Below, one piece after another: positions 1 through 64,000 of a stretch of DNA of 64,000 nt; positions within the stretch are counted from its first letter, which is position 1; every line of letters begins with the position of its first letter. Source of the stretch: Giardia intestinalis (taxonomy: Eukaryota). The translations under genes were made by a program, and so were the position numbers. The stretch lies in NCBI GenBank assembly GCA_000002435.2, contig CM018793.1. One strand, 5' to 3'. The notes under the pieces were generated by a model. The model made no database searches. It saw nothing but the letters and a program-made list of their open reading frames with translations, and was not told where the DNA came from.

Positions 1-780
1 CAACATGATACCATAGGCTTATCAGACCAGGATTTAACCGCTACGTACCAATCTACTTCCAACGTAGGGAGTCATAGCAACTATCATTTAAATACTGCTA
101 ATGATGATAGCATTCTCTCGGTCATAAGCGAAGCAGCCGACATAGACCAACACATTCGGAACATTTCACGCTTTGGGCCAGTGTCAAACAATGAAGATTC
201 TCTTTCAATTCTCCGTCTAAGTGCAACCAGGCCTGTTATTGGCAACGAGGGCACTTCTGTACTTAAGATGCAGCTGCAGACAGAGCAAGCCAGCGACCTT
301 GAGAACTACGCGCCCCTTGGAAACGATGTGGAAACCGCTGCAGTGCTATTCAAGTATGGTTGCGGTGAAGCAGAGCTAGGTCACAAATATAACGATACTT
401 ACGATCGGCCTGTAATACACAATAGACCAGCTCATACTGCCCAGCACTCTTCTGATTCTACTTCATCTTATGATGACGGATCGTCACGCTCTTCTGGATT
501 TTCTGTGGACCTCCACACCAGCTTGGAGAGGCCAAAACCGGCAGCCACGCACTTAACAGGAAAGACCAATGTGAAGTCTCAGGGTCGTCTCACAGTCAAC
601 TTTGGACATCAGACTAGCAGTGATAGCTCTAGCTACAGCAGTGACGACGGCGAGCTGAGCAGGAAAGACAGTGATGGGAAGAAGAGATATGTTCCTGATA
701 AACAGTGGCTTCTTGAACGTGCAAGGGATGTCTTTCAAAGAAGAAGTAGCAGCGATGACTCTAGCGACTCTGATTATTGA
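1..780 (+). CDS. Ser-rich hypothetical protein, 5'-partial (reading frame open back to window position 1)
   Basis: Frame 1 has no stop from nt 1 to the TGA at 778-780. The listed ORF (181-780) is only the Met-initiated part. The product is Ser/Asp-rich and low-complexity. Confidence 0.5.
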   Translation, partial: QHDTIGLSDQDLTATYQSTSNVGSHSNYHLNTANDDSILSVISEAADIDQHIRNISRFGPVSNNEDSLSILRLSATRPVIGNEGTSVLKMQLQTEQASDLENYAPLGNDVETAAVLFKYGCGEAELGHKYNDTYDRPVIHNRPAHTAQHSSDSTSSYDDGSSRSSGFSVDLHTSLERPKPAATHLTGKTNVKSQGRLTVNFGHQTSSDSSSYSSDDGELSRKDSDGKKRYVPDKQWLLERARDVFQRRSSSDDSSDSDY

Positions 781-919
781 TTTATCCTTGGAACGATGAC
801 CTGACCGAGCTATTCAACATTGAATGGCCCCATGGTAGCATACAGTTGAAATAGTGAGAGCTACTACCGTCCAGCTATTTACTCACGATAGCCGTACTCT
901 AAATAAGTATCAAGTATCA

Positions 920-2191
920 TCAATTATTGCCCTCAGACTCCCTCTTCTGGTCGCTGAACATCCTTATTCGTCGTATGAGCTTTTCGTTTGTCTCTTTGAG
1001 CTTAGCGTTCTCTGCCTGAAGAGTACGATAGCCCTTAATGAGCTCTGTGAGAGCAGTCATGGCCACAGTCCCCACATCGGAGACATCCCCCTCCACGTCT
1101 ATTGCAGTTGCTGTCTTGGATATCGGCGCCTTCTGGTCGGAAGGAACACTAGCCAGTGCCTTTGCTTCATTGATCTGTGCCTCTGTCTTCGTGTCGTTAA
1201 AGTCCCACGACTCCAGGTTAGAGTTAGCTGGTATCGTCGCTGATATAACTACTGGCATGCGCAAGATCTGATTCCCTATGCTGACACGCTCATCATTGTT
1301 ACCGTTAACTGGTGCACCCATTAGCTTCTTGTATTCTATAAGCATATTGTCTATTGTGGTCTTTTTGCCATGCTTTGAGAAGAATTTCGTCTCTAGCAGC
1401 TTTGTCGCCGACGCCCTCTCCCTCGGGTTCTTGACCATACACATATCCACTACCTCCCTAAATTGCTTTGTAAATGTCTTATTCGCAGGAAGCTTAGGCG
1501 GATCTTTCTGATAAATGTTCACGATGACCTCCATGGGAGGCAGATTGCTGTTGGGAGGAACCCCCTGTGCCAGTTCTATGAGGCATACCCCGAACGACCA
1601 TATGTCTGCCTTGCAATCATGGCCCTGCATGGAGATGACCTCGGGGGCCATGTAGAGGGGAGACCCTACCAGTGTGTTCCGCATTTTTCGCTCCACAGAG
1701 TCGTCGCACAAAAACGCAGAAACGCCAAAGTCAGCAAGCTTGGCTGTTCCAGACGAGTTCAGTAGTATGTTAGCGGTCTTAATATCGCGATGGACCTGTC
1801 TATTCTGTTCCATGTAGCTAAGTGCTTGAAGGATATCGTACATGATGCATGAAATTACCCCCTCGTCGAAGCCGTTTGGAGCCAACTTAAGAAGCAAGTC
1901 TTGGATGTTGACCTCGAGGATTGGAGTTACCAACCAAAGGTACTGTTGGTGGACAAAGCTGCAGTAATATCCGACAATGTTCTCGTGGTTTGACTGGGCC
2001 AGCAGCTTGCACTCGGTCTGAAGGGTTTCGAGCCGAACGGTCGTCCGGTCCAGATTGATTGCTTTAAGGGCGCAGAGAGACGTCTGTTTGGTTACTGGGT
2101 CGGTGTATTGGCCTTTGAACACGGTCCCGGCCGCTCCTACGCCTATCACAGAGAGCAGCTGGTAGCAGCTTGCGACACCCTGAAATCTCAT
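920..2191 (-). CDS. STE20-family Ser/Thr protein kinase
   Basis: Gly-loop GVGAAGTV, catalytic HRDIKTANILL, DFG, and the STE20-type activation segment GSPLYMAPEV; 423 aa with a coiled-coil tail. Confidence 0.85.
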   Translation of the reverse strand: MRFQGVASCYQLLSVIGVGAAGTVFKGQYTDPVTKQTSLCALKAINLDRTTVRLETLQTECKLLAQSNHENIVGYYCSFVHQQYLWLVTPILEVNIQDLLLKLAPNGFDEGVISCIMYDILQALSYMEQNRQVHRDIKTANILLNSSGTAKLADFGVSAFLCDDSVERKMRNTLVGSPLYMAPEVISMQGHDCKADIWSFGVCLIELAQGVPPNSNLPPMEVIVNIYQKDPPKLPANKTFTKQFREVVDMCMVKNPRERASATKLLETKFFSKHGKKTTIDNMLIEYKKLMGAPVNGNNDERVSIGNQILRMPVVISATIPANSNLESWDFNDTKTEAQINEAKALASVPSDQKAPISKTATAIDVEGDVSDVGTVAMTALTELIKGYRTLQAENAKLKETNEKLIRRIRMFSDQKRESEGNN

Positions 2192-2382
2192 AGGCAGAAA
2201 ATTTAAACGATTAGGTTTTCAGGCGTTTTAAGGTTTGTGATACGTCACAGTAAATAGAATACGGAAGAGCGCCGAAAACTGAAACGTGGACAACAGAATA
2301 TGGAACTGATGACTTTAGTCTAATTTGCGCACTAAAGTGAAGTTTTAATTATAACTGGCTTACAGTAAACACATAAAATTGC
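2192..2382. promoter_or_regulatory. Divergent AT-rich intergenic/initiator region between the kinase (-) and the 929-aa ORF (+)
   Basis: AT-rich tracts (aaaatttaaac; ttttaattataa; aaaattgcATG) lie immediately upstream of both start codons, as is typical of Giardia initiator regions. Confidence 0.35.
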
Positions 2383-5172
2383 ATGTGTCTGGAGCTAGTG
2401 TCTGAGGAGGAGCTGGTACACGCGCTTGAATTCTGCGGGATCACGCCGGCGAAGAATCCCACGGACCTATCACGTGACAGCGTCGCGCGGCTAGTTAGCA
2501 TTATGAAGACTCCTATTCTTCGCGACACACCAGAGCTGGTGTTTTCCTCGGTTCAGGACCTGCTTGGGATTGCTGGGCTTAGTCATAAGGAGCGCGTACT
2601 GGACACTGCATGTAGCGATCAGGACTCAATCCGCTTTGTTCTCGCTGCCAACTTCTCCGCGGTTGCGCTTTACGCATTTGCGCAGGATACCAAGAAGCAC
2701 GCACACTTTAAGTCTGAAAACGTGATTAACGCACTGGTCTATCTGATAACTAACGGGCAACCATTCGGACAGTTTTATGCTATTCAGACCCTGGTGACTC
2801 TTCTGCGGTCCCCCAGCGCAAGCGACAGAACATACTTCACGCAGATGTGTATGGATTCAGCTCTGCTATCAGCATTAGTAGACTGTACACACAGCCTTGA
2901 CTATGACTGGCAGCTGGATGCCTCTGCAGTTCTCATTGAAGTTCTCTTCAACAATGTAAGTGGCGGCGTCTGTCTCTTTGAAACAACAGATCCCACTGGA
3001 CGAGTCCTCCCTGTGCGCCCACACCCAACGGTGCAGCTGGTCAACGAAGCCCACCAGCGCAAACAGAAGCCTCAGGTGGAGCTCGATCAAGAGGACTCTC
3101 CAGTGCTGCACTTCAACCACAAGACTGCACTCGCCATCCTCATCTACCTTGTGAGAAAACTTCACAACAGTCTCTGGTGCAGCCAGCCCTTTGTTCCAGA
3201 CAATCTGAGCGGTGTCTCTGGCGCCCATGAAGAAAGCTTTGTGCAAGTTACGCGGGCGATCATTGCTGTCCTCCGCTTCCCAAGTATCAGAGAGTGTATG
3301 GACGAGGCTCGCGTGTTGTGCACAATAGCTTCAATCTTTGCAGCGCAAGACAGTGCAACCATCGCGCCTTCGCACGAGTGTTTGTATCTACTGCTGGAGG
3401 TAGTTATTCTGTGCATGACCCCGTTGTCTTCAGACATTATGTCTGTGCGCAACCAAGTGTTTTTAGAAAACGCGGACCTCGGCGCGCTCTTGAGGTTGGA
3501 CTTCTTTTGCATTTTGGCTCGCCTGCTGCTTAACACTGAGCTGCTGTCTCCTGAGATGACGAAGCGCCTATTAATTTGCTTTGCACTAATATCCCGTAAC
3601 TCGACATATAGGATGAATTGTTTAAACTCCCTCACCTCTACTTCGGATGCGGAAGGAGTATCTATCTTTGCGATCCTTTCCCGCCTCTTGGATGACCCTG
3701 TCTATGGCGCTGACGTCACCATAGTCCATCTTCTTCTAACCATACTCTCAGGGTTTTGTACTAATAGGCAGTTTAGGCAAGCGTTCTATTCTAACACAGC
3801 GCTGATAGGACAGGTCGTTAAAGCACTTCGGCAGACCTTGTCTTCAGCAATCGATCTCCTCCCTGTTATCACAGAACCGTCAGCCGCTGAGAAAGAGCGT
3901 GTTCTTTCTTCGCAGTACGTTATGTCCGTGCTAACTGCAGCTATGAACGAAAGCTCGGCAGATGATGATGCCAAGGACGAGAGTAGCAGCCTGATGACGA
4001 GCCTGCGGGCGAGCAGCATGACCGGAAGTCTTGGTGAGAGTCTTCGAGAGAGCTTACTCGGAGCCAGCGAGCTTAAAAGTACCGATGTGCATTTCACAAA
4101 CAATGTCCACATGAAACACTCTCATATCTTCGACACCAAGAGTTCTCGTCGAGCAGCAATTGACTTGGGAAAGAGCATCCACTTTCATGCAGACGGAGAC
4201 TTCAGGGCAAACACTGCTGTGACGCTCAACCTTGCCCCTGTGTCTTCTCACATGAAGGTCTTTTTCGCCGCCTCCGAGCTTATCTCAACTATCTGCGTAG
4301 ATTACGGGATCTTAATAGACTTCACTCAGGTTAACTTCTACAATCCACGGTCGTCCTCAAACAGTGCTCTTGGAGAGTATGCGAAGGTGCTTCTCAATTC
4401 ATTCTTCCCGTACTTCATTGAGCTCTCTGAGTTTCTGCGCAGCCTCGTCACGTTTAGCCCAGCCTTTATATTAGAGCCTATTATGGAGGTTGTACTGGGC
4501 GCGCTCTACGAGATTAGCCAGCTGGATCTTGCCCTCGTTCCCTTTCTTTCTGGTCAGACGGACATTGTGCTTCTGAGAAATAAGTTCCGTCTTTGCACAC
4601 GTAGAAGGATGCCTGTGCTGACACCACTGGAGGTGCGTGCCCTCCGGTGCCTTATTCTTTTTGTAAGGAACTCCCGCATAGTCTCACTTTCTTTGTTTAC
4701 ATGTGCGCTTCTTCGCAAGGCAGATTGTTGCAGCGACACCCTAAGCACTGAAGAAACTACCTTTAATGTATTCTTCGCTGTAAAGCATGCACAGGCATAC
4801 ATGGATCGTCTAAAGTATATTCACTTTGGAGATTCAGCTCACAGTCAAGTGGGGCCTGGACAGGACTGGACGGTTCTCAGAAAGGCCGCAACAGGCCCTA
4901 TCTGCGACATTGCTACAGAGGCAAGTACACTTCTCGCCCTGATGACTGCTGAAACGCCTGATGCTGTCTCTGCTGAAGCGGCAGCTGCTACCCTCAACCT
5001 ATGGAACTGCCTGTTTGTAACTAATCCCAATGAGATGGAGTTTGTCTTCAATAGCATCGCGTACATGTTGAAGGAGTGGCCAAAAGACAGGCGAGGCAGT
5101 CTGCGCAGACAGCTAGGGTGTCACAGTCTGGAGAAGCTTGTAGACGATATTTGGGGAAGGCGTACATCATAG
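2383..5172 (+). CDS. Hypothetical protein, 929 aa (helical, possibly HEAT/ARM-like)
   Basis: A long uninterrupted ORF with an AT-rich initiator; no diagnostic motif recognised. Confidence 0.7.
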   Translation: MCLELVSEEELVHALEFCGITPAKNPTDLSRDSVARLVSIMKTPILRDTPELVFSSVQDLLGIAGLSHKERVLDTACSDQDSIRFVLAANFSAVALYAFAQDTKKHAHFKSENVINALVYLITNGQPFGQFYAIQTLVTLLRSPSASDRTYFTQMCMDSALLSALVDCTHSLDYDWQLDASAVLIEVLFNNVSGGVCLFETTDPTGRVLPVRPHPTVQLVNEAHQRKQKPQVELDQEDSPVLHFNHKTALAILIYLVRKLHNSLWCSQPFVPDNLSGVSGAHEESFVQVTRAIIAVLRFPSIRECMDEARVLCTIASIFAAQDSATIAPSHECLYLLLEVVILCMTPLSSDIMSVRNQVFLENADLGALLRLDFFCILARLLLNTELLSPEMTKRLLICFALISRNSTYRMNCLNSLTSTSDAEGVSIFAILSRLLDDPVYGADVTIVHLLLTILSGFCTNRQFRQAFYSNTALIGQVVKALRQTLSSAIDLLPVITEPSAAEKERVLSSQYVMSVLTAAMNESSADDDAKDESSSLMTSLRASSMTGSLGESLRESLLGASELKSTDVHFTNNVHMKHSHIFDTKSSRRAAIDLGKSIHFHADGDFRANTAVTLNLAPVSSHMKVFFAASELISTICVDYGILIDFTQVNFYNPRSSSNSALGEYAKVLLNSFFPYFIELSEFLRSLVTFSPAFILEPIMEVVLGALYEISQLDLALVPFLSGQTDIVLLRNKFRLCTRRRMPVLTPLEVRALRCLILFVRNSRIVSLSLFTCALLRKADCCSDTLSTEETTFNVFFAVKHAQAYMDRLKYIHFGDSAHSQVGPGQDWTVLRKAATGPICDIATEASTLLALMTAETPDAVSAEAAAATLNLWNCLFVTNPNEMEFVFNSIAYMLKEWPKDRRGSLRRQLGCHSLEKLVDDIWGRRTS

Positions 5173-5325
5173 AACACGCAACCGCAAGGGTGAGATTGTA
5201 AGAATGTAAATAATTGTTTACTATACACACCTCTCGAGCACGGGTAATCCCGTACACCAGCGCTTGGCGTCACCAAGTTTGAGTTGAGCAAACTGTCGGC
5301 AGGTCGATTGATATATCAGCCTGAG

Positions 5326-6108
5326 TTAGTGAAACCCATATATCACATGATCGTTTGCCGGGGTTAGAAAGTCTACATTATCCTTCAGTAAGTGGAAGGT
5401 CCTCAGAGTTACTAGCGCATCGCTACCAGCCTGGTGTTGAAACCCCTGCCATCGAACCCCATAGGACCCAGCCAGACTCTCCAATGATCCTGACCATGAG
5501 CCACAGTGCTTAAGATCGTATAGCTTGCCCGGGAAAAGTATGCGCAACAACTCATCAAAGTCCTTCTTGGAGTAGGGAAGATCGTTGCATGTGACGGCTT
5601 TGGTCAAATACCCAAAGTCAGAAGAGCCGTGGAAGCACACATATGTTAGGCTACGATTATAAATCAGACCGCTTATCTGAATTTCATACGAAAAAGCAAC
5701 GGGGTGGATCCCGTCTCTACTAAGGCGGGGAAAGTCTATGCCATGCTCACGAAGGAGATTCATGGAGTTGGAGGTTGAAAGCGGTGTTGTTTCGTCAAAT
5801 AACATATTGAACTGCCACGTTGAGTGGGGCTTTGGGGTTTCGCCAGCACTGTTGGAGAGGGAAATGCCCAACTGTATAAGCTGGAGAGAGTCTACGTTTA
5901 TCTTATATGCAGCATACGCAGAGGCATGCTTTGAAAGAATCTGACGCTGAGTAAGAAGGGAGAGCTGCACAGTGTTCTCAAAGTACCCGGGAAACTCCGT
6001 GTCAATGGCTACTATGGGGTAGTCTGCAAGCAAAGAAGATATCTCCTGCATTGCCTGAGTGAGATCACTGGCGTAGACATCAAATATCTCACTAGTGTCT
6101 CCGCTCAT
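5326..6108 (-). CDS. CAF1: CCR4-NOT complex CAF1/POP2 deadenylase (DEDD 3'-5' exoribonuclease)
   Basis: Hallmark CAF1 motif VAIDTEFPG near the N-terminus, a C-terminal HQAGSDALVT (DEDDh His/Asp) motif, and a length of 260 aa. Confidence 0.85.
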   Translation of the reverse strand: MSGDTSEIFDVYASDLTQAMQEISSLLADYPIVAIDTEFPGYFENTVQLSLLTQRQILSKHASAYAAYKINVDSLQLIQLGISLSNSAGETPKPHSTWQFNMLFDETTPLSTSNSMNLLREHGIDFPRLSRDGIHPVAFSYEIQISGLIYNRSLTYVCFHGSSDFGYLTKAVTCNDLPYSKKDFDELLRILFPGKLYDLKHCGSWSGSLESLAGSYGVRWQGFQHQAGSDALVTLRTFHLLKDNVDFLTPANDHVIYGFH

Positions 6109-6147
6109 TTTTTACAAAGAGTACACCACACCCCTGTTGGCAGCAAT

Positions 6148-7524
6148 CTACTCCCCCTCTAATTGCAGTCTGTCAGCGTGATAAGTGGTCTTGAAGCAGA
6201 GAGGGCAGGAATCCTCAATGGTGGAAAAGCAGACGGAACATGCACACACATGTCTGCATGGATAGAACACATACGACGATAAGCGCACGTTACAGATGCA
6301 GCATAAGACAGAGGGGTCCATAGGTACACGATCAAAGATAGACTCGAGATTCCGCACAGTACACCTTCCTGTCTTTTGGATCGAGGTCTCGCGCTTAGCT
6401 CGAAATTTGTGGCTAGTGCGCTCTTTTTCTTCATGTTCTCCGAAAAGTTCGTCGTCTCCCATCAACGCAGCAAACAAAATGTCTACAAGTGTGTACAATA
6501 TTCTCTGGAACTCACGGGACTTGTGTAATAGGTGCTCTCGCACTTCGCGTATCACATCCTCTACAGAGACAATGGAGGCTATGTGCACATCATCGCACTT
6601 TTTTGAAACCATCATCAATCTGAGATATATCTGTAAAATGGAATTTCTAAATAAATAGAGGCCCCCAGAGTATCCATAGACGTCCACAATGCCGCGTTCA
6701 TGGATGAGAAGGCGTATGCACGGAGAGGAGGCCGCAAAGATGGCATAATGGAGGGCCGTCCTGCCTGTGTTGTCCTGCATGCCTAGAAATAAGTTGACAT
6801 TAGTATTATGCCCTTCTATGCAAGTCTCACCTATATCCAGCGTAGATGCGTAGCCGGTTAGCAATGCCTCCACACAGTCTGCGTTGCCTCGCTGCGCAGC
6901 GTGCATCAGAGCGTTCATGCCATCACAGTCACGGGCAAGCGGACAGAAAAACCGAAGCCCTCTCACGCAGTCTTTGTGACCTGCTCGGGCAGCATACATG
7001 AGCGCTGTTCTCCCGTGTAGGTCACAGTATGTGGCATAGAGCACCCCGTCCGCTTTAAGGTACTCTCGGAGTAGAGTTGGCATACCGTATTCCGCTAGCC
7101 ACATGCAAAGCGTTTTGGCATCGTCAGTAACAATGTCATATGGATGTGTACCACTGGACACGAGCGCATGCCAGAGCTTTACAGCTAGTTTTTCACAGCC
7201 ATGCCTGATGGCGTAGATAATCGAAGGATAGCCATGCGAATCAGCGAGTAGCCCTTCCGTGGGTACGAGTGCTTCTGCTATACCGAAGTGCCGCTTCTCC
7301 AATGCGTAGAGGAGCGCAAACTTTCCCTCACCAGATCTAATACCAGCCTCGTTGAGCAGTATGGGGTCAAGTATTTCTTCATACAGTAGTGCATTATACA
7401 TCAGCGCAGTAAAGCCGTACTCATCCCTCTGGCCCACTTCGTCCTCAGTCAAATCCTGTAACAGTCCTAGACATCCGCCTCGCACAGCCTGTACCAAAAA
7501 AGTGGATCCTTTGGCTGGTGGCAT
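6148..7524 (-). CDS. Ankyrin-repeat protein with C-terminal C3HC4 RING finger (putative E3 ligase; Protein 21.1-like)
   Basis: Several ankyrin units (GFTALMYNA, GRTALMYAARAGHKDCV, DGMNALMHAAQRGNADCVEALL, TGRTALHYA), then CCICNVRLSSYVFYPCRHVCACSVCF...CPLCF, a C3HC4 RING signature. Confidence 0.8.
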   Translation of the reverse strand: MPPAKGSTFLVQAVRGGCLGLLQDLTEDEVGQRDEYGFTALMYNALLYEEILDPILLNEAGIRSGEGKFALLYALEKRHFGIAEALVPTEGLLADSHGYPSIIYAIRHGCEKLAVKLWHALVSSGTHPYDIVTDDAKTLCMWLAEYGMPTLLREYLKADGVLYATYCDLHGRTALMYAARAGHKDCVRGLRFFCPLARDCDGMNALMHAAQRGNADCVEALLTGYASTLDIGETCIEGHNTNVNLFLGMQDNTGRTALHYAIFAASSPCIRLLIHERGIVDVYGYSGGLYLFRNSILQIYLRLMMVSKKCDDVHIASIVSVEDVIREVREHLLHKSREFQRILYTLVDILFAALMGDDELFGEHEEKERTSHKFRAKRETSIQKTGRCTVRNLESIFDRVPMDPSVLCCICNVRLSSYVFYPCRHVCACSVCFSTIEDSCPLCFKTTYHADRLQLEGE

Positions 7525-8177
7525 AAAGGTGTCGAAAGCTGTGGGTGGTCACGTCTACTCTGAGTAAGAGGGCGTATGCCTTACAAAAGTAAAAAAAGAA
7601 AAGCCTCTGGACCTTAAGATCTGACCTAGGAGTAGACAATGCTGAATTGTAACAGAGTGCTCGGGACTTCTGTTGCATAGCACAGTGACGTGGGCAAGGA
7701 TAAAGATGACCGAGGAACCCGTATAGGCTTATAAAATATCACCTCTACTTCAAAAAGATATACAGGCAATAATCGCAAAAACGGCCACACTACGACCGAT
7801 TGATAAACTATTAATTAAAAAGCAATCGAGCTTACAGGAACTGTAAGCCTTGTATATTGTGCCTTTTGGGCCAGAGAGCACGCTCATGGGAGATGAACTG
7901 TCGGGACCAGCATCTCACTGTCTATATAGCCCTACTTTGGCTACCTTGCTCCTTAACTCCTCTATGCGTGTATGCAGCACTAGTCTTTCTTTGAAGTAGA
8001 TAGAGTTGCCAAAATATAACTCCAATCACGTATGCTTCAGGACGCCATTATAAGCCTTAATGTATTTTCTGGAAAATAATTGATCAGTTGGTTCATGATT
8101 ACGTAGATCTTGGGGGCAACTAGAATGTCCAGATCACATGCTTCAATTAGTGGAGAGAACAGGGCATCGCTTGGTCA

Positions 8178-8825
8178 TTGAAATGGAAATTTATACTGAC
8201 TAAAACTATGTGTTACATCAGATGGGGCTCATTCAGCTGCTGGTACAATGGTCAGGAGTGGCTCATCCACTACCACATTAAGTTCCCAAAATTAAAATCA
8301 ATGACACTTAGAGATAAGCTGAGGAGGGGAACTAGATGGCTTACCAGAAGGATGCGTCTTGTACGCTGCATAGTGCTGCTCTTACTACTTATTGCTGCGG
8401 TTGACAAAAGCCTGGCACTCAAGAACGCCAGCCAGGAGGCCTATAGAATCACCTCTCTTCCAACTCACGAAAGCAGCTTTGTCGTCTTTAAGCCCAGTCT
8501 TACTCGTCAATACAAGCAAAAGGGCCTACTGAAAGCGTGGAATTTTGGTGGGCGACAGGTAGAGGTCATGGCGTCGCGTTCTGAGCCCAGCGTTTACGCA
8601 AACTGGCCCACTGCAAGCTCCTTTGCAGACTGGGTTTCCAGTGCAGAGCACGAGAGCCTAAAGATAGTGTGTGACCCGTCCTGCGACGTTCCAAGCCAAT
8701 ATTATCTCCTTAGCCCGTATCAGAGTAATATTGGTAATTTAGCTATGAGCATTAGACGTGCTGATAGGATGTCCCAACTCCTTGCGATTTTCCTTGTGAT
8801 TGATATGCTGGGATGGCTTCTGTAG
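8178..8825 (+). CDS. Hypothetical protein (215 aa) with an internal hydrophobic segment; weak call
   Basis: Only an ORF following a roughly 600-bp AT-rich non-coding stretch, with a hydrophobic stretch LVRCIVLLLLLIAAV. No homology recognised. Confidence 0.3.
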   Translation: MKWKFILTKTMCYIRWGSFSCWYNGQEWLIHYHIKFPKLKSMTLRDKLRRGTRWLTRRMRLVRCIVLLLLLIAAVDKSLALKNASQEAYRITSLPTHESSFVVFKPSLTRQYKQKGLLKAWNFGGRQVEVMASRSEPSVYANWPTASSFADWVSSAEHESLKIVCDPSCDVPSQYYLLSPYQSNIGNLAMSIRRADRMSQLLAIFLVIDMLGWLL

Positions 8826-8934
8826 TTTGGTTTGCGGCCACCCACCCAGCACATGAAAAGACTAAGCGACGGATCAAAAGTAAAGGAGCTTGTGTGCAAA
8901 TTCACAGTTACGCATTTGTCAGTTGGGCACCATA

Positions 8935-9831
8935 CTAGTCGAGGTTGTCGGGGTCGTCATCGTCGCCTTCGGCCTCCTGGTTAACCTCCTGGCTTAGCGC
9001 GGCACTGTCTCCTCTCTGAGCATTTAGGGCATCGAGTTCCTCCTTTGGAAGAACAGACGATGCGAAGCCAGTGATGAGGTGCTGCATGGCAACCACAATG
9101 GCCATGGGGTCTCCAGGGTTGAAACTGTGCTCGGGTATTCCCGGTAGGGTCATTGCGCAGATGTTGTAGAACTTAAAGAACACATCATTAATCACACCCC
9201 AAATCGTCTGCCACTCTTTGATAACGCCCTCCTGCGATTTGATGATTTTCTCCATCTCTGCCTTGAGTGCAGGGTCATTGTCAGACCCGCTGGAAGAAGC
9301 AGCTCCAGTCTTGGTAAGAGTGTCGATCATGCTTGCTTGTTTTGCAAGTTCGTGGCTAAGCTTTTGAAGCGCAGAGGCCTTTTCATCCAGTTGAACTGAT
9401 CGCTTTGCCAACTCTGCCTCAGCCTCTTTTAAGCGATCTTCACGAAGCTTAAGTTGCGCCAGTGCATGTTCTGAAGAAGGATCCGCAGTGTCCTTGTGCG
9501 CTGGTAACTTAGATTCAATGCTTTCCAGACGGTCGAGGATATTGGAGACTATTGTTTGATCTAAAGTTTGCGACTGCATCGTGCGGGGACCAAAGTGTCT
9601 GGCTTGGTGGCTGCGCTGGCCACGTGCAGACCCAACCCTTATGATAGCATTTGATGGCGGCACTTGGTTTCCTGCGATATAATGGCCAACAGAAGGCGCT
9701 GAATATCCGACCATTTGCTCATCATATTCTCCATCGTCCTCCACGTATGGCGGAGGATACATAGAGCGCAGATGATGCGGGCTATAGTACGGATAAGGGG
9801 GAGGATAGTATGGGTACATTTTTAAAAGCAA
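8935..9831 (-). CDS. Pro/Tyr-rich (2x PPPY) coiled-coil protein with acidic C-terminus, hypothetical
   Basis: N-terminus MYPYYPPPYPYYSP...MYPPPYVEDDGEY, a central coiled coil (LKLREDRLKEAEAELAKRSVQLDEKASALQKL), a C-terminus EAEGDDDDPDNLD, and an AT-rich initiator upstream. Confidence 0.6.
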   Translation of the reverse strand: MLLKMYPYYPPPYPYYSPHHLRSMYPPPYVEDDGEYDEQMVGYSAPSVGHYIAGNQVPPSNAIIRVGSARGQRSHQARHFGPRTMQSQTLDQTIVSNILDRLESIESKLPAHKDTADPSSEHALAQLKLREDRLKEAEAELAKRSVQLDEKASALQKLSHELAKQASMIDTLTKTGAASSSGSDNDPALKAEMEKIIKSQEGVIKEWQTIWGVINDVFFKFYNICAMTLPGIPEHSFNPGDPMAIVVAMQHLITGFASSVLPKEELDALNAQRGDSAALSQEVNQEAEGDDDDPDNLD

Positions 9832-9957
9832 ATGATTTTTCTCACCTTACCGACAAACAAGATTTACACCTGAGCTGTACAAAAAGATGCATCGTCGTCA
9901 GAGATCATTAGACATAACTAAACAAATTATAGCGGCGTAAATGAATCCACGTACGAT

Positions 9958-10558
9958 TTACTGAACGCGATTGAGAAGCCATCGCAATTGAACAACGCTA
10001 GGCAGCGTTTTCGATCTGCAAACATACATACCCTCCCTTAGCGGTGCGCAAACAGGGGCGCCCGCGCATGCCCTGGACCGGGGCGGGGCGCAAAGGCAGG
10101 CCGCGCGAAGTCTGGCCCTGGCCGACCCGGAGCCGACGTCGTGACCCGCGCATGACGGGGCTTCTTGTGCCCACACCGCTCCTCTGGTGCGAGCTTTGCC
10201 CTTCTGTGAATGGGGGCGGGCTGGCCCGTTGCAGGCTACTTCTCTCATCGACCCCCGTGAGCCCGCCCATCTCCAAATCTCGTGGGCGCGCGTCAGTATT
10301 GTGCGTCCATTGTCTTATCCTGGTAAGGATTCTCCCATCTGCAGGTCCTCGCAGTCACTAGTGGCACGCCATTTTCGCGGTCTAGACCAACCTGACCCTT
10401 CGGAGCCAAGTGCGCTCTTGATTCGGGGACTCTTTAGTTGCCTGGGTCGACGAACAAGGGCGACGTCAAGAGAGTCACAGCGCAGCATCTACTCAGCCCC
10501 AATAATGAAACTTTGGAACACGGCTATCTCTGCTCCTGGGCCGGATGCACTGTTCTAA
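9958..10558. other. GC-rich non-coding island (not T-depleted), adjacent to the 5' end of the ankyrin pseudogene
   Basis: A strongly GC-rich run (cggggcggggcgcaaaggcaggccgcgcg...) with short overlapping ORFs in every frame and no coherent coding frame. Confidence 0.4.
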
Positions 10559-11784
10559 GCAGTTGCTAATAATGATACTGATGCTGTTTTTTCGTTAAGG
10601 AAAGCACACGCTAAACGCCGTAATGATAAGGGGTACACAGCACTTATGCTTGCGCTCCGCAAAAGCTACTACGACATTGCAATGATCCTGGCACGGCATG
10701 AACACGGAGTCCAGGATTCTCTCCAGAAGACCGCTCTTATGTACTGCATTGACCGCCAGTCACTGCGTCTCATTGATGTCCTCGGACCTTATGAGAAGGG
10801 TCTTGCCGACTTCAAAGGAAAGACTGCCCTCTATCATGCATATGAGAACAAGAACCTAAATGTTATGGAAAGGCTCTGTAAGTACGAAGCTGACCTACCA
10901 ATACCTATTCTCGAGGGATCTGTAACAGGTAGAACTCTCTTGATGTTGGCTGCGCGGGAAGGAGACTGTGCGTGATTAAAGATTCTGATACCGTACCAGG
11001 CCGGAAGACGCGATAGTATGAGCTGGTGCGCTTCACGCTACGCCATAGAGATGGGTCGAGTTGCGTGCTTGAAGCTGCTTATCACACATGAAAAGTGCCT
11101 GCTGGGGGAAGATGGTTTTACGTAGCTGATGATAGCCGTAGCAATGCGCTCTGCAGAGCCACTGGTGCAATACAAGGATAGCATCCGCCGGCGTACAAAC
11201 GATGGACGCACAGCCCTGATGATCGCTGTGTATAGCAATAACATCCCAGCAATCAAGCACTTGATCGCCAGTGAGAAGGGGATGCGGAGACCGGACGATC
11301 GAACTGCGCTCATGATTGCTGCGGAGAAGGATAGTGCAGAGGCATGCCGGCTCCTGGCGCCTCATGAGTCGGGGATACGCATATCCAGCAATATACACCT
11401 GAGCAACAAGCAAGAGATCGGAAAGCCAGTAGCACTGATGCTGGCAATCGTCGCGAAAAGCGTACGATGCCTGAAGTGGCTGGGCGAGTATGAAAAAAAG
11501 ATGACAGAGATCAAGCAGCAGATGACGTCTCTCATGATTGCAGCGCAGGTGGGGCACGTCGAGGCAGTTCAAGTTTTACGAAGTGCCGAGGCGGGCGAGC
11601 AGGACTCTTAGGCTGGACAGCGCTAATGCACGCTGCGGCGTGGGATCATCCAAACATAGTCAAGTATCTCGTCCCCTACGAGCTGGGCTTGGTTGATGAG
11701 AATGACCAATCGGCTCTCGATCTTGCGGTGAAGTACGGACAACTGTCGTGCATAAGGATCCTAGCTCCAGCTTGTGCCCCATAG
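10559..11784 (+). pseudogene. Ankyrin-repeat (Protein 21.1-type) pseudogene: no start codon, two in-frame stops and one frameshift
   Basis: A continuous ankyrin-repeat translation (…GYTALMLALRK…, …DGRTALMIAV…, …DRTALMIAAEKD…) is interrupted by an in-frame TGA at 10973-75 and a TAG near 11123. A 1-nt frameshift near 11609 (D-S-L-G-W-TALMHAA continues in the +1 frame) runs to the stop at 11782-84. There is no ATG between the upstream stop (10556-58) and the first ankyrin unit. Confidence 0.6.
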
Positions 11785-12185
11785 TTCGGAGAGGCAGCAC
11801 TACAGAAGCTAGCCGCAGGCTCTACGGCGCCGGCGGCTCTCCGACCTGAAATCCAATCTGAGATATGTCGCTATCTTGGCCTTGGTAGAGTTAAGTAGGC
11901 CACCCTTCATTTAGTACGGGGCTGTTATTAGTTAACGCCGAAGCAGAGATCCGCGCATGGAGACATCAGCTATGCTTCATATGCTCTCCGTCGACCACAT
12001 TATGCACGCGCTTGTAAGTAGGCCGGTACGTTTCAGGGTTGTGCTTTTATTTTGACAAACTTATTGACTGGAAGAATGTAAGACTCGGCTACGTTTTGGG
12101 TAAACAACAAGTACAACCACTTTAGTGGTGGCTCCCTGGAGACCACGCGTAGTAACCAACGATAGATTACAGGGAAATTATCACG

Positions 12186-14084
12186 TTGCTACTTGCTGAA
12201 AATTGCAATAAAATGTTGATGTCTATGTCAGTCGTGCTTCTTCTGGTGCGGTCTTCTACATCTGCCAGTTGTGATGTTGACTACTGCACCGAGTGCGTCC
12301 CAGACTACCCCGATAACTGCATGATATGCCAGGATGACTATAAGCTAGACGTGGAAACGGGCAAGTGCGTTCCATGCCCAAAGGGTACATGGGGTCCCAG
12401 GTGTTCCACACGCAAGTGCTGGCTTACCACACGTGTCAATTGTCTAGAATGTAGTAGCACAGACCGGTGCTGGACTTGTGAAGACGGGTACTATGTGACG
12501 TGGTATGGGGGCTGTGGTGCGTGTGCAGAAGGCACCGGAGGCTATGAGTGTCAGGACCTCATCTGTAATGGGGTTGCACTAACGAATTGTAAGACTTGTG
12601 ATACTGCAACAGAGGGGACCTGTGCAGTTTGCAAGGATTCTTACAAGCTGATTCCAGAGACCAATAAGTGCGAAGCGTGCCCCGATGGCCGAATCGGACC
12701 AGAGTGCATTTCGATGAGGTGTCTGGCCACAACCAGAGACTATTGCCTCGAGTGTCTTTCTGGGACGAATCGTTGCAGCCGGTGTTACGACGACTTTCAT
12801 CCTAATGAGCTTGGAAAGTGTGTTCAATGTCAAGGGAATACCGGTGGCTACAATTGCGAGAAGACTAAATGCAATGGAAAGATATCCGAGAATTGTGCGA
12901 CTTGCTACTCAGCTGAAGATGCAATCTTGGAGCCAGGGGCATGCAAAGTTTGCAAAGATGGGTACTACAAGGAGTCTAGTAACTCCATTACTTGTACACC
13001 GTGTCCAGACAATAGATTGAGTGATGGGATTACATGCAATGCGGTGTTGTGTTCTGGGACCCGCTACGATAACTGCCATACGTGTACAGAAGGCGAACCA
13101 ACGTGCCAGCTCTGCATTGATGGTTATGGTCCCAATGAGACGGGCTCTTGCACGCCGTGCCCTGATGGCAAAGGCGGGCCAAACTGTGTGGGGACAAAGT
13201 GCACAGCTGATCAACTGGCCCTTGTTGACGACTGTAGATTCTGTGGAGATGATGGAGCGTGCGTTCAGTGTGCTGCAGGCTTTATGCTCGATAATAAGGA
13301 GTGCGTTCCTGTCAATGGATGCCAGAGCCCCAACTGCAGAAGCTGCACCGTCACAGAGAGAACAGAGACTTGCAAGCGTTGCCAAAAGGGATATTATGTT
13401 GTTGGGGGCAGGTGTGCACGTTGTGTCGGGAACTGCCTCGACTGTAAGAGCGCAAGCATCTGTGTTGCGTGCGAGGACGGTTATACGTTGACGGTCGACG
13501 TTTGCGTATTGAATTCCCCAGACGTAGACGTGGACTCCTGCAGCATCTCAAACTGCCTGGTGTGCCTGGCCAACAACCGAGACGTTTGTGCCACGTGTTC
13601 TAGCGGCTATCTATGGAATGCAAATGAAAAGGCCTGTGTTGTAGCTTGCCCAGATACTAACTGTATTGATTGCAATCAATCCACTGGTGAGTGCAGCGCC
13701 TGTGGCGTTGGATATGGAATGCAGGGGGCTCTCTGCTATCCTTGTACAATTAGTGATTGCTCTAGTTGCAGCTTTCGCACAGATTCTACATCAGGAGAGA
13801 GCACCGAAGTATGCGTACGGTGCTCTTCTGGAGAACTGACCACTGATGGGCAATGTAAGGAGATTGTGCGAATGAGTAAGAAGACGATTTTCGCTTCATC
13901 CGTTGGGATCGTTGTCCTAGTTCTCCTAGTGTGTATTGGTGTTGGACTCTTCTTCGTTTTTCGACGTAAGCCAGCTCAACAACTCGATGTTACTTCAGAA
14001 ACTCGTCTTATGAACTCTCAGAAAAATATGGAACCGACCTCTGTTGACACCAACCCCGAATGTGTGGAGTATGAAACTGACTAG
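12186..14084 (+). CDS. High-cysteine membrane protein (HCMP, VSP-like CxxC/EGF-like repeats, type I TM)
   Basis: Signal peptide MSMSVVLLLVRSSTSAS; dozens of CxxC motifs; a single C-terminal TM segment (IVVLVLLVCIGVGLFFVF) plus a cytoplasmic tail that does not end in CRGKA; AGTAAAT poly(A) signal about 50 nt 3' of the stop. Confidence 0.85.
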   Translation: MLLAENCNKMLMSMSVVLLLVRSSTSASCDVDYCTECVPDYPDNCMICQDDYKLDVETGKCVPCPKGTWGPRCSTRKCWLTTRVNCLECSSTDRCWTCEDGYYVTWYGGCGACAEGTGGYECQDLICNGVALTNCKTCDTATEGTCAVCKDSYKLIPETNKCEACPDGRIGPECISMRCLATTRDYCLECLSGTNRCSRCYDDFHPNELGKCVQCQGNTGGYNCEKTKCNGKISENCATCYSAEDAILEPGACKVCKDGYYKESSNSITCTPCPDNRLSDGITCNAVLCSGTRYDNCHTCTEGEPTCQLCIDGYGPNETGSCTPCPDGKGGPNCVGTKCTADQLALVDDCRFCGDDGACVQCAAGFMLDNKECVPVNGCQSPNCRSCTVTERTETCKRCQKGYYVVGGRCARCVGNCLDCKSASICVACEDGYTLTVDVCVLNSPDVDVDSCSISNCLVCLANNRDVCATCSSGYLWNANEKACVVACPDTNCIDCNQSTGECSACGVGYGMQGALCYPCTISDCSSCSFRTDSTSGESTEVCVRCSSGELTTDGQCKEIVRMSKKTIFASSVGIVVLVLLVCIGVGLFFVFRRKPAQQLDVTSETRLMNSQKNMEPTSVDTNPECVEYETD

Positions 14085-14278
14085 TTATTTATCATAGCAT
14101 AATCTGCATTGATAATCTCGCAGTATGTGCTAGTAAATGTTTTCTTGAATCAAGAAGATGCAGCGCCATTCTAGGTAGGTGTGTCTCTTGCTCGTTCATC
14201 AACGGGGATCCAAATCTAGAGTCTGAAATTTGAAAATCAGATGTCGTCCACTCCTGGTAGAAGAGCCTTGTGCTTTCT

Positions 14279-14448
14279 CCAAGGCAATAGAGGGCCTGAA
14301 ACTGGTGATGGATGCGCCGATCACTCGCCGCACTAGGCCAACGCTGGCCAGGATCATCGCCCGCTAGTCGAGATGGACCCACACGTGACCTATGTGAATC
14401 CCTCGGCAAGAGATGGGAGCCCTGGAGTGCTTGGCTGACAGAGGCGGA
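14279..14448 (+). repeat. Dispersed repeat, copy 1 (core 31-mer ggacccacacgtgacctatgtgaatccctcg)
   Basis: Aligns with 55155-55291: ccaaggcaa…gtgatgg…atcactcgccg…gaga(t/c)ggacccacacgtgacctatgtgaatccctcg…tgcttggctgacagaggcgga. Copy 1 carries an extra roughly 33-nt insertion. Confidence 0.65.
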
Positions 14449-15120
14449 TTGATCCTGACCGTACCGAAGAGTGGTGGTCTGGGCCACCTGCCTGGGGTCT
14501 GCTGCAGCAGCTGGCAGTGCCTGACACCCTCGAGTAGACGGGCGCCGGTTGTAGAGAGAGACGACCTCGATGAACTGGTCCTGATCGCTTCTGATGCTTC
14601 GGATGACACCCTTCAGAGAGGTGGCCCTGGACCGACGCCTCGACAGACCGAATCATTCCCCCAGGTGTGCTGTGCAGTGCAGATGGACCAGCCCACACGT
14701 CACTGAGCCAAACACGCTGCACAAGGTGAGCGTCGACACGGTCTCGTGCTGGGTGACGGAGCACCTGCAAGAGCGCACCGCAATCCATGAATAGGAGGGC
14801 CATACTTCTCCCCCGACACAACGCATGGGAGCTGTCCACTGGCATCCACGAACGCGTACTATGACTCCAAGATAGAGGTGCATGGGGAGCGCACCCTTGA
14901 TAATGGAACAGATAGTGCCCTCCACGAGGAGACGAAGAGGCACCCCGAGGAACGGGGTGGACACCCGGGGTCGTGGGGCGCGATCTTCGTCACGGAAGAC
15001 CAGAGCCCTGGATTCTGTGGGGGCCAGATCGCAGTGACCGACGCAAGGCCCGAGACAGCAGGTGCCCACTCAAGCGTCAGACAGTAGTTGGCCAAGGGAA
15101 GGGAGGAATCCTCAAAAAGC
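14449..15120. other. GC-rich, T-depleted (plus-strand) non-coding island 3' of HCMP-1
   Basis: No coherent ORF and overlapping short ORFs on both strands. The plus strand is rich in A/C/G and visibly poor in T. Confidence 0.4.
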
Positions 15121-15175
15121 ACCGCGAAGAACAGTAGCAGCTCCCGGAGGGATGAACATAAAGTTCTTCTTTTCT

Positions 15176-17791
15176 TTAGGATTGGATGGCATCCGAATTT
15201 CGGATTTTGGACTTTGCCCAAGAGTAAGTGAGAAGCCCATCTGCCCAGAGCAATGGTGGTTTGCAGGGATATTTACTCAGACAACAACTAGCAAGTTGAC
15301 TTTGGTAAAAAAGAGTATGTCTTCTGTTATTTTCTGCTGCCAACATGAGAGCAGTCTCACCATCATCATTCTTCTTGTCTTTATCAGAAAGGTTCTTCTT
15401 AACTCTTTCAGTATCGCCGGCGAAGGAAGCGCACATGACTGGGGTCTAGGATGAGGCCCCGTGTTTGTGGAGAAGCAGAGCTATGCTTGTGTGCTTGTTC
15501 TTAAGATCATGCATGAACACCGTGTTTCCAGCCTTGTCCTTCATTCCATTATGAGCTGGTATAAGCAGCTCTACTAGCTTTGCGCCCCCCTAATAACAGC
15601 CCGCATAAGTGCTGTCATACCATCATCATCTGTTGGGTCCTCATAAGATATAAGCATCTCAGCAACTTCTAGATGTCCATTTTTAAGAGAATAGTACAGA
15701 GCATTGTGATTTTTCCTATCCTTCAGTTCCTTCTGGCTTGGTATCAGCAGTCTCACAGAGTTTATGTCACCTTTCATAGCCACTTTCATAAGTGAAGTAA
15801 CACCATTGTCATCTAGCATTTTTGTTAGAAAGACCATCTGTATGAAAGGAGCATCAAAATTCTCATTGTTGCAAACTGTGTCCCAAATTTTCCTATAGAA
15901 TTCAGCAGAATCAGCAAGGGTGAGGAACAAGCGTTCACTCGAAGCAAGTTGATTGATGACTTCGGCAACAAGTGTCTGTATGTCTCTGCGGATACCTTCT
16001 ATTTGTTGTTTGTAAAGGTCCGATTCATCCTGGTTACCATTCTTGTCCTCACAGGACGTGTCCCGAATGAACCAGAAGCTGAAGTCGATGTAACGACGGA
16101 AGCTATTACGCAATTTGGAAGGGACTGAGTTCTCATATATTCCTTTGATATCATTGTTAAGTGCTTCCTTCATGTGATCTTCTCCCTTTCCATTACACCG
16201 ATGGATATCGATGAACAGCCTAAGTTTGTGATATATATTTTGACGTCGTTGCGGGGCTGGAAGTAGACTGAGAAGATCGATTTGAGGAGATTGGCGCAGA
16301 ATCCTTCTACACGACTAACATCTGTCTGCAAAATATGAACAATAAGAATGTCGGCAATGGCAGATGCGAAAGCGCCTATACAGCGTTCAATATTCTGATC
16401 ATTTTCTGTGGCACGCTCTTTGCTCTCGGACCCCTTACAATAGAGTAGTAGTATGGTCGGATAGGATCCTGCACCTGGGATGAATCCCGCTGTAAGCCCC
16501 TTGGTCGTCTTTTGTCAGTCGTCATCTTCATCCAACGCCTTGAGGCATGTTCCAAAGAGGTCGTTGAAGAGGGTTGACCTGCTATATGACTGGTCAAGAA
16601 TAACGACACGCGCATAATGAAGGGAGTCAGAGCTGGGATGCTCCGCGCAAGAGCCATATACTTCTTGCTGTATGCGCCCCCGTCTGTAACAAAAGGAGCC
16701 TCTATTCTTCAATGAATAGGGTCGATACCACTGTCTTCCTCAGTAAGGTGTTCTTCAGCAGCTTCAACACTTGTACCACTGAAAGGATATACAAGCGGGG
16801 GCTTAGACATGTTCATGGACGTAGAAGAAGTTAAAGAAACCGTAACATTTGTCGGAGTGGAGCGTTCTGCAAGATGTTCGGATTCCTTATGTTGATCCTC
16901 CGCTTTAATTGCAGGGCTATTGAGTGTTTGGAAAAAGCCAATGATCTTTCTGGTCGTGGGCTGCTCTGCCGGGTCCAGGATAATATCTTCTCGATGACAG
17001 TTCTTACAAATTCATCTGTGATGGCGCCCAAATCAGGCCTCCACTCATTGTCAAAGACTGCTTTCGCATCCTCTGGCTCCCAAAGTGTGAGAAGCTCGGC
17101 AAGCTCATACATGACGACTCCGGAGGCTCAGATATCCGAAGCGGTGCTCGTCTCGTATGAAGGTCTCGGGGGCTATGTATGCCGACGTTCCTGCAAAGGT
17201 GCCTCCACTATGCAGAGAGTCCTTGCAGAGCCCAAAGTCTGCGAGCACGATGCGCTAGCCGTCCCTATTCATCAGAGTTGGCGGGCCCGAGGTCCCCGTA
17301 GACGAGGCTGTAAGATAAGCTCCCGTCTTCGGCCACCTTGCGAGGGTTGTGGAGGTAGGCGAGGGCGTCAGCCATCTGCTCTAGGAGAGGGAACATCAGC
17401 CCCTTGGGACTGGGTTTACGAGCTGCCCTGTAGGCAGTGATAAATTTCTGGAGATCCCCGTGGTGGCGGTCCATGATGACAAAGATGGGTCGTTGCTCCT
17501 GATCACCTGGTGATACTTGATGACGCCGGGCTGGGAGAGTCTCGTAACAGTTTTCAGTTCGCACTCTGTGAGCTTCTTCTCACTACGCTTGATCATCCTC
17601 TCCTTCACAGAAAGGCCTGGACACCCATCGATGGCGCGAACGGCACCGAAGCCCCCTTTACCTAGCAGCTCGCCTTCGCGCTGATACAGCCCTTCGGGAC
17701 TGAACATGGGGATGCTATCGAGGCCACTGCCAGCGCTCTCTGCAGCACGAGTGGGACTTTCACTGACCATGTCATGCGCAATTAGATTCAC
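15176..17791 (-). pseudogene. Decayed NEK-like kinase + coiled-coil + ankyrin-repeat gene, fragmented by multiple frameshifts
   Basis: Collinear minus-strand ORF fragments in different frames: an N-lobe (LGKGGFGAV…VIKYHQVI; 17396-17791), a middle part (VIMDRHHGDLQKFITAYR; 17265-17564), a C-lobe (16831-17112), coiled-coil and ankyrin units (NGVTSLMKVAMKGDINSVRLLIP; 15574-16173) and more ankyrin (DGETALMLAAENN; 15176-15436). The architecture and motifs parallel the 51781-53335 gene. Confidence 0.55.
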
Positions 17792-18489
17792 GCTTTCTAT
17801 TACGCCAAACTAACAATTACTGTACTGGGTCCAATTTTCGCAGAATCTGTGGGTAGATAACAATCATGGATTCGGTGAGCCTCAGCCTTGCTACCTCCTG
17901 GTCGAACGCTTTTCCTCGCGCATCATTACCCAATCCCAATCAGCACAGAAGCCTCTGAAGTCGTGGGATTGCAACCAAAGCGCCCTTAGTGAGACAGATC
18001 TTACGAATTGACCCCTTCTGTCCATCAATCTGAGTGCACGGAGCCATCTTGTGCCAGTGTGAGCTCCTGTGCAGCAAAATAGGTACTGTGCTGCTGGAGC
18101 CTCGCCTCACGCGGTCCAGAAGTCTCACGAGTAAATTCTCGCTCAATTCCTGGCCAATCCGGAGACGAGGGCTGGTTGTAGACAACATACTAGAGGGTCC
18201 CCTCTATTAGTGTATCTAAAACCTGGCACCTTCCCCGGTCGCTCTGTGGGTGTGTGCTCAGACTATGTGTGGGCGTCGCTCAGCCTTGGATTCAGCTTAC
18301 TCACCAGCACATGTAGTCTATGAGTAGTGCCTCGCTTCATGGTCTTTCTTCATGGTGGATGATAGATATGGGTTGCTACTATCTTTTTAACAATGCTTTC
18401 ACTTGTCTCGACGACAGCAGCTATTAGGTCTCTGGCTCGCTATAAGGGGCATCGTTATTTGTTCTCGGTCGCTGCTTCCCCTGTGAGTA

Positions 18490-18700
18490 AGCAGATCTTC
18501 TCTCGCCACCTCTCCAGCTCCACTGGCTGGGCCCCTCGATGTCCGTCTGGCTGTGGTTCTGGGTCAGCGCTCTACAGTCGCGGTCACCTGGATCTCATGG
18601 CGGGCCGGCTGGTGGGTGAGGCAGGGTTGGTGGGGCGGTGAGGCCGGAGGGGCTCCTGGTGGGGACCGGGTGGGGCGGTGTTCGTATGTGCCCTGGATCC
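18490..18700 (+). repeat. Left arm of an imperfect inverted repeat of about 210 bp
   Basis: Nts 18490-18700 align to the reverse complement of 20281-20500 at about 85-90% identity. One example is a 52/53 match in gggccggctggtgggtgaggc(a/g)gggttggtggggcggtgaggccggagggg; another is cactggctgggcccctcg(a/g)tgtccgtc(t/c)ggctgtg. Left has a 12-nt insertion. Confidence 0.7.
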
Positions 18701-20280
18701 GGTGGACTGGGGTGATCATAGCTGTGGTGACTGGGGGCTATCCATCTGTGACTCACCCCTCTGTGGGCTCGTGGTCTGTGAGTGCCTCCACCCAGACAAC
18801 GCCTCAGGAGCCGTGCACACCGGGACAGAGAGGATGACCAAGGGAGTCAGGCAGCCCTACCATGAGGGTGCACAGCAGCCAGCCTGAGCTGTAGGGTCTG
18901 CTCGAGCGATGTAGTGGCAGACGACTCCCTCTGACAGCAGCCCTGGTGACTGCACTGGTCTGCTCTCGAGACTGAGTGACAGTGCACACAGATGGACCTG
19001 AGTGCAGGAGGACCATCCACACACGGACAGACTGTGTGGACCCAGAGAGGACTGGAGTCTGCTCGGGACACGCTGACTGTGCCCCGTACGAGAGCCCCAG
19101 GCAACCACCCGAGCACCCGAGAGGCAGTGACAGACACGGGCACCAGAGATCCCCGGCCAGACACATTACTGTGCTCATCCACAGGGGCATCAGAGGGCCA
19201 GGTGAAGTCACCCTCACAACCAAGGGCCTGATAGGAAGCCAGAGGACTCAAACACTACAGCACAGCAGGCCCAAGGGAGGCACACTCCAGGCAGGTGAGC
19301 AGTGGCAGAGCCCTGACAGCTGCCAGCCCCCCATGACACCCAGGCAGGCACGACTCGCCGAAGACTCCGCTGGCCTCCATCGATGACCCAGGGGGCAGCA
19401 GCCAGAGGAGTGAGGAGGCCTTCGGATGACACAAGAGGCCCGGCTGTCCAGCAGGCGATGGAGCACAGGTGGTCTCTGAGTACCACCCAGGCACAGGACT
19501 GACCATCAGAGTGATGCCCGATCACAGAGACGACCACGAGCACCCTCCACTGCACTCTGAGGGGCTGTCAATCATCCCACTGCCTCTCATAGCAGACCTC
19601 CTTGGGGGCAGTGCAGTGGGTGACCCGGCTCGTGCAGGAGGGTGCACACCCCTCAGTATAGGGTGCCCCGGCTCTCCCCGAGGGGCCATCAGAGCCACGA
19701 GGATGGGTCAAGGTCCTGATAGATCACATCGGGAGCTCCCGAGGGCACAGCAGGTGATGTTGGGTGACCCTCAGCGTACTCCTCTCTGATGGTAGAGCAT
19801 CCTGAGACCAAGGAGGACTCACCCCTGCCTATGAACAACACACAGCGCTCCACAACAAGGATCTACCAGGAGCAGCACAGCTGGCCACGGGGACAGTGCA
19901 GCCACCAGTGCCCCACCGTGCCAGTCTTCTGGGCCATCACACTAGAGGCATGACAGAACCCCATCCCATCCACAGGGTTGTCCATACCCCTGCTGGCCCG
20001 AGGTGAACTACCGTCGAGGCACTGGACAGGGCATGCCAGGAGGCTCAGCAGACCCGCACAGAGCATCAAGATGGGCTGCGATGGTCTGCCTCACCCCTCA
20101 CGCACCAGCCAGACAGAGCAGCAGTACTACTTGAGACATGCAGGGGCCAAGGGAGGCACTCAGTCAAGGGACACGACACGATCGTCGGTGCCTCTGTCTC
20201 GGGAGTGCAACGAAGGCTGGAGATCAGACACAACCACCTTGGCAAACAGAGTGGGGATCACCCACCACCTCAATGGTCCA

Positions 20281-20500
20281 CCGGACCCAGGGGCACATAG
20301 AGACACCGCCCCCGGTCCCCTCCGGCCTCACCGCCCCACCAACCCCGCCTCACCCACCAGCCGGCCCACTGTGAGACCTAGGTGACTGGACTGTGGGAGC
20401 GTTGCCCGGGACACAGCCGGACGGACACCGAGGGGCCCAGCCAGTGAGAGAGCCTGGTGGCAGCCCCCGACAGACGGGGCATCTAAAAAAGACAGCGACC
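20281..20500 (-). repeat. Right arm of the inverted repeat (reverse complement of 18490-18700)
   Basis: Same alignment as the left arm. The peptide TGWAPRCPSGC is encoded on opposite strands at both arms (ORFs 18393-18641 + and 20350-20592 -), confirming the inverted symmetry. Confidence 0.7.
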
Positions 20501-20798
20501 CGAGCTTCACCCACCAGGACGGCAGACCAAGGAGAGGCGCCACGGGTAGAGCAGAGAGTCTGCGAAAAGGCCAGGGCCCTGGACGCGCACACTCAAATCG
20601 AGTACATGCCCGCGAAGTGGCAGAGGGGCGCACCAAGCTCTGGATGCGCTAATAGAGAGGAATCCCTAGCATGTTATCCACAACCAGCCCTCGTCTCCAG
20701 ACGGCCAGGACATGGGTGAGGCTTACCCGTGGGACGTCTGGACGCACCAGCAGCCGGGGCCTAGTAGCATAATCTACATAATCCATATACAGCAACGC

Positions 20799-20817
20799 GT
20801 TTACTACCTAAGTACAT
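20799..20817 (-). promoter_or_regulatory. VSP extended polyadenylation signal (ACTTAGGTAGTAAAC on the coding strand)
   Basis: The reverse complement of 20799-20817 is tgtACTTAGGTAGTAAAC, directly after the TAG stop. It contains the AGTRAAY motif, and the same block follows the mini-VSP. Confidence 0.6.
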
Positions 20818-22728
20818 CTACGCCTTGCCCCTGCAGATGAACCACCAGCAGAGGAAGCCGACGAGGCCGCCGACAACAACGATGACAGCGACGGAGATCC
20901 CCGCTATGGCGCCTGTGCTAAGGCCGCTCTTGTTCGTGTTCCCGCCGTTGTTATCGTTACCACCATCGTTAGTGACATCTGTCTTGACGTAGCAGGTGAC
21001 AGGACCGCCATTGCCACCAGTTGGAGGGGCACAGCTTACGCAATTTGGGACACCAACAATATGGCTACCATCATTGGGATCATTGGTGTCGCACTTCACA
21101 CATTTTGCTCCGGCAAGATAGTATCCCGGAAGGCACGTTTTGCATGCCTCCTTGTTTGCTACCTCACATGTTTTACAACCAGATGCACATGCTGGACAAG
21201 ATCCAGTGCTAGCTTCTGGTTGTTGTCCATTAGCACAATTCGTACATTTTCCATTCTGAGCATTGCTACATAGGTTGCTGCCTGGGTATGCAGCCGACTG
21301 ATAGCATCCGCCAGATTGCAAGAAGTATGTGGTTGTACACGCTTTGCATGTTCCATCATTGTTATCATTTGGCATGCATCCAGTTACTGCCCTTGTCGTT
21401 GTCGACACACAGACGCCGTCCACCGGGGCGAACCCTGCCTTGCACCTGCTGCAGTACTTCGAGCCCCCAACGACGGCCGTGCACTGGCCAGCCTCGCAGT
21501 TCTCTGCGTACCTTCCCGTGCACTCTGGGATGCATGTGCCGGTGGCTCCAGTATTGCTTTTGCTCAATACAAGCCCAGGATAACAAGCTGTACAGGAGGC
21601 TTCACTATCACCATCACATTCTGCACAAGAATTATGGCAATTAGTACATATCCCGCTGACATCACGAGTTCCTGCAGGACAGCCCTCCATACACATGTTC
21701 TTTAAGGGGCTTAGGCTTTTACCTCCAGTACACTCTTCACACATATTCTCTTCATTACACTTTATACAATCCTGTATATCACATAGTACACACTTCGTTC
21801 CGTCGGCGTTGGGTTGATTAGTACCTGCTATACAAGCAGAGCACGTGATGAGAATTGTACCTTCAGGATTATCCTTCAAAGCACACGTTTTGCAGTCTGC
21901 TATCCCTTCTGAGCATTTCTTACACATTTTTCCATTAGTAGGATCGTCAGCATCATCAGTGAAGTGGGAGTTATCATTACATCCACTTTTATCAACACAT
22001 GTATTAGAGTCCTCGGTTTCGCCCTTTTTTAGATATGGCTTGTTAGCGGTTGCCTTGCACTTCGTGCATTTTCCTGCTCCTGCATCGCATTTAGCACAGT
22101 TATTGTCCTGGCATGCTGTGCATGCTGCCCCATTGCTGTCAACAAAGAACCCCTCAAGACATGACTCACATACGGCAACCTTGTCTTGGCGAGCAGCACC
22201 AGCACTGGCTGGCGGCTGACACGTAGCACAGTTCAGAATTCCTTTATACGTATTTCCACCATCCACAACTCCAGTTGCATCATTGCATGCAATACAAGAG
22301 TCCTTATTGTTAGCTGCACTTGGGTTTTTAAAATAGCCAACTACGCAACCCTCACAAACGCCAGGAGTTTTTGATGACACACGACCAGCAGCTGCGGCAT
22401 CGGCGCAAATAAGGCGTCCAACGTCCCCGCCAATTGCATAGCATCCGTTCTTATGGAGGAAGTAAGCCCCGTCGCATTGCCCACATGTCTTTTCTGTTGT
22501 TATTTCAGCTCCAGCATCAGTCTTACATCCAGCAGTTGTGACAGTAGCATCCCCCTTTGGTGTGCATACTCCGTTGATAGGAACGTCTCCTTCAGCTTTG
22601 CATTCTGTACAGATCTCAGTATCACTTGTACTTATTTTTACACACTGCGTACATTTAGCAATTTGGGCATCCGATTGACAAGCTGCCGTAAGAGCGCTCA
22701 GCACGAAGTAGAAAGCTACCAATAACAT
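20818..22728 (-). CDS. Variant-specific surface protein (VSP), 636 aa
   Basis: Signal peptide MLLVAFYFVLSALTAAC, many CxxC motifs, and the invariant C-terminus …GLVGFLCWWFICRGKA*, which is the VSP TM segment plus CRGKA tail. Confidence 0.9.
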   Translation of the reverse strand: MLLVAFYFVLSALTAACQSDAQIAKCTQCVKISTSDTEICTECKAEGDVPINGVCTPKGDATVTTAGCKTDAGAEITTEKTCGQCDGAYFLHKNGCYAIGGDVGRLICADAAAAGRVSSKTPGVCEGCVVGYFKNPSAANNKDSCIACNDATGVVDGGNTYKGILNCATCQPPASAGAARQDKVAVCESCLEGFFVDSNGAACTACQDNNCAKCDAGAGKCTKCKATANKPYLKKGETEDSNTCVDKSGCNDNSHFTDDADDPTNGKMCKKCSEGIADCKTCALKDNPEGTILITCSACIAGTNQPNADGTKCVLCDIQDCIKCNEENMCEECTGGKSLSPLKNMCMEGCPAGTRDVSGICTNCHNSCAECDGDSEASCTACYPGLVLSKSNTGATGTCIPECTGRYAENCEAGQCTAVVGGSKYCSRCKAGFAPVDGVCVSTTTRAVTGCMPNDNNDGTCKACTTTYFLQSGGCYQSAAYPGSNLCSNAQNGKCTNCANGQQPEASTGSCPACASGCKTCEVANKEACKTCLPGYYLAGAKCVKCDTNDPNDGSHIVGVPNCVSCAPPTGGNGGPVTCYVKTDVTNDGGNDNNGGNTNKSGLSTGAIAGISVAVIVVVGGLVGFLCWWFICRGKA

Positions 22729-25700
22729 TGAAGCCCTTCTTAGCTTATTATATGGACAAGAATAAGATATCCAAAGCTAAAGCACTCTACCTGATCATAC
22801 TATATCAGATAATCTCAAGAGTCCATCTCCTATGATACCTTTGTTTGAGAGATGCAAATTAGTGGGTAGTAAATGTGTCTATTGTATAAGCCATCCCTAG
22901 GGACCCTTTGGGCCTGGGCAAGCGGCCTCCAAGGAAATTCATCCTCGTGCAGCACGCAGGGAGGCAGAAACTCAAAAATAATCTGCTGGACCGCCTCACA
23001 CACCTGCTTCTCCCCTGCCCTTCAGACAATGAAAGGACGCCCTGAGTGTCCCCGCTGTGCCACAGATTTGCTGCTGGCTCCTCTCCTAACGCCCTTGTGT
23101 CCCCGAGGTGTTGGCCCCTGCGCCTTCCCTGCGCGGATCGGGTCCCTGCGAACCCCCATTCACCGGCACTCTCTTCTCAGTCCTTGCAGCATTCTCCTTC
23201 ATCAGATTATGTTTGCGGCTTCTGACTGTTGTAGGAGAGCTGGACTCAAAGACGAGCTCCCGTGAGATTCTAGCAGAAGGTTACGGTGGTCGCTAAGGTC
23301 CATGGAAGATGTGAATCGGTGTAGATTAGCCCGTGAGACGCTTTGGTTTGTTGAGCGTGGACGGCGCTATTCTTCGCTTTTTGTAATGGATATTTTAAGA
23401 TACCTCACCGCACGACAAAGACTCAATTGGAGCTCAGGAAACGCAGGCCAACACTTCTACATTTGGACAAGGAGGAAGCACTGCCCAAACCGCGTTGTCT
23501 CCTAAGCTAAGAAACCAGGACTCCCATTACCCCTTTTGGATCATCCTGGTGCTGTCCATTGTAGCAGTAGTAGAACCACGATTGCTTGCAGTGCCTGAAT
23601 CTGTTGGTATGAACGACAAAGAGTTTCTTGTGGTGGGCTACTTCGGCAGAAAAAACTTAGGCCTGTCGTGTCGCTCCGCCAGCTATTAATCAGACCCGTA
23701 ATCAGCGTCCCTGTGGTCTCAGGTAAGGTACTAGGGTAGTCGGATCTCTATCTGCTGTCAGGAAGTCGAGCAGCGTCTGATTGTCACCGTTAGTCCAACT
23801 TATGGTTGGCCCTAGGTAAACAGATCGATTGATACAAGCATCTTATCTCTGGACTCACGAACCATACCATACGAGGAATTGCACCACTACAGCCCAACAT
23901 ACTTCTCTGATGCGTAATGCGAAAAGCAGACCTCATTGCATAGCTGTAGGAGTCTGATAATACCCGACTGGGGCATTATATTTTATGTGGTCTCCAGGGT
24001 AGTTTCACTAAAGGCCGGAGCACCGCTATACATAGACTGGTATGAAAGGTGGGATCCAGCAGCATACACCTTGAGTTGGGAGTTCCATAAGCATGCGTCT
24101 CTGATACAACTCGCCAAGAATCTTGTAGGAAGCTGGCCTAGGTCAGTGACTGGAAGATCTTCAATGGGCAGACGACTATTTTGGTCTACCAGTCGCTTAT
24201 CCCCCTTGTCGTGAAGGATATCTGCTAATGTCTAGTGCTGCGGACTGGGTAGCCCTTGTTCATCTGTAAGACTCGACTGGTGTACGTTGTAGACGACTGA
24301 CGAGACTGATATCATCCTCCATCAGGTGGCTCTGGGTGAGTAGGCGAATTCTGTAGTTGATCAGTTATTTTAAGAAAGGCTGCACTTATGAAGCCATAAC
24401 TACAACTTGCATTCGACAGACAAAGGTGCCCTTGGGCTGTGGTACTCCATACAGGTTCCTCGGGATGTGTGGTACCTCAGCGTAGTCTCCAAGAGGGTAG
24501 CCCTGCCTAGTTGAGCCTCGCAGACCCAAGCACAGTACAGTACCTTTTCAAGTTTATAGAGTCAAGCGCATCTCAGACAACGAGGACAGAAGGAGACCCA
24601 GAGGCGCTAGCTGGGCTGCTCCGATCCCTGCTGTCCGGGGAATCAGCAGGGCCGCAGGATGACAGGGCCCCATTTCGTGCCCCAGGAGGCCGTGCCTTGG
24701 TGGAGGTACGCGCCACGGTCACTGTTAGCTACCCGCTAACGAGGTACTGCTGTGCTTGAAGACCTCCCGGAATGACCTTTCTCGGTTTGCTGGCCATGAG
24801 CTGGGTCATCGCGCCAGCTGATTGGATGAGAAACAATAATAGTATTATCCAGACAATGAGCCGAGAAGGCTGATGCTGACTACGTATCTCTCACACTGAG
24901 CATACCCATTATGCAGCGTAAGGGATTTGACGTCCTAGGTGACTAGGTGAATCTAAAGTGCTCGTCAGTAACGATATGCATGCAGGCTCCAGACAGGGCT
25001 CTGAGAAAATGTTAAAGAGCACAAGACCTGCTGGACTATATAGGGCACACAATGAATGCCTACGCGGTAAACAGATTGACCCTTTTCCTTGGTAGACAGA
25101 ACTCTGGTCTGCAGTAGTCACCTACATGATGCGTGCCTTTGCAGGACCGATGAAGGCACCCGCTGATCTGGAAAGGTCATCAGCAGTGGCCACACAAGAT
25201 AGACAAGCAGAGGACGGGAGCGGACTCATCCTCATGGGGATGAGCAATCTAAACTACACAACGCGTGCGCCAATCTTTGGCCGAAACAGAGATGCACTGT
25301 AGGACATCACGCAATCCAAGAGACACTTTGGCGATTCATCTGTTGTGGGAGGACGCAAGTGAGACATTTGTGGACAGCAACCACGCCGACTGGTACCGGC
25401 CTGTACAGTATGCCTCTACAATAGATCTTCGCCTGTATACGAAGGGAAGGTGAATACCCTCGGCTCCAAACGAAGCAACTCTTGATAGATATTACGCTGC
25501 CGTAAATGCATAAAATCAAAAACTAGCATCTAGTTCGTCTGCAGACCCTACGACTTCTCTAGGTTTAGAAGTCAGAGAGACACTATAGGTGTCCCTGCTG
25601 TAATCTGGACCGGTAGCTAGTCTCTCTAGCACCGGTCTTACCCCACTGATCTGTTGATTACCCTTACATTCTCCATGCGAACCGGCTCTCCAGGAGCCGC

Positions 25701-28700
25701 CATGCACGGATAGTCTTCCAAGCACCTAGCAGACATTCTTCCTCCTTGAAGCGTGTCACCGAGGACTAGGCATCATGAGGTGAGCGCAGCCAGAGGCAAA
25801 TCTCCTTGTATTCTTGCTTACTACTAATAGCAAGTATGCAAGCGAGTACACAGGCTCTTGACGAGTGCATTGTGATTTAGGCCAGTCATCACACTAGGGT
25901 TATGACACTTGATGCACAGATTTCTATTTTTAGCTTTGTATGCATATCTATGTTTCACCTTGAAAGACGGTGAAGTGCTCTGCGGGGCCTTTTTGGATAT
26001 ACAGCTGTCACTATAGCTGATGGGGGAGTAGGTGCGAAGACCTTATTCTTAAACAAAAGCATCTCTAGTATAACCGAGCGCTGTCTTCCATCAAAGTAGA
26101 CACCTTAGATGGAATGACATCTACTCTATTTACCATGGCATTGTGCGGGCCTGTATACGCTACTAGAGAAGGATCCTGCAATATCTGCTTAATTTGTCAG
26201 GCGTATACGTCTCTTGTTGTAGCGAACGCAGTGGTAGAGACAATCATCGCCGGAAGGTAATAGGACGTGCTAGCTCAGTGTAACTTTGTACAGGTAGAAG
26301 CTACAGTACGCAACCAAGAGCATAACGCGCCAGCTGTTCATGCTACTCTCCTCCCTTGTATTGCTGTGCTTACGAGTACCTGTACTGCACTGTGTGTCAG
26401 ACTGTGGCACAGAGTATCCCCAGGCTACTCATTCAGTGGATTAAAGCTAGAACGACTGATCCTATGGACAGATGGGCATCCCAAGAAGACGGCAGCCGTT
26501 ATTGTTGTTCCGGATTTTTTAGTACTCAAGCACCAACCCTATGGGGGCACCCTACTTTCCAAGTCTCTGCGCCCATATCGAGGCGTGTTGTCTGGATGGC
26601 CTAGTCATGGCCACAAGGATGATGCAAAATGGTGGTCGTTCGCAGGCCCGGCCCCAATTCGCCCCTAGCCCTAAGTCACACTCAACTGGTGCAAGATGCT
26701 CTTCTTCACCGTAGGTATGCCTTTCGCTAGATCGACAAGCTGCTTGTAACAGGCCTGCCTTGCTGACCAGCTCTGCTGGCACTTGGTTCCCCTCTGATCA
26801 CTTAAGGGCGTAGCCCCAGGCTGGGTCCACGAGACAGCGCATGCTGATGGCAGAAGACAACACAGCTCTTCTCAAATATCTCGACCTGTCAACTAGTGCG
26901 GTCCCAAAGCGCACTGTGGGTCTTGGTAGACACGCAAGTACGAATCCGGACACTTTGAGATGCTAAGATTACTCAGCAAGGACAACACAATTCACCCTGC
27001 TTCATCTGAGAGGTCAAAGCCCCAGCTATTCGGAAGCCCAGCATCAATATTCATCTGGCTTATATACTCGGGTGCGCCTTGTTGGAAACCACATTGAAGA
27101 CTCCAATTCAGCGGTTACCTGGACTCACCATCCATTACAGTCGTGCCACCATCAGGGTTAAGTTTCCTACCTCACCTGTGGTCTGTTACAAAGGCATAAT
27201 TCGCGACCGGATGCAAAGGGCTTGATCTTTTCGGTACACTATGGCTACCGGTGTACTTTACTGGCTCACTGACTCTGCCAGCATCTTCAGAGACAGAGAC
27301 GCGCCACCATCACAGATCACACAGCCCTCTGCACATCCTGGAAGGGCTCTTGTGTTGTGCAACGTCAGATCCTGCCTGTCTGATACAGAACACATGGTAC
27401 TGGACGGCTAGAGAGGGAACGATGGGCGCTTGCATCCCACACCGAACCAGTCTGACTGCACTTGGACCGTAGCTCTTTGATCTCGCTGCCATAGACAGCG
27501 AAGGACACATCCTTCTGGAGATGGGATCTCTCGAGGGTTGGCTCATGGTTCAGTCTGAGCCCAGAACTCTAGGTATGGAGTGCACCACGCAATGATGAGG
27601 ACAGTAGTAGCAGGGACACTGTTTGGACCAGGTGGCCTTCTCACATTCCTCATTGCACGTGCCTGCATCCGATGCGGTCCACTCCTTCGATATGTAACAG
27701 TTGTGGCCCGGATGGCTAGAGTCTGGACCCACAAGCTATTGCGCCTGTTGTAGCGGCAAAGAAGACGAGTCACTTGCTTGTAGGCTTTGTCTACCTTCAG
27801 CCCTATCCAGATCTGCCGTTGTGCTAACACTACTGGTACCACGCGGCCTGTGTGATGGTCATGTCCCCTTCCTGCCATTCCTGATACCAAGTCCGATAGG
27901 AGCATCCAACAGAATATCCCTGGCGTTGTGCAGTCTTCATATGATGATCGCGTTAGACTCACTGCGCACCCACCGTTGCAGTGGTTGAACTGCTGGGCTC
28001 GGGAACTGCTGGATACTTTAATACTGATAGACGATGCCAGAACAAGCAAAGATAAAAGGCCTCAAAACCCCCTGCCCGTGAATGGACTCGTTATGTGCAA
28101 CGTGCCTACCCCTATCGTGTCATGTAAGACAGTAGGATTTTGCTGGTACAGTGCATTGATACAGTGATGATGCAGAGAAGGCAGCTCTGACTTACATAGC
28201 GATAGAAAGCCTGGTGATATAGATAGCGACATTATGTGATGGCGGACCCTAGCCGATAGGCCATGGGGATACAGAGCCCTTGCAACAAAGCTGTTCTTCA
28301 CATGAAATAGTAGAGTAGCATGATGCACCACAGGAGAGAGTCCCGCTTCCTCGTTCTGTCTGTTACATTATGGCCCAAGCATCGAACTTGCTGATAGCTC
28401 CTTATTCATTCCCCTATGAAGCCCTGGACACCCATTTAATCATACTACCTAGCCCTGCATAAAGATAAAACCCCACACTTAGCACTAATGATTGAATACC
28501 TCATTCTGCCATAACGTTTCCGGTGCACTGATTCCAATCTCGAGTAGCTAAGTGGATGGATGCATCCTTGTCAGGGGTAGTGTAGGCATGAAAGACTAGA
28601 CCCCAACGACAGGTTTGCACTTTAGCTTCTCTTGTTTACTCCTTGGTGGCGTCTTATATCTCCACTCAGGCGTGTGTTCTGAGATCGCTATAAGGCATAC

Positions 28701-29760
28701 AATGGGATCTTGCAGGACTAAAAGCACCGATGCCATCTACCTCCAGAATCTGGTAATATGGGTGTCCATGTCGCAGTTCTGGCAAACAACACTTTGTTCC
28801 TATACCATCCGCTCTGACCATGTGCTTCCCTTCTCCGAGCCATTCTCGACGACAATATTCATATTGACACGGAGAGCTGTTCTGTCATGCAAAGTGACTT
28901 GCTTCGAGCCGGTTGTATGGCAGTCCAGTTGTTCCTCATCCCCTCACAGTTTTCTCTGCAGCGGTCCCCTAATGATAGCGCTGTACGGCTCGAATCTCTG
29001 ACAAGATGCCTTACTAATACGCCGCTCTTCTGTATGCGTTCGGCGCCCAGCTGGCCCACGCTGTCTCCGTGGCTTAGTTGGATGCCTCCATGCACAGGGA
29101 TTCGTCAGGCAGAAGTGGATGCGCCGTATAATGGATCGTGTTGGTGCATATAATCGGAAGTGCACGCCTCTTGTTCGTATGCTGCTGAGGGCGCTGGCTG
29201 CAATGCGTGTCGAGAACAGAGTGCTTTGGATCGGATTACCCTGTGCCTTTTGTGCTCTAGGGGCTAGGATCTTATTCCCCCAATACTAGTGCCGGACTCC
29301 AGTTGGATTATAGGAAAGGGGCTCTGTCCAGCTCTGGCCCTCTTAGTACGGAGGTGCTAAGGATGCCTCTAGGATCCTCTCTGCTGCGGTTCTGTGTGCG
29401 CATACACCGGTCTGCAGTGGTAAAACGGCCTCTATCCTAGTTTTGGCCTCTCGCTATGTCGAGTACAGAGAACTTGGGACGCCCCTGAGTTTCGCTCCTG
29501 CAACAGAATGAGACAAGGGCACGGGGCTCTAGGCTTTGCCAGATACTTGTCTGGATGAAGAAGCGAGCGCTGATGTCAGAGGCTTTTGGTTGGCTGGTGT
29601 GTTTGTGGCATGCTCGGCGTAAACTGGTGTCGGCCTGTTCTTCTCGGAGCCTCGGTAAAGTCGGTCGGCTATGAAGGGAAGGAGCTTATGACAGTCTGTC
29701 CAGTGTAACCGACAACATCTTTGCTTAGGATAGATTTACCATCTAGTTCATCAGAGTGTG
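22729..29760. other. ORF-poor non-coding tract of about 7 kb between the VSP 5' end and the cathepsin-B 3' end
   Basis: The largest ORFs on either strand are 133-168 aa and scattered across all frames. Composition is near-average, and no tRNA-like or rRNA-like motifs were recognised. Confidence 0.5.
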
Positions 29761-32175
29761 TCAATGAGTGTCATCCAATACCGTGAAAGTCGGCGTTACC
29801 GTGCACTCCATTTTCTGAGAGCATAGTTTTAGGTAGTATTGTTTGTCTCGGAGCTCCTGCATCCTCTCAGCACAGCTATCTAGATAGATCGTGTTGAGTC
29901 CTGCCACTCCCTCGACTCCGTCAAGTGCACAAACCTCCTTTCCCGCCTGCATTAGCGTGACCGAGAACCTTCTGCGAGGCAAGGGAAACACAAACCCGTG
30001 TCTATGGATAGTGAAGCTCAGAGGATCCCGCATAGTAATGGCGTCTGGAACGTCTCTGACCAGGTATCTGCTCGCCTTGACTTCAAAGTCATCCGAAGTG
30101 TTCGTGAACATGGGACTGTTGGAGCGCATGCGGACGAAGTAGTTAGGGCCAGAGGGGACAGAGGCCGGAAGAGTGTCGGCATAGAGCCCCGTGTTAGGGG
30201 CAGAGCGGGTGAACGTGTGGCGCAGGTAGCTTTTCGATCCGACCTTTTCGTACAAAAGGATCGTCATCTCAGTACCGGCTGTTAGGTTACTGGTCCATCG
30301 GATTGTAACTGCACCGCCGGGGACCCAGACACTCTGCGTAGACGGCTCCGTAATAAGCAGGGGCACGTCGCCAATAGGCTCAGGTTCGGGCTCAGGTTCG
30401 GGATCTGGGTTGGGCTGTGGTTCCGGGTCGGGCACGGGATCCTTCTTATCAGACGGGGCCGGGAGATTATCTGCAGGGTAGCTGTACGACGTGACATGCA
30501 GCGGTCCCACATCGGCGTACGCGAAGGGGGACGTCTCTGAGCGCAATCGGAGGTACGCAGCTGAGCAGTTGCCATAGGAAGACGGCAGGCGGACCTCGAT
30601 GCTTCCCGAGGGAGGCAGGCCAGCAGCGATGACATCCAGCAGTCGCTCTCCGCAATACGCCTGGAGAAGCAGCTTTGCGCCCGTCCCCGTTGAGGTATAC
30701 GAAATCTGCAGGCCCTCGGCCAACGCAGTCACCTGTGCGCCGGCGACCGGCTTAGATATCGTGATGACTGCTTCATCATTGTGCTTCTTCTCTATTGTGA
30801 GCACTGTGCTTGCGGATAGGACGGGAACGGTGTCGGACGTGGTTAGGGTCAGCGCATGCTTGCCAGCGCTCATGCTCGACGGGGCCATGCAGGATTGCGC
30901 CCCCTTACTGAGCTCCACCAGCACAGACGCGCCGTCCATCAACTTGCAGGGCACCTGGAGCGGTGCAGCGAACCGGAGTGCGACGCTCTCTCCCTCTTGT
31001 CCCTGATAGCTAGCCTTGTCGAATGCCAGCGTGAAGTAGGACGCCAACGAGAAGCGCGCAGACGTTGCGTCTCCAGTGCTGGTTGTCAGGTAGTATTGCC
31101 CTGCAGACGTGTCTCGAGGTATGGTGACGCGGGCGGTGCCACTAGAGGTCGTCAGCTTAACGAGCGACGTCACCGCTCCTGCTCCTGACTTCAGCTGGAG
31201 CTCTGCAGGGGTCGCTACCTTCTCGTACGGTATTGCAACCTCGTATCCGGCAATGTACGTTTTGGCCGTCTCTACAGTGATTGTGCCGTTTCGGGGCTCT
31301 GGCTTAGGAGTCGTGTCTATAGGCAGCGCTGAACCGGGCCACGTCTCGATCTTGAGCTCGTTGGACCCGCGCTTGATCTTGAAGTAGCCTTGGTCGCCCC
31401 AATTGGTGCCGTACGTGTTCGCACAGTCCCAGTAGGGCACGCCGTTCTCCTCGCCCCACCCGACTATCATCACGGCGTGGCCTCCCCCCAGCTTCGTATT
31501 GGGGCCGGAGCTGTAGATGCCCTTCTTGTCCTTGGAGGGGAAGTCGTTGGCCAGGTACATGGAGACCGCAATGGGCCCGTTCTGGTATATGTCGCGCATC
31601 ATCGCGTCCACGCCGCTGAGCCTGTAGGGCGCCTTGTTCTTAATGGTGCGGTCCTTGGGGCGCTTATCCTTGCAGACGGTCTTGCACGTCTCCGTGGGGT
31701 AGGGATACGTCCGGTTCCAGTAGTCCTCGCAGGTGTCGTACACCATGCCCGTCGTCTCTCCGAACTTCAGCGACGCAAGGGGATTGCCGCCGCGGCACCC
31801 GTTGTTCTGGATGTTCAGATACTTGGTGTGGTCGCACGTGACGAGGTCCTCGAGGCTCACAAGCCTGCTGTCGTTGAGCTGGAGGCACCGCCGGGCAGTG
31901 ACCATCTCCACCGCCGCCGCCGCGTAGCAGCAGCCGCACGAGCCCTGGTCTATGATCTGGATGCACCGGTGGCCCCGGTAGGTGAAGTTGGTAGGGAGCG
32001 CTGCGCGGGTCAGATCTGCGTTGTCGGGTCCATCGGGAAGCTCGTTGTACTCGTCCTCGGAAGGGAAGATCGTGCCGCCCTCGGGGTCCATCTGGTCGTC
32101 ACCCTCCCGCAAGGGGGAAGGCTCTCTGCCAAGTGTGCCATATAGCAATAGTAAGAATGGTAGAAGTACCGTCAT
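29761..32175 (-). CDS. Cathepsin B-like papain-family cysteine protease with a roughly 500-aa Ser/Thr/Ala-rich C-terminal extension
   Basis: Signal peptide MTVLLPFLLLLYGTLG; catalytic Cys block QGSCGCCYAAA; His block GGHAVMIVGWGEENGVPYW; Asn/Trp block NTYGTNWGDQGYFKIKRG; then a (PE)n/PNPDPEPEPEPEP linker (nt about 30350-30440) and a long low-complexity tail. The gene is very GC-rich. Confidence 0.85.
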   Translation of the reverse strand: MTVLLPFLLLLYGTLGREPSPLREGDDQMDPEGGTIFPSEDEYNELPDGPDNADLTRAALPTNFTYRGHRCIQIIDQGSCGCCYAAAAVEMVTARRCLQLNDSRLVSLEDLVTCDHTKYLNIQNNGCRGGNPLASLKFGETTGMVYDTCEDYWNRTYPYPTETCKTVCKDKRPKDRTIKNKAPYRLSGVDAMMRDIYQNGPIAVSMYLANDFPSKDKKGIYSSGPNTKLGGGHAVMIVGWGEENGVPYWDCANTYGTNWGDQGYFKIKRGSNELKIETWPGSALPIDTTPKPEPRNGTITVETAKTYIAGYEVAIPYEKVATPAELQLKSGAGAVTSLVKLTTSSGTARVTIPRDTSAGQYYLTTSTGDATSARFSLASYFTLAFDKASYQGQEGESVALRFAAPLQVPCKLMDGASVLVELSKGAQSCMAPSSMSAGKHALTLTTSDTVPVLSASTVLTIEKKHNDEAVITISKPVAGAQVTALAEGLQISYTSTGTGAKLLLQAYCGERLLDVIAAGLPPSGSIEVRLPSSYGNCSAAYLRLRSETSPFAYADVGPLHVTSYSYPADNLPAPSDKKDPVPDPEPQPNPDPEPEPEPEPIGDVPLLITEPSTQSVWVPGGAVTIRWTSNLTAGTEMTILLYEKVGSKSYLRHTFTRSAPNTGLYADTLPASVPSGPNYFVRMRSNSPMFTNTSDDFEVKASRYLVRDVPDAITMRDPLSFTIHRHGFVFPLPRRRFSVTLMQAGKEVCALDGVEGVAGLNTIYLDSCAERMQELRDKQYYLKLCSQKMECTVTPTFTVLDDTH

Positions 32176-32281
32176 TTTATTTCCGTGGCCGTTCCCGGAG
32201 CAGTGGCGCAGGGAGACCTGCAGGGAATCCCGCAGGGAAAGCCGTGGAATAAAAAATTGAGGAGGCTATTTACATTGCATT

Positions 32282-33721
32282 TTACTCTTCTGCAGAGTAC
32301 TTGGACATCCATCCTTCGTGGAAAACCTTCCATCTGGCGAGCAGATCGGTCATTACCTCTTCAGAAGGAAGAATAGTCATACGGAGATGGTAGGTTCCGG
32401 GCTTTTGGCCAAACATGCCACCGTCAAGCGTGAAGACTCCTACGCTATCTAGCAGATCCTGGCAGTACAATTGGTCTGGCTCTTTGCCCGCCAACCTCGC
32501 TGCTTCAATAGCGGCTGGCGGTGCATGGATTCTGGGGAAAACGTACATTGCCCCAGAAGGCTTACAGCAACTCAGCCCCCTCCAACTGTTCATCTCATGG
32601 GATACCATTCTCGCCTTGCGTTGAAGGCTAGTATAGAGAGCGTCGCATTCTCGCTTGAATTTCCAATAAGACGGCTCTCCGGGTCTCGGAGGGTTAACGA
32701 TGACATCCATAGCCATCATTCCATCCGTATTAGTTGACCCCAGTGAAATTATGTCCATTATCTGCTCCATAAATTTTGGATTCAAGTTCTCCGCTTGCCA
32801 ATAGCCGCCGCGCCGTCCACACTCACCAAAGATGGACTTTGAGGCCGAGTGGATGGAGATCAGCTCAAGGCCTTGACACTCACCCTCGGCGTTAAGCGCG
32901 TAGAGAAGCTTTCTGGCGGAGAGGAAAGGAAATTCCTCTGGCTCATAGATATTCGTTTGGTACACCTCGTCAGACATGACCATCATGTCGTTCTTGTATG
33001 CGAAACGGAGAGCGTTCTTTATATCGCTCTCTGTCAGCGTCGAGCCCGTTGGATTGTTCGGATTTATGAGGACAAGACAGCGGGGAGTCAGTCCTTCATC
33101 CTTGCATTGTTGGAGTGCAGCATCCAGAGCCTCCTGTGTAAGAGCCCACTCATTGGATTCGTCCAGGTCATAGCTGACCTCCTTTCCCCCATAGTAAACG
33201 ATCGTGGAGGCGTAAAGGGGGAATCCGGGGCGTGGGCAGAGGATGGCGTCGGTTTCGTTGCGAATTATTGGGCGGAGAAGAGTCATAATTGCCTCAGTGG
33301 CTCCGTTAGCCATGCAGACAGTGGCTGGATTGCACGGAATCTCGTCGCGATCAGAAATATACGCGGCCACGTCATCAACAACGGCAGGAATCCCCGCTGT
33401 CGCCTGGTACGACCCAGAGCTTTTCCCGGAGCACGAATTGAGAATGTGTTTGACACGTAACTCGACGTCTGTGGGCAATACATACTTCCCTATAAGATCT
33501 GGGCAGGCAAATCCGGCTACCATTTGACGAAGGTATGTGACAGGCTTCTGCCCAACACCCTGCGGGTTGCCCAGATTACACTTAATGATGGAGCTAAAGG
33601 GCGCCTGTTTCTGGGCGATTTTCTGCTCGACGCTTGAGAGATCTAGGTTCACCATGGAGAACTTGACATCGAAGAGGCCTTTGTAGCAGGTTTCAGGAGT
33701 CAAAACGGGCTGGTAAGGCAT
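32282..33721 (-). CDS. Alanine aminotransferase (PLP-dependent class I aminotransferase)
   Basis: Motifs LINPNNPTGS and SASKSIFGECGRRGGY (PLP-lysine region, compare SKGYMGECGxRGGY of ALT); length 479 aa; homology runs across the whole protein. Confidence 0.85.
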   Translation of the reverse strand: MPYQPVLTPETCYKGLFDVKFSMVNLDLSSVEQKIAQKQAPFSSIIKCNLGNPQGVGQKPVTYLRQMVAGFACPDLIGKYVLPTDVELRVKHILNSCSGKSSGSYQATAGIPAVVDDVAAYISDRDEIPCNPATVCMANGATEAIMTLLRPIIRNETDAILCPRPGFPLYASTIVYYGGKEVSYDLDESNEWALTQEALDAALQQCKDEGLTPRCLVLINPNNPTGSTLTESDIKNALRFAYKNDMMVMSDEVYQTNIYEPEEFPFLSARKLLYALNAEGECQGLELISIHSASKSIFGECGRRGGYWQAENLNPKFMEQIMDIISLGSTNTDGMMAMDVIVNPPRPGEPSYWKFKRECDALYTSLQRKARMVSHEMNSWRGLSCCKPSGAMYVFPRIHAPPAAIEAARLAGKEPDQLYCQDLLDSVGVFTLDGGMFGQKPGTYHLRMTILPSEEVMTDLLARWKVFHEGWMSKYSAEE

Positions 33722-33887
33722 TTCTCGAGATGACGATTCTTGATCAATTTGATTTTATTCTTTCATTTTATAACGGAAGAATAAGTCTGACCATGCTATT
33801 GCCGTGATGCCACATCGTCAACTTTTGCGAAAATCTCCAGGAGACGCTCTGTAAGCCCTTGGAGGCGAAAAATTCTTTAATTACAAA

Positions 33888-34469
33888 ATGCCTCTAGAGA
33901 TATCTGGTCGCTTTGCCCCTGTTCGGCCTCCTCCCTATTATACATTGGTGAATGAGGACACTCCTCCCCCAGCTCTCCCGGATGACCCTGGGATCATACG
34001 CCTGATTCCAGAGGATCTCAGATCCGTTGAGCTCCTTCGGGCAAATGATTCTACTTTGATATCGCTCCGTACTGATCCGGAACTGCTCAGAGACGAATTT
34101 CTGGATGTTGTGGATGCCTATCTTGCGGAAATGGTCTTAGCGTTTGATAGCTTATATATGCTGGGGGACATTAGCAACAAACGAAACACTCAGATTTCAC
34201 AGCTCAAAGCGCGCCTCTTGGCTCGCAGGGACGACCTTTGTGCAATGATAGACAAGCTCAGGATACTCCAGGCGATAACGAACACCGAACAGGCACTGAC
34301 CGGCATAATTGAGCAGAAGAGACAGACCATCCATTTACTGCGGGAGCAGAGGCGAAGGATACTAGAGGAAATGCCGGAAAGGTCCTTTGAAGATAAGGAG
34401 CTCCCATCACGATTTTGCCCAAATGAAGGGCAGTTCATTTCGAGTAAGCATCCTTCACCATCCCCCTGA
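33888..34469 (+). CDS. Hypothetical coiled-coil protein, 193 aa
   Basis: ORF with AT-rich sequence upstream (aattacaaaATG); no recognisable domain. Confidence 0.45.
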   Translation: MPLEISGRFAPVRPPPYYTLVNEDTPPPALPDDPGIIRLIPEDLRSVELLRANDSTLISLRTDPELLRDEFLDVVDAYLAEMVLAFDSLYMLGDISNKRNTQISQLKARLLARRDDLCAMIDKLRILQAITNTEQALTGIIEQKRQTIHLLREQRRRILEEMPERSFEDKELPSRFCPNEGQFISSKHPSPSP

Positions 34470-34866
34470 CTTCTGCTGCCGTTATCTTCGAAAATGGAGA
34501 GCAAAAGACCAGTACTGCAAACCCTTCAAACCGAACCATCACGAGACCGAGATGACTTCCCTCACTCACGAGTTGCAGCATATCCGTTTGAACACTTACG
34601 CTAAAGAGCCGAACGCTGGTCCAATCCTTGCTAAAATTTCTGCGAGTGTCTTCTGGAAGGTGTGATAGCGGGAGCAATATGCTGAGCTGGGTAGTCTCGG
34701 GGTCGTTTGAAGAATATGCATTGTGATATTGCAAGGCCACGTCATAGATACCTAGTAAGCTGGACCTGCTAAAGTATCCTCTGTTGTACTCGTCTATTAT
34801 GTTCTTTGCTGACGTAACCACTGCAGCATAGAAGACGCTGGGGGTCTTAGTAAACATGCGGTCCAT
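34435..34866 (-). CDS. Hypothetical protein, 143 aa (possibly a frameshifted C-terminal continuation of the upstream HhH gene)
   Basis: The ORF overlaps the stop of the 34847-35494 ORF by 20 nt in a different frame; no motif recognised. Confidence 0.3.
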   Translation of the reverse strand: MDRMFTKTPSVFYAAVVTSAKNIIDEYNRGYFSRSSLLGIYDVALQYHNAYSSNDPETTQLSILLPLSHLPEDTRRNFSKDWTSVRLFSVSVQTDMLQLVSEGSHLGLVMVRFEGFAVLVFCSPFSKITAAEVRGMVKDAYSK

Positions 34867-35494
34867 TTTTTGTTGTTACAGAGGATGGGGGCTCGTCGAC
34901 GGCAAAAAGAGTCCGCAGCCTAGAAATTTGTGCGGCTGGGAGAAGACTTGAGAGCTGTGCTGTGTTTTCACTGTGAAGTGCGTCAATAAATCTTCGCAGA
35001 GTAGAGTATTCTCGATGAAGTAACTCTGCTCTCTTTCTCCCTATTCCAGGAATTGCACGAAAAGCCAGCAGCTGCACCGGATACTGAACCTTTTGCCTCA
35101 ACGGTCTTGACGAGCGTATCATCTGATAAAGCTGAGTGCAAAACCTGTGTAGTAATTGTGGCAATTCCTGAATTGTTGTATATACTAGCACCACTTTGGC
35201 TGCTTCTATCTGGACCTGTGTCAAGGGGTCAGTATCCCTAGTGAGTAGAACAATAAATGCATCTCTCTGCTCTATGGGGTCACCTCTTCCTGCCACAAAG
35301 GCGTCTATTGGTGCTCCCTGTAGTGCACACCGCGGGATAATAGAAATGCAGCCCTCAGTTAAATTGCCGTAATCATGGTCAAGAAAGTATTGCTTTACTA
35401 ATTCTAGAGGTATATCGGACAGAAAGGAGGAGTGCATAGAAATTCGTGCGTCAATAAGCATCGATAGACCGGCGCACTTTTTTGTACACAGCAA
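34847..35494 (-). CDS. Helix-hairpin-helix protein, possibly an ERCC1/EME1/XPF-family (ERCC4-like) non-catalytic subunit
   Basis: C-terminal HhH motif AIPGIGRKRAELLHREYSTLRRFIDA (compare the LPGIGxKxAxxLL family). The rest was not confidently assigned. Confidence 0.5.
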   Translation of the reverse strand: MLCTKKCAGLSMLIDARISMHSSFLSDIPLELVKQYFLDHDYGNLTEGCISIIPRCALQGAPIDAFVAGRGDPIEQRDAFIVLLTRDTDPLTQVQIEAAKVVLVYTTIQELPQLLHRFCTQLYQMIRSSRPLRQKVQYPVQLLAFRAIPGIGRKRAELLHREYSTLRRFIDALHSENTAQLSSLLPAAQISRLRTLFAVDEPPSSVTTKNGPHVY

Positions 35495-35522
35495 TCAATC
35501 CATGAGTCAGCTCCTCTTCCAA

Positions 35523-38264
35523 TTAAACACACACCTTGAACTCAACGGCCTGCTTTATAGAGTGAGGTATTATATACTTGACACGGACCCACAGATTGAT
35601 GCCGTTTGCTTTTCCCCTCGGGCTCATAGGATTGAGTGCCTCCAAGTGTGACTCGCCCCTGTTGTGTGGACGAATAGGAATGGGTGTCGTGAGCTCAGCA
35701 GTGTCGCTCTCACTAAGCTGTGAGGTAGAGTGGGACTTGCTTCCTTCTTTCTCCGTGCCAGAAACGATTTCTAGCAACTGAGTAATGGGTGGCTTCAATG
35801 GTCCGGTAACATCTCCACTGGGGTCTTCCATGCAAACCTTACACGTCTTTGGTACGGAGTACTGGATGCGTGCTGTCAATAGATTGGACACTGCATACAA
35901 CGAGAGCTGCAACTTCACAGGCCCTGTGTCCGGACTGTGTACATCATCATTAGTACTGAGCCTAGAGGACCTAGACTCTACTGCTTCATCTGAACCCTTA
36001 ACAATCTTCATTATGTATACTTTTAGATCATCATTAACAAAGACGGGTGAAATAGAAGCTGAATCTTCCCTTTGGGAGCTCCGCTGCGCTGCTTGTCCTG
36101 CATGATCAAGTGTCACTATGCGCTCAAGGGTCGGTTCTGCTCCTAGCGCGCTCAGTGTGATGTCTGTATTGGGGTTTTGTTCAACAGAAGACTTGGATGG
36201 TTGGACACTGTGTGGTATGTGCATGAACAGAGAAGGATTGGTGTAGCGTTTTGTGCTCTTGATGTTGGGTGGAGTGAGGGTTAAGTTTGGCACTGAAGCC
36301 AATGTATAGCGGAGAGATGGGTGTAGGAGGATGTGCTTTAATTGTAAGATTGTCATTAGAATGAGTGGAGAGACTGTTCGCTTAATAGAATCATAGTACT
36401 CCATCACTTGCTTCCTCGCTGACTCACTTAGTTCTGCCAAGAATGCCAGTGATCGCGCAGCTGTCAGCTTGAGGGTAGTTGCTTCATCAGTGTCTGGCAT
36501 ACAGAAGATGTACTGACATAGCTTGAAACTAAAGTCAAAGTCGATGTCAGACAGGATGCTATTTTGGCTAGCAGTATTTGTACCAACATTTTCTAATTGT
36601 AGAATGTACGAGATTGATAATAAATAAGTATCCACTAGAGCAGTAATTTTCCCGTTATGAACACTCTCGAGCATCGCTTCCTTGTGTGCTGCAAATGCAT
36701 CGATGAAGTGTTTCTTGTCTGCTACTGTGGCATCTGATCGCGAGATTGTAGCAATAATAGCCTGTGCCAGAGCATTGTTACACCCCTCTGTAATGAGAAG
36801 AATTAGTCTAAGCAGGTAGTCAAATCCATCGCACGGAGAAAGAACGGAAAGAAGGACAATGTCTCTTATAGAGTTAGCAAAATCAATCCTATTGATCTTG
36901 ATAACCGGGTCCTTCTCAATGTACTTAAAAAGATCAGCAATATAACCTCTAATATCCTTCTTGTGGACAAGCAGCAGAAGTAAGTCCAGCGCCCGCTTAC
37001 GTACGGCCGGATTCTGTCGCTTGAGCAGTTGGGAGAACTTTTTAAACTTCGTATCTGAGTCTAGCCCAGCCGTTTGCTTTTTGTGTAGGACAAAGTTTTT
37101 CAATGACTCTAGAGCTGTACAGGATATGAGATCTGAGTAGTCAGTCACCGCTTCCAATAACAGTCGCATGAAGCTCATGACTAGGTTTGGCAATGCCTCC
37201 TCCTCGGGTATTGTTTCGGATAAGTGAGCCGTTTTCTCGAAGAAAAATGAATCTGGGATTTCAGAGAAAAGCGTAAAGACTTGGGCGCAGATGCTCAGGC
37301 CGATGTTGCGGCTTACTGTGGTTGATGAGCACTTCTCTAGTATGCTACTGAACACGGATAAAAAGTATCTCCTTAAGGACGGTAGCGTGTCAAGGAAGAT
37401 TGTACAATTGTAGCTGAATGCAGCTCTAATGGCGCGCCCCAGGAAGCGCAGGATTGCCTGCTGGAGAAGAGGATCACAAAACCCACCAACATTGTGGTCT
37501 GGAAAAGTCGTCACCGCACAGAGCTTGTTGAGAACCTTCAGAAGATGGTAGATTTTGTGCGCTAGCTTATGAATTAGTTCCTCATTTGCGCTCAGAATAA
37601 TTATGCCCAACTCACAACCGGCCAATACCACGGAGTGGGCCTTGTCAGAGAGGGATGCAGAACAGACATCTACGAATCGTGGTGAGAGATCTGGACAGGC
37701 CTGTAGGATGGCGCAGGCGGCCATGATTGCTTTCTTACGTAGGTAAATACTAGACCCGCCGGAAATGAGCTCATAGACACGAGTGCTAAAGACGGGCGCT
37801 GCCTCCTTGGAGCATATGGTGCATATAGTAGTCAGAGCAAGCGACACCTTGTAGTGCGTGCTCACGTTGTCCTCCACAAGATCTTTGGCCAGGGCGTTGG
37901 TTGTCAGGCTGAAGAGCTGGGTGGCTTCTGCATAGCTGAGTGTCAATGCCAGATAAGCTATGCGCTTTTCCGCATGCATCTTGGCGACGCTACATAGTGT
38001 GCACATGTGTACATATCCCCAGGAAACGTTAAAACCCCATAAGTACGCACACGTCATCTTGGCGACCAACTGAGCGAGTTCATCTGTCCTTGGCTTCTTT
38101 AGCTCCGCCCTGACATTTGCTAGCTCTACCTCTATAACTTCGCGCATCTGGGTAGACGTTCGCGACGTGCGAACTCTGCGAATGAAGTTGCTAAGCTCCA
38201 TAATAAAGATATCAAATGTTTTTGTGGACAGTTGCGCTACTAGCAGTTCTGTCAGTGTCTCCAA
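35523..38264 (-). CDS. Adaptor-protein complex large subunit (gamma/alpha-adaptin-like)
   Basis: The N-terminal adaptin trunk pattern is present. It includes IRRVRTSRTSTQMREVIEVELANVRAELKK, KRIAYLALTL (compare RIGYLG), YLRKKAIMAA (compare YLRKKAAL) and VGGFCDPLLQQAILRFLGRA (compare SGISDPFLQVRILRLL). Length is 913 aa with a helical solenoid throughout. Confidence 0.8.
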   Translation of the reverse strand: METLTELLVAQLSTKTFDIFIMELSNFIRRVRTSRTSTQMREVIEVELANVRAELKKPRTDELAQLVAKMTCAYLWGFNVSWGYVHMCTLCSVAKMHAEKRIAYLALTLSYAEATQLFSLTTNALAKDLVEDNVSTHYKVSLALTTICTICSKEAAPVFSTRVYELISGGSSIYLRKKAIMAACAILQACPDLSPRFVDVCSASLSDKAHSVVLAGCELGIIILSANEELIHKLAHKIYHLLKVLNKLCAVTTFPDHNVGGFCDPLLQQAILRFLGRAIRAAFSYNCTIFLDTLPSLRRYFLSVFSSILEKCSSTTVSRNIGLSICAQVFTLFSEIPDSFFFEKTAHLSETIPEEEALPNLVMSFMRLLLEAVTDYSDLISCTALESLKNFVLHKKQTAGLDSDTKFKKFSQLLKRQNPAVRKRALDLLLLLVHKKDIRGYIADLFKYIEKDPVIKINRIDFANSIRDIVLLSVLSPCDGFDYLLRLILLITEGCNNALAQAIIATISRSDATVADKKHFIDAFAAHKEAMLESVHNGKITALVDTYLLSISYILQLENVGTNTASQNSILSDIDFDFSFKLCQYIFCMPDTDEATTLKLTAARSLAFLAELSESARKQVMEYYDSIKRTVSPLILMTILQLKHILLHPSLRYTLASVPNLTLTPPNIKSTKRYTNPSLFMHIPHSVQPSKSSVEQNPNTDITLSALGAEPTLERIVTLDHAGQAAQRSSQREDSASISPVFVNDDLKVYIMKIVKGSDEAVESRSSRLSTNDDVHSPDTGPVKLQLSLYAVSNLLTARIQYSVPKTCKVCMEDPSGDVTGPLKPPITQLLEIVSGTEKEGSKSHSTSQLSESDTAELTTPIPIRPHNRGESHLEALNPMSPRGKANGINLWVRVKYIIPHSIKQAVEFKVCV

Positions 38265-39520
38265 CAGGCCTTCTCAGACCAGGAAAGAAGGTACCCAGTT
38301 CAATTCTTGATAAATCAATACTTTCTCCTCCGTCTTACCAATTGCCTCTGCCCATGCATAAGGTTGAGACCGCAGAGATGACTGTTTCTGTAGACCACGG
38401 TGGTGTGCATACCTTTCTCCCTTCAGACTCTTTTCCTCCAATGATCCATAGCGCACTGGTCATTGTTGTGTATGGAAGTGAGGTGTTTCAGAATATTATT
38501 TTCACGCACCTGGCCCATCTGAAAAGCTGTCCATCGCACTATGCAAGTAGAATTCCAATAATCACAGTAGTTCCGGACAAGCTTGAAGATATCACAAGTT
38601 TACAGCTGGAACAGGCCCTCGCTCATCGTACTCGCATTATCGTAGTCTCCGTTTATGAGCCAGACTCGCCCTATATCTCATTCCACGATTCGACCAGCTC
38701 TCAGATCCTTCTGAACCCCCTACTATTCCCTGAACTTTCAAGCCATCCAAACAGTGAGCTCTACAACTACGTTCATTCGCACATTGCACATGGGACGTAC
38801 TTCACCCAGAGGCCGCTAGCTCCTCCACCAAAAGTTGTCATGTCTAAACGGCATGCAATCATAGAGCACATAAGCATCATGTTGTCTACGCCCAACCAGT
38901 CTGTACCTAAATTCATACACTATCTAAGCTCGCTTGTGGCGCTCCAGGACCACCAGTCAGAGCATGGCCATAGACACTACGTGGCGCTGTGTCCTCGAAC
39001 ACGCATAGAACATCAAAAGCGAATTGCACTGTTCTTTCCGTTTAACCTCTGGGTATTGGCTGGGGCTGGCATAGCATATAGCCACTACCAAAGCCGCTAC
39101 TGGAATCAAAGGCTCTATCTTAGCACTTTATTTCTTCTTGCTAGTGCGCCATTGGGTCCTGTGCTATTTTCTAGAGCATTAGCCATATATGCATCCATTA
39201 ATCTAAAGACACACAAGTTCCCTAGATGTGTAGCCCACAACCACCTATATCTAATCAGCCTTGGAGCCATTGTCCTATCCATTCAAGTAGATATAGCGAC
39301 TAGGTTAAGTGTTTGTCTTCCCCTAGTCATTTTGCTTAATATGATATGCGAGACTATACAATTTCTTCTCCAGCAAAAGCATGGAGAAAGAAATCATCAT
39401 GGCAGAGCCGGTAAAATATCATTTATGCATTCATTGCCTTGCTCTGCTGGAATTTTACAGTTGGTTAAAGACCACATATCTCCGAGTTTCCTCTGCAAGA
39501 AGCTGTGCACCGGGCCATAA
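38216..39520 (+). CDS. Hypothetical membrane protein (signal-peptide-like N-terminus; several C-terminal TM segments)
   Basis: ORF beginning MFLWTVALLAVLSVSPTG with hydrophobic segments near the C-terminus. The first 48 nt overlap the adaptin start codon region on the opposite strand, so the true start may be the downstream Met at about 38354. Confidence 0.5.
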   Translation: MFLWTVALLAVLSVSPTGLLRPGKKVPSSILDKSILSPPSYQLPLPMHKVETAEMTVSVDHGGVHTFLPSDSFPPMIHSALVIVVYGSEVFQNIIFTHLAHLKSCPSHYASRIPIITVVPDKLEDITSLQLEQALAHRTRIIVVSVYEPDSPYISFHDSTSSQILLNPLLFPELSSHPNSELYNYVHSHIAHGTYFTQRPLAPPPKVVMSKRHAIIEHISIMLSTPNQSVPKFIHYLSSLVALQDHQSEHGHRHYVALCPRTRIEHQKRIALFFPFNLWVLAGAGIAYSHYQSRYWNQRLYLSTLFLLASAPLGPVLFSRALAIYASINLKTHKFPRCVAHNHLYLISLGAIVLSIQVDIATRLSVCLPLVILLNMICETIQFLLQQKHGERNHHGRAGKISFMHSLPCSAGILQLVKDHISPSFLCKKLCTGP

Positions 39521-39619
39521 AGCAGCCGTGACCGAGCAGAGAGGAGAGGTAATACTCTGGCGACAATTGGTGACTCATAAAAATTAACCACATTCATAAA
39601 AACACGCGTAACAATTTCC

Positions 39620-42600
39620 ATGTCCGCTTTGGAGCGCGGCCTGCATTCTCGGCACTTGAGGGACGGGGCCTCCAGGAACCGCGATAATAGCATTTTTTAT
39701 GATACAATGAGTTGCGTTGAACGACCTCAACGCATTCGGAACCACCCTCATAAAAAGCAATCAAAACAGAGCCACGGCGCGCGGGCTCAGACGTCCTATT
39801 CATTTTATCAGGATGATCGTCGGCCAAACAGATATGCCCATCAACGGACATCTTATACTATCCATTCCGATTCAGATGACTCTTATATATATTCTGAGCT
39901 GGATGACCGGACTGACAACGAAAACTACGACGCACCGCACCCAGATCGTACGATGCATTATAACAAGGACTTTAAGGCCTTCTGCACAGAGATAGCACAG
40001 TACGTCGTTGAGGCCTGTACACGATCTGCCATCCAAAGCAGTAGCATGTATGTTGACACGGCATCGTCGATTCTATCTGCTAGCCCGGACGATGGGATGG
40101 ATGATCGAGCCCCTGCTTCATCAAAGGGTCATGCCAGCTCTCGTCGCGCTCTTCTCCACGGTGAGTTTGCGCGAAATAGTAGGCTGACCAAAAGTCAAGA
40201 TAAGCTCCAGTCTATCAATGAGATTTTTTCTGGTTCTCATCGGGGAGCTCATTACAGTAAAGGCAAGGACAATACTCATCACAATGGCCGTTACACTTAT
40301 CAACAGAATCCTCTTGCTGCGCCTACAGCTAAGCGGGGCATGGCTCAGTTGGAGTCTTCTCCACTAAGAACACAACACGGTGCTGCCAGGAGCCCTAATG
40401 CAAAGGCCTTAGGAGACGACAGCATCAACAGTCCACGGGCACTCCAAACTAGAATTTCTAAGAGATCTAGGCCCGATAAACAAGGATCAGAAGCAGCTAT
40501 TCGTCGGCTTGTTGTTGAGCCTTTTCCGGCAGAGCCGCCAGACAGTCAGCGTGCCATGCCTCATCACGCCTCACAAAAAGTCAGAAGAACCCAGCCCACG
40601 AGTGCGCATCTAGAGTCTCAGACAGTAGTATTCAGTGCAGAAGACAATCATCTGCATTCAGTCGATAGCTCTGCGAGTGACAACAACGATTCATTTGTAT
40701 CCGATTCAAATACAGATTCATCAACATATTCTAATAGGGAGGATGGGATAAATTATGTTCCCATGAAGAAACTGTCATCAAATATGAAAGAAGACAATAA
40801 TGTCACATCAGTTGCGGTTGCTGCAGCCAACGCCTTCTCATGCATATCTGAAGGGCGAGAAAGGAAGGCATCTAAGAAGCAATCTTTAGTAGACGCCCGA
40901 GCGATTTCTTCTCATCTGCCATCAGATGACGATATAAAGGCTGCAGCCTCTCAAAAGAACGGTATTAAAGAAGCCTTTGTTCATGATAGTCTGGTCCCCT
41001 GTGCCTCTGCTGATCAACAACTTGCTGCAATTGGGGGGAGTTCGTTGTATACCGAGCTCAAATCAGTTAATTTTAACAAACAGGCTATATCAGTGAGGCT
41101 TGTGGAAATCACCAATGATTTTCGGCGTTACAAGAGTGAGATTGCAAAGCAGTTTGCTGAATTGCAAGAGATTGTGGCCTCGATGTCTACTCAGATCAAA
41201 ATGTTAGAGTGCACGATAAACGGTCTTCAGATAGGCGTACATGCCCAGCCATCGTTTGCGCGTGGTAGCGGAATCTTTTGGCATGATTCACTGATCCACA
41301 AAGATCACTCCGCCGCCGCTGGACGCTCATCCGGAACGGGGGCCAACAGCGTTATGCAGTATCCAAAGATAATCAGTACCCCTCTAATAGATCCTGCCAG
41401 AAGCTCTTGCAGCTCTACTCAGATGGTCTCTCGGTCCCCAGAGCCTATAGACGTTATGAGGTCAGAACACAAGCCGCCCATGGTGCCCTCATTTCATGCA
41501 GGGGCTACAGACGTGATGGGAAGATGCGACTTACGGAACTATGTGCTATCCACGGACGGGCAATCAGAATCAGTGCACGACTCTGTTAGCTCTCAGACAG
41601 AACCAAATTCCCTTTCTATTGTCCAGATGGGTGATGAGAAGATATCAGCTCTAACAGCCAGCCAGATTAGTAAAGAAAAGAAACGGAAACACCATACGTC
41701 GTCAAAATGCGAGCCTAGGGACAGCATTGGTGTAACTATATCGCCTCTATCTGCCGCAGCAGAGGTCTTAGACAGAAAAAGTGGGCTAAGTGATATGGCT
41801 GCTCCATCGGCACGGAAGCACACACGCTCGTCCATACAGGACTTCATAAAAGAGGCTTCTTCTACACGTGAGAAAAGCCCAAGCAGAAATCCTTCTCTTT
41901 GCCAGAACAGCACGGCATCCTATGTAGAAGATATGGACATACACAATGAGGATCCTGCTGTAATTGGTCCTGAGGCCCCAGTCTCAGGAATTTCCACGGA
42001 CGATCCTGAACGGACCGGGGACACTAAGTCCACCTCACGCCGATCTCATAGAACAGGAGGTATAGAATTTAGCGATAGGGGAGATACTCAAGATCAGACA
42101 GGCTACGCGTCAACCTATGAGGCAAGTGACATACATAAATCAGGTAAGTCTAAACCCCGTGAGCGAAGGCAGCGGAAGTCCAAGAGTCACTCTAATTCTA
42201 CTAAAGATTACCAAGGGAATGAGGAAGCATCTTACTCACAGTCTATATTGTCTGAGCAACTTGTCTCTATGAATATTTTAGGAGCCAATATGGTGCAACC
42301 AGAGCTTGAGGTCCCACTGAACCAGAGCGATACTCCAATTCACCCGTACCTACTGAGCCATCCAGATAGTGCCGAGCACGCTGCTACTCTGGATCCTTCC
42401 AACTATGGTCTTATCGAAAAGTTGTTTGTATCTGATCTGTCTCGCAGTCCCAGTATCTTCAATGATGACACTGAATTTATGATTGTTGAAACAATTGAAA
42501 TAGTGCAGTCAATCTATATTCTTCCTGGGCTCAGAAATAATAAGCTTACTACCTGGTCTACCGCGTGCAGAACGCTAGGGAACCTGATGATCAACACTGA

Positions 42601-43330
42601 TGGGCCTTTCTGGAGAGCGACGTATCAATGTGCACGGTACCTTCTTGCGCTGTATGTTGCATATGGTTCTGCTGTTCTCGAAGCAGGATTAAGTGAGATA
42701 TACCAGAGGTTTTACACTGCTCTCAAAACGATGACAGGGGTTGGTAACGAGGAGATTCAGGCAGACTGTCTGTTAGTGGCCTCTGTCCTTGATCTTATAT
42801 GTGGAGTCACGCAGCTCCGTCAGGAAGGCGACCTGACGCGTCTTGTCAGCTCAATTGCAACAGTGGCTCCCTCTCTCAGTCAGGTAGGCTTTGCAGCGCA
42901 CGTGTTTCCCCTTCCTGTCTGCCTATTAGTTGTGATGGAGGAACTAATCTCAGAAGAGCAGTTCCAGCTGGTCAACACGTGGATTAGGTCCAATCAGGAA
43001 CCGCAAGATGATGAGCAGAAGCGAATAGCAGAATTTGCCGTGTACTTCTCCACCTATTTCTATTCGATGATGTCATACGTGACAGATTTTTACGTCACGA
43101 TTACCGGACATAGTAAGAAGCCTGATGAGCCTCTTGCCCTTGGCAATCCTGTATCAGCAGGAATGCTCTGCAATCTTGCAAGCTTGTATCGCGCAGGAGT
43201 ACTGCTTCAAGAAAACCTATCACCACCAGAGGGCAGCTTTGAAGCTAATTCTCTTAAGCTGGGTCTAAAACAATTGATTAGCTTGGTACCTGAGATTGAT
43301 GAGATAATCACCAGAACAGAAAAGAGGTAA
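39620..43330 (+). CDS. Large hypothetical protein (1236 aa): disordered Ser-rich N-terminal two-thirds plus a conserved C-terminal domain shared with the next gene
   Basis: Long ORF with an AT-rich initiator. Its C-terminal roughly 300 aa align with the C-terminus of the 43570-47985 ORF. Confidence 0.7.
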   Translation: MSALERGLHSRHLRDGASRNRDNSIFYDTMSCVERPQRIRNHPHKKQSKQSHGARAQTSYSFYQDDRRPNRYAHQRTSYTIHSDSDDSYIYSELDDRTDNENYDAPHPDRTMHYNKDFKAFCTEIAQYVVEACTRSAIQSSSMYVDTASSILSASPDDGMDDRAPASSKGHASSRRALLHGEFARNSRLTKSQDKLQSINEIFSGSHRGAHYSKGKDNTHHNGRYTYQQNPLAAPTAKRGMAQLESSPLRTQHGAARSPNAKALGDDSINSPRALQTRISKRSRPDKQGSEAAIRRLVVEPFPAEPPDSQRAMPHHASQKVRRTQPTSAHLESQTVVFSAEDNHLHSVDSSASDNNDSFVSDSNTDSSTYSNREDGINYVPMKKLSSNMKEDNNVTSVAVAAANAFSCISEGRERKASKKQSLVDARAISSHLPSDDDIKAAASQKNGIKEAFVHDSLVPCASADQQLAAIGGSSLYTELKSVNFNKQAISVRLVEITNDFRRYKSEIAKQFAELQEIVASMSTQIKMLECTINGLQIGVHAQPSFARGSGIFWHDSLIHKDHSAAAGRSSGTGANSVMQYPKIISTPLIDPARSSCSSTQMVSRSPEPIDVMRSEHKPPMVPSFHAGATDVMGRCDLRNYVLSTDGQSESVHDSVSSQTEPNSLSIVQMGDEKISALTASQISKEKKRKHHTSSKCEPRDSIGVTISPLSAAAEVLDRKSGLSDMAAPSARKHTRSSIQDFIKEASSTREKSPSRNPSLCQNSTASYVEDMDIHNEDPAVIGPEAPVSGISTDDPERTGDTKSTSRRSHRTGGIEFSDRGDTQDQTGYASTYEASDIHKSGKSKPRERRQRKSKSHSNSTKDYQGNEEASYSQSILSEQLVSMNILGANMVQPELEVPLNQSDTPIHPYLLSHPDSAEHAATLDPSNYGLIEKLFVSDLSRSPSIFNDDTEFMIVETIEIVQSIYILPGLRNNKLTTWSTACRTLGNLMINTDGPFWRATYQCARYLLALYVAYGSAVLEAGLSEIYQRFYTALKTMTGVGNEEIQADCLLVASVLDLICGVTQLRQEGDLTRLVSSIATVAPSLSQVGFAAHVFPLPVCLLVVMEELISEEQFQLVNTWIRSNQEPQDDEQKRIAEFAVYFSTYFYSMMSYVTDFYVTITGHSKKPDEPLALGNPVSAGMLCNLASLYRAGVLLQENLSPPEGSFEANSLKLGLKQLISLVPEIDEIITRTEKR

Positions 43331-43569
43331 ATATTGTTAGAGCTGAGCGTATCTATGCTATATTTTCTTGCAGATGTGTTAGCAGGCGTGTGTAGCTAGT
43401 AAATTACTCATTAACGAAACAGATGTCTCAATTCGCTGATAGAATAATCTAGTGGGCGATAAAATGAATGATGTAGGTGTAGTAGCAGCTACAATCCTAA
43501 TCTTCGGGAACTTACCAAAACTGCAGCGCAAAGCCAAAATTAAAATCTGTGTCAGGATTTCTTTGAGAA

Positions 43570-46500
43570 ATGCCCCCGCTTGTTTCCCAGTTTGGCCGAC
43601 AAAGAGCGAACATGAATGCAGGAGGCGTGCTTACCACGTACCGGAACGACTATGATCCTCGAGCACAGAGTAAAACGAAGCGGCTAACTGGCACAACCGG
43701 AGCGACATATCAGACGCGACTTGGGACGCGGGTACAGAATCTGCAGCCAGTTAGATCAAAACAGCAAGCCACACGCAGGCCAGTTGTCCCTCAACGGAAT
43801 ACTATTGCCTCAAACATCTTCCAGCTCGCAAATGCTCTCCAAGCGGCCAAAGGAACAGTTGGAACTCCTCGTCGTGAAGCAAAAAGTGTAGGAGATAGGC
43901 CTGCCTATCAAGTACCGAAGTCTATTGACAGACGAGCGGCTGCCCGCCGTCAAGAACCGTCAGATTCATACAGTGATTACTATAGTTACTATAGCGACTC
44001 ATATCCTTCGGATTACTTCGATGACCTTATCACTAGTCGATCAGTGTCTCAGCATGGGGCAAGTGGAAGCAAGGATACTAGTTTTGCTATGTTGGATGAC
44101 TTAATCGAACTAATCAAAGAAACCTCGATTAGCAGCCAGCACTCTCGTGATAGTAGAGACAACCCAAGTACAAGGTCAAGGGCTAAGGAGAAAAAGCCTT
44201 CATCTGTTTCTGCGTTCAAACGGCCTGCTAGAGCATCTCAGCCTAATTCACGATCTACTTCCAAATCAGATCCAAAATCACACAAAAAGACGTTTTCTCT
44301 TGCCGAAAGTCAACAGGAGGGTAGCGAACACGAGTTCGACAGTGTTATACACCAATCTCTTTCAACCTCGCAAAATAGTATTAACACCGAGATAGTTATT
44401 CCAAACACTAAGGTAAGTAGAGGGTCGATGAATTTCATAGAGCATAACAGAATGATGGCAGTACATCCATACAATGCCGCAAACAGTAGTAAGAAAGACT
44501 CTGCTCTCAGCTCTGGACAAGAGAAGCGCAGCTCTTACATGGAGAATGGGCTGGCCGGATCTACAACCGGATTTATCAACGAGTCACGTAGGCACCAACA
44601 ACTTAAACGGAAACAGGTCCAAGATACCCATTCTAATGAGGATAAATCGAACAAAAGGCATCACAGTACCGGAACACCTGACCTGTCTATAATCACTGGA
44701 TCGGCAGGCTCATTGGCTGCCCCACTGATATCCTCTGCCATTGCGACGTCTGGAGGCGCAGATCTATCTGTTGGTGTAGGATCTCACGCTATGACGTCTT
44801 CTTCAGCCCCTTTAATGCTAGAAAATAAGGATTTGCAAGCCAACTATTCTGAAACTCAAGGCCGCAACGGCCTCACTGATAAGCCTGCCCGGAGATATAT
44901 GTTGCTGAAGGATTCTGAGAGGTACAGGCTCACTGTGCAGCAGCAACAGCAAATGATACAACCTAACGCCCAACAGCCAGTGCTCTCACACTCTGCGTTA
45001 CTAGCATCTGGAGGACCTGCCGGGGAGTCTGGCGAAAAGGCTAATGCTAGCAACTCCGGGTTATCTATACGCGCAACCCCCAATAGCTCTGCGGTGGTGG
45101 TACCTCACCAGCTTCCAGGAGAGACGCCATTACCAAAGTATATAACGACCGCCAATGATGCATTCAATTTGTTCAGAGAAAAGTACCGCAATCTTAAGCA
45201 AGAAAAGAAAACGCTTGAAAAGGAGCTAACTGAACTGAGAGCTACTTTGGAAGCAGAAAGATCTGAGCTTATTGCTGCAAGACAGCAAATTAGGCATCTA
45301 GAAAGCACAAAGGCAGAGATGAGAAACGAGTTTCGGGCCATTTTAGACGAGAAGGAAAAGATCATCTATCAGCTCAACACTACAGTTGACCAAGCCCACA
45401 GAATAGCCATCGATAGGTCCCTCCTTGACAGATCGTCAGCGGATGGAGGGGACATTAAGTTATCAGCCCAGCCACCAGTTGATACAGAGGCGATCTATCG
45501 TGAAGCTTACGAACAAGCAAAAATAGAGCTCTTACGAGAGCTTAGGCAAGATCTGTCTGTGGAGCTAGAGCAACGGAGAACAAAGCATCGTGGCAAGGAC
45601 GGGGACATAGAATTGGCGCTTTCAAATTTGGTAACAAATAAGCAATACAGCGAGAACACTGTAGCAAGAACTAAGGAACCCGCCAAGCCCATTGTGTCCC
45701 GGATTTCCAATGAGTCGTCCGACATAGACTACCTAAAGAAGGGAAAGAAGCCTACTCTTGCCACGAGAAGTGGGTGTACCCAGGAACGGAATAGCTTTGA
45801 TAGTGAGAAGAAGGATGAGGCCGATAAGAGCTCCGAAGAGGTATTGCCAAGCAGGTCGCCACTTATCACCATCCCAGTTTCTACCCCAATCACTTCTAAG
45901 TCGACTGGCTCCACAACAAAAGCTGTGAAGGAGCTCACTGCCCAGGCCCTTATTGTATCAGAACGAGATCAGAGCGCACAATCTGGAGAGTCATCACCTA
46001 TGACTTTGTCCCCGGATATATACAAGGATCCTCTCCGTGGCATTTCCTTGCACTCTAAGCCACTGCCACCACCTGATGGCAATACCTTTGCTGAACTGCA
46101 AGAAGATGTCCATGAGCTTCCTGAGGTTGATAATAAAATTAACTCTGTAGACGGATCCAATGCAATCACTACTGTTGTTGCATTACAAAAGGAAACAGTC
46201 TTCACTGAGGCCAATGCTGTATGTGCTTTAGAGAATCTTCAAGTTAAGGAGTTTGCACATATTCCAGACACCACTGTTAGCGAAGAACCTCACGCAGAGG
46301 AGAAGCTACACGCACATCTCGAAGAGCCAGTTCTTCCTGAAGAAAAAGAAACTTATTTAGCAACTTCGGTTCCGCGTCTATCTTCAGAAAAATCATTGAA
46401 TAATCATTTACTAGATAAAGAGATACACAACGTAAAGAATACAAGAGAGGACAAGCTGGAGGGACAATTGAATTCGACATCAGAGCCACAGCTGGACTCA

Positions 46501-47985
46501 GAGGTTTGCAGTAAAGCTGACCATGCGCTCGATGAGAAACAGGTTGATGATGCTCCTCAGATGCAAACGCAGACACACGTAAGGCCGTTAGAACATGAGG
46601 CGTTTGCTCCTACTGACCATATAAACCAACAAGACACAGCAGTGTGCGAAAACGGACCCTCGGAGGTGAATATCGAAGAGCTTACTGATCTTATGCCAGC
46701 AATAACCCTGCCAAGCAATGACAGAGCCAGATTACTCAGCACAGAGAAGCCAGAGATAAAAGAACAAGAAAGCAACGAAGCCAAAAGAGAGGAGCAAAAC
46801 GAGCTACCCCAACACACGAATGTGGAGAGTCATATGGATATAGAGACAAAATCAGCAGGTGTTACTGAAAGCATCAATGTACTGGATGCATCGACGCTCA
46901 TGTCAGGAGTTGTCCCTGATATTTCGGAAATACTTGCTGATCATACAATCCAGAATCTAAGCATGCTCCCAACGCCGTCTGGGGTCTCGTTCATGCCACG
47001 AACAGAGGAGCACACAGGCTCAGAGGTTGCACTTCGGGACGATGGATCTGCTTATATGGAGTTGACTGCAGCTATTGATAACATCATTGACGACTCATAC
47101 TATGGAAACTTCATTGTAATATTTATGAATATGTCTGAGTACCCTGAAGGTGGGGAGACACTTTGCCAATTGGGAGTTAACATGGCCAACTGCATTTATG
47201 CAAATGCTAGTATAGAGCTCAATGCAATCAGTCAATTCGAGCCATTGTCAAAAGAACTACTAGAACTGGTGCATGATCAGCACAGTGTCTTGTGGTCAAT
47301 GTCCTACTACACAGCAAAGGTGTTACTAGCATACTTCTGTGCATTTGGAACAGACACCCTAGAGCTTATTACTGCAATAGCACCAGACTTTGCCGTCGTG
47401 CTCACCGAAGTCTCTCCAGATATGGGCGAAGGTTTTGCAAACGAGTGTCATGTTCTTGGGGCTCTTCTCAGTCTAATTGCAAGCTTAGGGGTCCTTTGCA
47501 CAGAGGGCGACTTGGCCAGTTTTGTACAGGCGTCTCAGACGTTACTAAATCTAATGAAGATAGACGACTGTCCTATCTATCTATACCCTATTCCTGTGAC
47601 CATAGTGATTTGCATTGAGGTGCTACTGACCAATGGATACTTCTTGCCATTGGAGGCAGATGACGACACTAAGGATGAGGCATCTATTTTGCAAGAGAAC
47701 GTCACAGAAGTCGTTGCTACGACCCTGGTGAAGTTATGCAAGAAATACCTAAACCAAGTGCAAGCGGGCGACAGTGACGAATTCCTCCCAGAGCAGCATG
47801 AACTATGCAACATAGCTTGCCTCATGCAATCAACGATTCTTTTGCAGCGCGAGGTTAGATTAAAACCGGAATTGTTAGAAAATGTGCAGGCTGTATTCGA
47901 AGGTGTCGCACAGTCAACTCGGGCACTTGCTAGTGTTCCAGGCTTGTCTCAATACTACGAGGTAGTTAGCTCCAGCAAATCATAA
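43570..47985 (+). CDS. Large hypothetical coiled-coil protein (1471 aa), tandem paralog of the upstream gene through a shared C-terminal domain
   Basis: Disordered N-terminal part with a coiled coil (KQEKKTLEKELTELRATLEAERSELIAARQQIRHLES). The C-terminal domain is homologous to that of 39620-43330 (…EGDL…, hydrophobic helices). Confidence 0.7.
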   Translation: MPPLVSQFGRQRANMNAGGVLTTYRNDYDPRAQSKTKRLTGTTGATYQTRLGTRVQNLQPVRSKQQATRRPVVPQRNTIASNIFQLANALQAAKGTVGTPRREAKSVGDRPAYQVPKSIDRRAAARRQEPSDSYSDYYSYYSDSYPSDYFDDLITSRSVSQHGASGSKDTSFAMLDDLIELIKETSISSQHSRDSRDNPSTRSRAKEKKPSSVSAFKRPARASQPNSRSTSKSDPKSHKKTFSLAESQQEGSEHEFDSVIHQSLSTSQNSINTEIVIPNTKVSRGSMNFIEHNRMMAVHPYNAANSSKKDSALSSGQEKRSSYMENGLAGSTTGFINESRRHQQLKRKQVQDTHSNEDKSNKRHHSTGTPDLSIITGSAGSLAAPLISSAIATSGGADLSVGVGSHAMTSSSAPLMLENKDLQANYSETQGRNGLTDKPARRYMLLKDSERYRLTVQQQQQMIQPNAQQPVLSHSALLASGGPAGESGEKANASNSGLSIRATPNSSAVVVPHQLPGETPLPKYITTANDAFNLFREKYRNLKQEKKTLEKELTELRATLEAERSELIAARQQIRHLESTKAEMRNEFRAILDEKEKIIYQLNTTVDQAHRIAIDRSLLDRSSADGGDIKLSAQPPVDTEAIYREAYEQAKIELLRELRQDLSVELEQRRTKHRGKDGDIELALSNLVTNKQYSENTVARTKEPAKPIVSRISNESSDIDYLKKGKKPTLATRSGCTQERNSFDSEKKDEADKSSEEVLPSRSPLITIPVSTPITSKSTGSTTKAVKELTAQALIVSERDQSAQSGESSPMTLSPDIYKDPLRGISLHSKPLPPPDGNTFAELQEDVHELPEVDNKINSVDGSNAITTVVALQKETVFTEANAVCALENLQVKEFAHIPDTTVSEEPHAEEKLHAHLEEPVLPEEKETYLATSVPRLSSEKSLNNHLLDKEIHNVKNTREDKLEGQLNSTSEPQLDSEVCSKADHALDEKQVDDAPQMQTQTHVRPLEHEAFAPTDHINQQDTAVCENGPSEVNIEELTDLMPAITLPSNDRARLLSTEKPEIKEQESNEAKREEQNELPQHTNVESHMDIETKSAGVTESINVLDASTLMSGVVPDISEILADHTIQNLSMLPTPSGVSFMPRTEEHTGSEVALRDDGSAYMELTAAIDNIIDDSYYGNFIVIFMNMSEYPEGGETLCQLGVNMANCIYANASIELNAISQFEPLSKELLELVHDQHSVLWSMSYYTAKVLLAYFCAFGTDTLELITAIAPDFAVVLTEVSPDMGEGFANECHVLGALLSLIASLGVLCTEGDLASFVQASQTLLNLMKIDDCPIYLYPIPVTIVICIEVLLTNGYFLPLEADDDTKDEASILQENVTEVVATTLVKLCKKYLNQVQAGDSDEFLPEQHELCNIACLMQSTILLQREVRLKPELLENVQAVFEGVAQSTRALASVPGLSQYYEVVSSSKS

Positions 47986-48006
47986 TCACTATGTGAACCG
48001 TGAGTG

Positions 48007-50247
48007 CTAGTCAGCAGAGGCCTCTACTTGAAAGAAATTCATATGTACTACGGGTGTCTCATAGCTCTGCGTATTTTCAGAGCTGTGGTACATCTCTACT
48101 GACGCAGATTGTAATTCGTTAGACATATGGACTTCACTTTTGTTCACAACGCTACCCTCCTTTTCGTGCCCTACACTGTGTGAATTCTCGTCGCTTAGTT
48201 GATCATTCGGTGTTGCATGTGCTTCGCAGATATGCAAATTGGTGTTGAGTCGTATTTGAGCTGCTGACTGATGCTCATGGCGAAGAAGTGCTTGAGTTAC
48301 TGGTCTCTTTGAGGTATTGCTTGTCGATGATGATACATATCCAACTGAAAAGTGTTCAGAATCCATCTTGCTTGAGGGCTCTAATGTGTTAGTCCGCGTG
48401 GCAGAGCAACTTGATTCAGTAGGATGTTCATGTAACAGGCTCTTTTCCGAGTTGGCTACACTACTGTCTGTATATTTGTTTCCCGTGCTGTGGTTACTAT
48501 CGGGCCTATTTCGCTTCTGCACTTTTGGCTGTCCTCTTGTTCTCTTCTCCTTGGTAACCACTTGAGGCTTTGATTTTCTGTTCCCCTTAGCTGAAGATCT
48601 CTGGTTCTTGGTGCTTAGTGGACGCATTTGTTTCTTGGCTGATTCTACCTTTGAGATGGTCAGATCTGTCATCGTGTCTGCGCGAGAAAACAAAGTAAAT
48701 CGCTTAGTCTGCAAGATCAAGCCTACAATAGCGAGAAGAAACGCCGTTGCTTCTCCAAAGCCAAAGGCCAGGACATAGATACCTCCTGCGCCCTGCAGAT
48801 ACATTATTGCAATGAAAGAGGCAAGCACAGTCACTGATTTTCCAAAGGCCATAGTTAAAGCCCCTGCTCCATAGTTAGATCCCTGCATAGCACCCAAAAC
48901 GACGGCATAAAGGCCAGATGGAAGATGAAACAACGCAGATAGCTTCAGGTACCTGGTTATCTCAACATAGAACTCTTCAGAATTCAAAGTAGAGTACTCC
49001 GGATCTATTGCATTTGCTTGTGGAAGAAGTATAACTTTACGGAGAGTGGGTTTAGCGGCAAAGAAGATAGCTATGCATATCAGAGCATTCAGTAGTGTAG
49101 CATATAGGGCACCCCATAGAGTGATTGAGCGAGCTCTGTTATATCTACGTGCATAATATGCGATTTGAACAAGATAGGACACTACTACTTCAAAGCTAGC
49201 TGCACTAAAGGTTGTAGCAGTCGATGCACGTAAAAACAGAGACAATGCTGCTTTTCCATTAACCATTCCCTCATAGTCTGTATAGTAGGTGCCATATGCT
49301 CTGTATATTAGTAAGATGGTGACGCTTTGAAGAGTAAGATTAATCATTGATGGGAGGGACCTCAATAAAAGCGTGCCAAGAATCTTGACATTGATTGGAA
49401 CCAAATGCCTAACTTTTAAACGAAGATTATTGTTGTACACGATCCCATATAGATTGACCCTCATCAGGAGCAGGCTTATCCATACCGTCACAACGACGCC
49501 ACTAAGACAGTATGCGAGGAGAGGGTAAAGCAAAAGCCTGGATGGGTCAGCTGGTTGAGTGTGTGCATACAGGAATAGATTGAAAAGGCCTAGAAGAACG
49601 ATTGAAAGCGAAAACAGAACGAGGTTTTTGACTGTCATAAGAAAGTGCCTTCCTTGAATCATCATAATTGGATCTACTGCGTGAGTGAAGAGAGAAAGAA
49701 GGGGGACAAGAACTGCACTTAGGAGCATGGCAGACGATCCTAACTGACGATGAATAAGAGGACCTCCACCATCTAGTAGTGAAGATAGCTGTGGAGCCAG
49801 AGGAGAAAAGAGTGATATAAGAATGGCCAGGATGCTACATAAGAAAAGTGTGTGTGTATAGTAAATGCTGGAGTCTGTGTATCTCCGGTGGACTATTGCG
49901 TGCTTGATAAAGTGCGAGGAGATGTATGAGATGACGGTCGGAATGCCCCGGTAAAGGGGAAACCCGAACAGGAAAATGGCCGATTCCACATAGAATTGCT
50001 CTCGGCCATAGAGATGAAGAATCATTACAGTATCGATAGTGTGCCAAACACACACAAGAATGCCACAAATATGCATGCTCAGGCCGAGCCCCCACAGAGC
50101 CTGGTGGACATTTCGATTCAACCCGTGGTCTGTAATCTCGTAAACAACATCGTTGCATGTCTGTGCATCATTAGCCTCCTCTGCAGTACTCTTGATGGAG
50201 CTCTGCTCGTGAAGGTAAGCGATGGCAGAGGCATCGTTTTCAGACAT
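48007..50247 (-). CDS. Polytopic membrane protein with about 12 TM segments (possible MATE/MOP-superfamily transporter) and a hydrophilic Ser-rich C-terminal tail
   Basis: About 12 hydrophobic segments in the first roughly 520 aa, then a roughly 220-aa hydrophilic tail. Family assignment is tentative, from topology and length only. Confidence 0.7.
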   Translation of the reverse strand: MSENDASAIAYLHEQSSIKSTAEEANDAQTCNDVVYEITDHGLNRNVHQALWGLGLSMHICGILVCVWHTIDTVMILHLYGREQFYVESAIFLFGFPLYRGIPTVISYISSHFIKHAIVHRRYTDSSIYYTHTLFLCSILAILISLFSPLAPQLSSLLDGGGPLIHRQLGSSAMLLSAVLVPLLSLFTHAVDPIMMIQGRHFLMTVKNLVLFSLSIVLLGLFNLFLYAHTQPADPSRLLLYPLLAYCLSGVVVTVWISLLLMRVNLYGIVYNNNLRLKVRHLVPINVKILGTLLLRSLPSMINLTLQSVTILLIYRAYGTYYTDYEGMVNGKAALSLFLRASTATTFSAASFEVVVSYLVQIAYYARRYNRARSITLWGALYATLLNALICIAIFFAAKPTLRKVILLPQANAIDPEYSTLNSEEFYVEITRYLKLSALFHLPSGLYAVVLGAMQGSNYGAGALTMAFGKSVTVLASFIAIMYLQGAGGIYVLAFGFGEATAFLLAIVGLILQTKRFTLFSRADTMTDLTISKVESAKKQMRPLSTKNQRSSAKGNRKSKPQVVTKEKRTRGQPKVQKRNRPDSNHSTGNKYTDSSVANSEKSLLHEHPTESSCSATRTNTLEPSSKMDSEHFSVGYVSSSTSNTSKRPVTQALLRHEHQSAAQIRLNTNLHICEAHATPNDQLSDENSHSVGHEKEGSVVNKSEVHMSNELQSASVEMYHSSENTQSYETPVVHMNFFQVEASAD

Positions 50248-50322
50248 TCGCTAAAAAATTCAAAAGCACACACAGACGGACTTTCGCTGTAACCTAAATA
50301 GGGTCACTTGCTGCTATATCAT

Positions 50323-50547
50323 TTACATCATGCTTGCGCCGCTAAGAAGACGGAAGACAGGGTAGCTTACAGTTTTGATTGCAAAGCCCGTTACACCGAT
50401 GGCAATGATTCCCATGCCTGTGGAAACAATGAGCTTTTTCACCTCCTCTGAAGTAGGCTTATCGCATCCATTCCAGAAACGACGCATGCTCGCGATTTCT
50501 CCCTTAACTTTTGCCACCGGGCCTTGGTTGGTGTTCTTTCCAGACAT
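50323..50547 (-). CDS. SEC61G: Sec61 gamma subunit (Sss1/SecE) of the protein translocon
   Basis: The 74-aa protein has CDKPTSEEVKKLIVSTGMGIIAIGVTGFAIKTVSYPV, matching the conserved KPDRKEF…A…GF…G…GF…K…IP core of Sec61-gamma, with a single C-terminal TM. Confidence 0.65.
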   Translation of the reverse strand: MSGKNTNQGPVAKVKGEIASMRRFWNGCDKPTSEEVKKLIVSTGMGIIAIGVTGFAIKTVSYPVFRLLSGASMM

Positions 50548-50749
50548 TTTCTCTTTCCAGTTTTCTTTTAATTAAATTCACTTGTTCCATTTCAGCGAAA
50601 CGTCCTTGCCAGTTCCCGACGAGGTAGAGCACCGCGTGCGGCTGACTACGGTCTAGGAACAGCACTCTGTTGCTCTCGCTAGGAGGTACGTTAGCATATT
50701 GGAAGCAGCCCTGGGCGGTGTCTTTAAGACACAGTGTGGCACGTGGACG

Positions 50750-50765
50750 CATTTACTACCTAAGT
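50750..50765 (-). promoter_or_regulatory. VSP extended poly(A) signal (ACTTAGGTAGTAAAT) after the mini-VSP
   Basis: The reverse complement of 50751-50765 is ACTTAGGTAGTAAAT, directly 3' of the TAG stop. Confidence 0.55.
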
Positions 50766-51194
50766 CTACGCCTTCCCGCGGCAGAGGAACCACCAGCAGA
50801 GGAAGCCCACAAGCCCTCCTATAACGATGACAGCAGCCACAACAATGCCTGCAATAGCGCCAGTAGAAAGGCCGTTACTCTTGTTGGTGCCAGAAGACAC
50901 GCACGCGGTCTTCCCATCGTTCAGGCTGAATCCCTGGTCGCACACACACACCTTCTGGTCGTTGGCCGCGGAGTTCAGCGGGCAGCCCACGGCGCAGCTT
51001 CTTTTATCGAGTTGCACGTTCTGGCCAGAGACCTTGCAGTCCAGGCACGTCTGGTCGGGTTCTGCCCCGGCGCACGTCTTGCACCCTGCCGTGTCCAACC
51101 CTGATGCGCAGTTTGTGTTGGAAGCCACGCACGCGGTCTTCCCGCTGTCCTTTGCCAGCACGGTTGCACAAACTAGGAGAAATCCTACCAACAT
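50766..51194 (-). CDS. Miniature VSP (142 aa): signal peptide, a few CxxC motifs, canonical TM plus CRGKA tail
   Basis: Ends …STGAIAGIVVAAVIVIGGLVGFLCWWFLCRGKA*. The likely start is the Met at 51192-51194 (MLVGFLLVCATVLA signal peptide); the longer 209-aa ORF merely adds a non-VSP-like N-terminal extension. Confidence 0.75.
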   Translation of the reverse strand: MLVGFLLVCATVLAKDSGKTACVASNTNCASGLDTAGCKTCAGAEPDQTCLDCKVSGQNVQLDKRSCAVGCPLNSAANDQKVCVCDQGFSLNDGKTACVSSGTNKSNGLSTGAIAGIVVAAVIVIGGLVGFLCWWFLCRGKA

Positions 51195-51982
51195 TAGCCG
51201 GAGTTCATGTGCCACTGCTCTTCTGTCAGGCTGATGTGTTGCCGCGAGCAGTGAGAGACAGCCGCTCTTACTCTCTTGATCAGTTGGACTGGAGAAAGAC
51301 GAGATAGGAGCATGCCCACCGGAGGCCAGTTGATAGCACGGTTCCCCCTGACTTCGATAGGAACAGGATGAGTGAGGGCCAGACTCAGATCGCACCTCTC
51401 TTGTGGAGTGATTGATTGGGGTGCACTCCTGTACATTGCTGTCGCTGTATCACTGGGCCCACCTGCAGGTGCGCTCAGAGATCCCACGGGTAAGCCGCGC
51501 CCACTTCCTGGTCGTCCGAAGACTATGGCTGGTTGTGGATAACATACTAAGAGCTCCTCTCCATCGATGCATCCAGAGCCCTGTGTGGTCCCAGTCGGCG
51601 TGCTCTGTCTGGGGCGCTCCGTGTCGGCCTCCAGGATCTGGCCTGCTCAGGGCCATACGAGCCGCTAGTATGCCCTCCTTGGCCTGCCATCGACAGCTCG
51701 CACTAGGCGCCTTGCTCGGGCAGTAACCAAGGTCACACCAAAGGGTGGCTCCGGATTGCAGTTAAAATCAGCGGCGGCTGTTGACTCCACTCCTTGTCCC
51801 AGCCACCGCAGAGGGTGCCCTGGGAGATGCTAGTAACAGTGCAGTTAGCAGCTTTGCAGGGCCGATGGGCGCTGGTGGCGTTCCCGTGTTCAGCCCCAAA
51901 AAGTTGCATAGACGCCTAGGTAACATGCTCAGCAGGCACCCTCAGTGTTATCTACTCTCTCAGGGGATGCCCCTACCTTGCT

Positions 51983-53335
51983 GTGGAGGAGATTCAGCTC
52001 GATGGTTTGGATCAGCACGGTGTGGATGCTATTAAGCGTAGGCTGACCGCTCTTCTAGGCACCCTTCACCCAGACGTTCTCAAATACCACCAGGTGCTTA
52101 CAGACGGCAACGCGATCCTTGTTGTCACAGACCGCTGCTGTGGAGACCTCCGGCAGTTCATCACCGACTACAGGGACATTCACGAACCTATTCTCAGCAA
52201 GCTGGTCCTCTCCCTTCTGGGGCAGCTGGCTGGCGCCCTTGCCCACCTCCACGGGCTCAGCAGAGGTGCCCACAGCGGCTTGCCCTCTAGCGTTGTCCTC
52301 GAGCCCGACAACATCATGTTCGCTGGGGACAGGCGACGTGTCGTCCTTGGAGACTTCGGGTTCTGCAAGGGCATATTGAGTGGAGCTGCGAAGGCCGGCG
52401 ACCCCGCGTACATGGCCCCCGAGACACTCCTCTGCGGTGACATGACCCAAGCATCCGACGTCTGGAGCCTCGGGGCCATCGCATACGAGCTCGCCACCCT
52501 GAGGAAGCCGGACTTCCTAGAAGGTAAAGACCCAAAAGACGTCTTCGTTGACGGATGGAGGCCAGACCTGAGCGGTGTCGCAGACGACCTCGCAAGGAGC
52601 GTCCTTGAAGGAATGCTCGTCCTCGATCCTGCCGAGAGGCCGACAGCCAGAAGGCTTGTCCGTCTACTTCTGAGGCTTGACATCTCTGCTGATGAACAGG
52701 AGGCCCAAGACACAAGGCTAAAGGAGGCGCGCGCAGCCTTTGCAGACGCCTTGAATAGAGCCAACAACGAAACAGTAGCTCTTAGGAAGGACCCTCCTGA
52801 TCGAGCTACAAGAATGGACATCATCAGGGAGCAGTGTGCTATTGCCGCCAAGCTATTCAGGGAAATACAGGAGATTAAGGCAGAGATGGGCGAAACAGAC
52901 GAGCCAGACGAAAGGGAGGATTCAGAAGAGCCAGAGAAGAAGCACCTAATAGAGGAGGACGACTCCACCGACCTCATGAGGGCAGTCGATAGAAACGACG
53001 TGGAGGCCGTGAAGGCCCTCATACCACTCCAGGGGGGCACGAAGATGAAGGGATGCGCACTTGTAGGTGACTGGAAAATATACGAGGGAACTGCCCTGAT
53101 GAGAGCGGCGGTATATGGATACACAGAGATCGTGGGGCTGCTCGTGGAGAAAGAGAAGGGACTGAAAGATAGCAACGGATGGACGGCCCTCATGTGGGCT
53201 GTGAAGAACGATCACACAGATTGTGTCAGGCTCCTCATGAGAGAGAAGGACTTGAAGGGTTATAATGGAGGGACTGCCCTTGAAATGGCTAAGTTATGGA
53301 GAAACCATGAGATAGTCGCCCTCCTCTCAGAGTAA
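51983..53335 (+). CDS. NEK-like pseudokinase (lacks Gly-loop and HRD) + coiled coil + C-terminal ankyrin repeats
   Basis: Kinase C-lobe motifs are degenerate (LEPDNIMF instead of HRDLKPxN; DFGF; PAYMAPE), followed by ankyrin units (GTALMRAAVYGYTEIVGLL; NGWTALMWAVKNDHTDCVRLL). The beginning of the N-lobe (VFSPKKLHRRLGN…) is encoded in another frame at 51781-51982, so the N-lobe is frameshifted. Confidence 0.7.
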   Translation: MEEIQLDGLDQHGVDAIKRRLTALLGTLHPDVLKYHQVLTDGNAILVVTDRCCGDLRQFITDYRDIHEPILSKLVLSLLGQLAGALAHLHGLSRGAHSGLPSSVVLEPDNIMFAGDRRRVVLGDFGFCKGILSGAAKAGDPAYMAPETLLCGDMTQASDVWSLGAIAYELATLRKPDFLEGKDPKDVFVDGWRPDLSGVADDLARSVLEGMLVLDPAERPTARRLVRLLLRLDISADEQEAQDTRLKEARAAFADALNRANNETVALRKDPPDRATRMDIIREQCAIAAKLFREIQEIKAEMGETDEPDEREDSEEPEKKHLIEEDDSTDLMRAVDRNDVEAVKALIPLQGGTKMKGCALVGDWKIYEGTALMRAAVYGYTEIVGLLVEKEKGLKDSNGWTALMWAVKNDHTDCVRLLMREKDLKGYNGGTALEMAKLWRNHEIVALLSE

Positions 53336-53586
53336 ACGCCTTAAAGCCAATGGATTGAAGCGCCAGTGCCACATTTTACTGACCACCGAGAGACGGAAAA
53401 GTGCCGCCGCTCCCCTATAAAGCAGTCTAAGTAGCGCACCACAAGAACTAACCATATAGAGCGAACGTATCTCCACGGCTTGCCTGCTTCTGAGGACGCT
53501 TGGTGGCTCGTGGGAGCTGCTCAGACAACCTTATTTTTGCTTTGATGCATTGAGCAAGATGAGGGTGTAATAGTAGTTGACAACAA

Positions 53587-55154
53587 ATGAAGGCAGGTCT
53601 CTCGTTCGTTCACCGCCCGGCATCTGAGACAAGAACTCGAGCTCGGGGGTCGCCCACCTCTAGAGAAGAACCTTGTGCTTCCTCCCTAGGGGGCCGTTGT
53701 TGCCCTGGGGTGCGTTCCTCTGGCCAACCTGGGCCAGCTGCTCCCCCGTATCCGATGGGCACCCGCTACCCCAGGGCCACGCAGCTCACCTTCCGCCTCA
53801 TCGAAGCTGGTCTGCCACCTGCCGGCCGAGCAATTCGTACCCCGTACAAGTCCTCCCCGCGGCAAGTGGACCCCGCCCGTTCGCCGCCCCAAGCCCAGAG
53901 TCCGGTATTCGGGTCAGAACGTCGGCCGAGTCCGGGGGAGAAGAGCCAGGCCGTGCACGCCAGCTCCGGCATCAACCGGAACGCCCTCCAGACCAGCCGA
54001 GGAACTAAGGCGCAATCTCTGCCGCCCAGTAGCACGACCGAGGCCGCGGTGTTGGGCGGACGACAGCACCAGAGCGCCCAGCTCGTCCAGGGCACTGCGA
54101 AGCGCCGCCCCTCGCAGGGGACACGCTCCGACGCCAGGAGAACGAGGGCCGCGGGCACTCATGAGCGCGCTTCCGGTGCTCCAGGTCCGGCCCGGGCCTC
54201 AGGAGCCCACTGAGACGGGGCGGTGGCACCGGGTGAACGTTGAACTAGTAGGAGCGGAAGAGCACGTGCCCGTCCTGCAGGAAAACCCTCCGCGATGAGG
54301 CCGTCCAGACGTATGCAGCACAGACACCGGATGTAGGGCGCTGCTGAGTGGAGTAATAGGAATAGAGAAGGACACCCCCCTCAGCACCCGTCGTGCGAAC
54401 GTGCTCAGGGGAGGGTACCTAACACCCCGCAGAGCCCCAGGTGAGAGCCGAGGAGACGTGCCTCGCTCACACAGCGGGGAAGCGGAGGAGCGGCATTCAC
54501 CACCCCACTGCCCGGCCTGCAGCCTCTGCCTCGCCTCGAGGGGGAGCTGCACCCTGACAGCGCCACCGACGACCAGCACCTTGCTATCCAGAGGGCCGGA
54601 TCAGGACGGCCTGGCCCCTGAGAGACAAGAGCCCCCTCAGCCATCGGAGAGCACGGACGGCCAGTCCACGGGGCTCGAAGTCTCCGGGCCTGCGCTGGCG
54701 AGTCCATCCGGGTGCAGGCCTTCAACGAGATCCTCGGCGCGATCCATAGGATGGGATGCGTGCTCTGTACGGTTCCGCCTGGCCCTTCCCCAAGAATGGG
54801 ACAGGACAAGCACGATCAACGGACGATCATGATTCGCTCCACAACACAGTTCCAAGGAGCTGCGTCGAGGCCTTCCTCCGGCTGCGACACGCTGCACTCC
54901 TGGACTCGGTCCCTCGGGGCCCTGCGCATGCCCCCATACTGCGTGGTACAGAACCTGCTCACCAGGAACTGAGGAGATACCTCGCTCACTGCCTTGCCGA
55001 CGACACATCCATCTTCCATAGTAGCAACAGTGATGCGACGGGGATAGCCACAGAGGCGACAGGCCTAGGAAATGCTATGGCTCGACGATCAGCACTGGGT
55101 GTAGGAGTACGGAGGGACAGGAGGCCTCTCTCCTGGCCGGGCTCGAAGGAGCCC
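53587..55154. other. GC-rich, T-depleted (plus-strand) non-coding island 3' of HCMP-2
   Basis: 1.5 kb with overlapping ORFs of 60-210 aa in all six frames and no coherent coding frame. The plus strand is strongly depleted in T. Confidence 0.4.
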
Positions 55155-55291
55155 CCAAGGCAACGGAGAGCCAAAGCTAGTGATGGCACTAATCACTCGC
55201 CGTGCTGGTTGAGACGGACCCACACGTGACCTATGTGAATCCCTCGACGAGCAAGTTGGGGCCCCTGGGGTGCTTGGCTGACAGAGGCGGA
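55155..55291 (+). repeat. Dispersed repeat, copy 2 (same family as 14279-14448)
   Basis: Shares the exact 31-mer ggacccacacgtgacctatgtgaatccctcg and the flanking blocks ccaaggcaa…atcactcgccg… and …tgcttggctgacagaggcgga with copy 1. Confidence 0.65.
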
Positions 55292-55594
55292 CGAGTCCTG
55301 GCTGCCCACAACCAGCCGGCGGAAGGGGAGGTCCTAGAAGGCCCTGCGAGAAGCACAGCAGCTCCCAAGAGGATAGGGCAAACCTTCTTCTTCTCCCACG
55401 GGGATCTAGGACATCCGGCTCTCGGGTCTCGGACGGTGAGCGGGAGGTCCACTCAGAGCGATGGCTCGCATGGAGAGATTTACTTAGATAGCAGCCTTAG
55501 TGATACTCAGTTAGCCATTTAAAATATCAAACAAAATACCACATGGTGAAAGCTAATAAAGGACACAGCTGTAGTTTCTAGCGCAGTTACTATT

Positions 55595-58069
55595 TTAATG
55601 GGTGCTTGCAACGATAGACTGCTTGTAGAGCAGTGGAACTCCGGCCTTCTTTCGGAAAACGAAAAACCAAACCAGCACAGCCGCCACACCGCCGACGACG
55701 AGGACCACGCCGATGGCGATGCCAGAGATAGCACTAGACGAGAGGGCGGACTTTTTAGAGGTGTTATCGTACTCCAGACATATGGGCTTGACTGCGCCCT
55801 CTGGAACCACGCAGAGGCTGCACTTGGAGATCGCCTTGTGACACGCCTTGCACGTGCTCTCGGAGAAGTAGTACCCGGCCAGGCAGTCGAAGCATGCCTC
55901 CCCATGAGGACAGGTGGCGCAGCCCTTGGAGCACGCCTTGCACGCCCCCTTCTCCAGGTAGAACCCGCTGTTGCAGGCGCTACAGGCTCCACCGCTACAC
56001 ATTGCACAGTTCGTCGGGCATGTAAGGAGCGTTCCGTTGTACGTTATCCCGTACCCGGCCACGGTGCTGTCACACCAGCCGTCGCTCGCCTTCGTGCAGA
56101 CAGTCTTCCCGGGGAGGAGCGTGGAGGTGTAGCACCCCCCGTTGAGCCTGAAGGAGTTCGAGCTGCAAACAACACACCTACCGGCGGCGACATTCGCGCA
56201 CGCGATGCCAGCCGCCCGCGAGCTGGAGGAGGTGCACGCCCCGTTGTTGGGGTACTCCGTGCTCTTGACGCAGCGCGAGCAGTAGCTGGTCCCGCCCACC
56301 GTGAGCCCGCACTCTGCACAGCTGCTGTCCTGCACGCACTGCGGGACGCACGATCCCTTGGCACCGTCGCTGTACTGCAGCCGCCTCTTGGCAGGGCAGG
56401 AGGTGCAGTCGCCGGATGCCGGTCCGCTGCACGTGGCGCACTCAGAGCTGCACGGCTTGCATCCTCCCGAGCCCTCGACGTAGAGCCCGTCCCTGCATGC
56501 CTTGCACTTGGATTCCGACTCGCAGACTGCGCAGTTGCCGAGCGTGCACGCCACGCACCTCGAGACGCCGCCCACGGTGGCCTTGTAGTACCCGGCGGAG
56601 CCCAGGCAGTCCTTCACGCACAGACCGTGGGGGTCGAGGCTGTTGCCATCGGTACACTTTGTGCACACGTCTCTGTCCTCGCACGTGTCGCAGTTGGGGT
56701 CCTTGCACTTGGTCGCCACGCACTGACTATCGGAGAGTGTGTAGCCATACTTGCACTTCTTACAGCTCGATTCATCACACTCAGCGCAGTTCTCCACCGC
56801 GCACCCGACACACTTCCCGTCCTTCAGATAGGACTCGTCATCGCATGCGCAGCTGTGGACCGAGGATGAGGACTCCTGCACGCCCTTCTGCCCCTTGGGA
56901 CAGCTGGCCAGGCAGCTCCTCTTATCCAGGCTCAGGTAGAGGTCGCGGCACTCCAGACACTGAAGACTACTGTCCTTCATCTCACACCTTTGACATCCCT
57001 CTATTCCCCCGTTGGCTGAGTCCCCGCAGCGCCAGCATCCGTTGTTCTTGGTGAACACCTCTTTGGTTGAGCTGTTACATGCGGTACAAACGTTTTCTTT
57101 CACTGCTTGACAAATCTGAGATTCTATTTGATCCGAAACATCTTTAAATAAGTAGCATCCACCATAAAACAAGAAATATTGCCTGTTGCCCTCATTCTTA
57201 CAAGATGTACACCTTCCCGATTCAGGATCCTTTACGCAAATGTCTTCAAACCCAGTTATTGATAGACAGAGGCCATTCAGAGGAATCTCTGATGGGTTGG
57301 TGCAGCGAGAGCATAGGGATTGCCCAGACATCTCCATGATATTCTCCGGTAGACAGATGCTGTTGCTTATTGGAGTATCTCTGGCATAACAAGCATAAAA
57401 GCTCCAAATGTGTGTTTCGGGACAGTATCCACAAAGACCATTGCTTGCACCTTCAGTGATGTGCTTACATCGATAATCATACGAGCATGTATTTTTGTGG
57501 TCTGAACATTGGTAGCAATTTGGGACCACTTCTTGCTTTATCCTTGAAGAGTTACAAACTAGACACCCATATATCCCACTATATCCACCAAAGCCCACAG
57601 TGTCTCCGCATGAGATGCATCGCTCGGGAGTGCTAGTGCTGGGATTGGTGAAGGCTACAGATGGCTGCGTTTCGTTTGTTTTTGCACATTCTACACAGAT
57701 CCCCTTTTCTGCTCGTTCACAAATGAACTTTGTCCAGTCTTGAGATAAATTATAGCACCCACCATAAAAAACAAAGTGGTCATCGCCGCACTTAGTGCAC
57801 CATCCGCCTGTTTGAGATTTAGCACAGCCAGACCGAGTAGCCTTGGAATCTCCAGCCAGAACACACTTGCCATCAATCGGTACGTATCCAGACTCGCATT
57901 CTGTACAAAGAAATCGCGAGGTTACACCCAATATGCAACTATTTGGAAGGCAATTTGGTATTTTACCTTCGCAGAAGTATCCAAACCCATTGCGATATAT
58001 AGGTGCCTCCTCAGAGAAGAACTCTGCCAGAAGACAAACCAATAGCAGAACTGATAAAGATCGTGACAT
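55595..58069 (-). CDS. High-cysteine membrane protein (HCMP), 824 aa
   Basis: Signal peptide MSRSLSVLLLVCLLAEF, more than 90 Cys in CxxC/CxC arrays, one C-terminal TM (IGVVLVVGGVAAVLVWFFVF) and a short tail without CRGKA. The GC-rich coding strand produces long spurious antisense ORFs. Confidence 0.85.
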   Translation of the reverse strand: MSRSLSVLLLVCLLAEFFSEEAPIYRNGFGYFCEGKIPNCLPNSCILGVTSRFLCTECESGYVPIDGKCVLAGDSKATRSGCAKSQTGGWCTKCGDDHFVFYGGCYNLSQDWTKFICERAEKGICVECAKTNETQPSVAFTNPSTSTPERCISCGDTVGFGGYSGIYGCLVCNSSRIKQEVVPNCYQCSDHKNTCSYDYRCKHITEGASNGLCGYCPETHIWSFYACYARDTPISNSICLPENIMEMSGQSLCSRCTNPSEIPLNGLCLSITGFEDICVKDPESGRCTSCKNEGNRQYFLFYGGCYLFKDVSDQIESQICQAVKENVCTACNSSTKEVFTKNNGCWRCGDSANGGIEGCQRCEMKDSSLQCLECRDLYLSLDKRSCLASCPKGQKGVQESSSSVHSCACDDESYLKDGKCVGCAVENCAECDESSCKKCKYGYTLSDSQCVATKCKDPNCDTCEDRDVCTKCTDGNSLDPHGLCVKDCLGSAGYYKATVGGVSRCVACTLGNCAVCESESKCKACRDGLYVEGSGGCKPCSSECATCSGPASGDCTSCPAKRRLQYSDGAKGSCVPQCVQDSSCAECGLTVGGTSYCSRCVKSTEYPNNGACTSSSSRAAGIACANVAAGRCVVCSSNSFRLNGGCYTSTLLPGKTVCTKASDGWCDSTVAGYGITYNGTLLTCPTNCAMCSGGACSACNSGFYLEKGACKACSKGCATCPHGEACFDCLAGYYFSESTCKACHKAISKCSLCVVPEGAVKPICLEYDNTSKKSALSSSAISGIAIGVVLVVGGVAAVLVWFFVFRKKAGVPLLYKQSIVASTH

Positions 58070-59296
58070 GCCGAGTGTTATTCTTTATCAAATACCTATA
58101 GAATTTACATGCAATGAAGTAAGCAGGCTGTTGGGAAACCAGTTTCAGGAACAAGGTTATTGAATCAGCCTCCCTCACGATCCCCGGAAGAAGAGCATGG
58201 GCGCGTTGTTTGTAGAAAAACTCACTCTACTTACACGAATTGCCTGGTTACACGACAGCCTAGGCAGTCTGTGTCTAGGCGCCACAACAAAAGACGTCAT
58301 TCTATTCTGCTTGTATTCATTGTTAAAGAGACTACTTACGCTACAGCATCGACATGTTGATGCCCTACCGCTCCCGCAAGGTCTACGGTGCAGAGGGTTC
58401 CTCAGTGGAGACGCACTGGACGAACGCGTCTAGCACATAATGTATCTCACCAAGGGCTCTTCAGCTTCATGAACACCATTTCGGGTCGTGAGTGGGCACC
58501 TGTGGGCAAGCTCTTAGGGAGTTGCATGGCTTCAAGTAGTTGTCCATTCTATGACCTGGACAAGTCACGCGCCAAGGGCCAGCACTAACACCTCTGATAA
58601 GTAGGGTGCTATGAGGATAGCACTCCAAGGTCCGCTGGATGTCTGGGAGCACCAGCTCGCCAGAAGGCATCATTTGCCAGCACAGGCTATCCAGGTCTTC
58701 TTTCCTGGAAGGGATCGTGGCCACGGGGCTGTGTCTTTCTGCCCACCGGTGCCTCATTGTCCACAAGGCCCTCAATGCTTGAAGCATCGAGCCCAGAAGA
58801 TGTCCAGTCAGCAGAGTGCTGGCCTCCGCAATGACCGTTCGAGACTCATCAGTGCAGATCCAGTGTCGGGAGGATCTTCACTCCTTCCAGAGGCACGGCA
58901 CATCCAGCGAATCGTCGTCTGAGGCCTTCCCTGCACCCACTCAACAGTCTCTGTAGAGGGGCCTGACACGTGACCCTCTGCAGGCTGTGCTGAGTGAGGG
59001 TGCTGCTATTGCGTGATGGCATGGTCCTCCTCTCTTTTACCTGTAGGTGAGGCAGCCGATCACTACCAGCCTTTTATACCCGCTGACGTGCACGGCACAG
59101 CAAGAAGATTGACTGCATGGCTACCGTACCTGCCTGTGAACCGGGCGTAGGCAGAGCAGGGTGTCGTGGTCCGGTGGTGCCCAGAAGCTATGCAGAGGCA
59201 ATGGGCCTTTGATAGAGATGGCCTCAGGTGGAGGCTCGGCCGCACAGATGGAAACAACTACCAATAGAATCCACCAATGACGCGTTTACTCCTAAG

Positions 59297-59700
59297 TCAC
59301 GCCTTCCCTCTGCAAATGAACTCTACAAGACCACTTGCAACAACGATCACAGCCACAGAAATACCTGTAATAGTACCAGTAGAAGCACGCTTCTGTTAAC
59401 ACTAAAAGACACGCACTTGTTATCATCATCTAGAACAAATCGTCGTTACACTCTGTACACGTATTGCCGAGACTCCGTCACACGTGTTAGTCTCAGAGTT
59501 TGGCGTTCCCTGAGGGCACGTGGCGTAGCAGTCGCCTCTGTAGAGGTAGGTGTTCCCCTGGCACACCCCGTCGATTGGGACGTGCGTGGCAGCGCACTTT
59601 GTGTAAAGCTCTTTAATGATACTATAATGTTTAATATCTAAGCAAATATCTTCAGCTGTACAATTTCCATAGCCAGGACATTCTTTTGAAGCTACTAAGA
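59297..59700 (-). pseudogene. VSP relic: Cys-rich fragment + in-frame stops + degenerate TM/CRGKA tail (CWWF deleted)
   Basis: The reverse complement of 59297-59393 encodes …STGTITGISVAVIVVASGLVEFICRGKA*. Upstream there are in-frame TAA/TGA stops, then a Cys-rich fragment …KCAATHVPIDGVCQGNTYLYRGDCYATCPQGT… with no start Met. A degenerate 3' block ACTTAGGAGTAAAC follows. Confidence 0.65.
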
Positions 59701-60701
59701 CTAACTCACAACGTATTGAAACGATTGAGTAAACATTTTTCCTACTGGTTCTTAAGTACTTATCGTAAAAAAGCCTCGCTAACTTGAGTTCTAGATCACA
59801 ACAATTGATAAGTGAAGAAGCTCTTATAAATCATAGCACAATCCTAAAGTCCGATATTTAGGATTGCTTCGCACACACCACCTTACTACAATCACAAGTA
59901 ACAACAAAAGCTGAGAGAACTGATACGTCAGTACCATCCGATAATGTAGCTGGCAATAAATTACTTTAGTGTAACTATAATAAAATGCCTTTGATAAGAT
60001 TGTTTAACAAAAGGTAGCCATAATGAATATATAAATGCTAGATTCATGAACCTCCTGACGTTGAGCATTAGGCAGTGTAATGCTACCAAAGTATGTAGGC
60101 AAATAAAAAGCATAGTAAACTCTATAAGTGGTATTGACTTTTCTTTTAAGATGGTTCATGTGGACCCAGTGGCAGAGGCAGCTGCGATAGCATGAGTAGC
60201 TATACTTTGGCTAACAATTACATATGGTGATGATACGTGAATCAGCACCGTTGCACTGTCAATTCTAAAAGATCTGTCCGATAGACGCTGTATCATAGTA
60301 AGCAAAAGATTGCCATGACGGACAGTAAGTAAACAGCTATAAAATAGATGATTGAGGTCCAGAATACTGAGCTGTATAGACAAAATTCATGGGGAATGTC
60401 TGCAGAATCTTTACAGAGCAACTGCACGGTACAAACGAATACGCATATCTGAGAGCTGTCTCTACAGTAGGAGTGAAAGTGTTATAAAGATCCTTCTTGT
60501 GATGGTAGCGACAGTGTAAGCATAGATACTACTTCAGAGTGTCTGGTGACGATTAAGGAAGATCGAGTAGGAGGATCCGATGCAGGGAATTGATCTGCAT
60601 TCTCTACTCATTAGAACCTGCTCTACTAGGGCATACAGCCAGACTCCATGGCTACTGAGAGAAGACGATCCTCAAGAACATAACGATTTCTTTTTGTTTA
60701 A

Positions 60702-62762
60702 ATGGATATCGAGGGTCTGAAGCAGATGTTTAGGGTCTGGGGTCTGTTTGAAGAGCAAATAGAGGCAATTCTGATGGCGCAGCGAACCGAAACTGACGTA
60801 CTGACAGCATGCTATGCTGTCTGTCACTCGATTTTTACCACCACATCTCAAGACCTTTTGGCGCAGCCATTCGAAAAGACTGTACTAAAGAATTCTGCCT
60901 TGTTGTCCACAGTGGGGACTAGTATGCGGCTCTTCACAATCGCATCAAAGGACATGTATGGCTTCACCACTAAAGCCATGCCTCAGAGCCTTATTTCTAG
61001 ATTGTCTCCAGAGAAGTACCTCCCATGCGAACTAGGCACAGGCACTAGTACGATCTCCTCCCATCCCCTTTCCGTTGATGACCTTTCCATCTTTTCAATC
61101 GTGGACGGAAAAGTATCAGCGCTTGACCTATCGCATGGAAACCGTGTTTCCCTCTCATTTGAATTTGCTTGCCTTGGAGAGATATATGCAGACGTAGAGC
61201 ATATTGATTTTAGTTTTAATCCCCGTCTTACGGCAGAGAAGATCTCACAGTTTTTATCCATACATGTATTTAAGCGTCTTAAATCCGTGAGAATGATAGG
61301 AACAGATCATAACTTTCGATCTAACGAAGAAGCTCTGGACACAATGCGTCATTGGGACGGTTGTTCAAGACTTGAACAAGTTATCATATTCGATCCTGTT
61401 TTGGGAAGAAAGTATCTCACGCTAACTTTTTCAGACTTGAAAGATACCATTAAAGGATGTGTAGAGAAAGAGACAGAGCCGCTTGTTGTGGACACTGTTG
61501 TGTTTTTGGCCTCAGATATCTCTGCTTTTGAATTGCTATGTTTGGAAACGCCTCAGTTTCTTGCCAATCTTAAACACATATATATTGAGCTCCCTGAGGA
61601 TTATGCATTTGAGAGACTATTTCACATCAAGCCTCAGATAAAGACAATAAATGGAGTTCCCATCTTTAATCACATTGTTTCAGAATTAGCGCTGACGACT
61701 CACGATTCTGCAATAAGGGCCCAGATGATACAGTTGGTAATTGACAAGTTCTATGAGACTTGTAGGCCCATTGCTGTAGATTATGAAGGGGACTGTTATA
61801 GCAAGTCAGGTAGCTATATTTTTGACCCTAACAAAGATTACTTTGCATGCTCACTGTTTCCAAGTCCCCTCACCAACCCCAAGCTGGACTACCACACCTC
61901 CGAAGATTTCTTACATGCACCACTTAATTCCTCTGCATTAATCACCCTCTCTCAATCCTCAAACATTGCCTTCATTTGGGGTAGGCAGCAGCCATTAGAG
62001 ACGTCTCCTAGATATCGCATCACACTTCTTCAATCAAACACTGTGGACAGCAGCGACAACAATTTGGTGCTTGCGCTTAAATCTGGCTTTCCACTCTGCA
62101 GAACAACTTCGTGCCCCAGTGAAACTTTGAAATTGTCTGTGCATGCAGATGCAGATGCAACCAACTGGAGCATCCTTCCTGCTTTCCGTGTCGCCCTCCT
62201 CTCTTCCATTATTGCTAATCTTCCATACACTCCATATGTCTTCGAGTCCACCTGCACGGGAATAGCCATGTGCGCTTATTGGATAAATAACATGCGCAAG
62301 AGATTTGAGAATAGCACATTTGTAGGATATCTTCCATCTATCAACAGCGTAGTTTATGGTGTGCCGCCTATTCTTTGTTACCTCTTGATGCGCTCTGTCA
62401 AGGACGTCATCTTATTAGTTCTCCCTACTACCACCACTACAGGACATGAAGTGTATCTCTACGATTGCGTCACAGAGGTCCATATTGTCGATGAGGTCGT
62501 TACCGGATTTAGTATTAAAGATCTGCGAAGGAGAAGCTTCCAGTACCATAATGTAGTAGTCAACCCCTCCACAGCATTGCCTACTAGTGCAGATAATCCC
62601 CCGTTTAACCTAATGACCGTTATTGAGCAGTCTTTAGAGCTTATCGATCTAAGAGGATTTGCCGAGAAGAAGAGCATCCTTAAGATCAAGACATATATAG
62701 TTCCCACACTTGATCGAGACAGTAACTGTAGCTACTACAGCGTACTCTCTGACATTTTGTAG
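60702..62762 (+). CDS. Hypothetical protein, 686 aa
   Basis: Long ORF after a roughly 1-kb AT-rich non-coding stretch; no diagnostic motif recognised. Confidence 0.65.
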   Translation: MDIEGLKQMFRVWGLFEEQIEAILMAQRTETDVLTACYAVCHSIFTTTSQDLLAQPFEKTVLKNSALLSTVGTSMRLFTIASKDMYGFTTKAMPQSLISRLSPEKYLPCELGTGTSTISSHPLSVDDLSIFSIVDGKVSALDLSHGNRVSLSFEFACLGEIYADVEHIDFSFNPRLTAEKISQFLSIHVFKRLKSVRMIGTDHNFRSNEEALDTMRHWDGCSRLEQVIIFDPVLGRKYLTLTFSDLKDTIKGCVEKETEPLVVDTVVFLASDISAFELLCLETPQFLANLKHIYIELPEDYAFERLFHIKPQIKTINGVPIFNHIVSELALTTHDSAIRAQMIQLVIDKFYETCRPIAVDYEGDCYSKSGSYIFDPNKDYFACSLFPSPLTNPKLDYHTSEDFLHAPLNSSALITLSQSSNIAFIWGRQQPLETSPRYRITLLQSNTVDSSDNNLVLALKSGFPLCRTTSCPSETLKLSVHADADATNWSILPAFRVALLSSIIANLPYTPYVFESTCTGIAMCAYWINNMRKRFENSTFVGYLPSINSVVYGVPPILCYLLMRSVKDVILLVLPTTTTTGHEVYLYDCVTEVHIVDEVVTGFSIKDLRRRSFQYHNVVVNPSTALPTSADNPPFNLMTVIEQSLELIDLRGFAEKKSILKIKTYIVPTLDRDSNCSYYSVLSDIL

Positions 62763-62780
62763 ACCCCTTGTTGAAAAATA

Positions 62781-63818
62781 ATGAAGATTTCCTTGCTCTG
62801 TTCTGGTGCAACGAAGGAGTTTGAGTTTCCAACTAACACAGGAAGTTCTAAACTCCACCTAGATCTTTGTCAAAAGATGGGCCTGAAGGCCTCCAGAACG
62901 CGTTTCTTTTGTATACCCAAAGGATCGTCTAGCGATGCCGCAACTGATGAATCTCAGAAAACTGGGCGAGCTACACGTCAACGAAAGGTATACATTGATC
63001 CTGAGAGCACCACAAAGCTTCTTTCAGATTATCTTGAGGAAGAACCCACAGAATCAACAATTCTTCAACTTGGCGTCAAGGACATTGGACCCCAGTTCAG
63101 CTACCGAGGCGTGTTTTTGCTGGAGTACATTGGTCCCCTGGTCATATGGGTTGTCGTGGCCATGAACACGAAGATGAAGACCTCCTTTACAAATCTGGCT
63201 ACTGTGATGTGGGTTTTTCATTATGTGAAGAGGCTCTTTGAGACACTTTTTGTGCACACCTTTTCGAATAAGACAATGCCGCTGCGCAATCTGATAAGAA
63301 ATTGTGTCTACTATTGGGGGTTTGCGTCTGCAATATCATGGACAATCTTGCAGAGCAACGTTCGAATAAATATGAGTATCAGGGAGAAAGTTGGGGAATG
63401 GGAAGATCTTTTGCGTGTTTTTCAAGACACCAAAGATTATACTCACATTCTTCAACTTAGTAAGTCCATTTCCAACCATCTTCTTTATGAGGTTAGTATC
63501 ATGCCTGCAGCGCTCTTTTTCGTCTCAGAGCTTTGTAATCTGTACTGCCACCTCAAGCTGCGATATTTACGACCCCCTGGCTCTCGCGAACACTTTCTGC
63601 CCCGTGGACTCCTTTTTGACAGGATAACATGTCCAAATTATACCACAGAGATCCTCTCATGGATGTCCTTCGCCATGTTTACCCGTTCCTGGGTGTGTGC
63701 TGTCTTCAATGTTTGTGGGGCCGTCCAGATGTATATCTGGGCTCGTCAAAAGCGTGCGCGACTTGCGACTCAGTTCCCCGAGGTGAAGAAAAGGTTCTGC
63801 ATTTTCCCCTTCCTCTAG
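62781..63818 (+). CDS. TECR: Trans-2,3-enoyl-CoA reductase (TECR/TSC13; steroid 5-alpha-reductase family) with N-terminal ubiquitin-like domain
   Basis: HYVKRLFETLFVHTFSNKTMPLRNLIRNCVYYWGF corresponds almost residue-for-residue to the conserved TECR block [35 protein letters not shown]. The C-terminal motif LFDRITCPNYTTEILSWMSFAMFT is present, along with TM helices. Confidence 0.85.
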   Translation: MKISLLCSGATKEFEFPTNTGSSKLHLDLCQKMGLKASRTRFFCIPKGSSSDAATDESQKTGRATRQRKVYIDPESTTKLLSDYLEEEPTESTILQLGVKDIGPQFSYRGVFLLEYIGPLVIWVVVAMNTKMKTSFTNLATVMWVFHYVKRLFETLFVHTFSNKTMPLRNLIRNCVYYWGFASAISWTILQSNVRINMSIREKVGEWEDLLRVFQDTKDYTHILQLSKSISNHLLYEVSIMPAALFFVSELCNLYCHLKLRYLRPPGSREHFLPRGLLFDRITCPNYTTEILSWMSFAMFTRSWVCAVFNVCGAVQMYIWARQKRARLATQFPEVKKRFCIFPFL

Positions 63819-64000
63819 TTTTTTCTTGGCTGATGTTCCCTGCAACTTCCCTGCGCTGGCACAAATGTAAATATTCGTGTCCCCATTAACCAAAAAAGAA
63901 ATGATCCGCTTTCTTCTAATCCAGAACAAGCTCGGACGCACCCGGCTTGCCAAGTACTTTGTTCACTACGATGCAGATCAGCGTCACCAGCTTGAAAAGG

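What the first reader, a model, noticed from the sequence alone, without database searches (positions are those of the whole stretch)
14279..14448. Dispersed repeat family with an exact 31-mer core (containing CACGTG), copy 1, 3' of HCMP-1
14279-14448 and 55155-55291 share ccaaggcaa…atcactcgccg…, then an identical 31-mer ggacccacacgtgacctatgtgaatccctcg, and then …tgcttggctgacagaggcgga. Copy 1 carries an extra roughly 33-nt insertion. Each copy abuts a GC-rich, T-depleted island and lies about 200-300 bp from the 3' end of a different high-cysteine membrane protein gene. A degenerate echo of the core (cccacacgtcactgag) recurs at about 14690. Conservation of a perfect 31-mer inside otherwise diverged flanks suggests a functional site, for example a protein-binding or RNA motif, or recent gene conversion.
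Basis: seen in the sequence. Interest (0 to 1): 0.65.

Follow-up and report, generated by a model that had tools for sequence, protein, structure and literature searches.

The report
Dead retrotransposon relic beside Giardia HCMP genes
The repeated 31-mer is real, but it is only the tail end of a decayed, non-functional retrotransposon (most likely the known dead Giardia family GilD) that lies scattered next to surface-protein genes, so it is ordinary rather than a new regulatory site.

Summary
The window is Giardia intestinalis WB chromosome 5. In detail: an exact 31-mer sits at 14375-14405 and 55216-55246, inside about 140-170 nt of 85% similar sequence, 195 and 304 nt from the 3' ends of two HCMP genes.

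The unit is not self-standing. At locus 2 it is the last ~170 nt of a 1.73-kb GC-rich, T-poor element (53589-55320). That element recurs at about 80% identity in an unrelated gene neighbourhood (L009), on WB chromosome 1 (GL50803_00116745), and in assemblage E.

The element is a dead reverse-transcriptase gene. Its pseudo-ORF matches a protein (P0068) that passes Pfam RVT_1 and keeps YADD, where the window has the decayed CLADD. It carries stops and frameshifts and shows no codon-position bias.

Copy 1 is an internally deleted relic: 5' segment A (14166-14280) is joined directly to 3' segment B.

The 31-mer is not specially conserved. Each of three other copies or orthologues carries a different substitution in it, and exact runs of 25-50 nt are common between paralogues.

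The mosaic WB/DH/L009 identity fits gene conversion. Published GilD traits match: dead, deletion-ridden, next to VSP genes. Low interest.

The parts
14166..14280 (+). Segment A at locus 1: the 5'-terminal piece of the element, joined directly to B.
   Evidence: It is homologous to 53589-53685: 65% over 98 nt with E 4e-5 against WB, and 69% with E 1e-8 against the DH orthologue. The alignment is A5. nhmmer matches element-profile positions 3-97, E 0.005.
14279..14477 (+). Segment B at locus 1 (the finding's copy 1): the 3'-terminal piece of the element. It contains the 31-mer at 14375-14405 and a locus-specific 31-nt insert at about 14331-14361.
   Evidence: nhmmer matches element-profile positions 1615-1774, E 1e-29. 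The 3' homology reaches 14477 when compared with L009.
53589..55320 (+). Long copy of the element at locus 2: a dead reverse-transcriptase (GilD-like) relic. This is the 'GC-rich T-depleted island' together with the finding's copy 2.
   Evidence: Window 53786-55305 aligns to L009 9535-11111 at 80% over 1634 nt, in a different gene neighbourhood. P15 carries collinear pieces. A WB chromosome 1 paralogue, P0055, exists. There is no codon-position bias, and indels are not multiples of 3.
53589..53685 (+). Segment A at locus 2, at the 5' end of the long copy. The annotated hypothetical ORF GL50803_0060084 (53587-54213) starts here.
54712..55115 (+). The recognisable reverse-transcriptase remnant. 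QAFNEI lies at about 54715-54732 (motif-A region). CLADD at 54990-55004 is the decayed YADD box (within CLADDTSIF, 54990-55016). RRSALGVGV ending at 55115 corresponds to RRYGLTINI.
   Evidence: tblastn of P0068 to 54849-55115 gives 55% identity, E 5e-22, and P0063 matches 54712-54828. P0068 matches RVT_1 with E 6.7e-10 and 39.4 bits against a cutoff of 29.6. phmmer of ORF 54756-55229 to P0068 gives E 5.8e-16.
55155..55320 (+). Segment B at locus 2 (the finding's copy 2), with the 31-mer at 55216-55246. It lies about 40 nt 3' of the last recognisable RT motif.
   Evidence: ORFs from other copies (P0063, P0062, P0066) read from the RT remnant into B.
14361..14414 (.). A 54-nt imperfect palindrome (hairpin-capable) centred on the 31-mer. 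The same feature is at 55202-55255.
   Evidence: Fold z-scores range from -0.7 to -4.2 across copies and strands, for a sub-window chosen after seeing the structure. The whole unit gives z of -0.15 to -0.9. One compensatory pair is seen in a terminal helix.
14675..14762 (+). The 'echo': a possible very degenerate second B-like stretch. It is not statistically supported.
   Evidence: The local alignment scores 16, against a shuffle mean of 14 +/- 2.4. It lies in a patch that is 13% diverged between isolates.
12213..14084 (+). Neighbour gene HCMP-1 (High cysteine membrane protein Group 6, KAE8304639.1, identical to KAE8304613.1).
55595..58069 (-). Neighbour gene HCMP-2 (High cysteine membrane protein VSP-like, KAE8304656.1), convergent with the element.
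51983..53335 (+). Neighbour gene upstream of the long copy: a NEK kinase with ankyrin repeats.

Best explanation
The two copies are the 3'-terminal roughly 170-200 nt (segment B) of a dead, non-coding relic of a non-LTR retrotransposon. It is most likely the described 'dead' Giardia family GilD.

Locus 2 keeps a 1.73-kb relic (53589-55320) that still shows reverse-transcriptase ancestry. Locus 1 keeps only the two ends, A and B, after an internal deletion of about 1.47 kb. The A|B junction shows a 2-4 nt YCC microhomology.

Relics of this family sit in the gene-poor, VSP/HCMP/NEK/ankyrin-rich variable regions of Giardia chromosomes. They decay by transition-biased substitution and by indels, and they appear to exchange patches by ectopic gene conversion. 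The exact 31-mer is a by-product of that history, not a selected site.

Shown here: the homology, the RT ancestry, the lack of coding constraint, copies in multiple loci, and the absence of special conservation of the 31-mer.

Inferred: the deletion mechanism, gene conversion as the cause of the mosaicism, and the specific GilD identity.
For: Species and location: HCMP-2 and HCMP-1 are exact matches to Giardia WB chromosome 5 proteins.

The unit is longer than reported:
- L009, with unrelated neighbours (Mak16, kinases, ubiquitin-L40e), aligns to window 53786-55305 at 80% over 1634 nt, including B at 88.7%.
- nhmmer finds collinear pieces in P15 (L007), and finds only A and B at locus 1.
- A WB chromosome 1 paralogue exists (P0055).
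- Nine 50%-identity ORF clusters in public data match the 3' third of the element, and four of them read into B.

RT ancestry:
- ORF 54756-55229 matches P0068 with E 5.8e-16.
- P0068 matches RVT_1 at 39.4 bits, above the 29.6 cutoff, and has an intact AYADDILIF.
- The window carries CLADDTSIF at the aligned position.

The element is dead:
- There are 10-22 stops in every frame.
- Substitutions are even over codon positions: 62/58/50 and 18/14/19.
- Indel lengths are 1, 10, 59, 14, 28, 53 and 44.
- Pfam finds nothing directly.

Internal deletion: A abuts B at locus 1 but lies 1.47 kb upstream of B at locus 2.

The 31-mer is not constrained:
- Three different substitutions occur in three other copies.
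- Long exact runs are common between paralogues.

Mosaic identity is seen.

Literature:
- RT remnants lie between VSP pairs in WB (PMC7000408).
- RT and endonuclease remnants occur at synteny breaks (PMC3091692).
Against: - No GilD reference sequence could be compared, so the family name rests on matching properties and not on sequence identity.
- The RT link is indirect. It goes through P0068, whose organism of origin could not be looked up. The window's own six-frame translations do not reach Pfam RVT_1.
- The element ends only about 200 nt after the last RT motif at three loci. It has no C-terminal domain, no 3' UTR and no poly(A). All the copies seen may therefore descend from one already truncated relic by segmental duplication rather than by retrotransposition.
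- No target-site duplications were seen.
- Between WB and DH, the 31-mer has 1 difference where the flanking rate predicts about 6.7 (Poisson P about 0.01, my own calculation). This leaves a little room for constraint.
- The mosaic pattern could partly reflect chimeric draft or metagenome assemblies.
Confidence: 0.8

Rival explanations
1. The element is a relic of a different, undescribed retroelement family rather than GilD. The mechanism is the same (a dead RT relic); only the family label differs.
For: No GilD sequence was available for comparison. The phmmer search returned no GilM/GilT-like intact RT, only fragmentary ORFs and one RVT_1 fragment of unknown source.
Against: From my memory of the Arkhipova and Morrison 2001 abstract (paper not held), Giardia has only three RT families, two of them telomeric tandem arrays with intact ORFs. 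The properties found here match what is published for GilD: dead, deletion-ridden, and next to VSPs in gene-poor regions (PMC2861651).
Confidence: 0.12
2. The element is a segmental-duplication relic of a decayed host gene family (hypothetical proteins such as GL50803_0060084 and GL50803_00116745), and the RT resemblance is spurious.
For: The WB annotation calls ORFs in the element hypothetical proteins. Pfam finds no domain in the window's own translations. According to PMC7000408, 6.9% of the WB genome is duplicated. HCMP-1 itself is duplicated.
Against: The match to P0068 is strong: E 5.8e-16 in a library of 1.84 billion proteins, 55-62% identity over 81-93 aa. It falls inside the stretch of P0068 that aligns to RVT_1, including the YADD box. 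The ORFs show no coding constraint.
Confidence: 0.05
3. The 31-mer and its 54-nt hairpin are an exapted functional site kept by selection inside otherwise decaying copies. Candidates are a small-RNA precursor, a protein-binding palindrome around CACGTG, or a recombination signal.
For: - A hairpin centred on the 31-mer is predicted in every copy, with z as low as -4.2 for copy 2.
- One-sided changes in the outer stem mostly keep pairing on the + strand, 7 of 8.
- B is 81-85% similar between loci 1 and 2, while A is only 65-69%.
- WB and DH divergence is lower in the 31-mer than in its flanks.
Against: - Three of three other copies carry a substitution in the 31-mer. One of them destroys CACGTG.
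- Other blocks of the element are equally conserved between paralogues, at 90-92%.
- Whole-unit fold z-scores are -0.15 to -0.9.
- The hairpin window was chosen after seeing the fold.
- With ts:tv of about 4:1, wobble-preserving changes on one strand are expected.
- There is no Rfam match.
Confidence: 0.04

Closest known systems
GilD, the 'dead' non-LTR retrotransposon family of Giardia lamblia (Arkhipova and Morrison 2001, as described in PMC2861651)
   Same: The sequence is derived from a reverse transcriptase. All copies seen are dead, with stops, frameshifts and substitutions. There is an internal deletion with junction microhomology. The location is gene-poor sequence next to VSP and cysteine-rich surface-protein genes, at internal chromosomal sites.
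   Different: Identity to GilD reference sequence could not be tested. The copies here stop about 200 nt after the last RT motif and have no recognisable C-terminal domain or long 3' UTR.
GilM and GilT, the telomere-associated non-LTR retrotransposons of Giardia
   Same: They are non-LTR RT-encoding elements of the same genome.
   Different: GilM is 5,474 bp, encodes an RT and is multi-copy (PMC7000408). The Giardia elements are described as head-to-tail arrays between subtelomere and telomere (PMC5537684). The element here is single, internal, 1.73 kb or less, and has no intact ORF. No intact RT appeared among the phmmer hits.
RT remnants and short segmental duplications in VSP/HCMP-rich non-syntenic regions of Giardia (PMC7000408, PMC3091692)
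   Same: The genomic setting is the same. Synteny with P15 breaks about 80 nt after HCMP-1. VSP, HCMP, NEK and ankyrin genes are the neighbours. HCMP-1 is duplicated.
   Different: Those papers list gene categories. They do not describe this particular 3' fragment or its internally deleted form.

Membership tests
GilD (dead Giardia non-LTR retrotransposon) | The sequence derives from a non-LTR reverse transcriptase. | tested here: met
   ORF 54756-55229 matches P0068 with E 5.8e-16. P0068 matches RVT_1 at 39.4 bits against a 29.6 cutoff, with YADD intact. The aligned window sequence has a decayed CLADD. The link is indirect: the window's own translations do not reach RVT_1.
GilD (dead Giardia non-LTR retrotransposon) | Copies are dead, with stop codons, frameshifts and substitutions. 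| tested here: met
   Stops occur in all six frames. There is no codon-position bias, and indels are not multiples of 3. Paralogues need different frames.
GilD (dead Giardia non-LTR retrotransposon) | Copies are disrupted by internal, microhomology-mediated deletions (PMC2861651). | tested here: inconclusive
   Locus 1 joins A directly to B and lacks the 1.47 kb between them. The junction shares only a 2-4 nt YCC microhomology. This is consistent with the feature but too short to prove the mechanism.
GilD (dead Giardia non-LTR retrotransposon) | Copies lie in gene-poor regions next to VSP genes (PMC2861651). | tested here: met
   Both window copies lie 195-304 nt from HCMP genes, in ORF-poor stretches. 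The L009 copy lies about 75 nt from sequence homologous to the 3' flank of a VSP-like gene, with the VSP coding end at about 11520. The P15 copy lies roughly 420 nt from an HCMP start.
GilD (dead Giardia non-LTR retrotransposon) | Nucleotide identity to GilD reference or consensus sequence. | not testable with these tools
   No Giardia genome or repeat library can be searched by DNA here. The metagenome, viral and GTDB scans returned nothing, and the original paper is not held.
GilM/GilT telomeric retrotransposons | An intact RT ORF of about 5.5-6 kb, in head-to-tail arrays next to telomeres. | tested here: not met
   There are no tandem copies in the window, no intact ORF, and housekeeping genes flank the region.
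Structured non-coding RNA gene (Rfam families, tRNA, snoRNA) | A match to a covariance model, or fold stability and covariation beyond background. | tested here: not met
   No Rfam hit at the gathering score or at E<=10 over the copies. No tRNA was found. Fold z-scores are -0.15 to -0.9. Only 1-2 compensatory pairs appear among 4-5 related sequences.
Non-autonomous DNA transposon (MITE-like) | Terminal inverted repeats and target-site duplications. | tested here: not met
   Inspection of the boundaries at three loci shows no TSD. The only inverted match is an 8-nt CYCCAAGG/CCYTGGRG pair, which is internal to B.

The most novel reading that the evidence does not exclude
The 54-nt hairpin around the 31-mer, within segment B of the dead retrotransposon, has been exapted. 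It could be a source of small RNAs, or a hairpin or palindrome that promotes ectopic recombination or gene conversion in the flanks of VSP/HCMP genes. That would explain why B survives at locus 1 when the rest of the element was deleted, and why B is more similar between loci than A.
Probability: 0.04. Interest if true: 0.6.

Novelty: already known. Interest (0 to 1): 0.15.

Why it matters
The result matters mainly as a clean-up.

- It explains the repeat and one of the two 'GC-rich, T-depleted islands' as a single known kind of object: a dead retrotransposon relic in the variable, surface-antigen-rich parts of Giardia chromosomes.
- It flags the annotated 'hypothetical proteins' GL50803_0060084 and GL50803_00116745, and the DH 'Histone H3' entries ESU35099.1 and ESU38466.1, as probably spurious ORFs on dead RT sequence.
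- The mosaic identity between isolates and paralogues is a small, usable example of ectopic exchange in these regions.

Tried and rejected
- **Public DNA scans for the core.** Two metagenome patterns, one viral and one GTDB scan found nothing. These collections seem to hold no Giardia at this locus.
- **Full-text search for the sequence.** No paper contains it.
- **Six-frame protein search.** Six-frame translations of both copies were concatenated into one query. Nothing scored E<=10, and one capped search was wasted.
- **WB chromosome look-ups.** Exact-protein look-ups of WB genes found no contig. The WB assembly is not indexed, so a genome-wide copy count was impossible.
- **Rfam, tRNA and snoRNA reading.** There were no hits. 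A C/D-box reading (GUGAUGG ... CUGA) was rejected because the C box lacks its final GA.
- **Degenerate VSP, HCMP or NEK pseudogene.** Six-frame tblastn of both islands against the window found nothing.
- **Direct Pfam detection.** Scans of island ORFs and of all six frames gave no hit. RT ancestry appeared only through the exhaustive phmmer search.
- **P0068 against solved structures.** Only chance-level hits came back.
- **HCMP-2 homologues P0003 (P15) and P0008.** Both loci proved non-syntenic. P0008 (L008) gave no hit to the repeat or the islands. L007 (P0003) happened to hold a P15 copy of the element.
- **The echo at about 14690.** It is not significant.

Full report
**1. Where the window comes from**

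The 824-aa ORF at 55595-58069(-) is identical to KAE8304656.1/XP_001705828.1, 'High cysteine membrane protein VSP-like', of Giardia intestinalis WB (ATCC 50803). It lies on the 4,018,654-bp contig, inferred to be chromosome 5.

The 623-aa ORF at 12213-14084(+) is identical to 'High cysteine membrane protein Group 6'. That protein carries two accessions on the same chromosome, KAE8304639.1 and KAE8304613.1. HCMP-1 is therefore itself part of a segmental duplication.

Pfam confirms the neighbours: VSP-family proteins, a NEK kinase with ankyrin repeats, and ankyrin fragments.

**2.

- The 31-mer occurs exactly twice, at 14375-14405 and 55216-55246, both on the + strand. None is expected by chance, and no further hits appear with up to 3 mismatches.
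- Self-BLAST gives 86% identity over 100 nt, E 4e-25, with no other copy in the window.
- The gapped alignment adds the upstream CCAAGGCAA...ATCACTCGCCG block, a 31-nt extra stretch in copy 1, and an exact 22-mer near the 3' end.
- The copies lie 195 nt and 304 nt from the HCMP stop codons.
- Copy 1 has the same orientation as HCMP-1, but copy 2 is convergent with HCMP-2.
- The 'echo' near 14690 is visible but not significant. Shuffles score as well in 65 of 300 and 21 of 300 trials.

**3. Direct tests of the functional readings**

- Rfam gave no match at gathering thresholds for the window, and none at E<=10 around either copy. No tRNA was found.
- Folding the whole units on either strand gave z-scores of -0.15 to -0.9.
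- A 54-nt imperfect palindrome centred on the 31-mer folds with z from -0.7 to -4.2, depending on copy and strand. I chose that sub-window after seeing the fold, so these values are inflated.
- Covariation is minimal: one or two compensatory pairs among four or five closely related sequences.

**4. Orthologues show the 31-mer is not protected**

- The DH (assemblage A2) orthologue of locus 2 (L001) has T>C inside the 31-mer.
- Over the 137 nt of copy 2, DH is only 82.5% identical to WB. The next 150 nt are about 97% identical.
- An ENA assemblage-A contig orthologous to locus 1 (L005) is 99.4% identical over copy 1. Its single difference turns CACGTG into TACGTG.
- A third locus (L009) has A>G in the 31-mer.
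- The assemblage E (P15) orthologue of HCMP-1 loses synteny about 80 nt after the stop and has no repeat in the remaining 2 kb.
- A 94% identical paralogue of HCMP-2 in DH has no repeat downstream.

**5. The unit is part of something longer**

A 98-nt segment directly left of copy 1 (segment A, about 14166-14280) is homologous to 53589-53685. That is 1.47 kb upstream of copy 2. The match has E 4e-5 against WB and E 1e-8 against the DH version.

The ORF that DH annotates across the locus-2 island found homologues:
- the WB annotation GL50803_0060084, which is window 53587-54213;
- a WB chromosome 1 hypothetical protein, GL50803_00116745;
- several ENA ORFs.

One ENA ORF sits on a 58.8-kb contig (L009) with unrelated neighbours: Mak16, kinases, ubiquitin-L40e and an ankyrin protein. 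There, L009 9535-11111 aligns to window 53786-55305 at 80% over 1634 nt. This includes segment B at 88.7%.

L009 and copy 1 also share another 25 nt at the 3' side (...TGATCCTG...ACCGAAGAGTGGTGG, to 14477). Copy 2 has lost this stretch.

An nhmmer profile of the long copies gave three results:
- It finds collinear pieces in P15 contig L007, cut off by the contig end before B.
- At locus 1 it finds only A and B.
- It finds no further copies in the window.

The full unit at locus 2 is therefore 53589-55320 (1.73 kb). Its composition is GC 65% and T 14.6%. This is the 'GC-rich island' that copy 2 abuts. The GC-rich stretch to the right of copy 1 (14478-15060) is not homologous to it.

**6. The element does not code**

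- All six frames carry many stops.
- Differences between copies are even over codon positions: 62/58/50 for DH against L009, and 18/14/19 for DH against WB.
- Indel lengths are 1, 10, 3, 59, 14, 28, 53 and 44.
- Pfam finds nothing in the ORFs or in the six frames.
- Substitutions are transition-biased, 100:24 and 129:44.

**7. What the element was**

I ran an exhaustive phmmer search of the window ORF 54756-55229 against 1.84 billion representative proteins. It returned nine hits.

Eight are fragmentary ORFs from other copies. Four of these (P0062, P0063, P0066, P0067) read into B. P0063 reads right through it...DGPTRDPCESLDKRWGPWGAWLTEAD.

The ninth is P0068, with E 5.8e-16 and 62% identity.
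- It passes Pfam RVT_1 at 39.4 bits against a 29.6 cutoff, E 6.7e-10.
- It keeps ITNAFNSI, AYADDILIF and GLTINIDK.
- At the aligned positions the window has QAFNEI (about 54715-54732), CLADDTSIF (54990-55016) and RRSALGVGV (ending at 55115).

The island is therefore a decayed reverse-transcriptase gene. Segment B starts about 40 nt after its last recognisable motif.

**8. Comparison with what is known**

- Xu et al. (PMC7000408) report RT remnants between VSP pairs. They also report that 6.9% of the WB genome is duplicated, often in short stretches with multigene-family members.
- The P15 paper (PMC3091692) finds RT and endonuclease remnants, VSPs, HCMPs, NEKs and protein 21.1 at synteny breaks.

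All the properties found here fit GilD: RT ancestry, dead copies, an internal deletion (A|B at locus 1, with YCC microhomology), and a position next to cysteine-rich surface-protein genes in ORF-poor sequence.

I could not compare with a GilD reference sequence, so the name is an inference. From memory of the Arkhipova and Morrison 2001 abstract, GilD is the only dead family and no other RT families exist in WB. That paper is not held.

**9. Why a perfect 31-mer**

- Between the WB long copy and the L009 paralogue there are 16 exact runs of 25-50 nt.
- In 137 nt at 80-85% identity, a run of 31 or more has a probability of 0.02-0.10.
- Identity among WB, DH and L009 is mosaic. Blocks where WB is closer to the paralogue than to its own orthologue alternate with the reverse. 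One example is 55136-55236, at 92% against 84%.
- The WB-DH identity of the element (77-87%, with many gaps) is far below that of neighbouring housekeeping ORFs, at 99.1-99.3%.

This pattern fits patchy ectopic gene conversion among relics. Chimeric draft or metagenome assemblies are a caveat.

B is more similar between loci 1 and 2 (about 85%) than A is (65-69%). This also fits a later conversion of B.

A residual hint of constraint remains. The 31-mer has 1 WB-DH difference where about 6.7 would be expected at the flank rate. I weigh this as weak, given the three independent substitutions seen elsewhere.

**10. Verdict**

The interpretation as a functional core is not supported.

The finding is the terminal fragment of a dead retrotransposon relic, probably GilD. 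One copy is long and one is internally deleted, and both sit in a variable region rich in surface-antigen genes. This is an already known kind of object, and the interest is low.

Noticed in passing
window 14641-15100: Between WB and the ENA isolate contig L005, this patch is about 13% diverged (45 transitions, 15 transversions, 13 gap columns in 471). The adjacent 14085-14640 is 0.9% diverged. It is a sharp mosaic patch in the GC-rich stretch to the right of copy 1. The cause is unknown; conversion from an unseen paralogue is one possibility.
   Followed up: partly
window 22729-29760: Seven kb have no ORF of 170 aa or more, which is unusual for the compact Giardia genome. The stretch 14085-20817 is similar, with only short ankyrin and kinase fragments. 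These are probably pseudogene-rich, gene-poor tracts.
   Followed up: no
window 18114-18652 and 20317-20947; L009 11185-11654: Inverted repeats at 18158-18652 and 20317-20701 are 70-94% complementary. The 3' flank of the VSP-like gene at 20818-22728(-) recurs beside the L009 element at 77%, and inverted at 18271-18114 at 85%. VSP 3'-flank sequence is therefore itself a low-copy repeat.
   Followed up: partly
L001 13584-14630(-), which corresponds to window ~53587-54640(+): DH GenBank entries ESU35099.1 (348 aa) and ESU38466.1 are named 'Histone H3'. However, they are ORFs on the dead RT relic and have no Pfam histone match. The names look spurious. WB GL50803_0060084 and GL50803_00116745 are likewise probably not real genes.
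   Followed up: partly
window 10063-14084 (at least); L003: The HCMP-1 protein has two identical accessions on WB chromosome 5, KAE8304613.1 and KAE8304639.1. A DH contig matches window 10063-13499 at 98.7% but has a different upstream context (TmcA, TruD). This points to a segmental duplication whose second copy may carry a third B unit, but that could not be checked.
   Followed up: partly
window 51546-60701 vs L001: WB-DH identity falls from 99.1-99.3% in housekeeping ORFs (60702-63818) to 95.4% in HCMP-2, 95.9% in its upstream intergenic region and 91.2% in the NEK kinase. The kinase-ankyrin gene is also split into two ORFs in DH. The whole zone is fast-evolving.
   Followed up: partly
window 50766-51395(-): This is a short 209-aa VSP-family ORF ending in CRGKA, with a GTG start as listed and only the C-terminal third of the VSP profile. 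It is probably a VSP pseudogene or fragment.
   Followed up: no

What the first reader, a model, noticed from the sequence alone, without database searches (positions are those of the whole stretch)
15176..17791. Decayed NEK-kinase/ankyrin pseudogene, paralogous to the NEK-ankyrin gene at 51.8-53.3 kb, whose own N-lobe is frameshifted
Five collinear minus-strand fragments in shifting frames reconstruct a NEK-like kinase (GKGGFGAV…VIKYHQVI…DRHHGDLQKFITAYR…) followed by coiled-coil and ankyrin units. The gene at 51983-53335 has the same architecture and near-identical motifs (VLKYHQVL, DRCCGDLRQFITDYR). Its Gly-loop region (VFSPKKLHRRLGN) sits out of frame at 51781-51982. From Met 51983 it can therefore only produce a pseudokinase lacking β1-β3, and LEPDNIMF replaces HRD. 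Two paralogs at different stages of decay, both embedded in the surface-antigen neighbourhood, illustrate ongoing birth and death in the NEK/21.1 expansion.
Basis: partly seen in the sequence, partly recalled or inferred. Interest (0 to 1): 0.5.

Follow-up and report, generated by a model that had tools for sequence, protein, structure and literature searches.

The report
Dead Giardia kinase–GTPase–ankyrin gene relic
This is a real but already catalogued dead copy of a Giardia NEK kinase gene; the one addition is that the stretch read as coiled coil is the wreck of a Sey1/RHD3-type GTPase domain, so the ancestral gene was a kinase–GTPase–ankyrin fusion that is still intact in other Giardia lineages.

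Summary
The window is Giardia duodenalis WB. On the minus strand, 17770→15335 is a badly decayed gene. Alignment that tolerates frameshifts scores 1004–1497 against intact relatives, against 35–51 for shuffled DNA. It shows at least 9 frameshifts, 5 in-frame stops, an internal deletion of about 865 codons and a lost C-terminus. Independent assemblies carry the same indels, and about ten lesions are shared with an assemblage A2 isolate.

The second gene is confirmed too. A 2-bp deletion near 51934 separates its start codon (51865) from the rest of an otherwise intact 486-codon NEK-ankyrin gene.

Both loci are already listed as Nek-GL4 pseudogenes by Manning et al. 2011 (GL50803_116089/GK420 and GK155), so the finding is not new.

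- The "coiled coil" at 16705–15821 is a full-length RHD3/Sey1-type GTPase domain relic (Pfam E=1.5e-20). The locus is collinear with an intact 2044-aa kinase–GTPase–ankyrin protein and with P15 gene GLP15_1450.
- Codon 51983 is GTG. The first in-frame ATG is 52316, which is where the annotated 339-aa product starts.
- LEPDN in place of HRD is shared by all intact members of that clade, so it is not decay.
- The two loci are only 41–44% identical in the kinase domain.

The parts
17771..18043 (-). 5' flank of the pseudogene, conserved with the P15 relative
   Evidence: A single blastn alignment, L002 9416-10555 to window 18043-16943 at 75.5% identity, starts about 280 nt upstream of the shared ATG.
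16900..17770 (-). NEK (Nek-GL4) kinase-domain relic. The ancestral ATG is at 17770. The Gly-loop GKGGFG, the VK lysine and DFG are kept. The catalytic loop has decayed to YGDLGPAN.
   Evidence: Frameshift-aware alignments. After frame correction it is 68% identical to the P15 L002 gene. The sequence matches G106 GL50803_116089 / GK420 'Pseudogene' in Manning 2011 Table S1.
17489..17498 (-). Frameshift 1, after ...VIKYHQVIR
   Evidence: Found with all four references. Shared with DH.
17276..17280 (-). Frameshift 2, after ...GDLGPAN
   Evidence: Shared with DH.
17255..17257 (-). In-frame stop TAG (NRDG*RIV), aligned to Q/E/D of intact relatives
   Evidence: Shared with DH.
17152..17157 (-). Frameshift 3, after ...APETFIR
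   Evidence: DH is also broken here, but differently.
17128..17130 (-). In-frame stop TGA replacing the conserved W of SDIW
   Evidence: Absent in DH, which reads SDIWAFG. Present in the WB copy GL50803_104193.
17082..17099 (-). Pair of frameshifts around the ancestral PSFSHF motif. The first comes with a short deletion.
   Evidence: DH keeps ELATMSLPSFSHF and has only the second shift.
16982..16986 (-). Frameshift 6, inside ...IEKI/ILDPAEQPT
   Evidence: Absent in DH, which reads EKIFILDP.
16706..16899 (-). Linker between kinase and GTPase (QTLNSPAIKAEDQHKESEHL...)
   Evidence: Collinear with the linkers of P0150 and GLP15_1450. The P15 L002 gene diverges from this point.
16709..16711 (-). 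In-frame stop TGA (DPIH*RIEAP), aligned to Q/R
   Evidence: Shared with DH.
15821..16705 (-). RHD3/Sey1-type (dynamin-superfamily) GTPase domain relic. The P-loop has decayed to LDQSYSRST and G3 to YCKG. The FIRD (G4) motif is kept.
   Evidence: Pfam PF05879 RHD3_GTPase: E=1.5e-20, 74.1 bits (cut-off 42.4), profile positions 4-245 of 245. Collinear with P0150 aa 366-661. 64% nucleotide identity to L019 over 1746 bp spanning kinase to GTPase.
16647..16651 (-). Frameshift 7, after ...AYSKKYMAL
   Evidence: Shared with DH.
16515..16517 (-). In-frame stop TGA (DEDDD*QKTTKG)
   Evidence: A2 isolates read R here and keep a 167-175-aa ORF.
16246..16250 (-). Frameshift 8, after ...SVYFQPRN
   Evidence: Shared with DH.
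15813..15838 (-). Junction of a large internal deletion. About 865 codons are missing relative to P0150 (aa 662 to about 1526): the stalk, the coiled coil and the first ankyrin repeats.
   Evidence: The P0150 alignment ends at aa 661 / window 15820. It resumes at about aa 1518-1527 / window 15838-15813. The same junction is present in DH.
15335..15822 (-). Relic of a few TALM-type ankyrin repeats, ending abruptly. The last 358 or so codons of a P0150-like gene are missing.
   Evidence: Pfam Ank_2 E=5.4e-23. 51-55% identity to P0150, P0121 and the P15 gene. 76.6% nucleotide identity to L002 10931-11236.
15587..15591 (-). Frameshift 9, after ...TALMRAVIR
   Evidence: Shared with DH.
15446..15448 (-). 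In-frame stop TAG replacing the W of SWTPLMCAA
   Evidence: Shared with DH.
15176..15334 (-). Run-on of the last ORF with no homology to any relative. It is not part of the ancestral gene.
   Evidence: All alignments stop at 15329-15335 except that to P0151, whose weak tail reaches 15287.
51865..52035 (+). Gene B: ancestral start codon and the first 23 or so codons (MGAGGVPVFSPKKLHRRLGNMLS). After the deletion this frame runs out of frame to a stop after 56 codons.
51934..51935 (+). Gene B: site of the 2-bp deletion, its only disabling lesion
   Evidence: Nucleotide alignment to DH paralog L021. The DP places a -2 shift here. Marked 'x' at the same place in Manning's GK155.
51944..53335 (+). 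Gene B: the rest of the ancestral CDS (kinase-dead NEK domain, acidic linker, ankyrin repeats). It is open throughout. The formal ORF starts at GTG 51983.
   Evidence: 85.6% identity to P0005 over 486 aa with no stops. Pfam Pkinase E=1.9e-19 from profile position 51 on, and Ank_2 E=1.8e-21.
52316..53335 (+). Gene B: the currently annotated 339-aa CDS (KAE8304653.1 / XP_037902131.1, 'Kinase, NEK'), starting at the first in-frame ATG (M112, inside LEPDNIMFAGD)

Best explanation
Window 17770->15335 (minus strand) is a non-functional relic of a large Giardia Nek-GL4 gene. That gene encoded an N-terminal NEK kinase, a linker, an RHD3/Sey1-type GTPase domain, a helical stalk with coiled coil, and a long array of TALM-type ankyrin repeats.

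Shown:
- Assemblage A keeps only the kinase, linker, GTPase domain and a few ankyrin repeats.
- An internal deletion of about 2.6 kb joins them, and the 3' end is missing.
- The remaining frame is broken by at least 9 frameshifts and 5 stop codons.
- About ten lesions, including the deletion junction, are shared with an A2 isolate.
- At least four lesions are specific to WB and others are specific to DH.

Inferred:
- The gene died before these copies diverged and has kept decaying since.
- Decay is close to neutral.
- The short ORFs once annotated as GL50803_116089, _10587 and _10589 are accidental remnants.

Gene B (51865-53335) is a different and more distant GL4 paralog from a clade that was already catalytically dead (LEPDN in place of HRD, no Gly-loop). 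A single 2-bp deletion after codon 23 or so uncouples its ATG from the body of the gene. This is a young inactivation. At best it leaves a 339-aa product starting at M112.

Both loci lie in a VSP and cysteine-rich-protein neighbourhood, where this family is known to duplicate and die quickly.
For: Alignment and controls:
- Collinear frameshift-tolerant alignments score 882-1497, against 35-51 for controls.
- RHD3_GTPase is above Pfam's cut-off over the whole profile.

The same architecture exists intact:
- P0150 has Pkinase 33-286, RHD3_GTPase 401-652 and ankyrin repeats to 2044, with HRD, DFG, GxxxxGKS and DxEG all present.
- GLP15_1450 has the same domains by Manning's table.
- The P0150 GTPase region matches Sey1p structure 5CA8 at E=2.7e-24.

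The lesions are real:
- Separate read sets give contigs with identical indels (L003, L007, L011, L012).
- Shared and private lesions against DH are mapped.

No sign of selection on the fragments:
- The six WB-versus-A2 differences in the 199-aa ORF are all nonsynonymous.
- Substitutions by ancestral codon position are 25/13/30.

Gene B:
- One frameshift and no stops against P0005. It is a 2-bp deletion.
- Substitutions against a paralog fall 39/36/76 by codon position, a third-position excess.
- GTG at 51983 and ATG at 52316.

Prior record: Manning et al. 2011 list GK420 and GK155 as pseudogenes.
Against: - Orthology between the WB locus and the DH and metagenome contigs is inferred from 5-8 kb of collinear flank. 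WB has at least two further copies (GK421, GL50803_104193), so some 'shared' lesions may reflect duplication of an already dead gene rather than A1/A2 ancestry.
- Divergence between WB and DH is uneven along the locus: 4.9% in the kinase, 2.0% in the GTPase and 0.6% in the ankyrin part. This suggests gene conversion and blurs the timing.
- The codon-position test is only weakly informative, with second positions somewhat depleted (p=0.035).
- The kinase domain is closest to a P15 gene that has no GTPase domain, so the family is mosaic. 'Ancestral architecture' rests on collinearity with two intact genes, not on a phylogeny.
- SAGE values are recorded for both loci (R=5.19 with max 13.5, and 'Constitutive' with 18.4), so both may be transcribed.
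- Gene B is still annotated as a protein.
Confidence: 0.9

Rival explanations
1. The frameshifts and stops are sequencing or assembly errors, and a continuous NEK-ankyrin ORF exists in the real genome.
For: This is a repeat-rich, paralog-rich region where assemblies can go wrong. Logan contig L004 differs by a gap of about 510 bp.
Against: Contigs assembled from separate read sets (L003, L007, L011, L012) match the window at 99.4-99.9% identity with no gaps across the lesions. The sequence that Manning et al. took from GiardiaDB release 2.3 shows the same breaks in the kinase part. DH and several metagenome contigs share most of the lesions. Five of the lesions are substitution-type stop codons, not homopolymer indels.
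Confidence: 0.02
2. The fragments are small functional genes in their own right. An example is the 199-aa ORF 15574-16173 (GL50803_10587), which is intact in every A1 and A2 contig examined and encodes half a GTPase domain plus ankyrin repeats.
For: The exact ORF is indexed in 38 blocks of the contig collection, and its A2 variant was read on 11 contigs. It was annotated as a protein in WB and as 'Serine/threonine protein kinase' ESU34795.1. Manning's table gives a SAGE value for the neighbouring fragment GL50803_116089.
Against: The ORF begins in the middle of the GTPase domain, after G1-G3. It ends at a frameshift inside an ankyrin repeat. All six WB-versus-A2 differences are nonsynonymous. 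No Pfam GTPase hit is obtained for its N-terminal 124 aa alone. It does not appear among NCBI proteins of the chromosome-level WB record.
Confidence: 0.05
3. The GTPase segment is a secondary insertion or recombination into an ordinary NEK-coiled-coil-ankyrin gene in the assemblage A lineage. On this view the locus is a chimera, not a decayed kinase-GTPase-ankyrin gene.
For: The kinase domain is most similar (68%) to a P15 gene that goes straight from kinase to coiled coil and ankyrin. Homology to that gene stops exactly at the end of the kinase domain and resumes in the ankyrin repeats. Kinase-less RHD3-ankyrin genes exist (P0151/P0299). Uneven divergence suggests gene conversion.
Against: The kinase-linker-GTPase junction, including the linker sequence, is collinear with two intact genes from other lineages, P0150 and GLP15_1450. 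An independent insertion would therefore have had to recreate the same junction. It is equally possible that the P15 L002 gene lost the GTPase module.
Confidence: 0.1
4. Gene B is not dead. It still makes a useful kinase-fold-less scaffold, either the 339-aa product from M112 or a product made by reinitiation. Its clade works as catalytically inactive scaffolds anyway.
For: There is a single lesion and the remaining 464 codons are open. Third-position excess in substitutions (39/36/76) shows purifying selection over most of its history. It is annotated as 'Kinase, NEK' of 339 aa in the chromosome-level WB record. Manning's table gives SAGE 'Constitutive', 18.4. By that paper, 71% of Giardia Neks lack catalytic residues and are thought to act as scaffolds.
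Against: A product from M112 lacks the whole N-lobe and alpha-D to the catalytic loop, so a kinase-like fold cannot form. Manning et al. classed it as a pseudogene. The selection signal mostly reflects the time before the deletion and the history of the paralog. The ancestral ATG now yields a 56-aa peptide.
Confidence: 0.3

Closest known systems
Nek-GL4 kinase pseudogenes of G. lamblia WB: GK420 (GL50803_116089), GK421 and GK415 (GL50803_104193), in Manning et al. 2011, Genome Biol 12:R66, Table S1
   Same: GK420 is this very locus. The printed reconstruction (FGVIESVNLIAHDMVSESPTRAAESAGSGLDSIPMFSPEGLYQREGELLGKGGFGAV...) matches the window and marks frameshifts and stops at several of the same places. 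The paper reports 30 WB kinase pseudogenes, 29 of them in GL4, and describes rampant duplication and pseudogenization.
   Different: The table covers only the kinase part, up to ...RQMLRFL. It records no ankyrin repeats or other Pfam domain for GK420. The GTPase relic, the internal deletion and the ankyrin tail are not described there.
GLP15_1450 (GK458), Giardia P15 (assemblage E): Nek-GL4 with 34 ankyrin repeats and Pfam RHD3
   Same: The order is the same (NEK kinase, then linker, then RHD3-type GTPase). It is collinear with the window over the 399 aa of sequence available: 56% identity, with the same lesions revealed.
   Different: It is intact, whereas the WB locus is dead. Manning's table scores it 0:1:0 (P15 only), and the main text does not mention the RHD3 domain. 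The present data show relics in assemblage A and intact relatives in human-gut metagenome Giardia.
Sey1p / RHD3 / atlastin class of dynamin-like membrane-fusion GTPases (Candida albicans Sey1p structure 5CA8)
   Same: The GTPase domain of the intact relative P0150 matches Sey1p at E=2.7e-24 over the GTPase domain and the start of the stalk. All intact Giardia relatives have GPQSSGKS and DCEG motifs.
   Different: From my own knowledge, canonical Sey1/RHD3 proteins end in a transmembrane hairpin that anchors them in the ER. P0150 and P0151 end in ankyrin repeats instead, and P0150 also carries a kinase. No Pfam stalk domain was detected. In WB the P-loop (LDQSYSRST) and G3 (YCKG) are destroyed.
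GK155 (gene B) and its intact WB paralog KAE8304910.1 (P0005, 486 aa)
   Same: Gene B is GK155, 'Pseudogene', in Manning's table. The frameshift is marked at the same place, after GNMLSRHPQ. It is 85.6% identical to P0005 along the full length.
   Different: The chromosome-level WB record annotates only a 339-aa product from M112.
Protein 21.1 / TALM-type ankyrin repeat proteins of Giardia
   Same: The ankyrin remnants carry the T(A/S/P)LM repeat starts (TSLM, TALM, TPVM) and match Ank_2. Manning et al. describe this TALM subclass for Neks.
   Different: Here the repeats are the tail of a kinase-GTPase gene, not a stand-alone 21.1 protein.

Membership tests
Giardia Nek kinase (Nek-GL4) pseudogene | Kinase-domain homology to Giardia Nek-GL4 members | tested here: met
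   The frame-corrected kinase domain is 68% identical to the P15 L002 gene (whose shorter annotated model P0028 is named 'Kinase, NEK') and 58% to GLP15_1450 (Nek-GL4), at E=1e-137 and 1e-116. A Pfam Pkinase trace is found on a single fragment.
Giardia Nek kinase (Nek-GL4) pseudogene | Reading frame disabled by lesions that are real, not assembly artefacts | tested here: met
   At least 9 frameshifts and 5 stops. Independent contigs carry the same indels. Most lesions are shared with DH.
Giardia Nek kinase (Nek-GL4) pseudogene | Listed in the published kinome catalogue as a pseudogene | tested here: met
   G106 GL50803_116089 GK420 'Pseudogene', and G127 GK155 'Pseudogene', with matching sequences.
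Giardia Nek kinase (Nek-GL4) pseudogene | No purifying selection on the remnant | tested here: inconclusive
   6 of 6 differences in the 199-aa ORF are nonsynonymous. Substitutions by codon position are 25/13/30, p=0.035. The counts are small, and orthology versus paralogy of the comparison is uncertain.
RHD3/Sey1-type GTPase (dynamin superfamily) | RHD3_GTPase domain (PF05879) above the curated threshold | tested here: met
   The window's conceptual translation scores 74.1 bits against a cut-off of 42.4, at E=1.5e-20, covering profile positions 4-245 of 245. The A2 ORF scores 68.6 bits.
RHD3/Sey1-type GTPase (dynamin superfamily) | Intact GTP-binding motifs: G1 GxxxxGK[ST] and G3 DxxG | tested here: not met
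   The window reads LDQSYSRST and YCKGSES where the intact relatives read GPQSSGKST and DCEGSES. The relic cannot be a working GTPase. The intact relatives P0150-P0153 meet this feature.
RHD3/Sey1-type GTPase (dynamin superfamily) | Helical stalk followed by a C-terminal transmembrane hairpin (ER anchor) | tested here: not met
   The stalk region is deleted in the window. The intact Giardia duodenalis relatives end in ankyrin repeats, and Pfam finds no stalk domain. They are therefore relatives of the GTPase domain, not canonical Sey1/RHD3 orthologs.
Catalytically competent protein kinase (gene B) | K72 / D166 / D184 and a Gly-rich loop | tested here: not met
   LEPDN replaces HRDLKPEN. AVEEI replaces the beta-3 VAIK lysine. 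The region where a Gly-loop would sit has no GxGxxG and is also disrupted by the frameshift. The intact paralogs show the same clade-wide losses.
TALM-type ankyrin repeats (Nek / Protein 21.1) | Ankyrin repeats starting with a TALM-like motif | tested here: met
   Ank_2 at E=5.4e-23 (pseudogene ORF) and 1.8e-21 (gene B). TSLM, TALM and TPVM repeat starts appear in the alignments.

The most novel reading that the evidence does not exclude
Giardia carries an undescribed family of soluble Sey1/RHD3-type GTPases fused to ankyrin arrays and, in some members, to an apparently active NEK kinase (P0150, GLP15_1450). The family was present in the ancestor of the G. duodenalis complex. It survives intact in P15 (assemblage E) and in Giardia from human-gut metagenomes, one contig of which has assemblage-B neighbours. 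At this locus, in the two assemblage A genomes examined (WB and DH), it has been reduced to dead relics. If assemblage A has no intact copy elsewhere, this would be a clean assemblage-specific loss of a kinase-coupled, dynamin-like membrane-remodelling protein. That could bear on differences in ER or peripheral-vacuole biology between the human-infective assemblages.
Probability: 0.3. Interest if true: 0.5.

Novelty: already known. Interest (0 to 1): 0.25.

Why it matters
As stated, the finding adds nothing new. Both loci were published as Nek-GL4 pseudogenes in 2011, and rapid birth and death of this subfamily next to VSP genes is an established picture.

Two practical points follow:
- Several database entries are pseudogene fragments and should not be treated as proteins. 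These are GL50803_10587, GL50803_10589 and GL50803_116089, the DH entry 'Serine/threonine protein kinase' ESU34795.1, and probably the 339-aa 'Kinase, NEK' KAE8304653.1.
- The relic shows that the kinase–RHD3 GTPase–ankyrin architecture, recorded only in a supplementary table as P15-specific, is older than assemblage A and was lost there. This gives Giardia researchers a concrete and testable difference between assemblages, and points to an unstudied dynamin-superfamily protein family.

Tried and rejected
- Synteny beyond the gene. Neighbours of the GS (L001) and P15 (L002) relatives were searched against the window. Only generic VSP similarity was found, so orthology could not be shown by flanking genes.
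- Word-based protein search with the GTPase segment returned only the pseudogene's own ORFs from other isolates. The exhaustive HMMER search was needed to find P0150-P0153.
- The look-up of encoding contigs found no record for the WB proteins P0005 and P0011. The gene B frameshift was therefore characterised against a DH paralog instead.
- A second copy of the pseudogene inside the window was looked for and not found.
- Pfam on single fragments was nearly blind. Only one of the four kinase fragments gave a hit, and that was weak. The frame-0 ORF 16376-16657 gave none.
- The alignment of the middle region to the coiled coils of GS and P15 was rejected as spurious once the GTPase homology was seen.
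- The assemblage of the P0150 contig could not be settled. It is 85% identical to the contig with assemblage-B neighbours in the GTPase and stalk, but only 76% identical to GS in the kinase.
- Literature searches for Giardia with RHD3, Sey1 or atlastin found nothing relevant.


Full report
**Origin of the window.** The 450-codon ORF at 51983-53335 finds Giardia duodenalis NEK kinases. One hit is a 100% match: the 339-aa 'Kinase, NEK' KAE8304653.1 of strain WB, on a 4,018,654-bp record. The window is therefore from Giardia WB (assemblage A1).
- a full VSP at 20818-22728 (minus strand);
- a cysteine-rich membrane protein at 12186-14084;
- a VSP C-terminal fragment at 50766-51395;
- a VSP at 55595-58069.

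**Checking the pseudogene.** I wrote a protein-to-DNA dynamic-programming aligner with BLOSUM62 scoring, affine gaps and an explicit frameshift penalty. The alignments were:
- GS (assemblage B) protein P0121: score 882.
- P15 gene on L002: score 1004, against 35-51 for reversed or shuffled DNA. Its true ORF starts at L002 9695, well upstream of the annotated P0028 start.
- The 2044-aa protein P0150: score 1497, 52% identity over 650 codons, window 17770-15820.
- The available 399 aa of GLP15_1450: score 965, 56% identity.

All alignments begin at the same ATG (17770, MVSESPT...). About 280 nt of upstream sequence is also conserved with P15.

The consensus lesions are as follows:
- Frameshifts near 17489-17498, 17278, 17154, 17099, 17082, 16984, 16649, 16248 and 15589.
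- Stops at 17257 (TAG), 17130 (TGA for W), 16711 (TGA), 16517 (TGA) and 15448 (TAG for W).

The catalytic loop reads YGDLGPAN, where relatives read HRDLKPDN or YRDLKPAN.

**The middle is a GTPase domain, not coiled coil.** In A2-type contigs the ORF immediately upstream of the 199-aa ORF carries a precomputed RHD3_GTPase hit. The window's own conceptual translation of about 16620-15820 matches Pfam PF05879 over the entire profile: 74.1 bits against a cut-off of 42.4, E=1.5e-20.

An exhaustive HMMER search with the A2 ORF (P0149) found several relatives:
- P0150 (2044 aa): Pkinase 33-286, RHD3_GTPase 401-652, coiled coil, then ankyrin repeats to the end.
- P0151/P0299 (1185 aa): RHD3 GTPase, stalk, coiled coil and ankyrin, with no kinase.
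- Five G. muris 'GB1/RHD3-type G domain' proteins of 945 aa.
- A 1042-aa protein (P0153) with a full-length RHD3_GTPase domain and a hydrophobic C-terminal stretch.

P0150 keeps HRD, DFG, the beta-3 lysine, GPQSSGKS, DCEG and FIRD. Its GTPase region matches the solved Sey1p structure 5CA8 at E=2.7e-24.

The WB locus is collinear with P0150 through kinase, linker and GTPase, at 64% nucleotide identity over 1746 bp. It then jumps to P0150 aa ~1527-1686 in the ankyrin array. So about 865 codons are deleted internally and about 358 are missing at the end. In the relic the P-loop is LDQSYSRST and G3 is YCKG.

**Are the lesions real, and how old are they?** Contigs from other sequencing runs match the window at 99.4-99.9% identity with no gaps across the lesions (L003 over 17916-15374, plus L007, L011 and L012). 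The DH assembly (L014, GCA_000498715.1) and several metagenome contigs are collinear for 5-8 kb at 95-97% identity.

DH shares these lesions with WB:
- the frameshifts at relative positions 98, 169, ~240, 384 and 519;
- the stops at 176 and 363;
- the deletion junction;
- the ankyrin frameshift and the ankyrin W-to-stop change.

DH lacks the WB-specific W219 stop (17130), the shift at 17099, the shift at 16984 and the stop at 16517. It has private lesions of its own.

The gene was therefore dead before these copies diverged and has kept decaying. One caveat applies. Manning's table shows further WB copies (GK421, and GL50803_104193, which shares the W-to-stop change). Some of the sharing may therefore reflect duplication of an already dead gene.

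The longest surviving ORF (199 aa, once GL50803_10587) differs from its A2 version at six nucleotides, all nonsynonymous. Substitutions across the relic fall 25/13/30 by ancestral codon position. There is no sign of protein-level constraint.

**Gene B.** Against the intact WB paralog P0005 (486 aa) the region 51865-53332 aligns end to end at 85.6% identity, with one frameshift and no stop. Nucleotide alignment to a DH paralog shows a 2-bp deletion at about 51934/51935. From ATG 51865 only 56 codons are now read.

It aligns to a valine of the ancestral protein. The first in-frame ATG is 52316 (M112, inside LEPDNIMFAGD), which is where the annotated 339-aa product starts.

LEPDN in place of HRDLKPEN and a degenerate Gly-loop occur in the intact paralogs P0005, P0001, P0003 and P0007. 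These are traits of a kinase-dead clade, not decay of this copy. Substitutions against the paralog show a third-position excess of 39/36/76, p=5e-5. That fits a recent inactivation, or residual function.

**Relationship of the two loci.** After frame correction, the pseudogene's kinase domain has these identities:
- 68% to the P15 L002 gene;
- 58% to GLP15_1450;
- 48-49% to P0121 and P0150;
- 41-44% to gene B and P0005.

The two loci are distant members of the same subfamily with different ancestral architectures.

**What is already known.** Manning et al. 2011 (PMC3218828) report 30 WB kinase pseudogenes, 29 of them in Nek-GL4, and describe rampant duplication and pseudogenization. Their Table S1 contains the following:
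- G106, GL50803_116089, GK420, 'Pseudogene', with this locus's kinase sequence.
- G127, GK155, 'Pseudogene', with gene B's sequence and the frameshift marked at the same place. It is listed with 4 ankyrin repeats and SAGE 'Constitutive', 18.4.
- In the P15 sheet, GLP15_1450 (GK458): Nek-GL4, scored 0:1:0, 34 ankyrin repeats, Pfam RHD3 at 5.3e-29. The RHD3 domain is not mentioned in the main text.

Full-text searches for Giardia with RHD3, Sey1 or atlastin found no discussion of such proteins.

**Verdict.** The new element is modest. This WB pseudogene is the relic of a kinase–Sey1/RHD3-type GTPase–ankyrin gene. That architecture is therefore not P15-specific: it is dead in assemblage A, and it is intact in P15 and in Giardia from human-gut metagenomes. 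One of those contigs (L020) has neighbours at least 90% identical to GS proteins. The assemblage of the P0150 contig remains undetermined.

Noticed in passing
L019 194-6328 (P0150); L020 903-4460 (P0299/P0151): There are intact Giardia genes encoding NEK kinase + RHD3/Sey1-type GTPase + stalk/coiled coil + ankyrin (2044 aa), and a kinase-less GTPase + ankyrin version (1185 aa). Both come from human-gut metagenome contigs. The L020 neighbours cluster at 90% identity or more with GS (assemblage B) proteins, and a VSP lies next to the gene. G. muris has five 945-aa RHD3-type proteins. No paper found discusses them.
   Followed up: partly
L002 9695-12214: The P15 'NEK, Kinase' model P0028 (737 aa) starts too far downstream, at MDRYHWDL. 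The ORF is open from an ATG at L002 9695 (MVSESPTH..., 839 aa) and includes the Gly-loop and beta-3 lysine.
   Followed up: yes
window 10540-11760 (+): Two ankyrin-repeat ORFs lie in different frames (10646-10975, 109 aa; 11129-11611, 160 aa). tblastn hits to NEK/21.1 ankyrin arrays span 10538-11763. This is probably another fragmented ankyrin (Protein 21.1-like) pseudogene.
   Followed up: no
window 50766-51395 (-): A 209-codon ORF with a GTG start matches only the C-terminal third of the VSP profile (positions 273-397) and ends in the CRGKA tail. It looks like a truncated VSP remnant about 470 bp upstream of gene B's ATG.
   Followed up: no
window 51851-51934 versus L021: The 84 nt just upstream of gene B's 2-bp deletion are identical to a DH paralog, whereas the genes are 88.6% identical overall. 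A cluster of substitutions follows the deletion. This may be a gene-conversion tract ending at the lesion.
   Followed up: no
L004 (Logan SRR16175767) versus window 17640-17127: This contig joins window 18007-17640 directly to 17127-15129. It therefore lacks about 510 bp of the kinase region, with a 14-nt overlap at the joint. This is either a further deletion in another copy or isolate, or an assembly artefact.
   Followed up: no
window 15300-17800 versus L014: Divergence between WB and DH is very uneven along the relic: 4.9% in the kinase, 2.0% in the linker and GTPase, and 0.6% in the ankyrin part. This suggests exchange with paralogous copies.
   Followed up: no
window 14770-14976: About 200 bp downstream of the pseudogene is 74% identical to sequence downstream of an unrelated DH NEK gene (L021 5584-5808). 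It may be a repeated intergenic element associated with NEK genes.
   Followed up: no
window 18000-20800: A GC-rich stretch (about 0.60) with no ORF of 200 aa or more lies between the pseudogene and the VSP. It aligns to DH at only 86.6%, against 95% for the pseudogene itself. Its nature was not examined.
   Followed up: no

What the first reader, a model, noticed from the sequence alone, without database searches (positions are those of the whole stretch)
18490..20500. A roughly 2-kb GC-rich non-coding element bounded by about 210-bp imperfect terminal inverted repeats, just 3' of a VSP gene
Nts 18490-18700 and the reverse complement of 20281-20500 align over about 210 bp at roughly 85-90% identity. 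They include a 53-nt block with a single mismatch and one 12-nt indel. The roughly 1.58-kb core between the arms has no coherent reading frame, with 60-140-aa ORFs in all six frames. It is GC-rich and strikingly T-depleted on the plus strand, and it contains an internal roughly 20-nt direct repeat. In such a compact genome, a non-coding unit of this size could be a foldback or TIR (non-autonomous DNA-transposon-like) element. It could also be a locus for a long structured RNA whose ends pair, or the scar of an inverted duplication next to a recombinogenic VSP gene. I know of no matching family described for diplomonads.
Basis: seen in the sequence. Interest (0 to 1): 0.85.

Follow-up and report, generated by a model that had tools for sequence, protein, structure and literature searches.

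The report
Repeated non-coding module behind Giardia VSP genes
The inverted-repeat-bounded GC-rich stretch is real, and it is one copy of a repeated non-coding module (two ~500-nt inverted arms around a conserved ~1.6-kb core) that sits directly behind surface-antigen (VSP) genes in Giardia and has the size and geometry of the known spacer between tail-to-tail VSP gene pairs, here with only one VSP attached.

Summary
The arms run 18083-18707 and 20276-20772. They flank a 1,568-nt core, and the whole unit begins about 45 nt after the stop codon of VSP GL50803_00113304 (Giardia WB, chromosome 5). It is non-coding: no protein domains, ORF frames differ between copies, and indels are mostly 1-2 nt. 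It is not a one-off scar. At least 10 other sequence variants exist, including two ORFs from the old WB annotation, and three contigs carry copies. The far arm ends at the same nucleotides next to four unrelated neighbours. Cores are about 89-93% identical, while the attached VSPs are only 44-51% identical in protein. In one copy the core is inverted relative to its VSP. The geometry (arms ending 542 nt past the stop, 2,735-nt footprint) matches published tail-to-tail identical VSP pairs (2.5-2.8 kb apart, flanks matching for about 515-560 nt). I read it as an unpaired copy of that palindrome-spacer module, spread by recombination. I could not test DNA homology to true pair spacers, because the WB chromosomes were unreachable. 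A foldback-type mobile element remains a live rival, though I found no target-site duplication, subrepeats or transposase. There is no evidence for a conserved RNA fold.

The parts
18083..18707 (.). Distal (left) arm, an inverted copy of the VSP-proximal arm. It is the most decayed arm of the family and carries about 90-130 nt of extra sequence near 18400-18515.
   Evidence: It aligns end to end with six other arm copies at 60-72% identity and has 77 private changes. Its outer end, GTACTGTGCTGCTGG, falls at the same point as in L018, L017 and L016. Homology to L018 stops at about 18083.
18708..20275 (.). Conserved non-coding core (1,568 nt): GC 61.5%, T 14.5% on the plus strand.
   Evidence: 85-96% identical per 100 nt to L018 and 88.6-92.6% pairwise among four copies. 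Indels are mostly 1-2 nt and ORF frames differ between copies. No Pfam domain and no Rfam match.
19018..19068 (.). 51-nt block identical in all four DNA copies; the most conserved piece of the core.
   Evidence: The longest invariant run is 51, against 30.7 expected from shuffled columns, P = 0.016. It is also recognisable in most ORF-derived copies.
20276..20772 (.). Proximal (right) arm. It starts about 45 nt after the VSP stop codon, and its inner end lies 542 nt beyond the stop.
   Evidence: It is 74-82% identical to the arms of other copies.
20773..20817 (-). VSP 3' untranslated region (ATGTACTTAGGTAGTAAACGCGT...), lying between the stop codon and the arm.
   Evidence: The same sequence precedes the VSP-side arm in L018 and L019.
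20818..22728 (-). VSP gene GL50803_00113304 (636 aa, CRGKA tail). Its tail abuts the element.
51455..51591 (+). Isolated fragment of the outer part of an arm, lying between a short VSP-like ORF (50766-51395, minus) and a NEK kinase gene (51983-53335, plus).
   Evidence: blastn 78.4% to 20637-20761 (E 1e-23) and 76% to 18117-18192; three-way alignment; Pfam identities of the flanking genes.

Best explanation
Window 18083-20772 is one unpaired copy of a dispersed, non-coding repeat module that lives at the 3' ends of Giardia VSP and related cysteine-rich genes. The module has two inverted arms of about 500 nt around a conserved core of about 1.57 kb. It has the architecture of the spacer that separates identical tail-to-tail VSP pairs. 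Shown here: the anatomy, the lack of coding capacity, the multiple copies, the discrete outer ends, the attachment to different VSPs, and one copy whose core is inverted. Inferred: the module is the hinge of a palindrome (VSP, arm, core, inverted arm, inverted VSP). In complete pairs, arm-to-arm recombination keeps the two halves identical. Recombination between the arms can flip the core. Recombination within the 3' end that all VSPs share moves different VSP bodies onto the module. In this window the far side has no VSP; a decayed NEK kinase gene lies there instead. The short remaining arms are no longer homogenised and have drifted to about 72-80% identity. The module itself probably has no product. 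Its effect would be structural, as a recombination substrate that duplicates and reshuffles surface-antigen genes.
For: Geometry: the arms end 542 nt beyond the VSP stop and the footprint to the mirror point (about 18082) is 2,735 nt. Published tail-to-tail identical pairs have flanks matching for 318-559 nt (mostly 514-559) and ORFs 2,393-3,222 nt apart (PMC2996952 Table 5). All 12 such pairs in the chromosome assembly are 2,526-2,813 nt apart with no genes between them (PMC7000408 Table 2). Their spacers fall into groups described as 'very similar', and one also resembles a spacer between non-duplicated VSPs (preprint Table S4). Multi-copy: an exhaustive HMMER search and a profile search found 14 ORF relatives of the core, including WB proteins GL50803_118549 (present twice) and GL50803_31995. 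At least 10 variants overlap the same segment. Full or partial copies: L018 is 83.5% identical over 2,490 nt and has its own 87% inverted arms; L017 and L019 carry further copies. Neighbours at the far arm: VSP tail (L019), tail of a cysteine-rich membrane-type ORF with no Pfam match (L017), Mec-17 gene tail (L018), NEK pseudogene upstream region (window). Attached VSPs are only 44-51% identical in protein, while cores are 89-93% identical. In L019 the core is inverted relative to a VSP locus that is colinear with the window's. Arm site patterns show more changes shared within an element (17) than side-specific (9) or crosswise (5). Non-coding.
Against: DNA homology between this element and the spacer of any true identical tail-to-tail pair was not shown. 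The WB chromosome record is not in the contig index, and the supplementary tables hold no usable spacer sequence. No significant remnant of a VSP coding region lies left of 18083 (score 32 against a shuffle mean of 34). In two copies without a far-side VSP (window and L018) the far arm ends at the same nucleotides, which random deletion of a partner VSP would not predict. The four core copies differ mostly by private changes (84 singleton sites against 15 informative ones). That pattern looks like a burst of copying rather than ongoing homogenisation. The two arms of one element are no closer to each other than to arms of other copies (83% in each comparison).
Confidence: 0.58

Rival explanations
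1. It is a non-autonomous foldback-type or long-TIR DNA element that inserts next to the 3' ends of VSP or cysteine-rich genes. The tail-to-tail VSP pairs would be a by-product of its inverted arms.
For: Arms of about 500 nt in inverted orientation with a shared outer terminus (GTACTGTGCTGCTGG). The far end is discrete next to four unrelated neighbours. There are many copies, with a star-like divergence pattern. Element copies are far more alike (about 89%) than their flanks (68-70% DNA; VSPs 44-51% protein), as if the element arrived after the flanks diverged.
Against: No target-site duplication at either the window or the L018 copy, although the ends are fuzzy by a few nucleotides. No tandem subrepeats in the arms. 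No coding capacity or transposase relic. To my own knowledge, only non-LTR retrotransposons are established in Giardia. The arms are less conserved than the core, the reverse of most TIR families. Every copy has a VSP or cysteine-rich gene tail on at least one side, at a fixed distance from the stop codon.
Confidence: 0.22
2. It is a functional non-coding locus. It could be a read-through or independent transcript whose arms form a long hairpin of about 380 bp (a Dicer substrate or regulator of the adjacent VSP). It could instead be a cis-acting terminator or insulator between convergent VSP genes. The conserved core would be the functional part.
For: The core is better conserved than the arms, the VSP genes or the upstream non-coding flank. 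There is a 51-nt invariant block (P about 0.016). Composition is strongly strand-asymmetric. The arms pair in minimum-energy folds of either strand. RNA interference has been implicated in Giardia VSP control (cited in PMC5192507).
Against: No Rfam match at E of 1 or less. RNAalifold gives an unfavourable covariation term (+5.9 kcal/mol) and only 2 of 276 pairs with compensatory change, though the test has just 4 sequences. The core occurs in both orientations relative to the VSP, which argues against a function tied to VSP read-through. No expression data could be retrieved.
Confidence: 0.12
3. It is a single local inverted duplication scar, unique to this locus.
For: It lies in a rearrangement-prone region full of VSP, NEK and ankyrin pseudogenes, and inside a 72-kb-spaced inverted segmental duplication.
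Against: The same arm-core-arm unit is found in other contexts and in the same genome.
Confidence: 0.03
4. It is a decayed protein-coding gene or a retrotransposon relic.
For: ORFs of up to 396 aa were called on other copies. The literature reports retrotransposon relics between head-to-head VSP pairs.
Against: All such ORFs lie on the A-poor strand, where stop codons are rare. They change frame between copies. They have no Pfam domain, including reverse transcriptase. Published tail-to-tail spacers are listed without reverse-transcriptase remnants.
Confidence: 0.03

Closest known systems
Intergenic spacer of identical tail-to-tail (-> <-) VSP inverted pairs in Giardia WB (vsp1267-type pairs; Adam et al. 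2010 PMC2996952; Xu et al. 2020 PMC7000408; 'VSP like region' in Table S4 of preprint 10.1101/2022.03.07.483299)
   Same: It starts right after a VSP 3' end. It is a gene-free footprint of about 2.7 kb. The inverted 3' flanks end about 540 nt past the stop codon, around a unique centre of about 1.6 kb. It belongs to a set of mutually similar copies.
   Different: Only one VSP is attached; the identical twin of this VSP is 72,283 nt away. The arms are 72-80% identical rather than nearly identical. The far side is a NEK pseudogene. Direct sequence homology to a true pair spacer was not testable here.
Large palindromes with a unique spacer that are kept identical by arm-to-arm gene conversion, such as the human Y-chromosome palindromes (from my own knowledge)
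   Same: Inverted arms carrying genes, a unique central spacer, identity between the arms that stops abruptly at the spacer, and possible inversion of the spacer.
   Different: The scale is kilobases rather than hundreds of kilobases. The module is dispersed in many copies. In this copy the arms are short and decaying.
Foldback and long-TIR transposons (Drosophila FB, Galileo; PMC3573991, PMC4079207, seen only as titles and abstracts)
   Same: Long terminal inverted repeats, no coding capacity in most copies, multiple copies, and an association with inversions.
   Different: No target-site duplication, no internally repetitive TIRs, no known autonomous partner, and a fixed position relative to VSP stop codons.
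Segments flanked by inverted repeats that flip by homologous recombination, such as the single-copy regions between plastid inverted repeats or the yeast 2-micron plasmid (from my own knowledge)
   Same: The core is found in both orientations relative to the flanking VSP (window and L018 against L019).
   Different: No dedicated recombinase is implied. Here the two orientations are seen in paralogous copies, not as isomers of one locus.

Membership tests
Tail-to-tail VSP inverted-pair spacer | Begins immediately downstream of a VSP stop codon and 3' UTR | tested here: met
   The arm starts at 20772, 45 nt from the stop codon at 20818-20820. L018 and L019 have the same junction.
Tail-to-tail VSP inverted-pair spacer | Gene-free interval of about 2.5-2.8 kb | tested here: met
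   2,735 nt from the stop codon to the mirror point at about 18082. No coherent ORF or domain. Published range 2,526-2,813.
Tail-to-tail VSP inverted-pair spacer | Inverted 3' flanks that end abruptly about 515-560 nt beyond the stop codon | tested here: met
   The inner end of the repeat is at 20276, 542 nt beyond the stop. Published values are 318-559, mostly 514-559.
Tail-to-tail VSP inverted-pair spacer | The two flanks are nearly identical | tested here: not met
   72% over the whole arms and about 80% (gaps counted) over the inner 190 nt.
Tail-to-tail VSP inverted-pair spacer | An identical VSP in convergent orientation at the other end | tested here: not met
   No significant VSP remnant left of 18083. 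A NEK pseudogene lies there. The identical copy d113304 is 72,283 nt away.
Tail-to-tail VSP inverted-pair spacer | DNA homology to the spacer of a true identical pair | not testable with these tools
   The WB chromosomes are not in the contig index, the supplementary sequences are truncated, and the metagenome collection has no Giardia.
Foldback / long-TIR non-autonomous DNA transposon | Long terminal inverted repeats with defined termini | tested here: met
   Arms of about 500 nt share an outer terminus in seven copies.
Foldback / long-TIR non-autonomous DNA transposon | Multiple dispersed copies with the same ends in unrelated flanks | tested here: met
Foldback / long-TIR non-autonomous DNA transposon | Target-site duplication | tested here: inconclusive
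   None seen at the window or L018 copies. The ends are uncertain by a few nucleotides and only two complete copies were available.
Foldback / long-TIR non-autonomous DNA transposon | Tandem subrepeats inside the TIRs (Foldback type) | tested here: not met
   Tandem Repeats Finder finds only a 14-nt x2 repeat at 20331-20358.
Foldback / long-TIR non-autonomous DNA transposon | Empty sites or insertion polymorphism, and an autonomous partner encoding a transposase | not testable with these tools
   No whole-genome DNA search of Giardia assemblies was possible. The element itself has no coding capacity.
Described structured RNA family (Rfam) | Match to a covariance model, or a fold supported by covariation | tested here: not met
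   No Rfam match at E of 1 or less in 15000-24000. Covariation term +5.9 kcal/mol and 2 of 276 compensatory pairs; this test has only 4 sequences.
Non-LTR retrotransposon relic (GilM/GilT/GilD) | Remnant of reverse transcriptase or endonuclease coding sequence | tested here: not met
   No Pfam hit in the longest ORFs of five copies. The only protein relatives are ORFs of other copies of the same element.

The most novel reading that the evidence does not exclude
The arm-core-arm module is an active agent rather than a passive spacer. It could be a self-propagating cassette that lands at VSP 3' ends and, through its inverted arms, copies the adjacent VSP into an identical tail-to-tail twin. It could instead have a conserved core that is a functional non-coding locus (hairpin small-RNA source or insulator) taking part in the one-VSP-at-a-time expression control. 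Either reading would explain why the core is far better conserved than the antigen genes it accompanies.
Probability: 0.15. Interest if true: 0.8.

Novelty: new variant of a known kind. Interest (0 to 1): 0.45.

Why it matters
Identical inverted VSP pairs with spacers of about 2.7 kb have been called an 'interesting, but cryptic observation' (PMC2996952). Here the spacer architecture shows up as a discrete, conserved, multi-copy module. It also occurs with a single VSP and with non-VSP neighbours, and it occurs in both orientations. That turns the question of how Giardia duplicates and reshuffles its surface-antigen genes into something testable. One can catalogue all copies in long-read assemblies, ask whether single-VSP copies are precursors or remnants of pairs, and ask whether the conserved core is transcribed or processed into small RNAs. 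The practical gain for annotation is modest: this is an unannotated repeat family covering perhaps a few tenths of a percent of the genome.

Tried and rejected
1. Fetching the element from other assemblies through flanking genes failed. The exact VSP and the exact cysteine-rich membrane protein are not in the position index. The WB chromosome record is not indexed. Contigs anchored on neighbouring genes stop before the element: L001 (P15) ends 2.1 kb past the membrane-protein gene and diverges, L002, L003 and L006-L015 end at or before about window 18007.
2. A chimeric six-frame query against the word-indexed protein database returned nothing. This was a false negative, because the exhaustive HMMER search with one ORF found relatives.
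3. The exact ATG-initiated ORFs of the element are not in the collection.
4. A P15 VSP flagged as duplicated (P0233) turned out to be a head-to-head pair, not tail-to-tail.
5. Liao et al. 2014 on Giardia endo-siRNAs is not held. Searches for 'eSGR', the two gene ids, or Giardia foldback/MITE elements found nothing relevant.
6. The preprint's supplementary tables hold no tail-to-tail spacer sequence that I could match by length or by arm motif. The Franzén 2013 supplements have no expression values for the two old ORF ids.
7. Two metagenome scans, with the 26-nt core block and with the VSP 3' UTR, found nothing.
8. A decayed VSP C-terminus left of 18083 was rejected: the alignment is no better than shuffles.
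9. The 16-nt internal direct repeat was rejected as an element feature, because the pair is not conserved in other copies.
10. A hidden protein-coding gene was rejected.

Full report
**Source and context.** The window is Giardia intestinalis WB (ATCC 50803), on the 4.02-Mb chromosome of the newer assembly. Ten window proteins match WB accessions exactly. The ORF at 20818-22728 (minus strand) is a 636-aa VSP ending in CRGKA. It is GL50803_00113304 on chromosome 5. To the left of the finding lies a frameshifted NEK kinase/ankyrin pseudogene on the minus strand, from about 17800 down to 15200. Its fragments match kinase residues 36-99 and 168-212 of the intact NEK at 51983-53335 in different reading frames, and ankyrin repeats follow. 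Further left is a group-6 high-cysteine membrane protein gene at 12213-14084.

**Checking the observation.** The inverted repeat is real. Window 18518-18707 aligns with the reverse complement of 20276-20450, with 157 matches in 194 columns and a 12-nt and a 3-nt indel. blastn gives E = 4e-41. The symmetry extends further out: 18114-18216 pairs with 20643-20743 at 78.6% (E 1e-16). Once arms from other copies are added, both arms are continuous, at 18083-18707 and 20276-20772. The left arm carries about 90-130 nt of extra sequence. The core, 18708-20275, has 11-18 stop codons in every frame. On the plus strand it is 61.5% GC and 14.5% T. The right arm is 11.1% T, and the skew is mirrored in the left arm. 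The 16-nt internal direct repeat exists, but the pair is not kept in other copies.

**Coding and RNA tests.**
- Rfam finds nothing at E of 1 or less between 15000 and 24000.
- The longest ORFs of five copies have no Pfam domain.
- A word-indexed search with a six-frame chimeric query found nothing. This was a false negative. An exhaustive HMMER search with the 147-aa open segment 18807-19247 (minus strand) found four relatives at 61-83% identity. A profile search then found 14.
- All of these ORFs map to window 18600-19690 on the minus strand. That strand is A-poor, so stop codons are rare there.
- The ORFs change frame from copy to copy. Indels between the window and L018 copies are mostly 1-2 nt.

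The ORFs are therefore compositional artefacts, and the element is non-coding.

**Other copies.**
- Two relatives come from the old WB annotation: GL50803_118549, which has two ids in that protein set, and GL50803_31995. So the core is multi-copy within the same genome as the window.
- At least ten distinct variants overlap the segment around 18900-19100.
- L018 (6,072 nt) is a complete copy, 83.5% identical to window 20956-18518 over 2,490 nt. It has its own inverted arms at 87% over 369 nt.
- L017 (1,551 nt) holds part of the core plus one arm.
- L019 (6,457 nt, same sample as L018) holds the distal ~70% of a core (equivalent to window 19799-18708), an arm and a VSP.
- L019's VSP clusters at 90% or more with a VSP of isolate DH, assemblage AII. 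These contigs are therefore assemblage-A-like, and the copies are paralogues rather than distant orthologues.

**Anatomy shared by the copies.**
- On the VSP side, the stop codon is followed by a 3' UTR of about 45 nt (ATGTACTTAGGTAGTAAACGCGT...) and then the arm.
- The far arm ends at the same sequence (consensus GTACTGTGCTGCTGG) next to four different neighbours. These are the NEK pseudogene's upstream region (window), the tail of a Mec-17 acetyltransferase gene (L018; Pfam E 3e-30), the tail of a cysteine-rich membrane-type ORF with no Pfam match (L017), and a VSP tail (L019).
- Homology between the window and L018 drops to background beyond about 18083.
- I saw no target-site duplication and no subrepeats in the arms.
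- Isolated fragments of the outer arm also occur, at window 51455-51591 and in a P15 contig at L016 7364-7448.

**Conservation pattern.**
- The core is the best-conserved part, at 85-96% per 100 nt between the window and L018. The arms are at 60-85%.
- The four cores are 88.6-92.6% identical pairwise, and a 51-nt block (19018-19068) is invariant. That run is longer than chance, P = 0.016.
- Differences among the four cores are mostly private to one copy: 84 singleton sites against 15 informative ones.
- The attached VSPs are different genes. L018's VSP tail is 44% identical to the window VSP and L019's VSP is 51% identical.
- L019's VSP and its upstream region are colinear with the window at only 68-70% DNA identity, while its core is 85.5% identical and inverted relative to the VSP.

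The module is thus more conserved, or younger, than its surroundings, and it occurs in both orientations.

**Arm evolution.**
- The two arms of L018 are 83% identical, the same as either arm is to L017's arm.
- Across the two complete copies, sites shared within an element (17) outnumber side-specific (9) and crosswise (5) sites. This is a weak sign of arm-to-arm exchange.
- The window's left arm has 77 private changes and is clearly decaying.

**Link to the literature.**
- Adam et al. 2010 described identical VSP pairs separated by 2-4 kb of non-coding DNA. For tail-to-tail pairs the flanks match for 318-559 nt (mostly 514-559) beyond the stop codon, and the ORFs are 2,393-3,222 nt apart.
- Xu et al. 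2020 list 12 -> <- pairs that are 2,526-2,813 nt apart with nothing annotated between them.
- Table S4 of preprint 10.1101/2022.03.07.483299 calls these spacers 'VSP like region' and groups them as identical or 'very similar'. It notes that one resembles a spacer between non-duplicated VSPs. It also lists this window's VSP as a -> <- pair 72,283 nt apart.
- In the window, the inner arm end lies 542 nt past the stop codon and the footprint is 2,735 nt. Both values fall in the middle of the published ranges.

The link therefore rests on geometry, on attachment to VSP tails, and on L019 and L017 showing cysteine-rich gene tails at the far arm.

**RNA reading.** In minimum-energy folds of the whole element, about 380 arm bases pair with the opposite arm. 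This holds on either strand and in L018 as well, as any inverted repeat would do. RNAalifold on four core copies gives an unfavourable covariation term (+5.9 kcal/mol) and 2 compensatory pairs out of 276. No expression data could be retrieved.

**Conclusion.** The finding is a real, discrete, non-coding, multi-copy module tied to VSP 3' ends. Its most likely identity is an unpaired, decaying copy of the palindrome-spacer module of tail-to-tail VSP pairs, spread and rearranged by recombination (confidence about 0.58). A foldback-type mobile element (about 0.22) and a functional RNA or cis-element (about 0.12) are not excluded. A one-off inverted-duplication scar and a hidden gene are effectively ruled out. 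The known kind is the VSP inverted-pair spacer. What is new here is the single-VSP form, the discrete ends next to non-VSP genes, the core being better conserved than the antigen genes, and the two orientations.

Noticed in passing
window ~10700-22728 and beyond (VSP 20818-22728, membrane-protein gene 12213-14084): The VSP and the cysteine-rich membrane protein each carry two WB accessions in mirrored order (KAE8304612/640 and KAE8304613/639). The preprint's Table S4 lists the VSP pair as -> <- and 72,283 nt apart. This is a large inverted segmental duplication, and it probably carries a second identical copy of the element. WB short-read contigs break near window 10.7 kb, which fits the duplication boundary lying there.
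   Followed up: partly
window 15200-17800 (minus strand): An unannotated, frameshifted NEK kinase/ankyrin pseudogene. Its pieces match the intact NEK at 51983-53335 in different reading frames.
   Followed up: yes
window 50766-53335: A short VSP-like ORF (209 aa, CRGKA tail), an isolated arm fragment (51455-51591) and a NEK kinase gene. The kinase N-terminus appears to lie in another frame (ORF 51781-52035), so this NEK may also be frameshifted or mis-started.
   Followed up: partly
window 20463-20490, and the matching position in every arm copy: A GC-rich hairpin (GCCCC-CGACAGACG-GGGGC) followed by an A run (ATCTAAAAAA) is conserved in six of the seven arm copies and is decayed in the window's left arm. 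Its significance is unknown.
   Followed up: no
L019 185-480: This copy is rearranged. An extra arm fragment, a direct repeat of L019 1765-1907, has its outer end joined directly to the middle of the core, at the equivalent of window 19799.
   Followed up: partly
L016 7338-7448 (P15, assemblage E): Inside a 2.9-kb head-to-head VSP spacer, an arm fragment abuts a reverse-complemented piece of VSP 3' UTR. Pieces of the module therefore exist in assemblage E as well.
   Followed up: partly
window 22729-29760: About 7 kb upstream of the VSP has no long ORF. Window 22950-25599 is 68% identical to the region upstream of the VSP in L019, so this is a second, older repeated non-coding region associated with VSP 5' sides.
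   Followed up: no
window 14353-14448 and 55192-55291: A roughly 100-nt repeat at 86% identity (E 3e-24). The first copy lies in a GC-rich, A-skewed stretch (14300-15200) just past the membrane-protein gene.
   Followed up: no
method note: The word-indexed protein search gave a false negative with a long chimeric query. The exhaustive HMMER search with a single ORF found the relatives.
   Followed up: yes

Follow-up and report, generated by a model that had tools for sequence, protein, structure and literature searches.

Short cathepsin B enzymes of Giardia, among them CP2 (giardipain-1, GL50803_14019), CP3 (GL50803_16779) and GL50803_16160, are secretory C1A peptidases of the cathepsin B lineage, as is the protein described here, and belong to a protease class implicated in virulence in the same organism. 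Unlike the long protease, they are 296-300 aa in size, have a prodomain that is cleaved off (the mature enzyme is 76 aa shorter than its precursor) and possess no C-terminal domains. Their active-site motif is CGSCW, whereas the long family has CGCCY. They have been reported to be without a functional occluding loop (PMC10454693). The long family was termed 'very dissimilar' and was left out of a published cathepsin B phylogeny, from which 14 sequences labelled as having 'a GPI anchor' had been removed (PMC6939161). These 14 sequences probably represent the long-protease family, and the label probably comes from the name of the Kre9_KNH domain family.

The long family was thus skipped in comparative work. 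The searchable full-text literature contained no paper on the window protein, its GiardiaDB ID, expression, localisation, processing or activity. None of six tryptic peptides was present in the searched part of the secretome supplements of Ma'ayeh 2017, which is a weak negative, and the supplements of Dubourg 2018 had no entry for the protein. The long protease is an annotated relative of known secreted cathepsin B virulence enzymes but has itself apparently not been studied.

The gene and its relatives

The window is a stretch of 64,000 nucleotides from Giardia intestinalis (contig CM018793.1). On its minus strand the list of open reading frames showed a complete single-exon coding sequence of 804 aa plus a TGA stop codon (29761..32175), which by exact database match is identical to XP_001705840.1 of G. 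intestinalis WB (UniProt A8BP15), annotated as 'Cathepsin B-like cysteine proteinase'. The short intergenic region upstream (32176..32264, minus strand) contains an A/T-rich, initiator-like sequence, GAAATAAAATG, which abuts the ATG and which, from the general picture of Giardia promoters, we take to have a promoter role. This region is also the 5' limit of a tract common to a paralog on chromosome 3. The sequence GGTAAAT, 21-27 nt past the stop codon (29734..29740, minus strand), is a putative polyadenylation signal, presumably equivalent to the AGTRAAY-type signal of Giardia. A stop codon and a polyadenylation-like signal occurred at the 3' end of the coding sequence only. An Rfam scan of positions 22000..33000 gave no matches.

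Assemblages A, B and E, G. muris, a compact eukaryote and Chilomastix all had this architecture without interruption, as did the ortholog of P15. The orthologs measured 807 and 811 aa in assemblage B, 950 aa in G. muris, 777 aa in the Logan sequence P0064 and 1131 aa in Chilomastix (P0135). A C1 domain, Ig-like modules, an LPAP/Pro-acidic hinge and a Kre9_KNH domain were found in one ORF in the window protein, P0003, P0030, the L006 gene, P0033, P0064 and P0135, and this one-ORF domain order is used here to define the fornicate 'long C1 protease' family. Compared with the assemblage B ortholog the gene had a dN/dS of 0.13. The C1 domain was the most constrained part (0.053), while the tail reached 0.15 (0.11-0.22 domain by domain). 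These ratios point to purifying selection on every part of the protein.

Apart from its unusual length, nothing suggested that a sequencing error had falsely joined a cathepsin gene of about 300 aa to an ORF lying downstream. The ORF was continuous at two loci in assemblage A and at two in assemblage B, as well as in P15, G. muris and farther taxa, and the orthologs come from independent assemblies. On this ground an artefactual fusion was rejected; with the single stop codon at the 3' end taken into account, its probability is negligible. The earlier note had proposed to look for a stop near residue 300 in other isolates. None was found, and all orthologs and paralogs of assemblages A, B and E, of G. 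muris and of the farther fornicates read through. The fusion to a long C-terminal extension is therefore genuine: 518 aa follow the catalytic domain, which is unusual among Giardia cathepsin B enzymes, for which the note had given a typical size of about 300 aa and we found 298-300 aa. The exact match, the cross-species conservation and the dN/dS exceed what chance would produce, and the long-protease ORF is a real, conserved Giardia gene.

The catalytic head and its codon usage

A signal peptide was predicted by eye for aa 1-16, MTVLLPFLLLLYGTLG (32128..32175, minus strand), and all orthologs had a hydrophobic N-terminus. It is followed by a short acidic pro-segment of 43 aa (aa 17-59; 31999..32127, minus strand) with the family-conserved motif GGTIFPxxDEYxxLPDGP. 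The Pfam profile scan revealed no Propeptide_C1 or I29 domain in the window protein. The cathepsin B propeptide PF08127 did not match at E values up to 1, in contrast to the canonical homologs P0037 and P0039, where it was found.

Pfam, PDB sequence matches and the family alignment placed a papain-family (C1A) catalytic domain at aa 60-286 (31318..31998, minus strand). Peptidase_C1 (PF00112) was complete over aa 61-278 (140.1 bits, cutoff 20.7, E 1.5e-40), and Gln77, Cys83, His233 and Asn253 aligned with Q23, C29, H199 and N219 of cathepsin B, so that the complete cathepsin B-like domain recognised earlier was confirmed. The best PDB sequence match of the domain was cathepsin B (9e-30, 106.8 bits); cathepsin H (8e-24), DPP1 (6e-23), cathepsin S (2e-19) and cathepsin X (3e-16) were weaker. 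Cathepsin B owes its carboxydipeptidase activity to the pair His110-His111 in the occluding loop of about 20 aa. In the window protein this loop was shortened and without the His-His pair, CEDYWNRTYPYPTETC standing opposite 21 cathepsin B residues, and the insertion of about 13 residues present in the canonical homolog P0037 was missing throughout the long family. By sequence the head belongs to papain family C1A, nearest to cathepsin B but without its occluding loop and propeptide. Cys83 sits in the unusual active-site motif CGCCY.

The aligned residues, the PF00112 match and the strong constraint predict that the Giardia long protease is catalytically competent. It might be argued that the protein is mainly a surface or secreted binding protein in which C1 binds instead of catalysing, since in the homolog from Chilomastix Asp replaces the catalytic Cys (QGACRADWAF) and the tail is composed of adhesin-like Ig modules. 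However, Gln, Cys, His and Asn are kept in all Giardia copies and in P0064, and C1 is the domain with the lowest dN/dS, which makes this explanation very improbable.

The earlier note had called the whole gene unusually GC-rich. Its G+C content was indeed 0.59 (0.50 for the window) and its GC3 of 0.73 surpassed that of every other real gene within the 21 long ORFs of the window, but the excess was not uniform. GC3, which was also profiled per 50 codons, stood at 0.90 in the C1 domain and at 0.58-0.69 in the domains of the extension. Over the same C1 codons the assemblage B orthologs had values of 0.66-0.68, so the excess is specific to assemblage A and to the C1 domain. A tract at 28629..32264, comprising the gene, 89 nt upstream and at least 1.1 kb downstream, was 96.5-97.8% identical to the paralog locus on chromosome 3; the point where contig L003 ends fixed its lower limit. 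The paralogous proteins XP_001705840.1 and XP_001710319.1 (A8B3V3) are 97% identical. To judge from these comparisons, the GC3 excess accompanies concerted evolution, that is inter-locus homogenisation, of the two paralogous loci. Because it is limited to one domain and to assemblage A and goes with paralog homogenisation, it is poor evidence for the high expression that had been proposed. Each genome keeps two or three copies of the multi-domain form, homogeneous between chromosomes, and the locus is a clear Giardia case of concerted evolution across chromosomes that bears a GC3 footprint.

The antisense ORF of 251 aa that had been noticed earlier is present (31390..32145, plus strand). Its codons are in exact register with those of the sense frame, in which TTA, CTA and TCA do not occur between aa 12 and 281. 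With average codon usage a stop-free antisense run of this length appeared in 0.65% of synonymous resamplings. We rejected it as a gene, since the codon register and the GC3 of 0.90 in the catalytic part account for it as a by-product.

Modules and hinge of the C-terminal tail

An earlier AlphaFold2 (AF2) model of the full-length protein (7-sequence alignment, pLDDT 47, C1 unmodelled) gave a first hint only, and a tail-only model of aa 287-804 was used instead. This structure prediction, which the earlier note had called for, was built on a 9-sequence alignment, had a mean pLDDT of 77.5 and was all-beta except for two short helices, with five domains (D1-D5) and disorder limited to aa 565-603. 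AF2 placed the beta-sandwiches D1 at aa 295-381 (pLDDT 85-95; 31033..31293) and D2 at aa 382-462 (88-95; 30790..31032), and together with the alignment D3 at aa 466-564 (76-85; 30484..30780), all on the minus strand. D1 showed a sub-threshold similarity to Kre9_KNH (E 0.07). D3 contained a conserved Cys508/Cys537 pair and a YCGERL motif and was shared with the metagenomic relative P0053. AF2, entropy and alignment agreed on the disordered hinge (aa 565-603; 30367..30483, minus strand), in which an invariant LPAP (571-574) precedes an alternating Pro-Asp/Glu run at aa 580-600 (30376..30438).

Beyond the hinge follows D4, a Kre9/KNH-like Ig-like domain (aa 604-701, pLDDT 79-87; 30073..30366, minus strand), for which AF2 predicted strands only, i.e. 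a beta-sandwich, and which matched PF10342 over aa 611-699 (49.6 bits, cutoff 24.6, E 6.7e-13). It was the best-conserved portion of the tail, and invariant residues clustered from LPAP through the Kre9 domain. The C-terminal D5 (aa 702-804; 29764..30072, minus strand), beta-rich according to AF2 and the alignment and moderately confident only (pLDDT 55-79), carries four conserved Cys (749, 768, 785, 791) and no terminal hydrophobic anchor. As modelled, the tail is not low-complexity filler but consists of five folded domains of Ig-like type in a row, interrupted by a single Pro/Glu hinge.

Two earlier statements about the extension could not be upheld. It had been described as low-complexity, but its regional Shannon entropy was 3.9-4.1 bits (4.19 for the C1 domain), low-entropy 12-residue windows started only at aa 579-592, and the low-complexity sequence amounted to about 25 residues in total. 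Moreover, the Pro-Glu linker was thought to join the catalytic domain to the tail. The run lies 300 residues after the catalytic domain, the actual order being C1 domain, 290 aa rich in A/S/T, hinge and 200 further residues. The absence of a transmembrane segment, on the other hand, was correct. The window protein had no transmembrane or GPI-like hydrophobic tail (the top Kyte-Doolittle window of 19 residues reached 1.17, the mean of the last 30 aa was -0.52). In P0053 and Chilomastix a C-terminal hydrophobic segment was found (2.02 and 2.41, respectively) that none of the Giardia proteins possessed.

Among 1.84e9 proteins, relatives from outside the family mapped almost only to the Kre9 domain (hundreds), and for D1-D3 and D5 this search detected no sequence relatives outside the fornicate family. 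The tail accordingly adds three beta-sandwich domain types without detectable sequence relatives outside fornicates. Pfam scans of single tail domains gave sub-threshold matches only, and a PDB sequence search with the tail profile gave chance-level matches only. A common origin of the modules by internal repeat was also considered but not shown, the hhalign matches among the five domains being weak (E 4e-4 over 32 columns for D3 and D4, the best pair; E 0.026 for D1 and D4). The number of modules is not constant: in the G. muris ortholog about 146 additional residues separate D2 from D3, and P0053 and the Chilomastix homolog had extra modules.

The architecture might also be explained by processing, an idea near to the cleavable, pro-region-like tail that the earlier note had considered. 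The hinge or the C1-D1 junction would be cut at maturation and an enzyme of about 25 kDa freed, the tail serving only for folding, sorting or transient inhibition and compensating for the missing classical propeptide. The short pro-segment without a detected prodomain and the disordered hinge fit this idea, as does a review that counts 8 of 9 WB cathepsin B-like genes as mature enzymes of 20-25 kDa and does not discuss large species. Plant RD21-type proteases, which shed their granulin domain, provide a parallel. However, the tail is under constraint like many enzymes (dN/dS 0.11-0.22), and the terminal anchors of two relatives make little sense on a discarded pro-piece. Alternating Pro-Asp/Glu tracts are, by analogy with EP procyclin, generally poor protease substrates, which also argues against cleavage at the hinge. 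We consider such processing unlikely. If the protein keeps its full size, Giardia would possess a cysteine protease of 85 kDa that brings along a targeting module, which bears on the reading of zymograms, inhibitor studies and surface or secretome proteomics and on the protein as a candidate antigen.

Proposed role and comparison with known systems

We favour, with a probability of roughly 0.6, a secretory C1A endopeptidase head on a modular Ig-like tail consisting of a stalk, a hinge and a distal attachment or targeting end. The parts follow in the order predicted signal peptide, pro-segment of 43 aa, C1 domain without occluding loop, three family-specific Ig-like domains, LPAP plus (Pro-Asp/Glu)n hinge, Kre9/KNH domain and Cys-bearing beta domain. 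D1-D3 would act as a spacer stalk whose number of modules varies by lineage, and the extended Pro/acidic hinge, probably protease-resistant, would together with the conserved Kre9/KNH-D5 module form the attachment or targeting end. The reading as a protease head on a stalk was suggested by the hydrophobic anchor at the C-terminus of two distant relatives, which in such relatives would follow the distal end and display the head off the cell surface. The cell-surface or substrate-targeting module suggested earlier fits the Ig-like stalk and these anchors but is still inferred.

The anchor which motivates the idea of display is missing in the Giardia proteins. The Giardia enzyme would therefore be either released or held non-covalently through D4-D5, e.g. 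by a partner (glycan or protein) that belongs to the parasite, to the cyst wall or to host mucus. For Giardia we thus infer a protease head on an Ig-like stalk that is secreted or surface-tethered. A bolder version, which we regard as quite unlikely, is an ancient fornicate stalked surface protease in which hinge, Kre9/KNH domain and D5 form a 'foot' that binds a glycan or partner and holds the active endopeptidase on one specific surface, for instance host mucus or, in encystation/excystation, the GalNAc-polymer cyst wall. It would make the enzyme a spatially targeted Giardia protease and set it apart from the 25-kDa cathepsin B enzymes, which are secreted freely. In this version the vicinal Cys82-Cys83 of the active site might add redox gating in the microaerophile Giardia.

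The PF10342 domain of the window protein is shared with fungal Kre9/Knh1 and with GPI-anchored Ser/Thr-rich Kre9_KNH proteins. Fungal Kre9_KNH proteins (e.g. SsGSP1) are secreted or cell-surface glycoproteins tied to cell-wall glucan assembly (PMC12091936). They comprise about 200-280 aa, contain no protease and are in many cases GPI-anchored, whereas the Giardia protein is without a GPI-type C-terminal signal. Giardia is not known to have a beta-1,6-glucan wall.

The top Foldseek matches of the tail were arrays of macroglobulin (MG) domains (E 1e-10 to 1e-13). The likeness to the MG arrays of alpha-2-macroglobulin and complement C3/C5 exists at fold level only (TM 0.1-0.2, 9-13% identity), and the window protein, unlike MG proteins, has no thioester, bait region or CUB domain. 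The G. muris ortholog scored 32.6 bits on Pfam MG2, just under the cutoff of 32.8, and the window protein gave no MG2 match. Membership of the MG/alpha-2-macroglobulin family was rejected. The matches at fold level are too generic to name a ligand.

The strongest outside relatives of the Kre9_KNH domain were bacterial tandem Kre9_KNH arrays. Bacterial proteases with Ig arrays (T9SS cargo with tandem Kre9_KNH, C1 with PKD or Por_Secre_tail, following the logic of gingipains) likewise combine a protease head with strings of beta-sandwiches. The window protein differs from T9SS cargo in lacking the C-terminal sorting domain and in having a predicted eukaryotic signal peptide. Among eukaryotes, proteases of the plant RD21/XBCP3 type and trypanosomatid cruzipain/CPB consist of a C1A domain, a hinge rich in Pro or Thr and a C-terminal domain with disulfide bonds, whose function is debated and which may be retained or shed. 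They are cathepsin L-like, with a full I29 prodomain and a single tail domain of about 100-130 aa (granulin or trypanosomatid-specific), whereas the window protein, in which no granulin domain was detected, is cathepsin B-like and carries five predicted Ig-like modules.

The gene, its locus and the conserved fusion

An 804-aa ORF at window 29761..32175 on the minus strand (ORF listing) is identical to Giardia intestinalis WB XP_001705840.1 / KAE8304641.1 / UniProt A8BP15 in the public databases, where it is named 'Cathepsin B-like cysteine proteinase'. The gene lies on a 4.02-Mb chromosome, and its upstream neighbour is annotated as alanine aminotransferase (AlaAT; 32282..33721). The A/T-rich sequence GAAATAAAATG directly precedes the start codon, and 21-27 nt beyond the TGA stop follows GGTAAAT, a sequence similar to the Giardia polyadenylation signal.

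About 7 kb (22729..29760) that separate a VSP gene from the protease gene contain no ORF of 173 aa or more, in an otherwise compact genome. Stop-to-stop ORFs in this region look non-coding, and an Rfam scan of 22000..33000 gave no match. Of this region, the stretch next to the protease gene (28629..29760), at a minimum, is part of a tract common with chromosome 3. Two Cys-rich surface-protein genes are present in the window: 20818..22728 (-), whose product carries a C-terminal transmembrane (TM) segment and CRGKA, the VSP signature, and 12186..14084 (+), whose product begins with CxxC-rich sequence.

The earlier note had read the ORF as a fusion of a protease with a long extension and had proposed to test this by looking for a stop around residue 300 in other isolates. 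No such stop was found, and the same architecture was present in assemblages A and B, P15 and Giardia muris; that the fusion is an artefact is therefore almost certainly wrong. The WB paralog P0003, on a 1.97-Mb chromosome, has 804 aa with 97% identity over the same full-length architecture. The assemblage B ortholog P0030 has 807 aa and is 76% identical across the whole protein, a second assemblage B copy (locus L006) has 811 aa, the P15 relative is partial, and the G. muris ortholog has 950 aa (38%). A search with the tail profile against 1.84 billion representative proteins added three relatives: P0064 (777 aa, from a compact, intron-poor eukaryote whose contig is 80 kb long), P0135 of Chilomastix cuspidata (1131 aa; EukProt) and P0053, a metagenomic, N-terminally truncated sequence. 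Compared with the assemblage B ortholog (Nei-Gojobori; dS about 1), dN/dS was 0.053 over the Peptidase_C1 (C1) domain; over the tail it came to 0.154, with single domains at 0.11-0.22, which marks the tail as coding sequence under constraint.

The protease head and the tail

Pfam placed Peptidase_C1 at aa 61-278 (E 1.5e-40), the closest solved structures by sequence were cathepsin B enzymes (9e-30), and Gln77, Cys83, His233 and Asn253 occupied the catalytic positions in cathepsin B alignments, bearing out the complete catalytic domain described previously. Judged from sequence, the head is cathepsin B-like in overall similarity, yet it departs from cathepsin B in two defining respects. Its occluding loop is shorter and has no His-His, CEDYWNRTYPYPTETC standing opposite a 21-residue cathepsin B stretch; and Pfam did not detect a cathepsin B propeptide, only a 43-aa acidic segment, which bears the motif GGTIFP...LPDGP conserved in the family, standing before the mature domain. 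Given both differences, cathepsin B structure-function knowledge leads us to expect endopeptidase rather than carboxydipeptidase action. According to reviews, the short Giardia cathepsin B enzymes also have no working occluding loop (PMC10454693). Both G. intestinalis and G. muris have CGCCY as the active-site motif, against CGSCW in canonical cathepsin B. The vicinal pair Cys82-Cys83 (QGSCGCCYA, window 31927..31932), of which Cys83 is the nucleophile, is kept in both species and is a possible redox switch.

Pfam recognised a second domain, absent from the earlier description: it is Kre9/KNH-like and Ig-like and spans aa 611-699 (E 6.7e-13, with 49.6 bits where the cutoff is 24.6). The Pro-Glu run, proposed previously as the linker between catalytic domain and tail, is in fact an alternating P-D/E run at aa 580-600, shortly after LPAP (aa 571-574), 300 residues past the catalytic domain and 200 residues short of the C-terminus. 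Nor is the extension of low complexity, as had been thought: regional entropy is 3.9-4.1 bits, and the only 12-residue windows under a SEG-like threshold are those that start at aa 579-592. The absence of a TM segment was confirmed by hydropathy, which also showed no GPI-like hydrophobic end.

Full-length AF2 with seq­uences from seven proteins gave pLDDT 47 and did not model C1, although the tail was already all-beta; tail-only AF2 (aa 287-804, nine sequences) reached a mean pLDDT of 77.5. The latter model comprises D1 (aa 295-381; pLDDT 85-95), D2 (aa 382-462; 88-95), D3 (aa 466-564; 76-85), a disordered hinge (aa 565-603; <50), the Kre9/KNH domain D4 (aa 604-701; 79-87) and D5 (aa 702-804; 55-79). 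Foldseek matched it to strings of Ig, Fn3 and MG domains with E down to 1e-13, among them RPTP ectodomains, complement C3/C5, alpha-2-macroglobulin and the GhpA grappling hook; TM-scores were low because the inter-domain geometry is free. Conserved Cys pairs in D3 (508/537) and D5 (749, 768, 785, 791) are consistent with an extracytoplasmic protein. Sequence relatives of the tail outside the family lie nearly all at the Kre9/KNH domain, mostly as tandem arrays in bacterial T9SS-type proteins, and D1-D3 and D5 are, at the level of sequence, family-specific. Profile-profile comparison did not show the five modules to be mutual repeats, and a PDB profile search found no sequence-related solved structure for the tail.

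The number of modules before the hinge varies: three in G. intestinalis, about 146 extra residues in G. muris and more modules in P0053 and Chilomastix. Every family member has the LPAP/Pro-acidic hinge with the Kre9/KNH domain behind it, and most invariant residues lie in these two parts. Directly after the distal domain P0053 and Chilomastix have a strongly hydrophobic C-terminal segment (Kyte-Doolittle 2.0 and 2.4), which by the same measure is absent in Giardia, G. muris and P0064.

Read most simply, the protein would hold a protease head on an Ig-like stalk and attach by its C-terminal end. In some fornicates the enzyme would be membrane-anchored; in Giardia it would be either released or held via D4-D5. 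Maturation by shedding of the tail is unlikely, and a mainly adhesive role highly improbable. As a separate observation, the catalytic Cys is replaced by Asp in P0135 (QGACRADWAF); this protein also carries many Kre9/KNH-like modules, has a hydrophobic anchor at its C-terminus and may be a pseudo-protease adhesin.

Paralogs and third-position GC

In each of the two assemblages one copy is found next to AlaAT and one next to eIF4E. The two paralogs of one assemblage share 97.0% (A) or 96.5% (B) identity, whereas every A-B pair shows 76-77%, the hallmark pattern of concerted evolution through gene conversion between chromosomes. The homogenised tract spans at least 3.6 kb in A (window 28629..32264) and at least 2.6 kb in B. 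A third WB copy (P0005 / P0007, chromosome 3) is annotated as 714 aa (XP_001704385.2), and an older annotation gives a 168-aa 'hypothetical protein GL50803_119224'; Logan contigs break shortly past the gene. Copy number and annotation of the long-protease family in WB look unsettled.

The whole gene had been called GC-rich. Among the long ORFs of the window, its third-position GC (GC3, 0.73) does exceed that of every other real gene (0.43-0.65), but the excess is concentrated in the C1 part: GC3 is 0.88-0.92 over codons 50-250, then 0.58-0.82, or by domain about 0.90 over C1 (31318..31998) and 0.58-0.69 over the extension. This step is confined to assemblage A copies, the same codons in assemblage B orthologs giving 0.66-0.68. 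Synonymous third-position differences in C1 number 56 with G/C in A and A/T in B against seven in reverse, in an unpolarised A-B pair. Since the step is absent in B, the paralogs are homogenised and paralog dS is lowest in C1 (0.020), GC-biased gene conversion would explain it at least as well as high expression.

As the earlier note supposed, this composition produces the 251-aa antisense ORF, which runs in exact codon register with the sense frame; aa 12-281 contain no TTA, CTA or TCA codons. Under window-average codon usage a stop-free run of that length arose in 0.65% of resamplings. We reject the antisense ORF as a gene and regard it as a register by-product of sense codon usage. Further long sense/antisense pairs occur at 55595..58069 (-) / 55598..56869 (+) and 51983..53335 (+) / 52180..53193 (-). 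In its high GC1 (0.81) the 423-aa plus-strand ORF (55598..56869) resembles the antisense ORF in the protease gene, and it is probably a similar by-product.

Relation to known proteases

The earlier note's description and its interpretation both hold in part. The protein belongs to an annotated multi-domain C1A protease family of fornicates. No paper on it was found in the searchable literature. One study dropped 14 'GPI anchor' sequences from its cathepsin orthogroup as too dissimilar (PMC6939161), and these probably represent the long-protease family. Because the window protein lacks a C-terminal signal of GPI type, the label probably derives from the association of the domain family PF10342 with GPI-anchored fungal proteins. 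By the count of one review, WB has nine cathepsin B-like genes, eight of which yield mature enzymes of 20-25 kDa (PMC5955458). Typical Giardia cathepsin B enzymes measured 296-300 aa, in agreement with the length of about 300 assumed previously, against 804 aa here. What is new is this multi-domain fornicate version, uncharacterised in the literature searched, of a known theme, the papain-like protease with C-terminal accessory domains.
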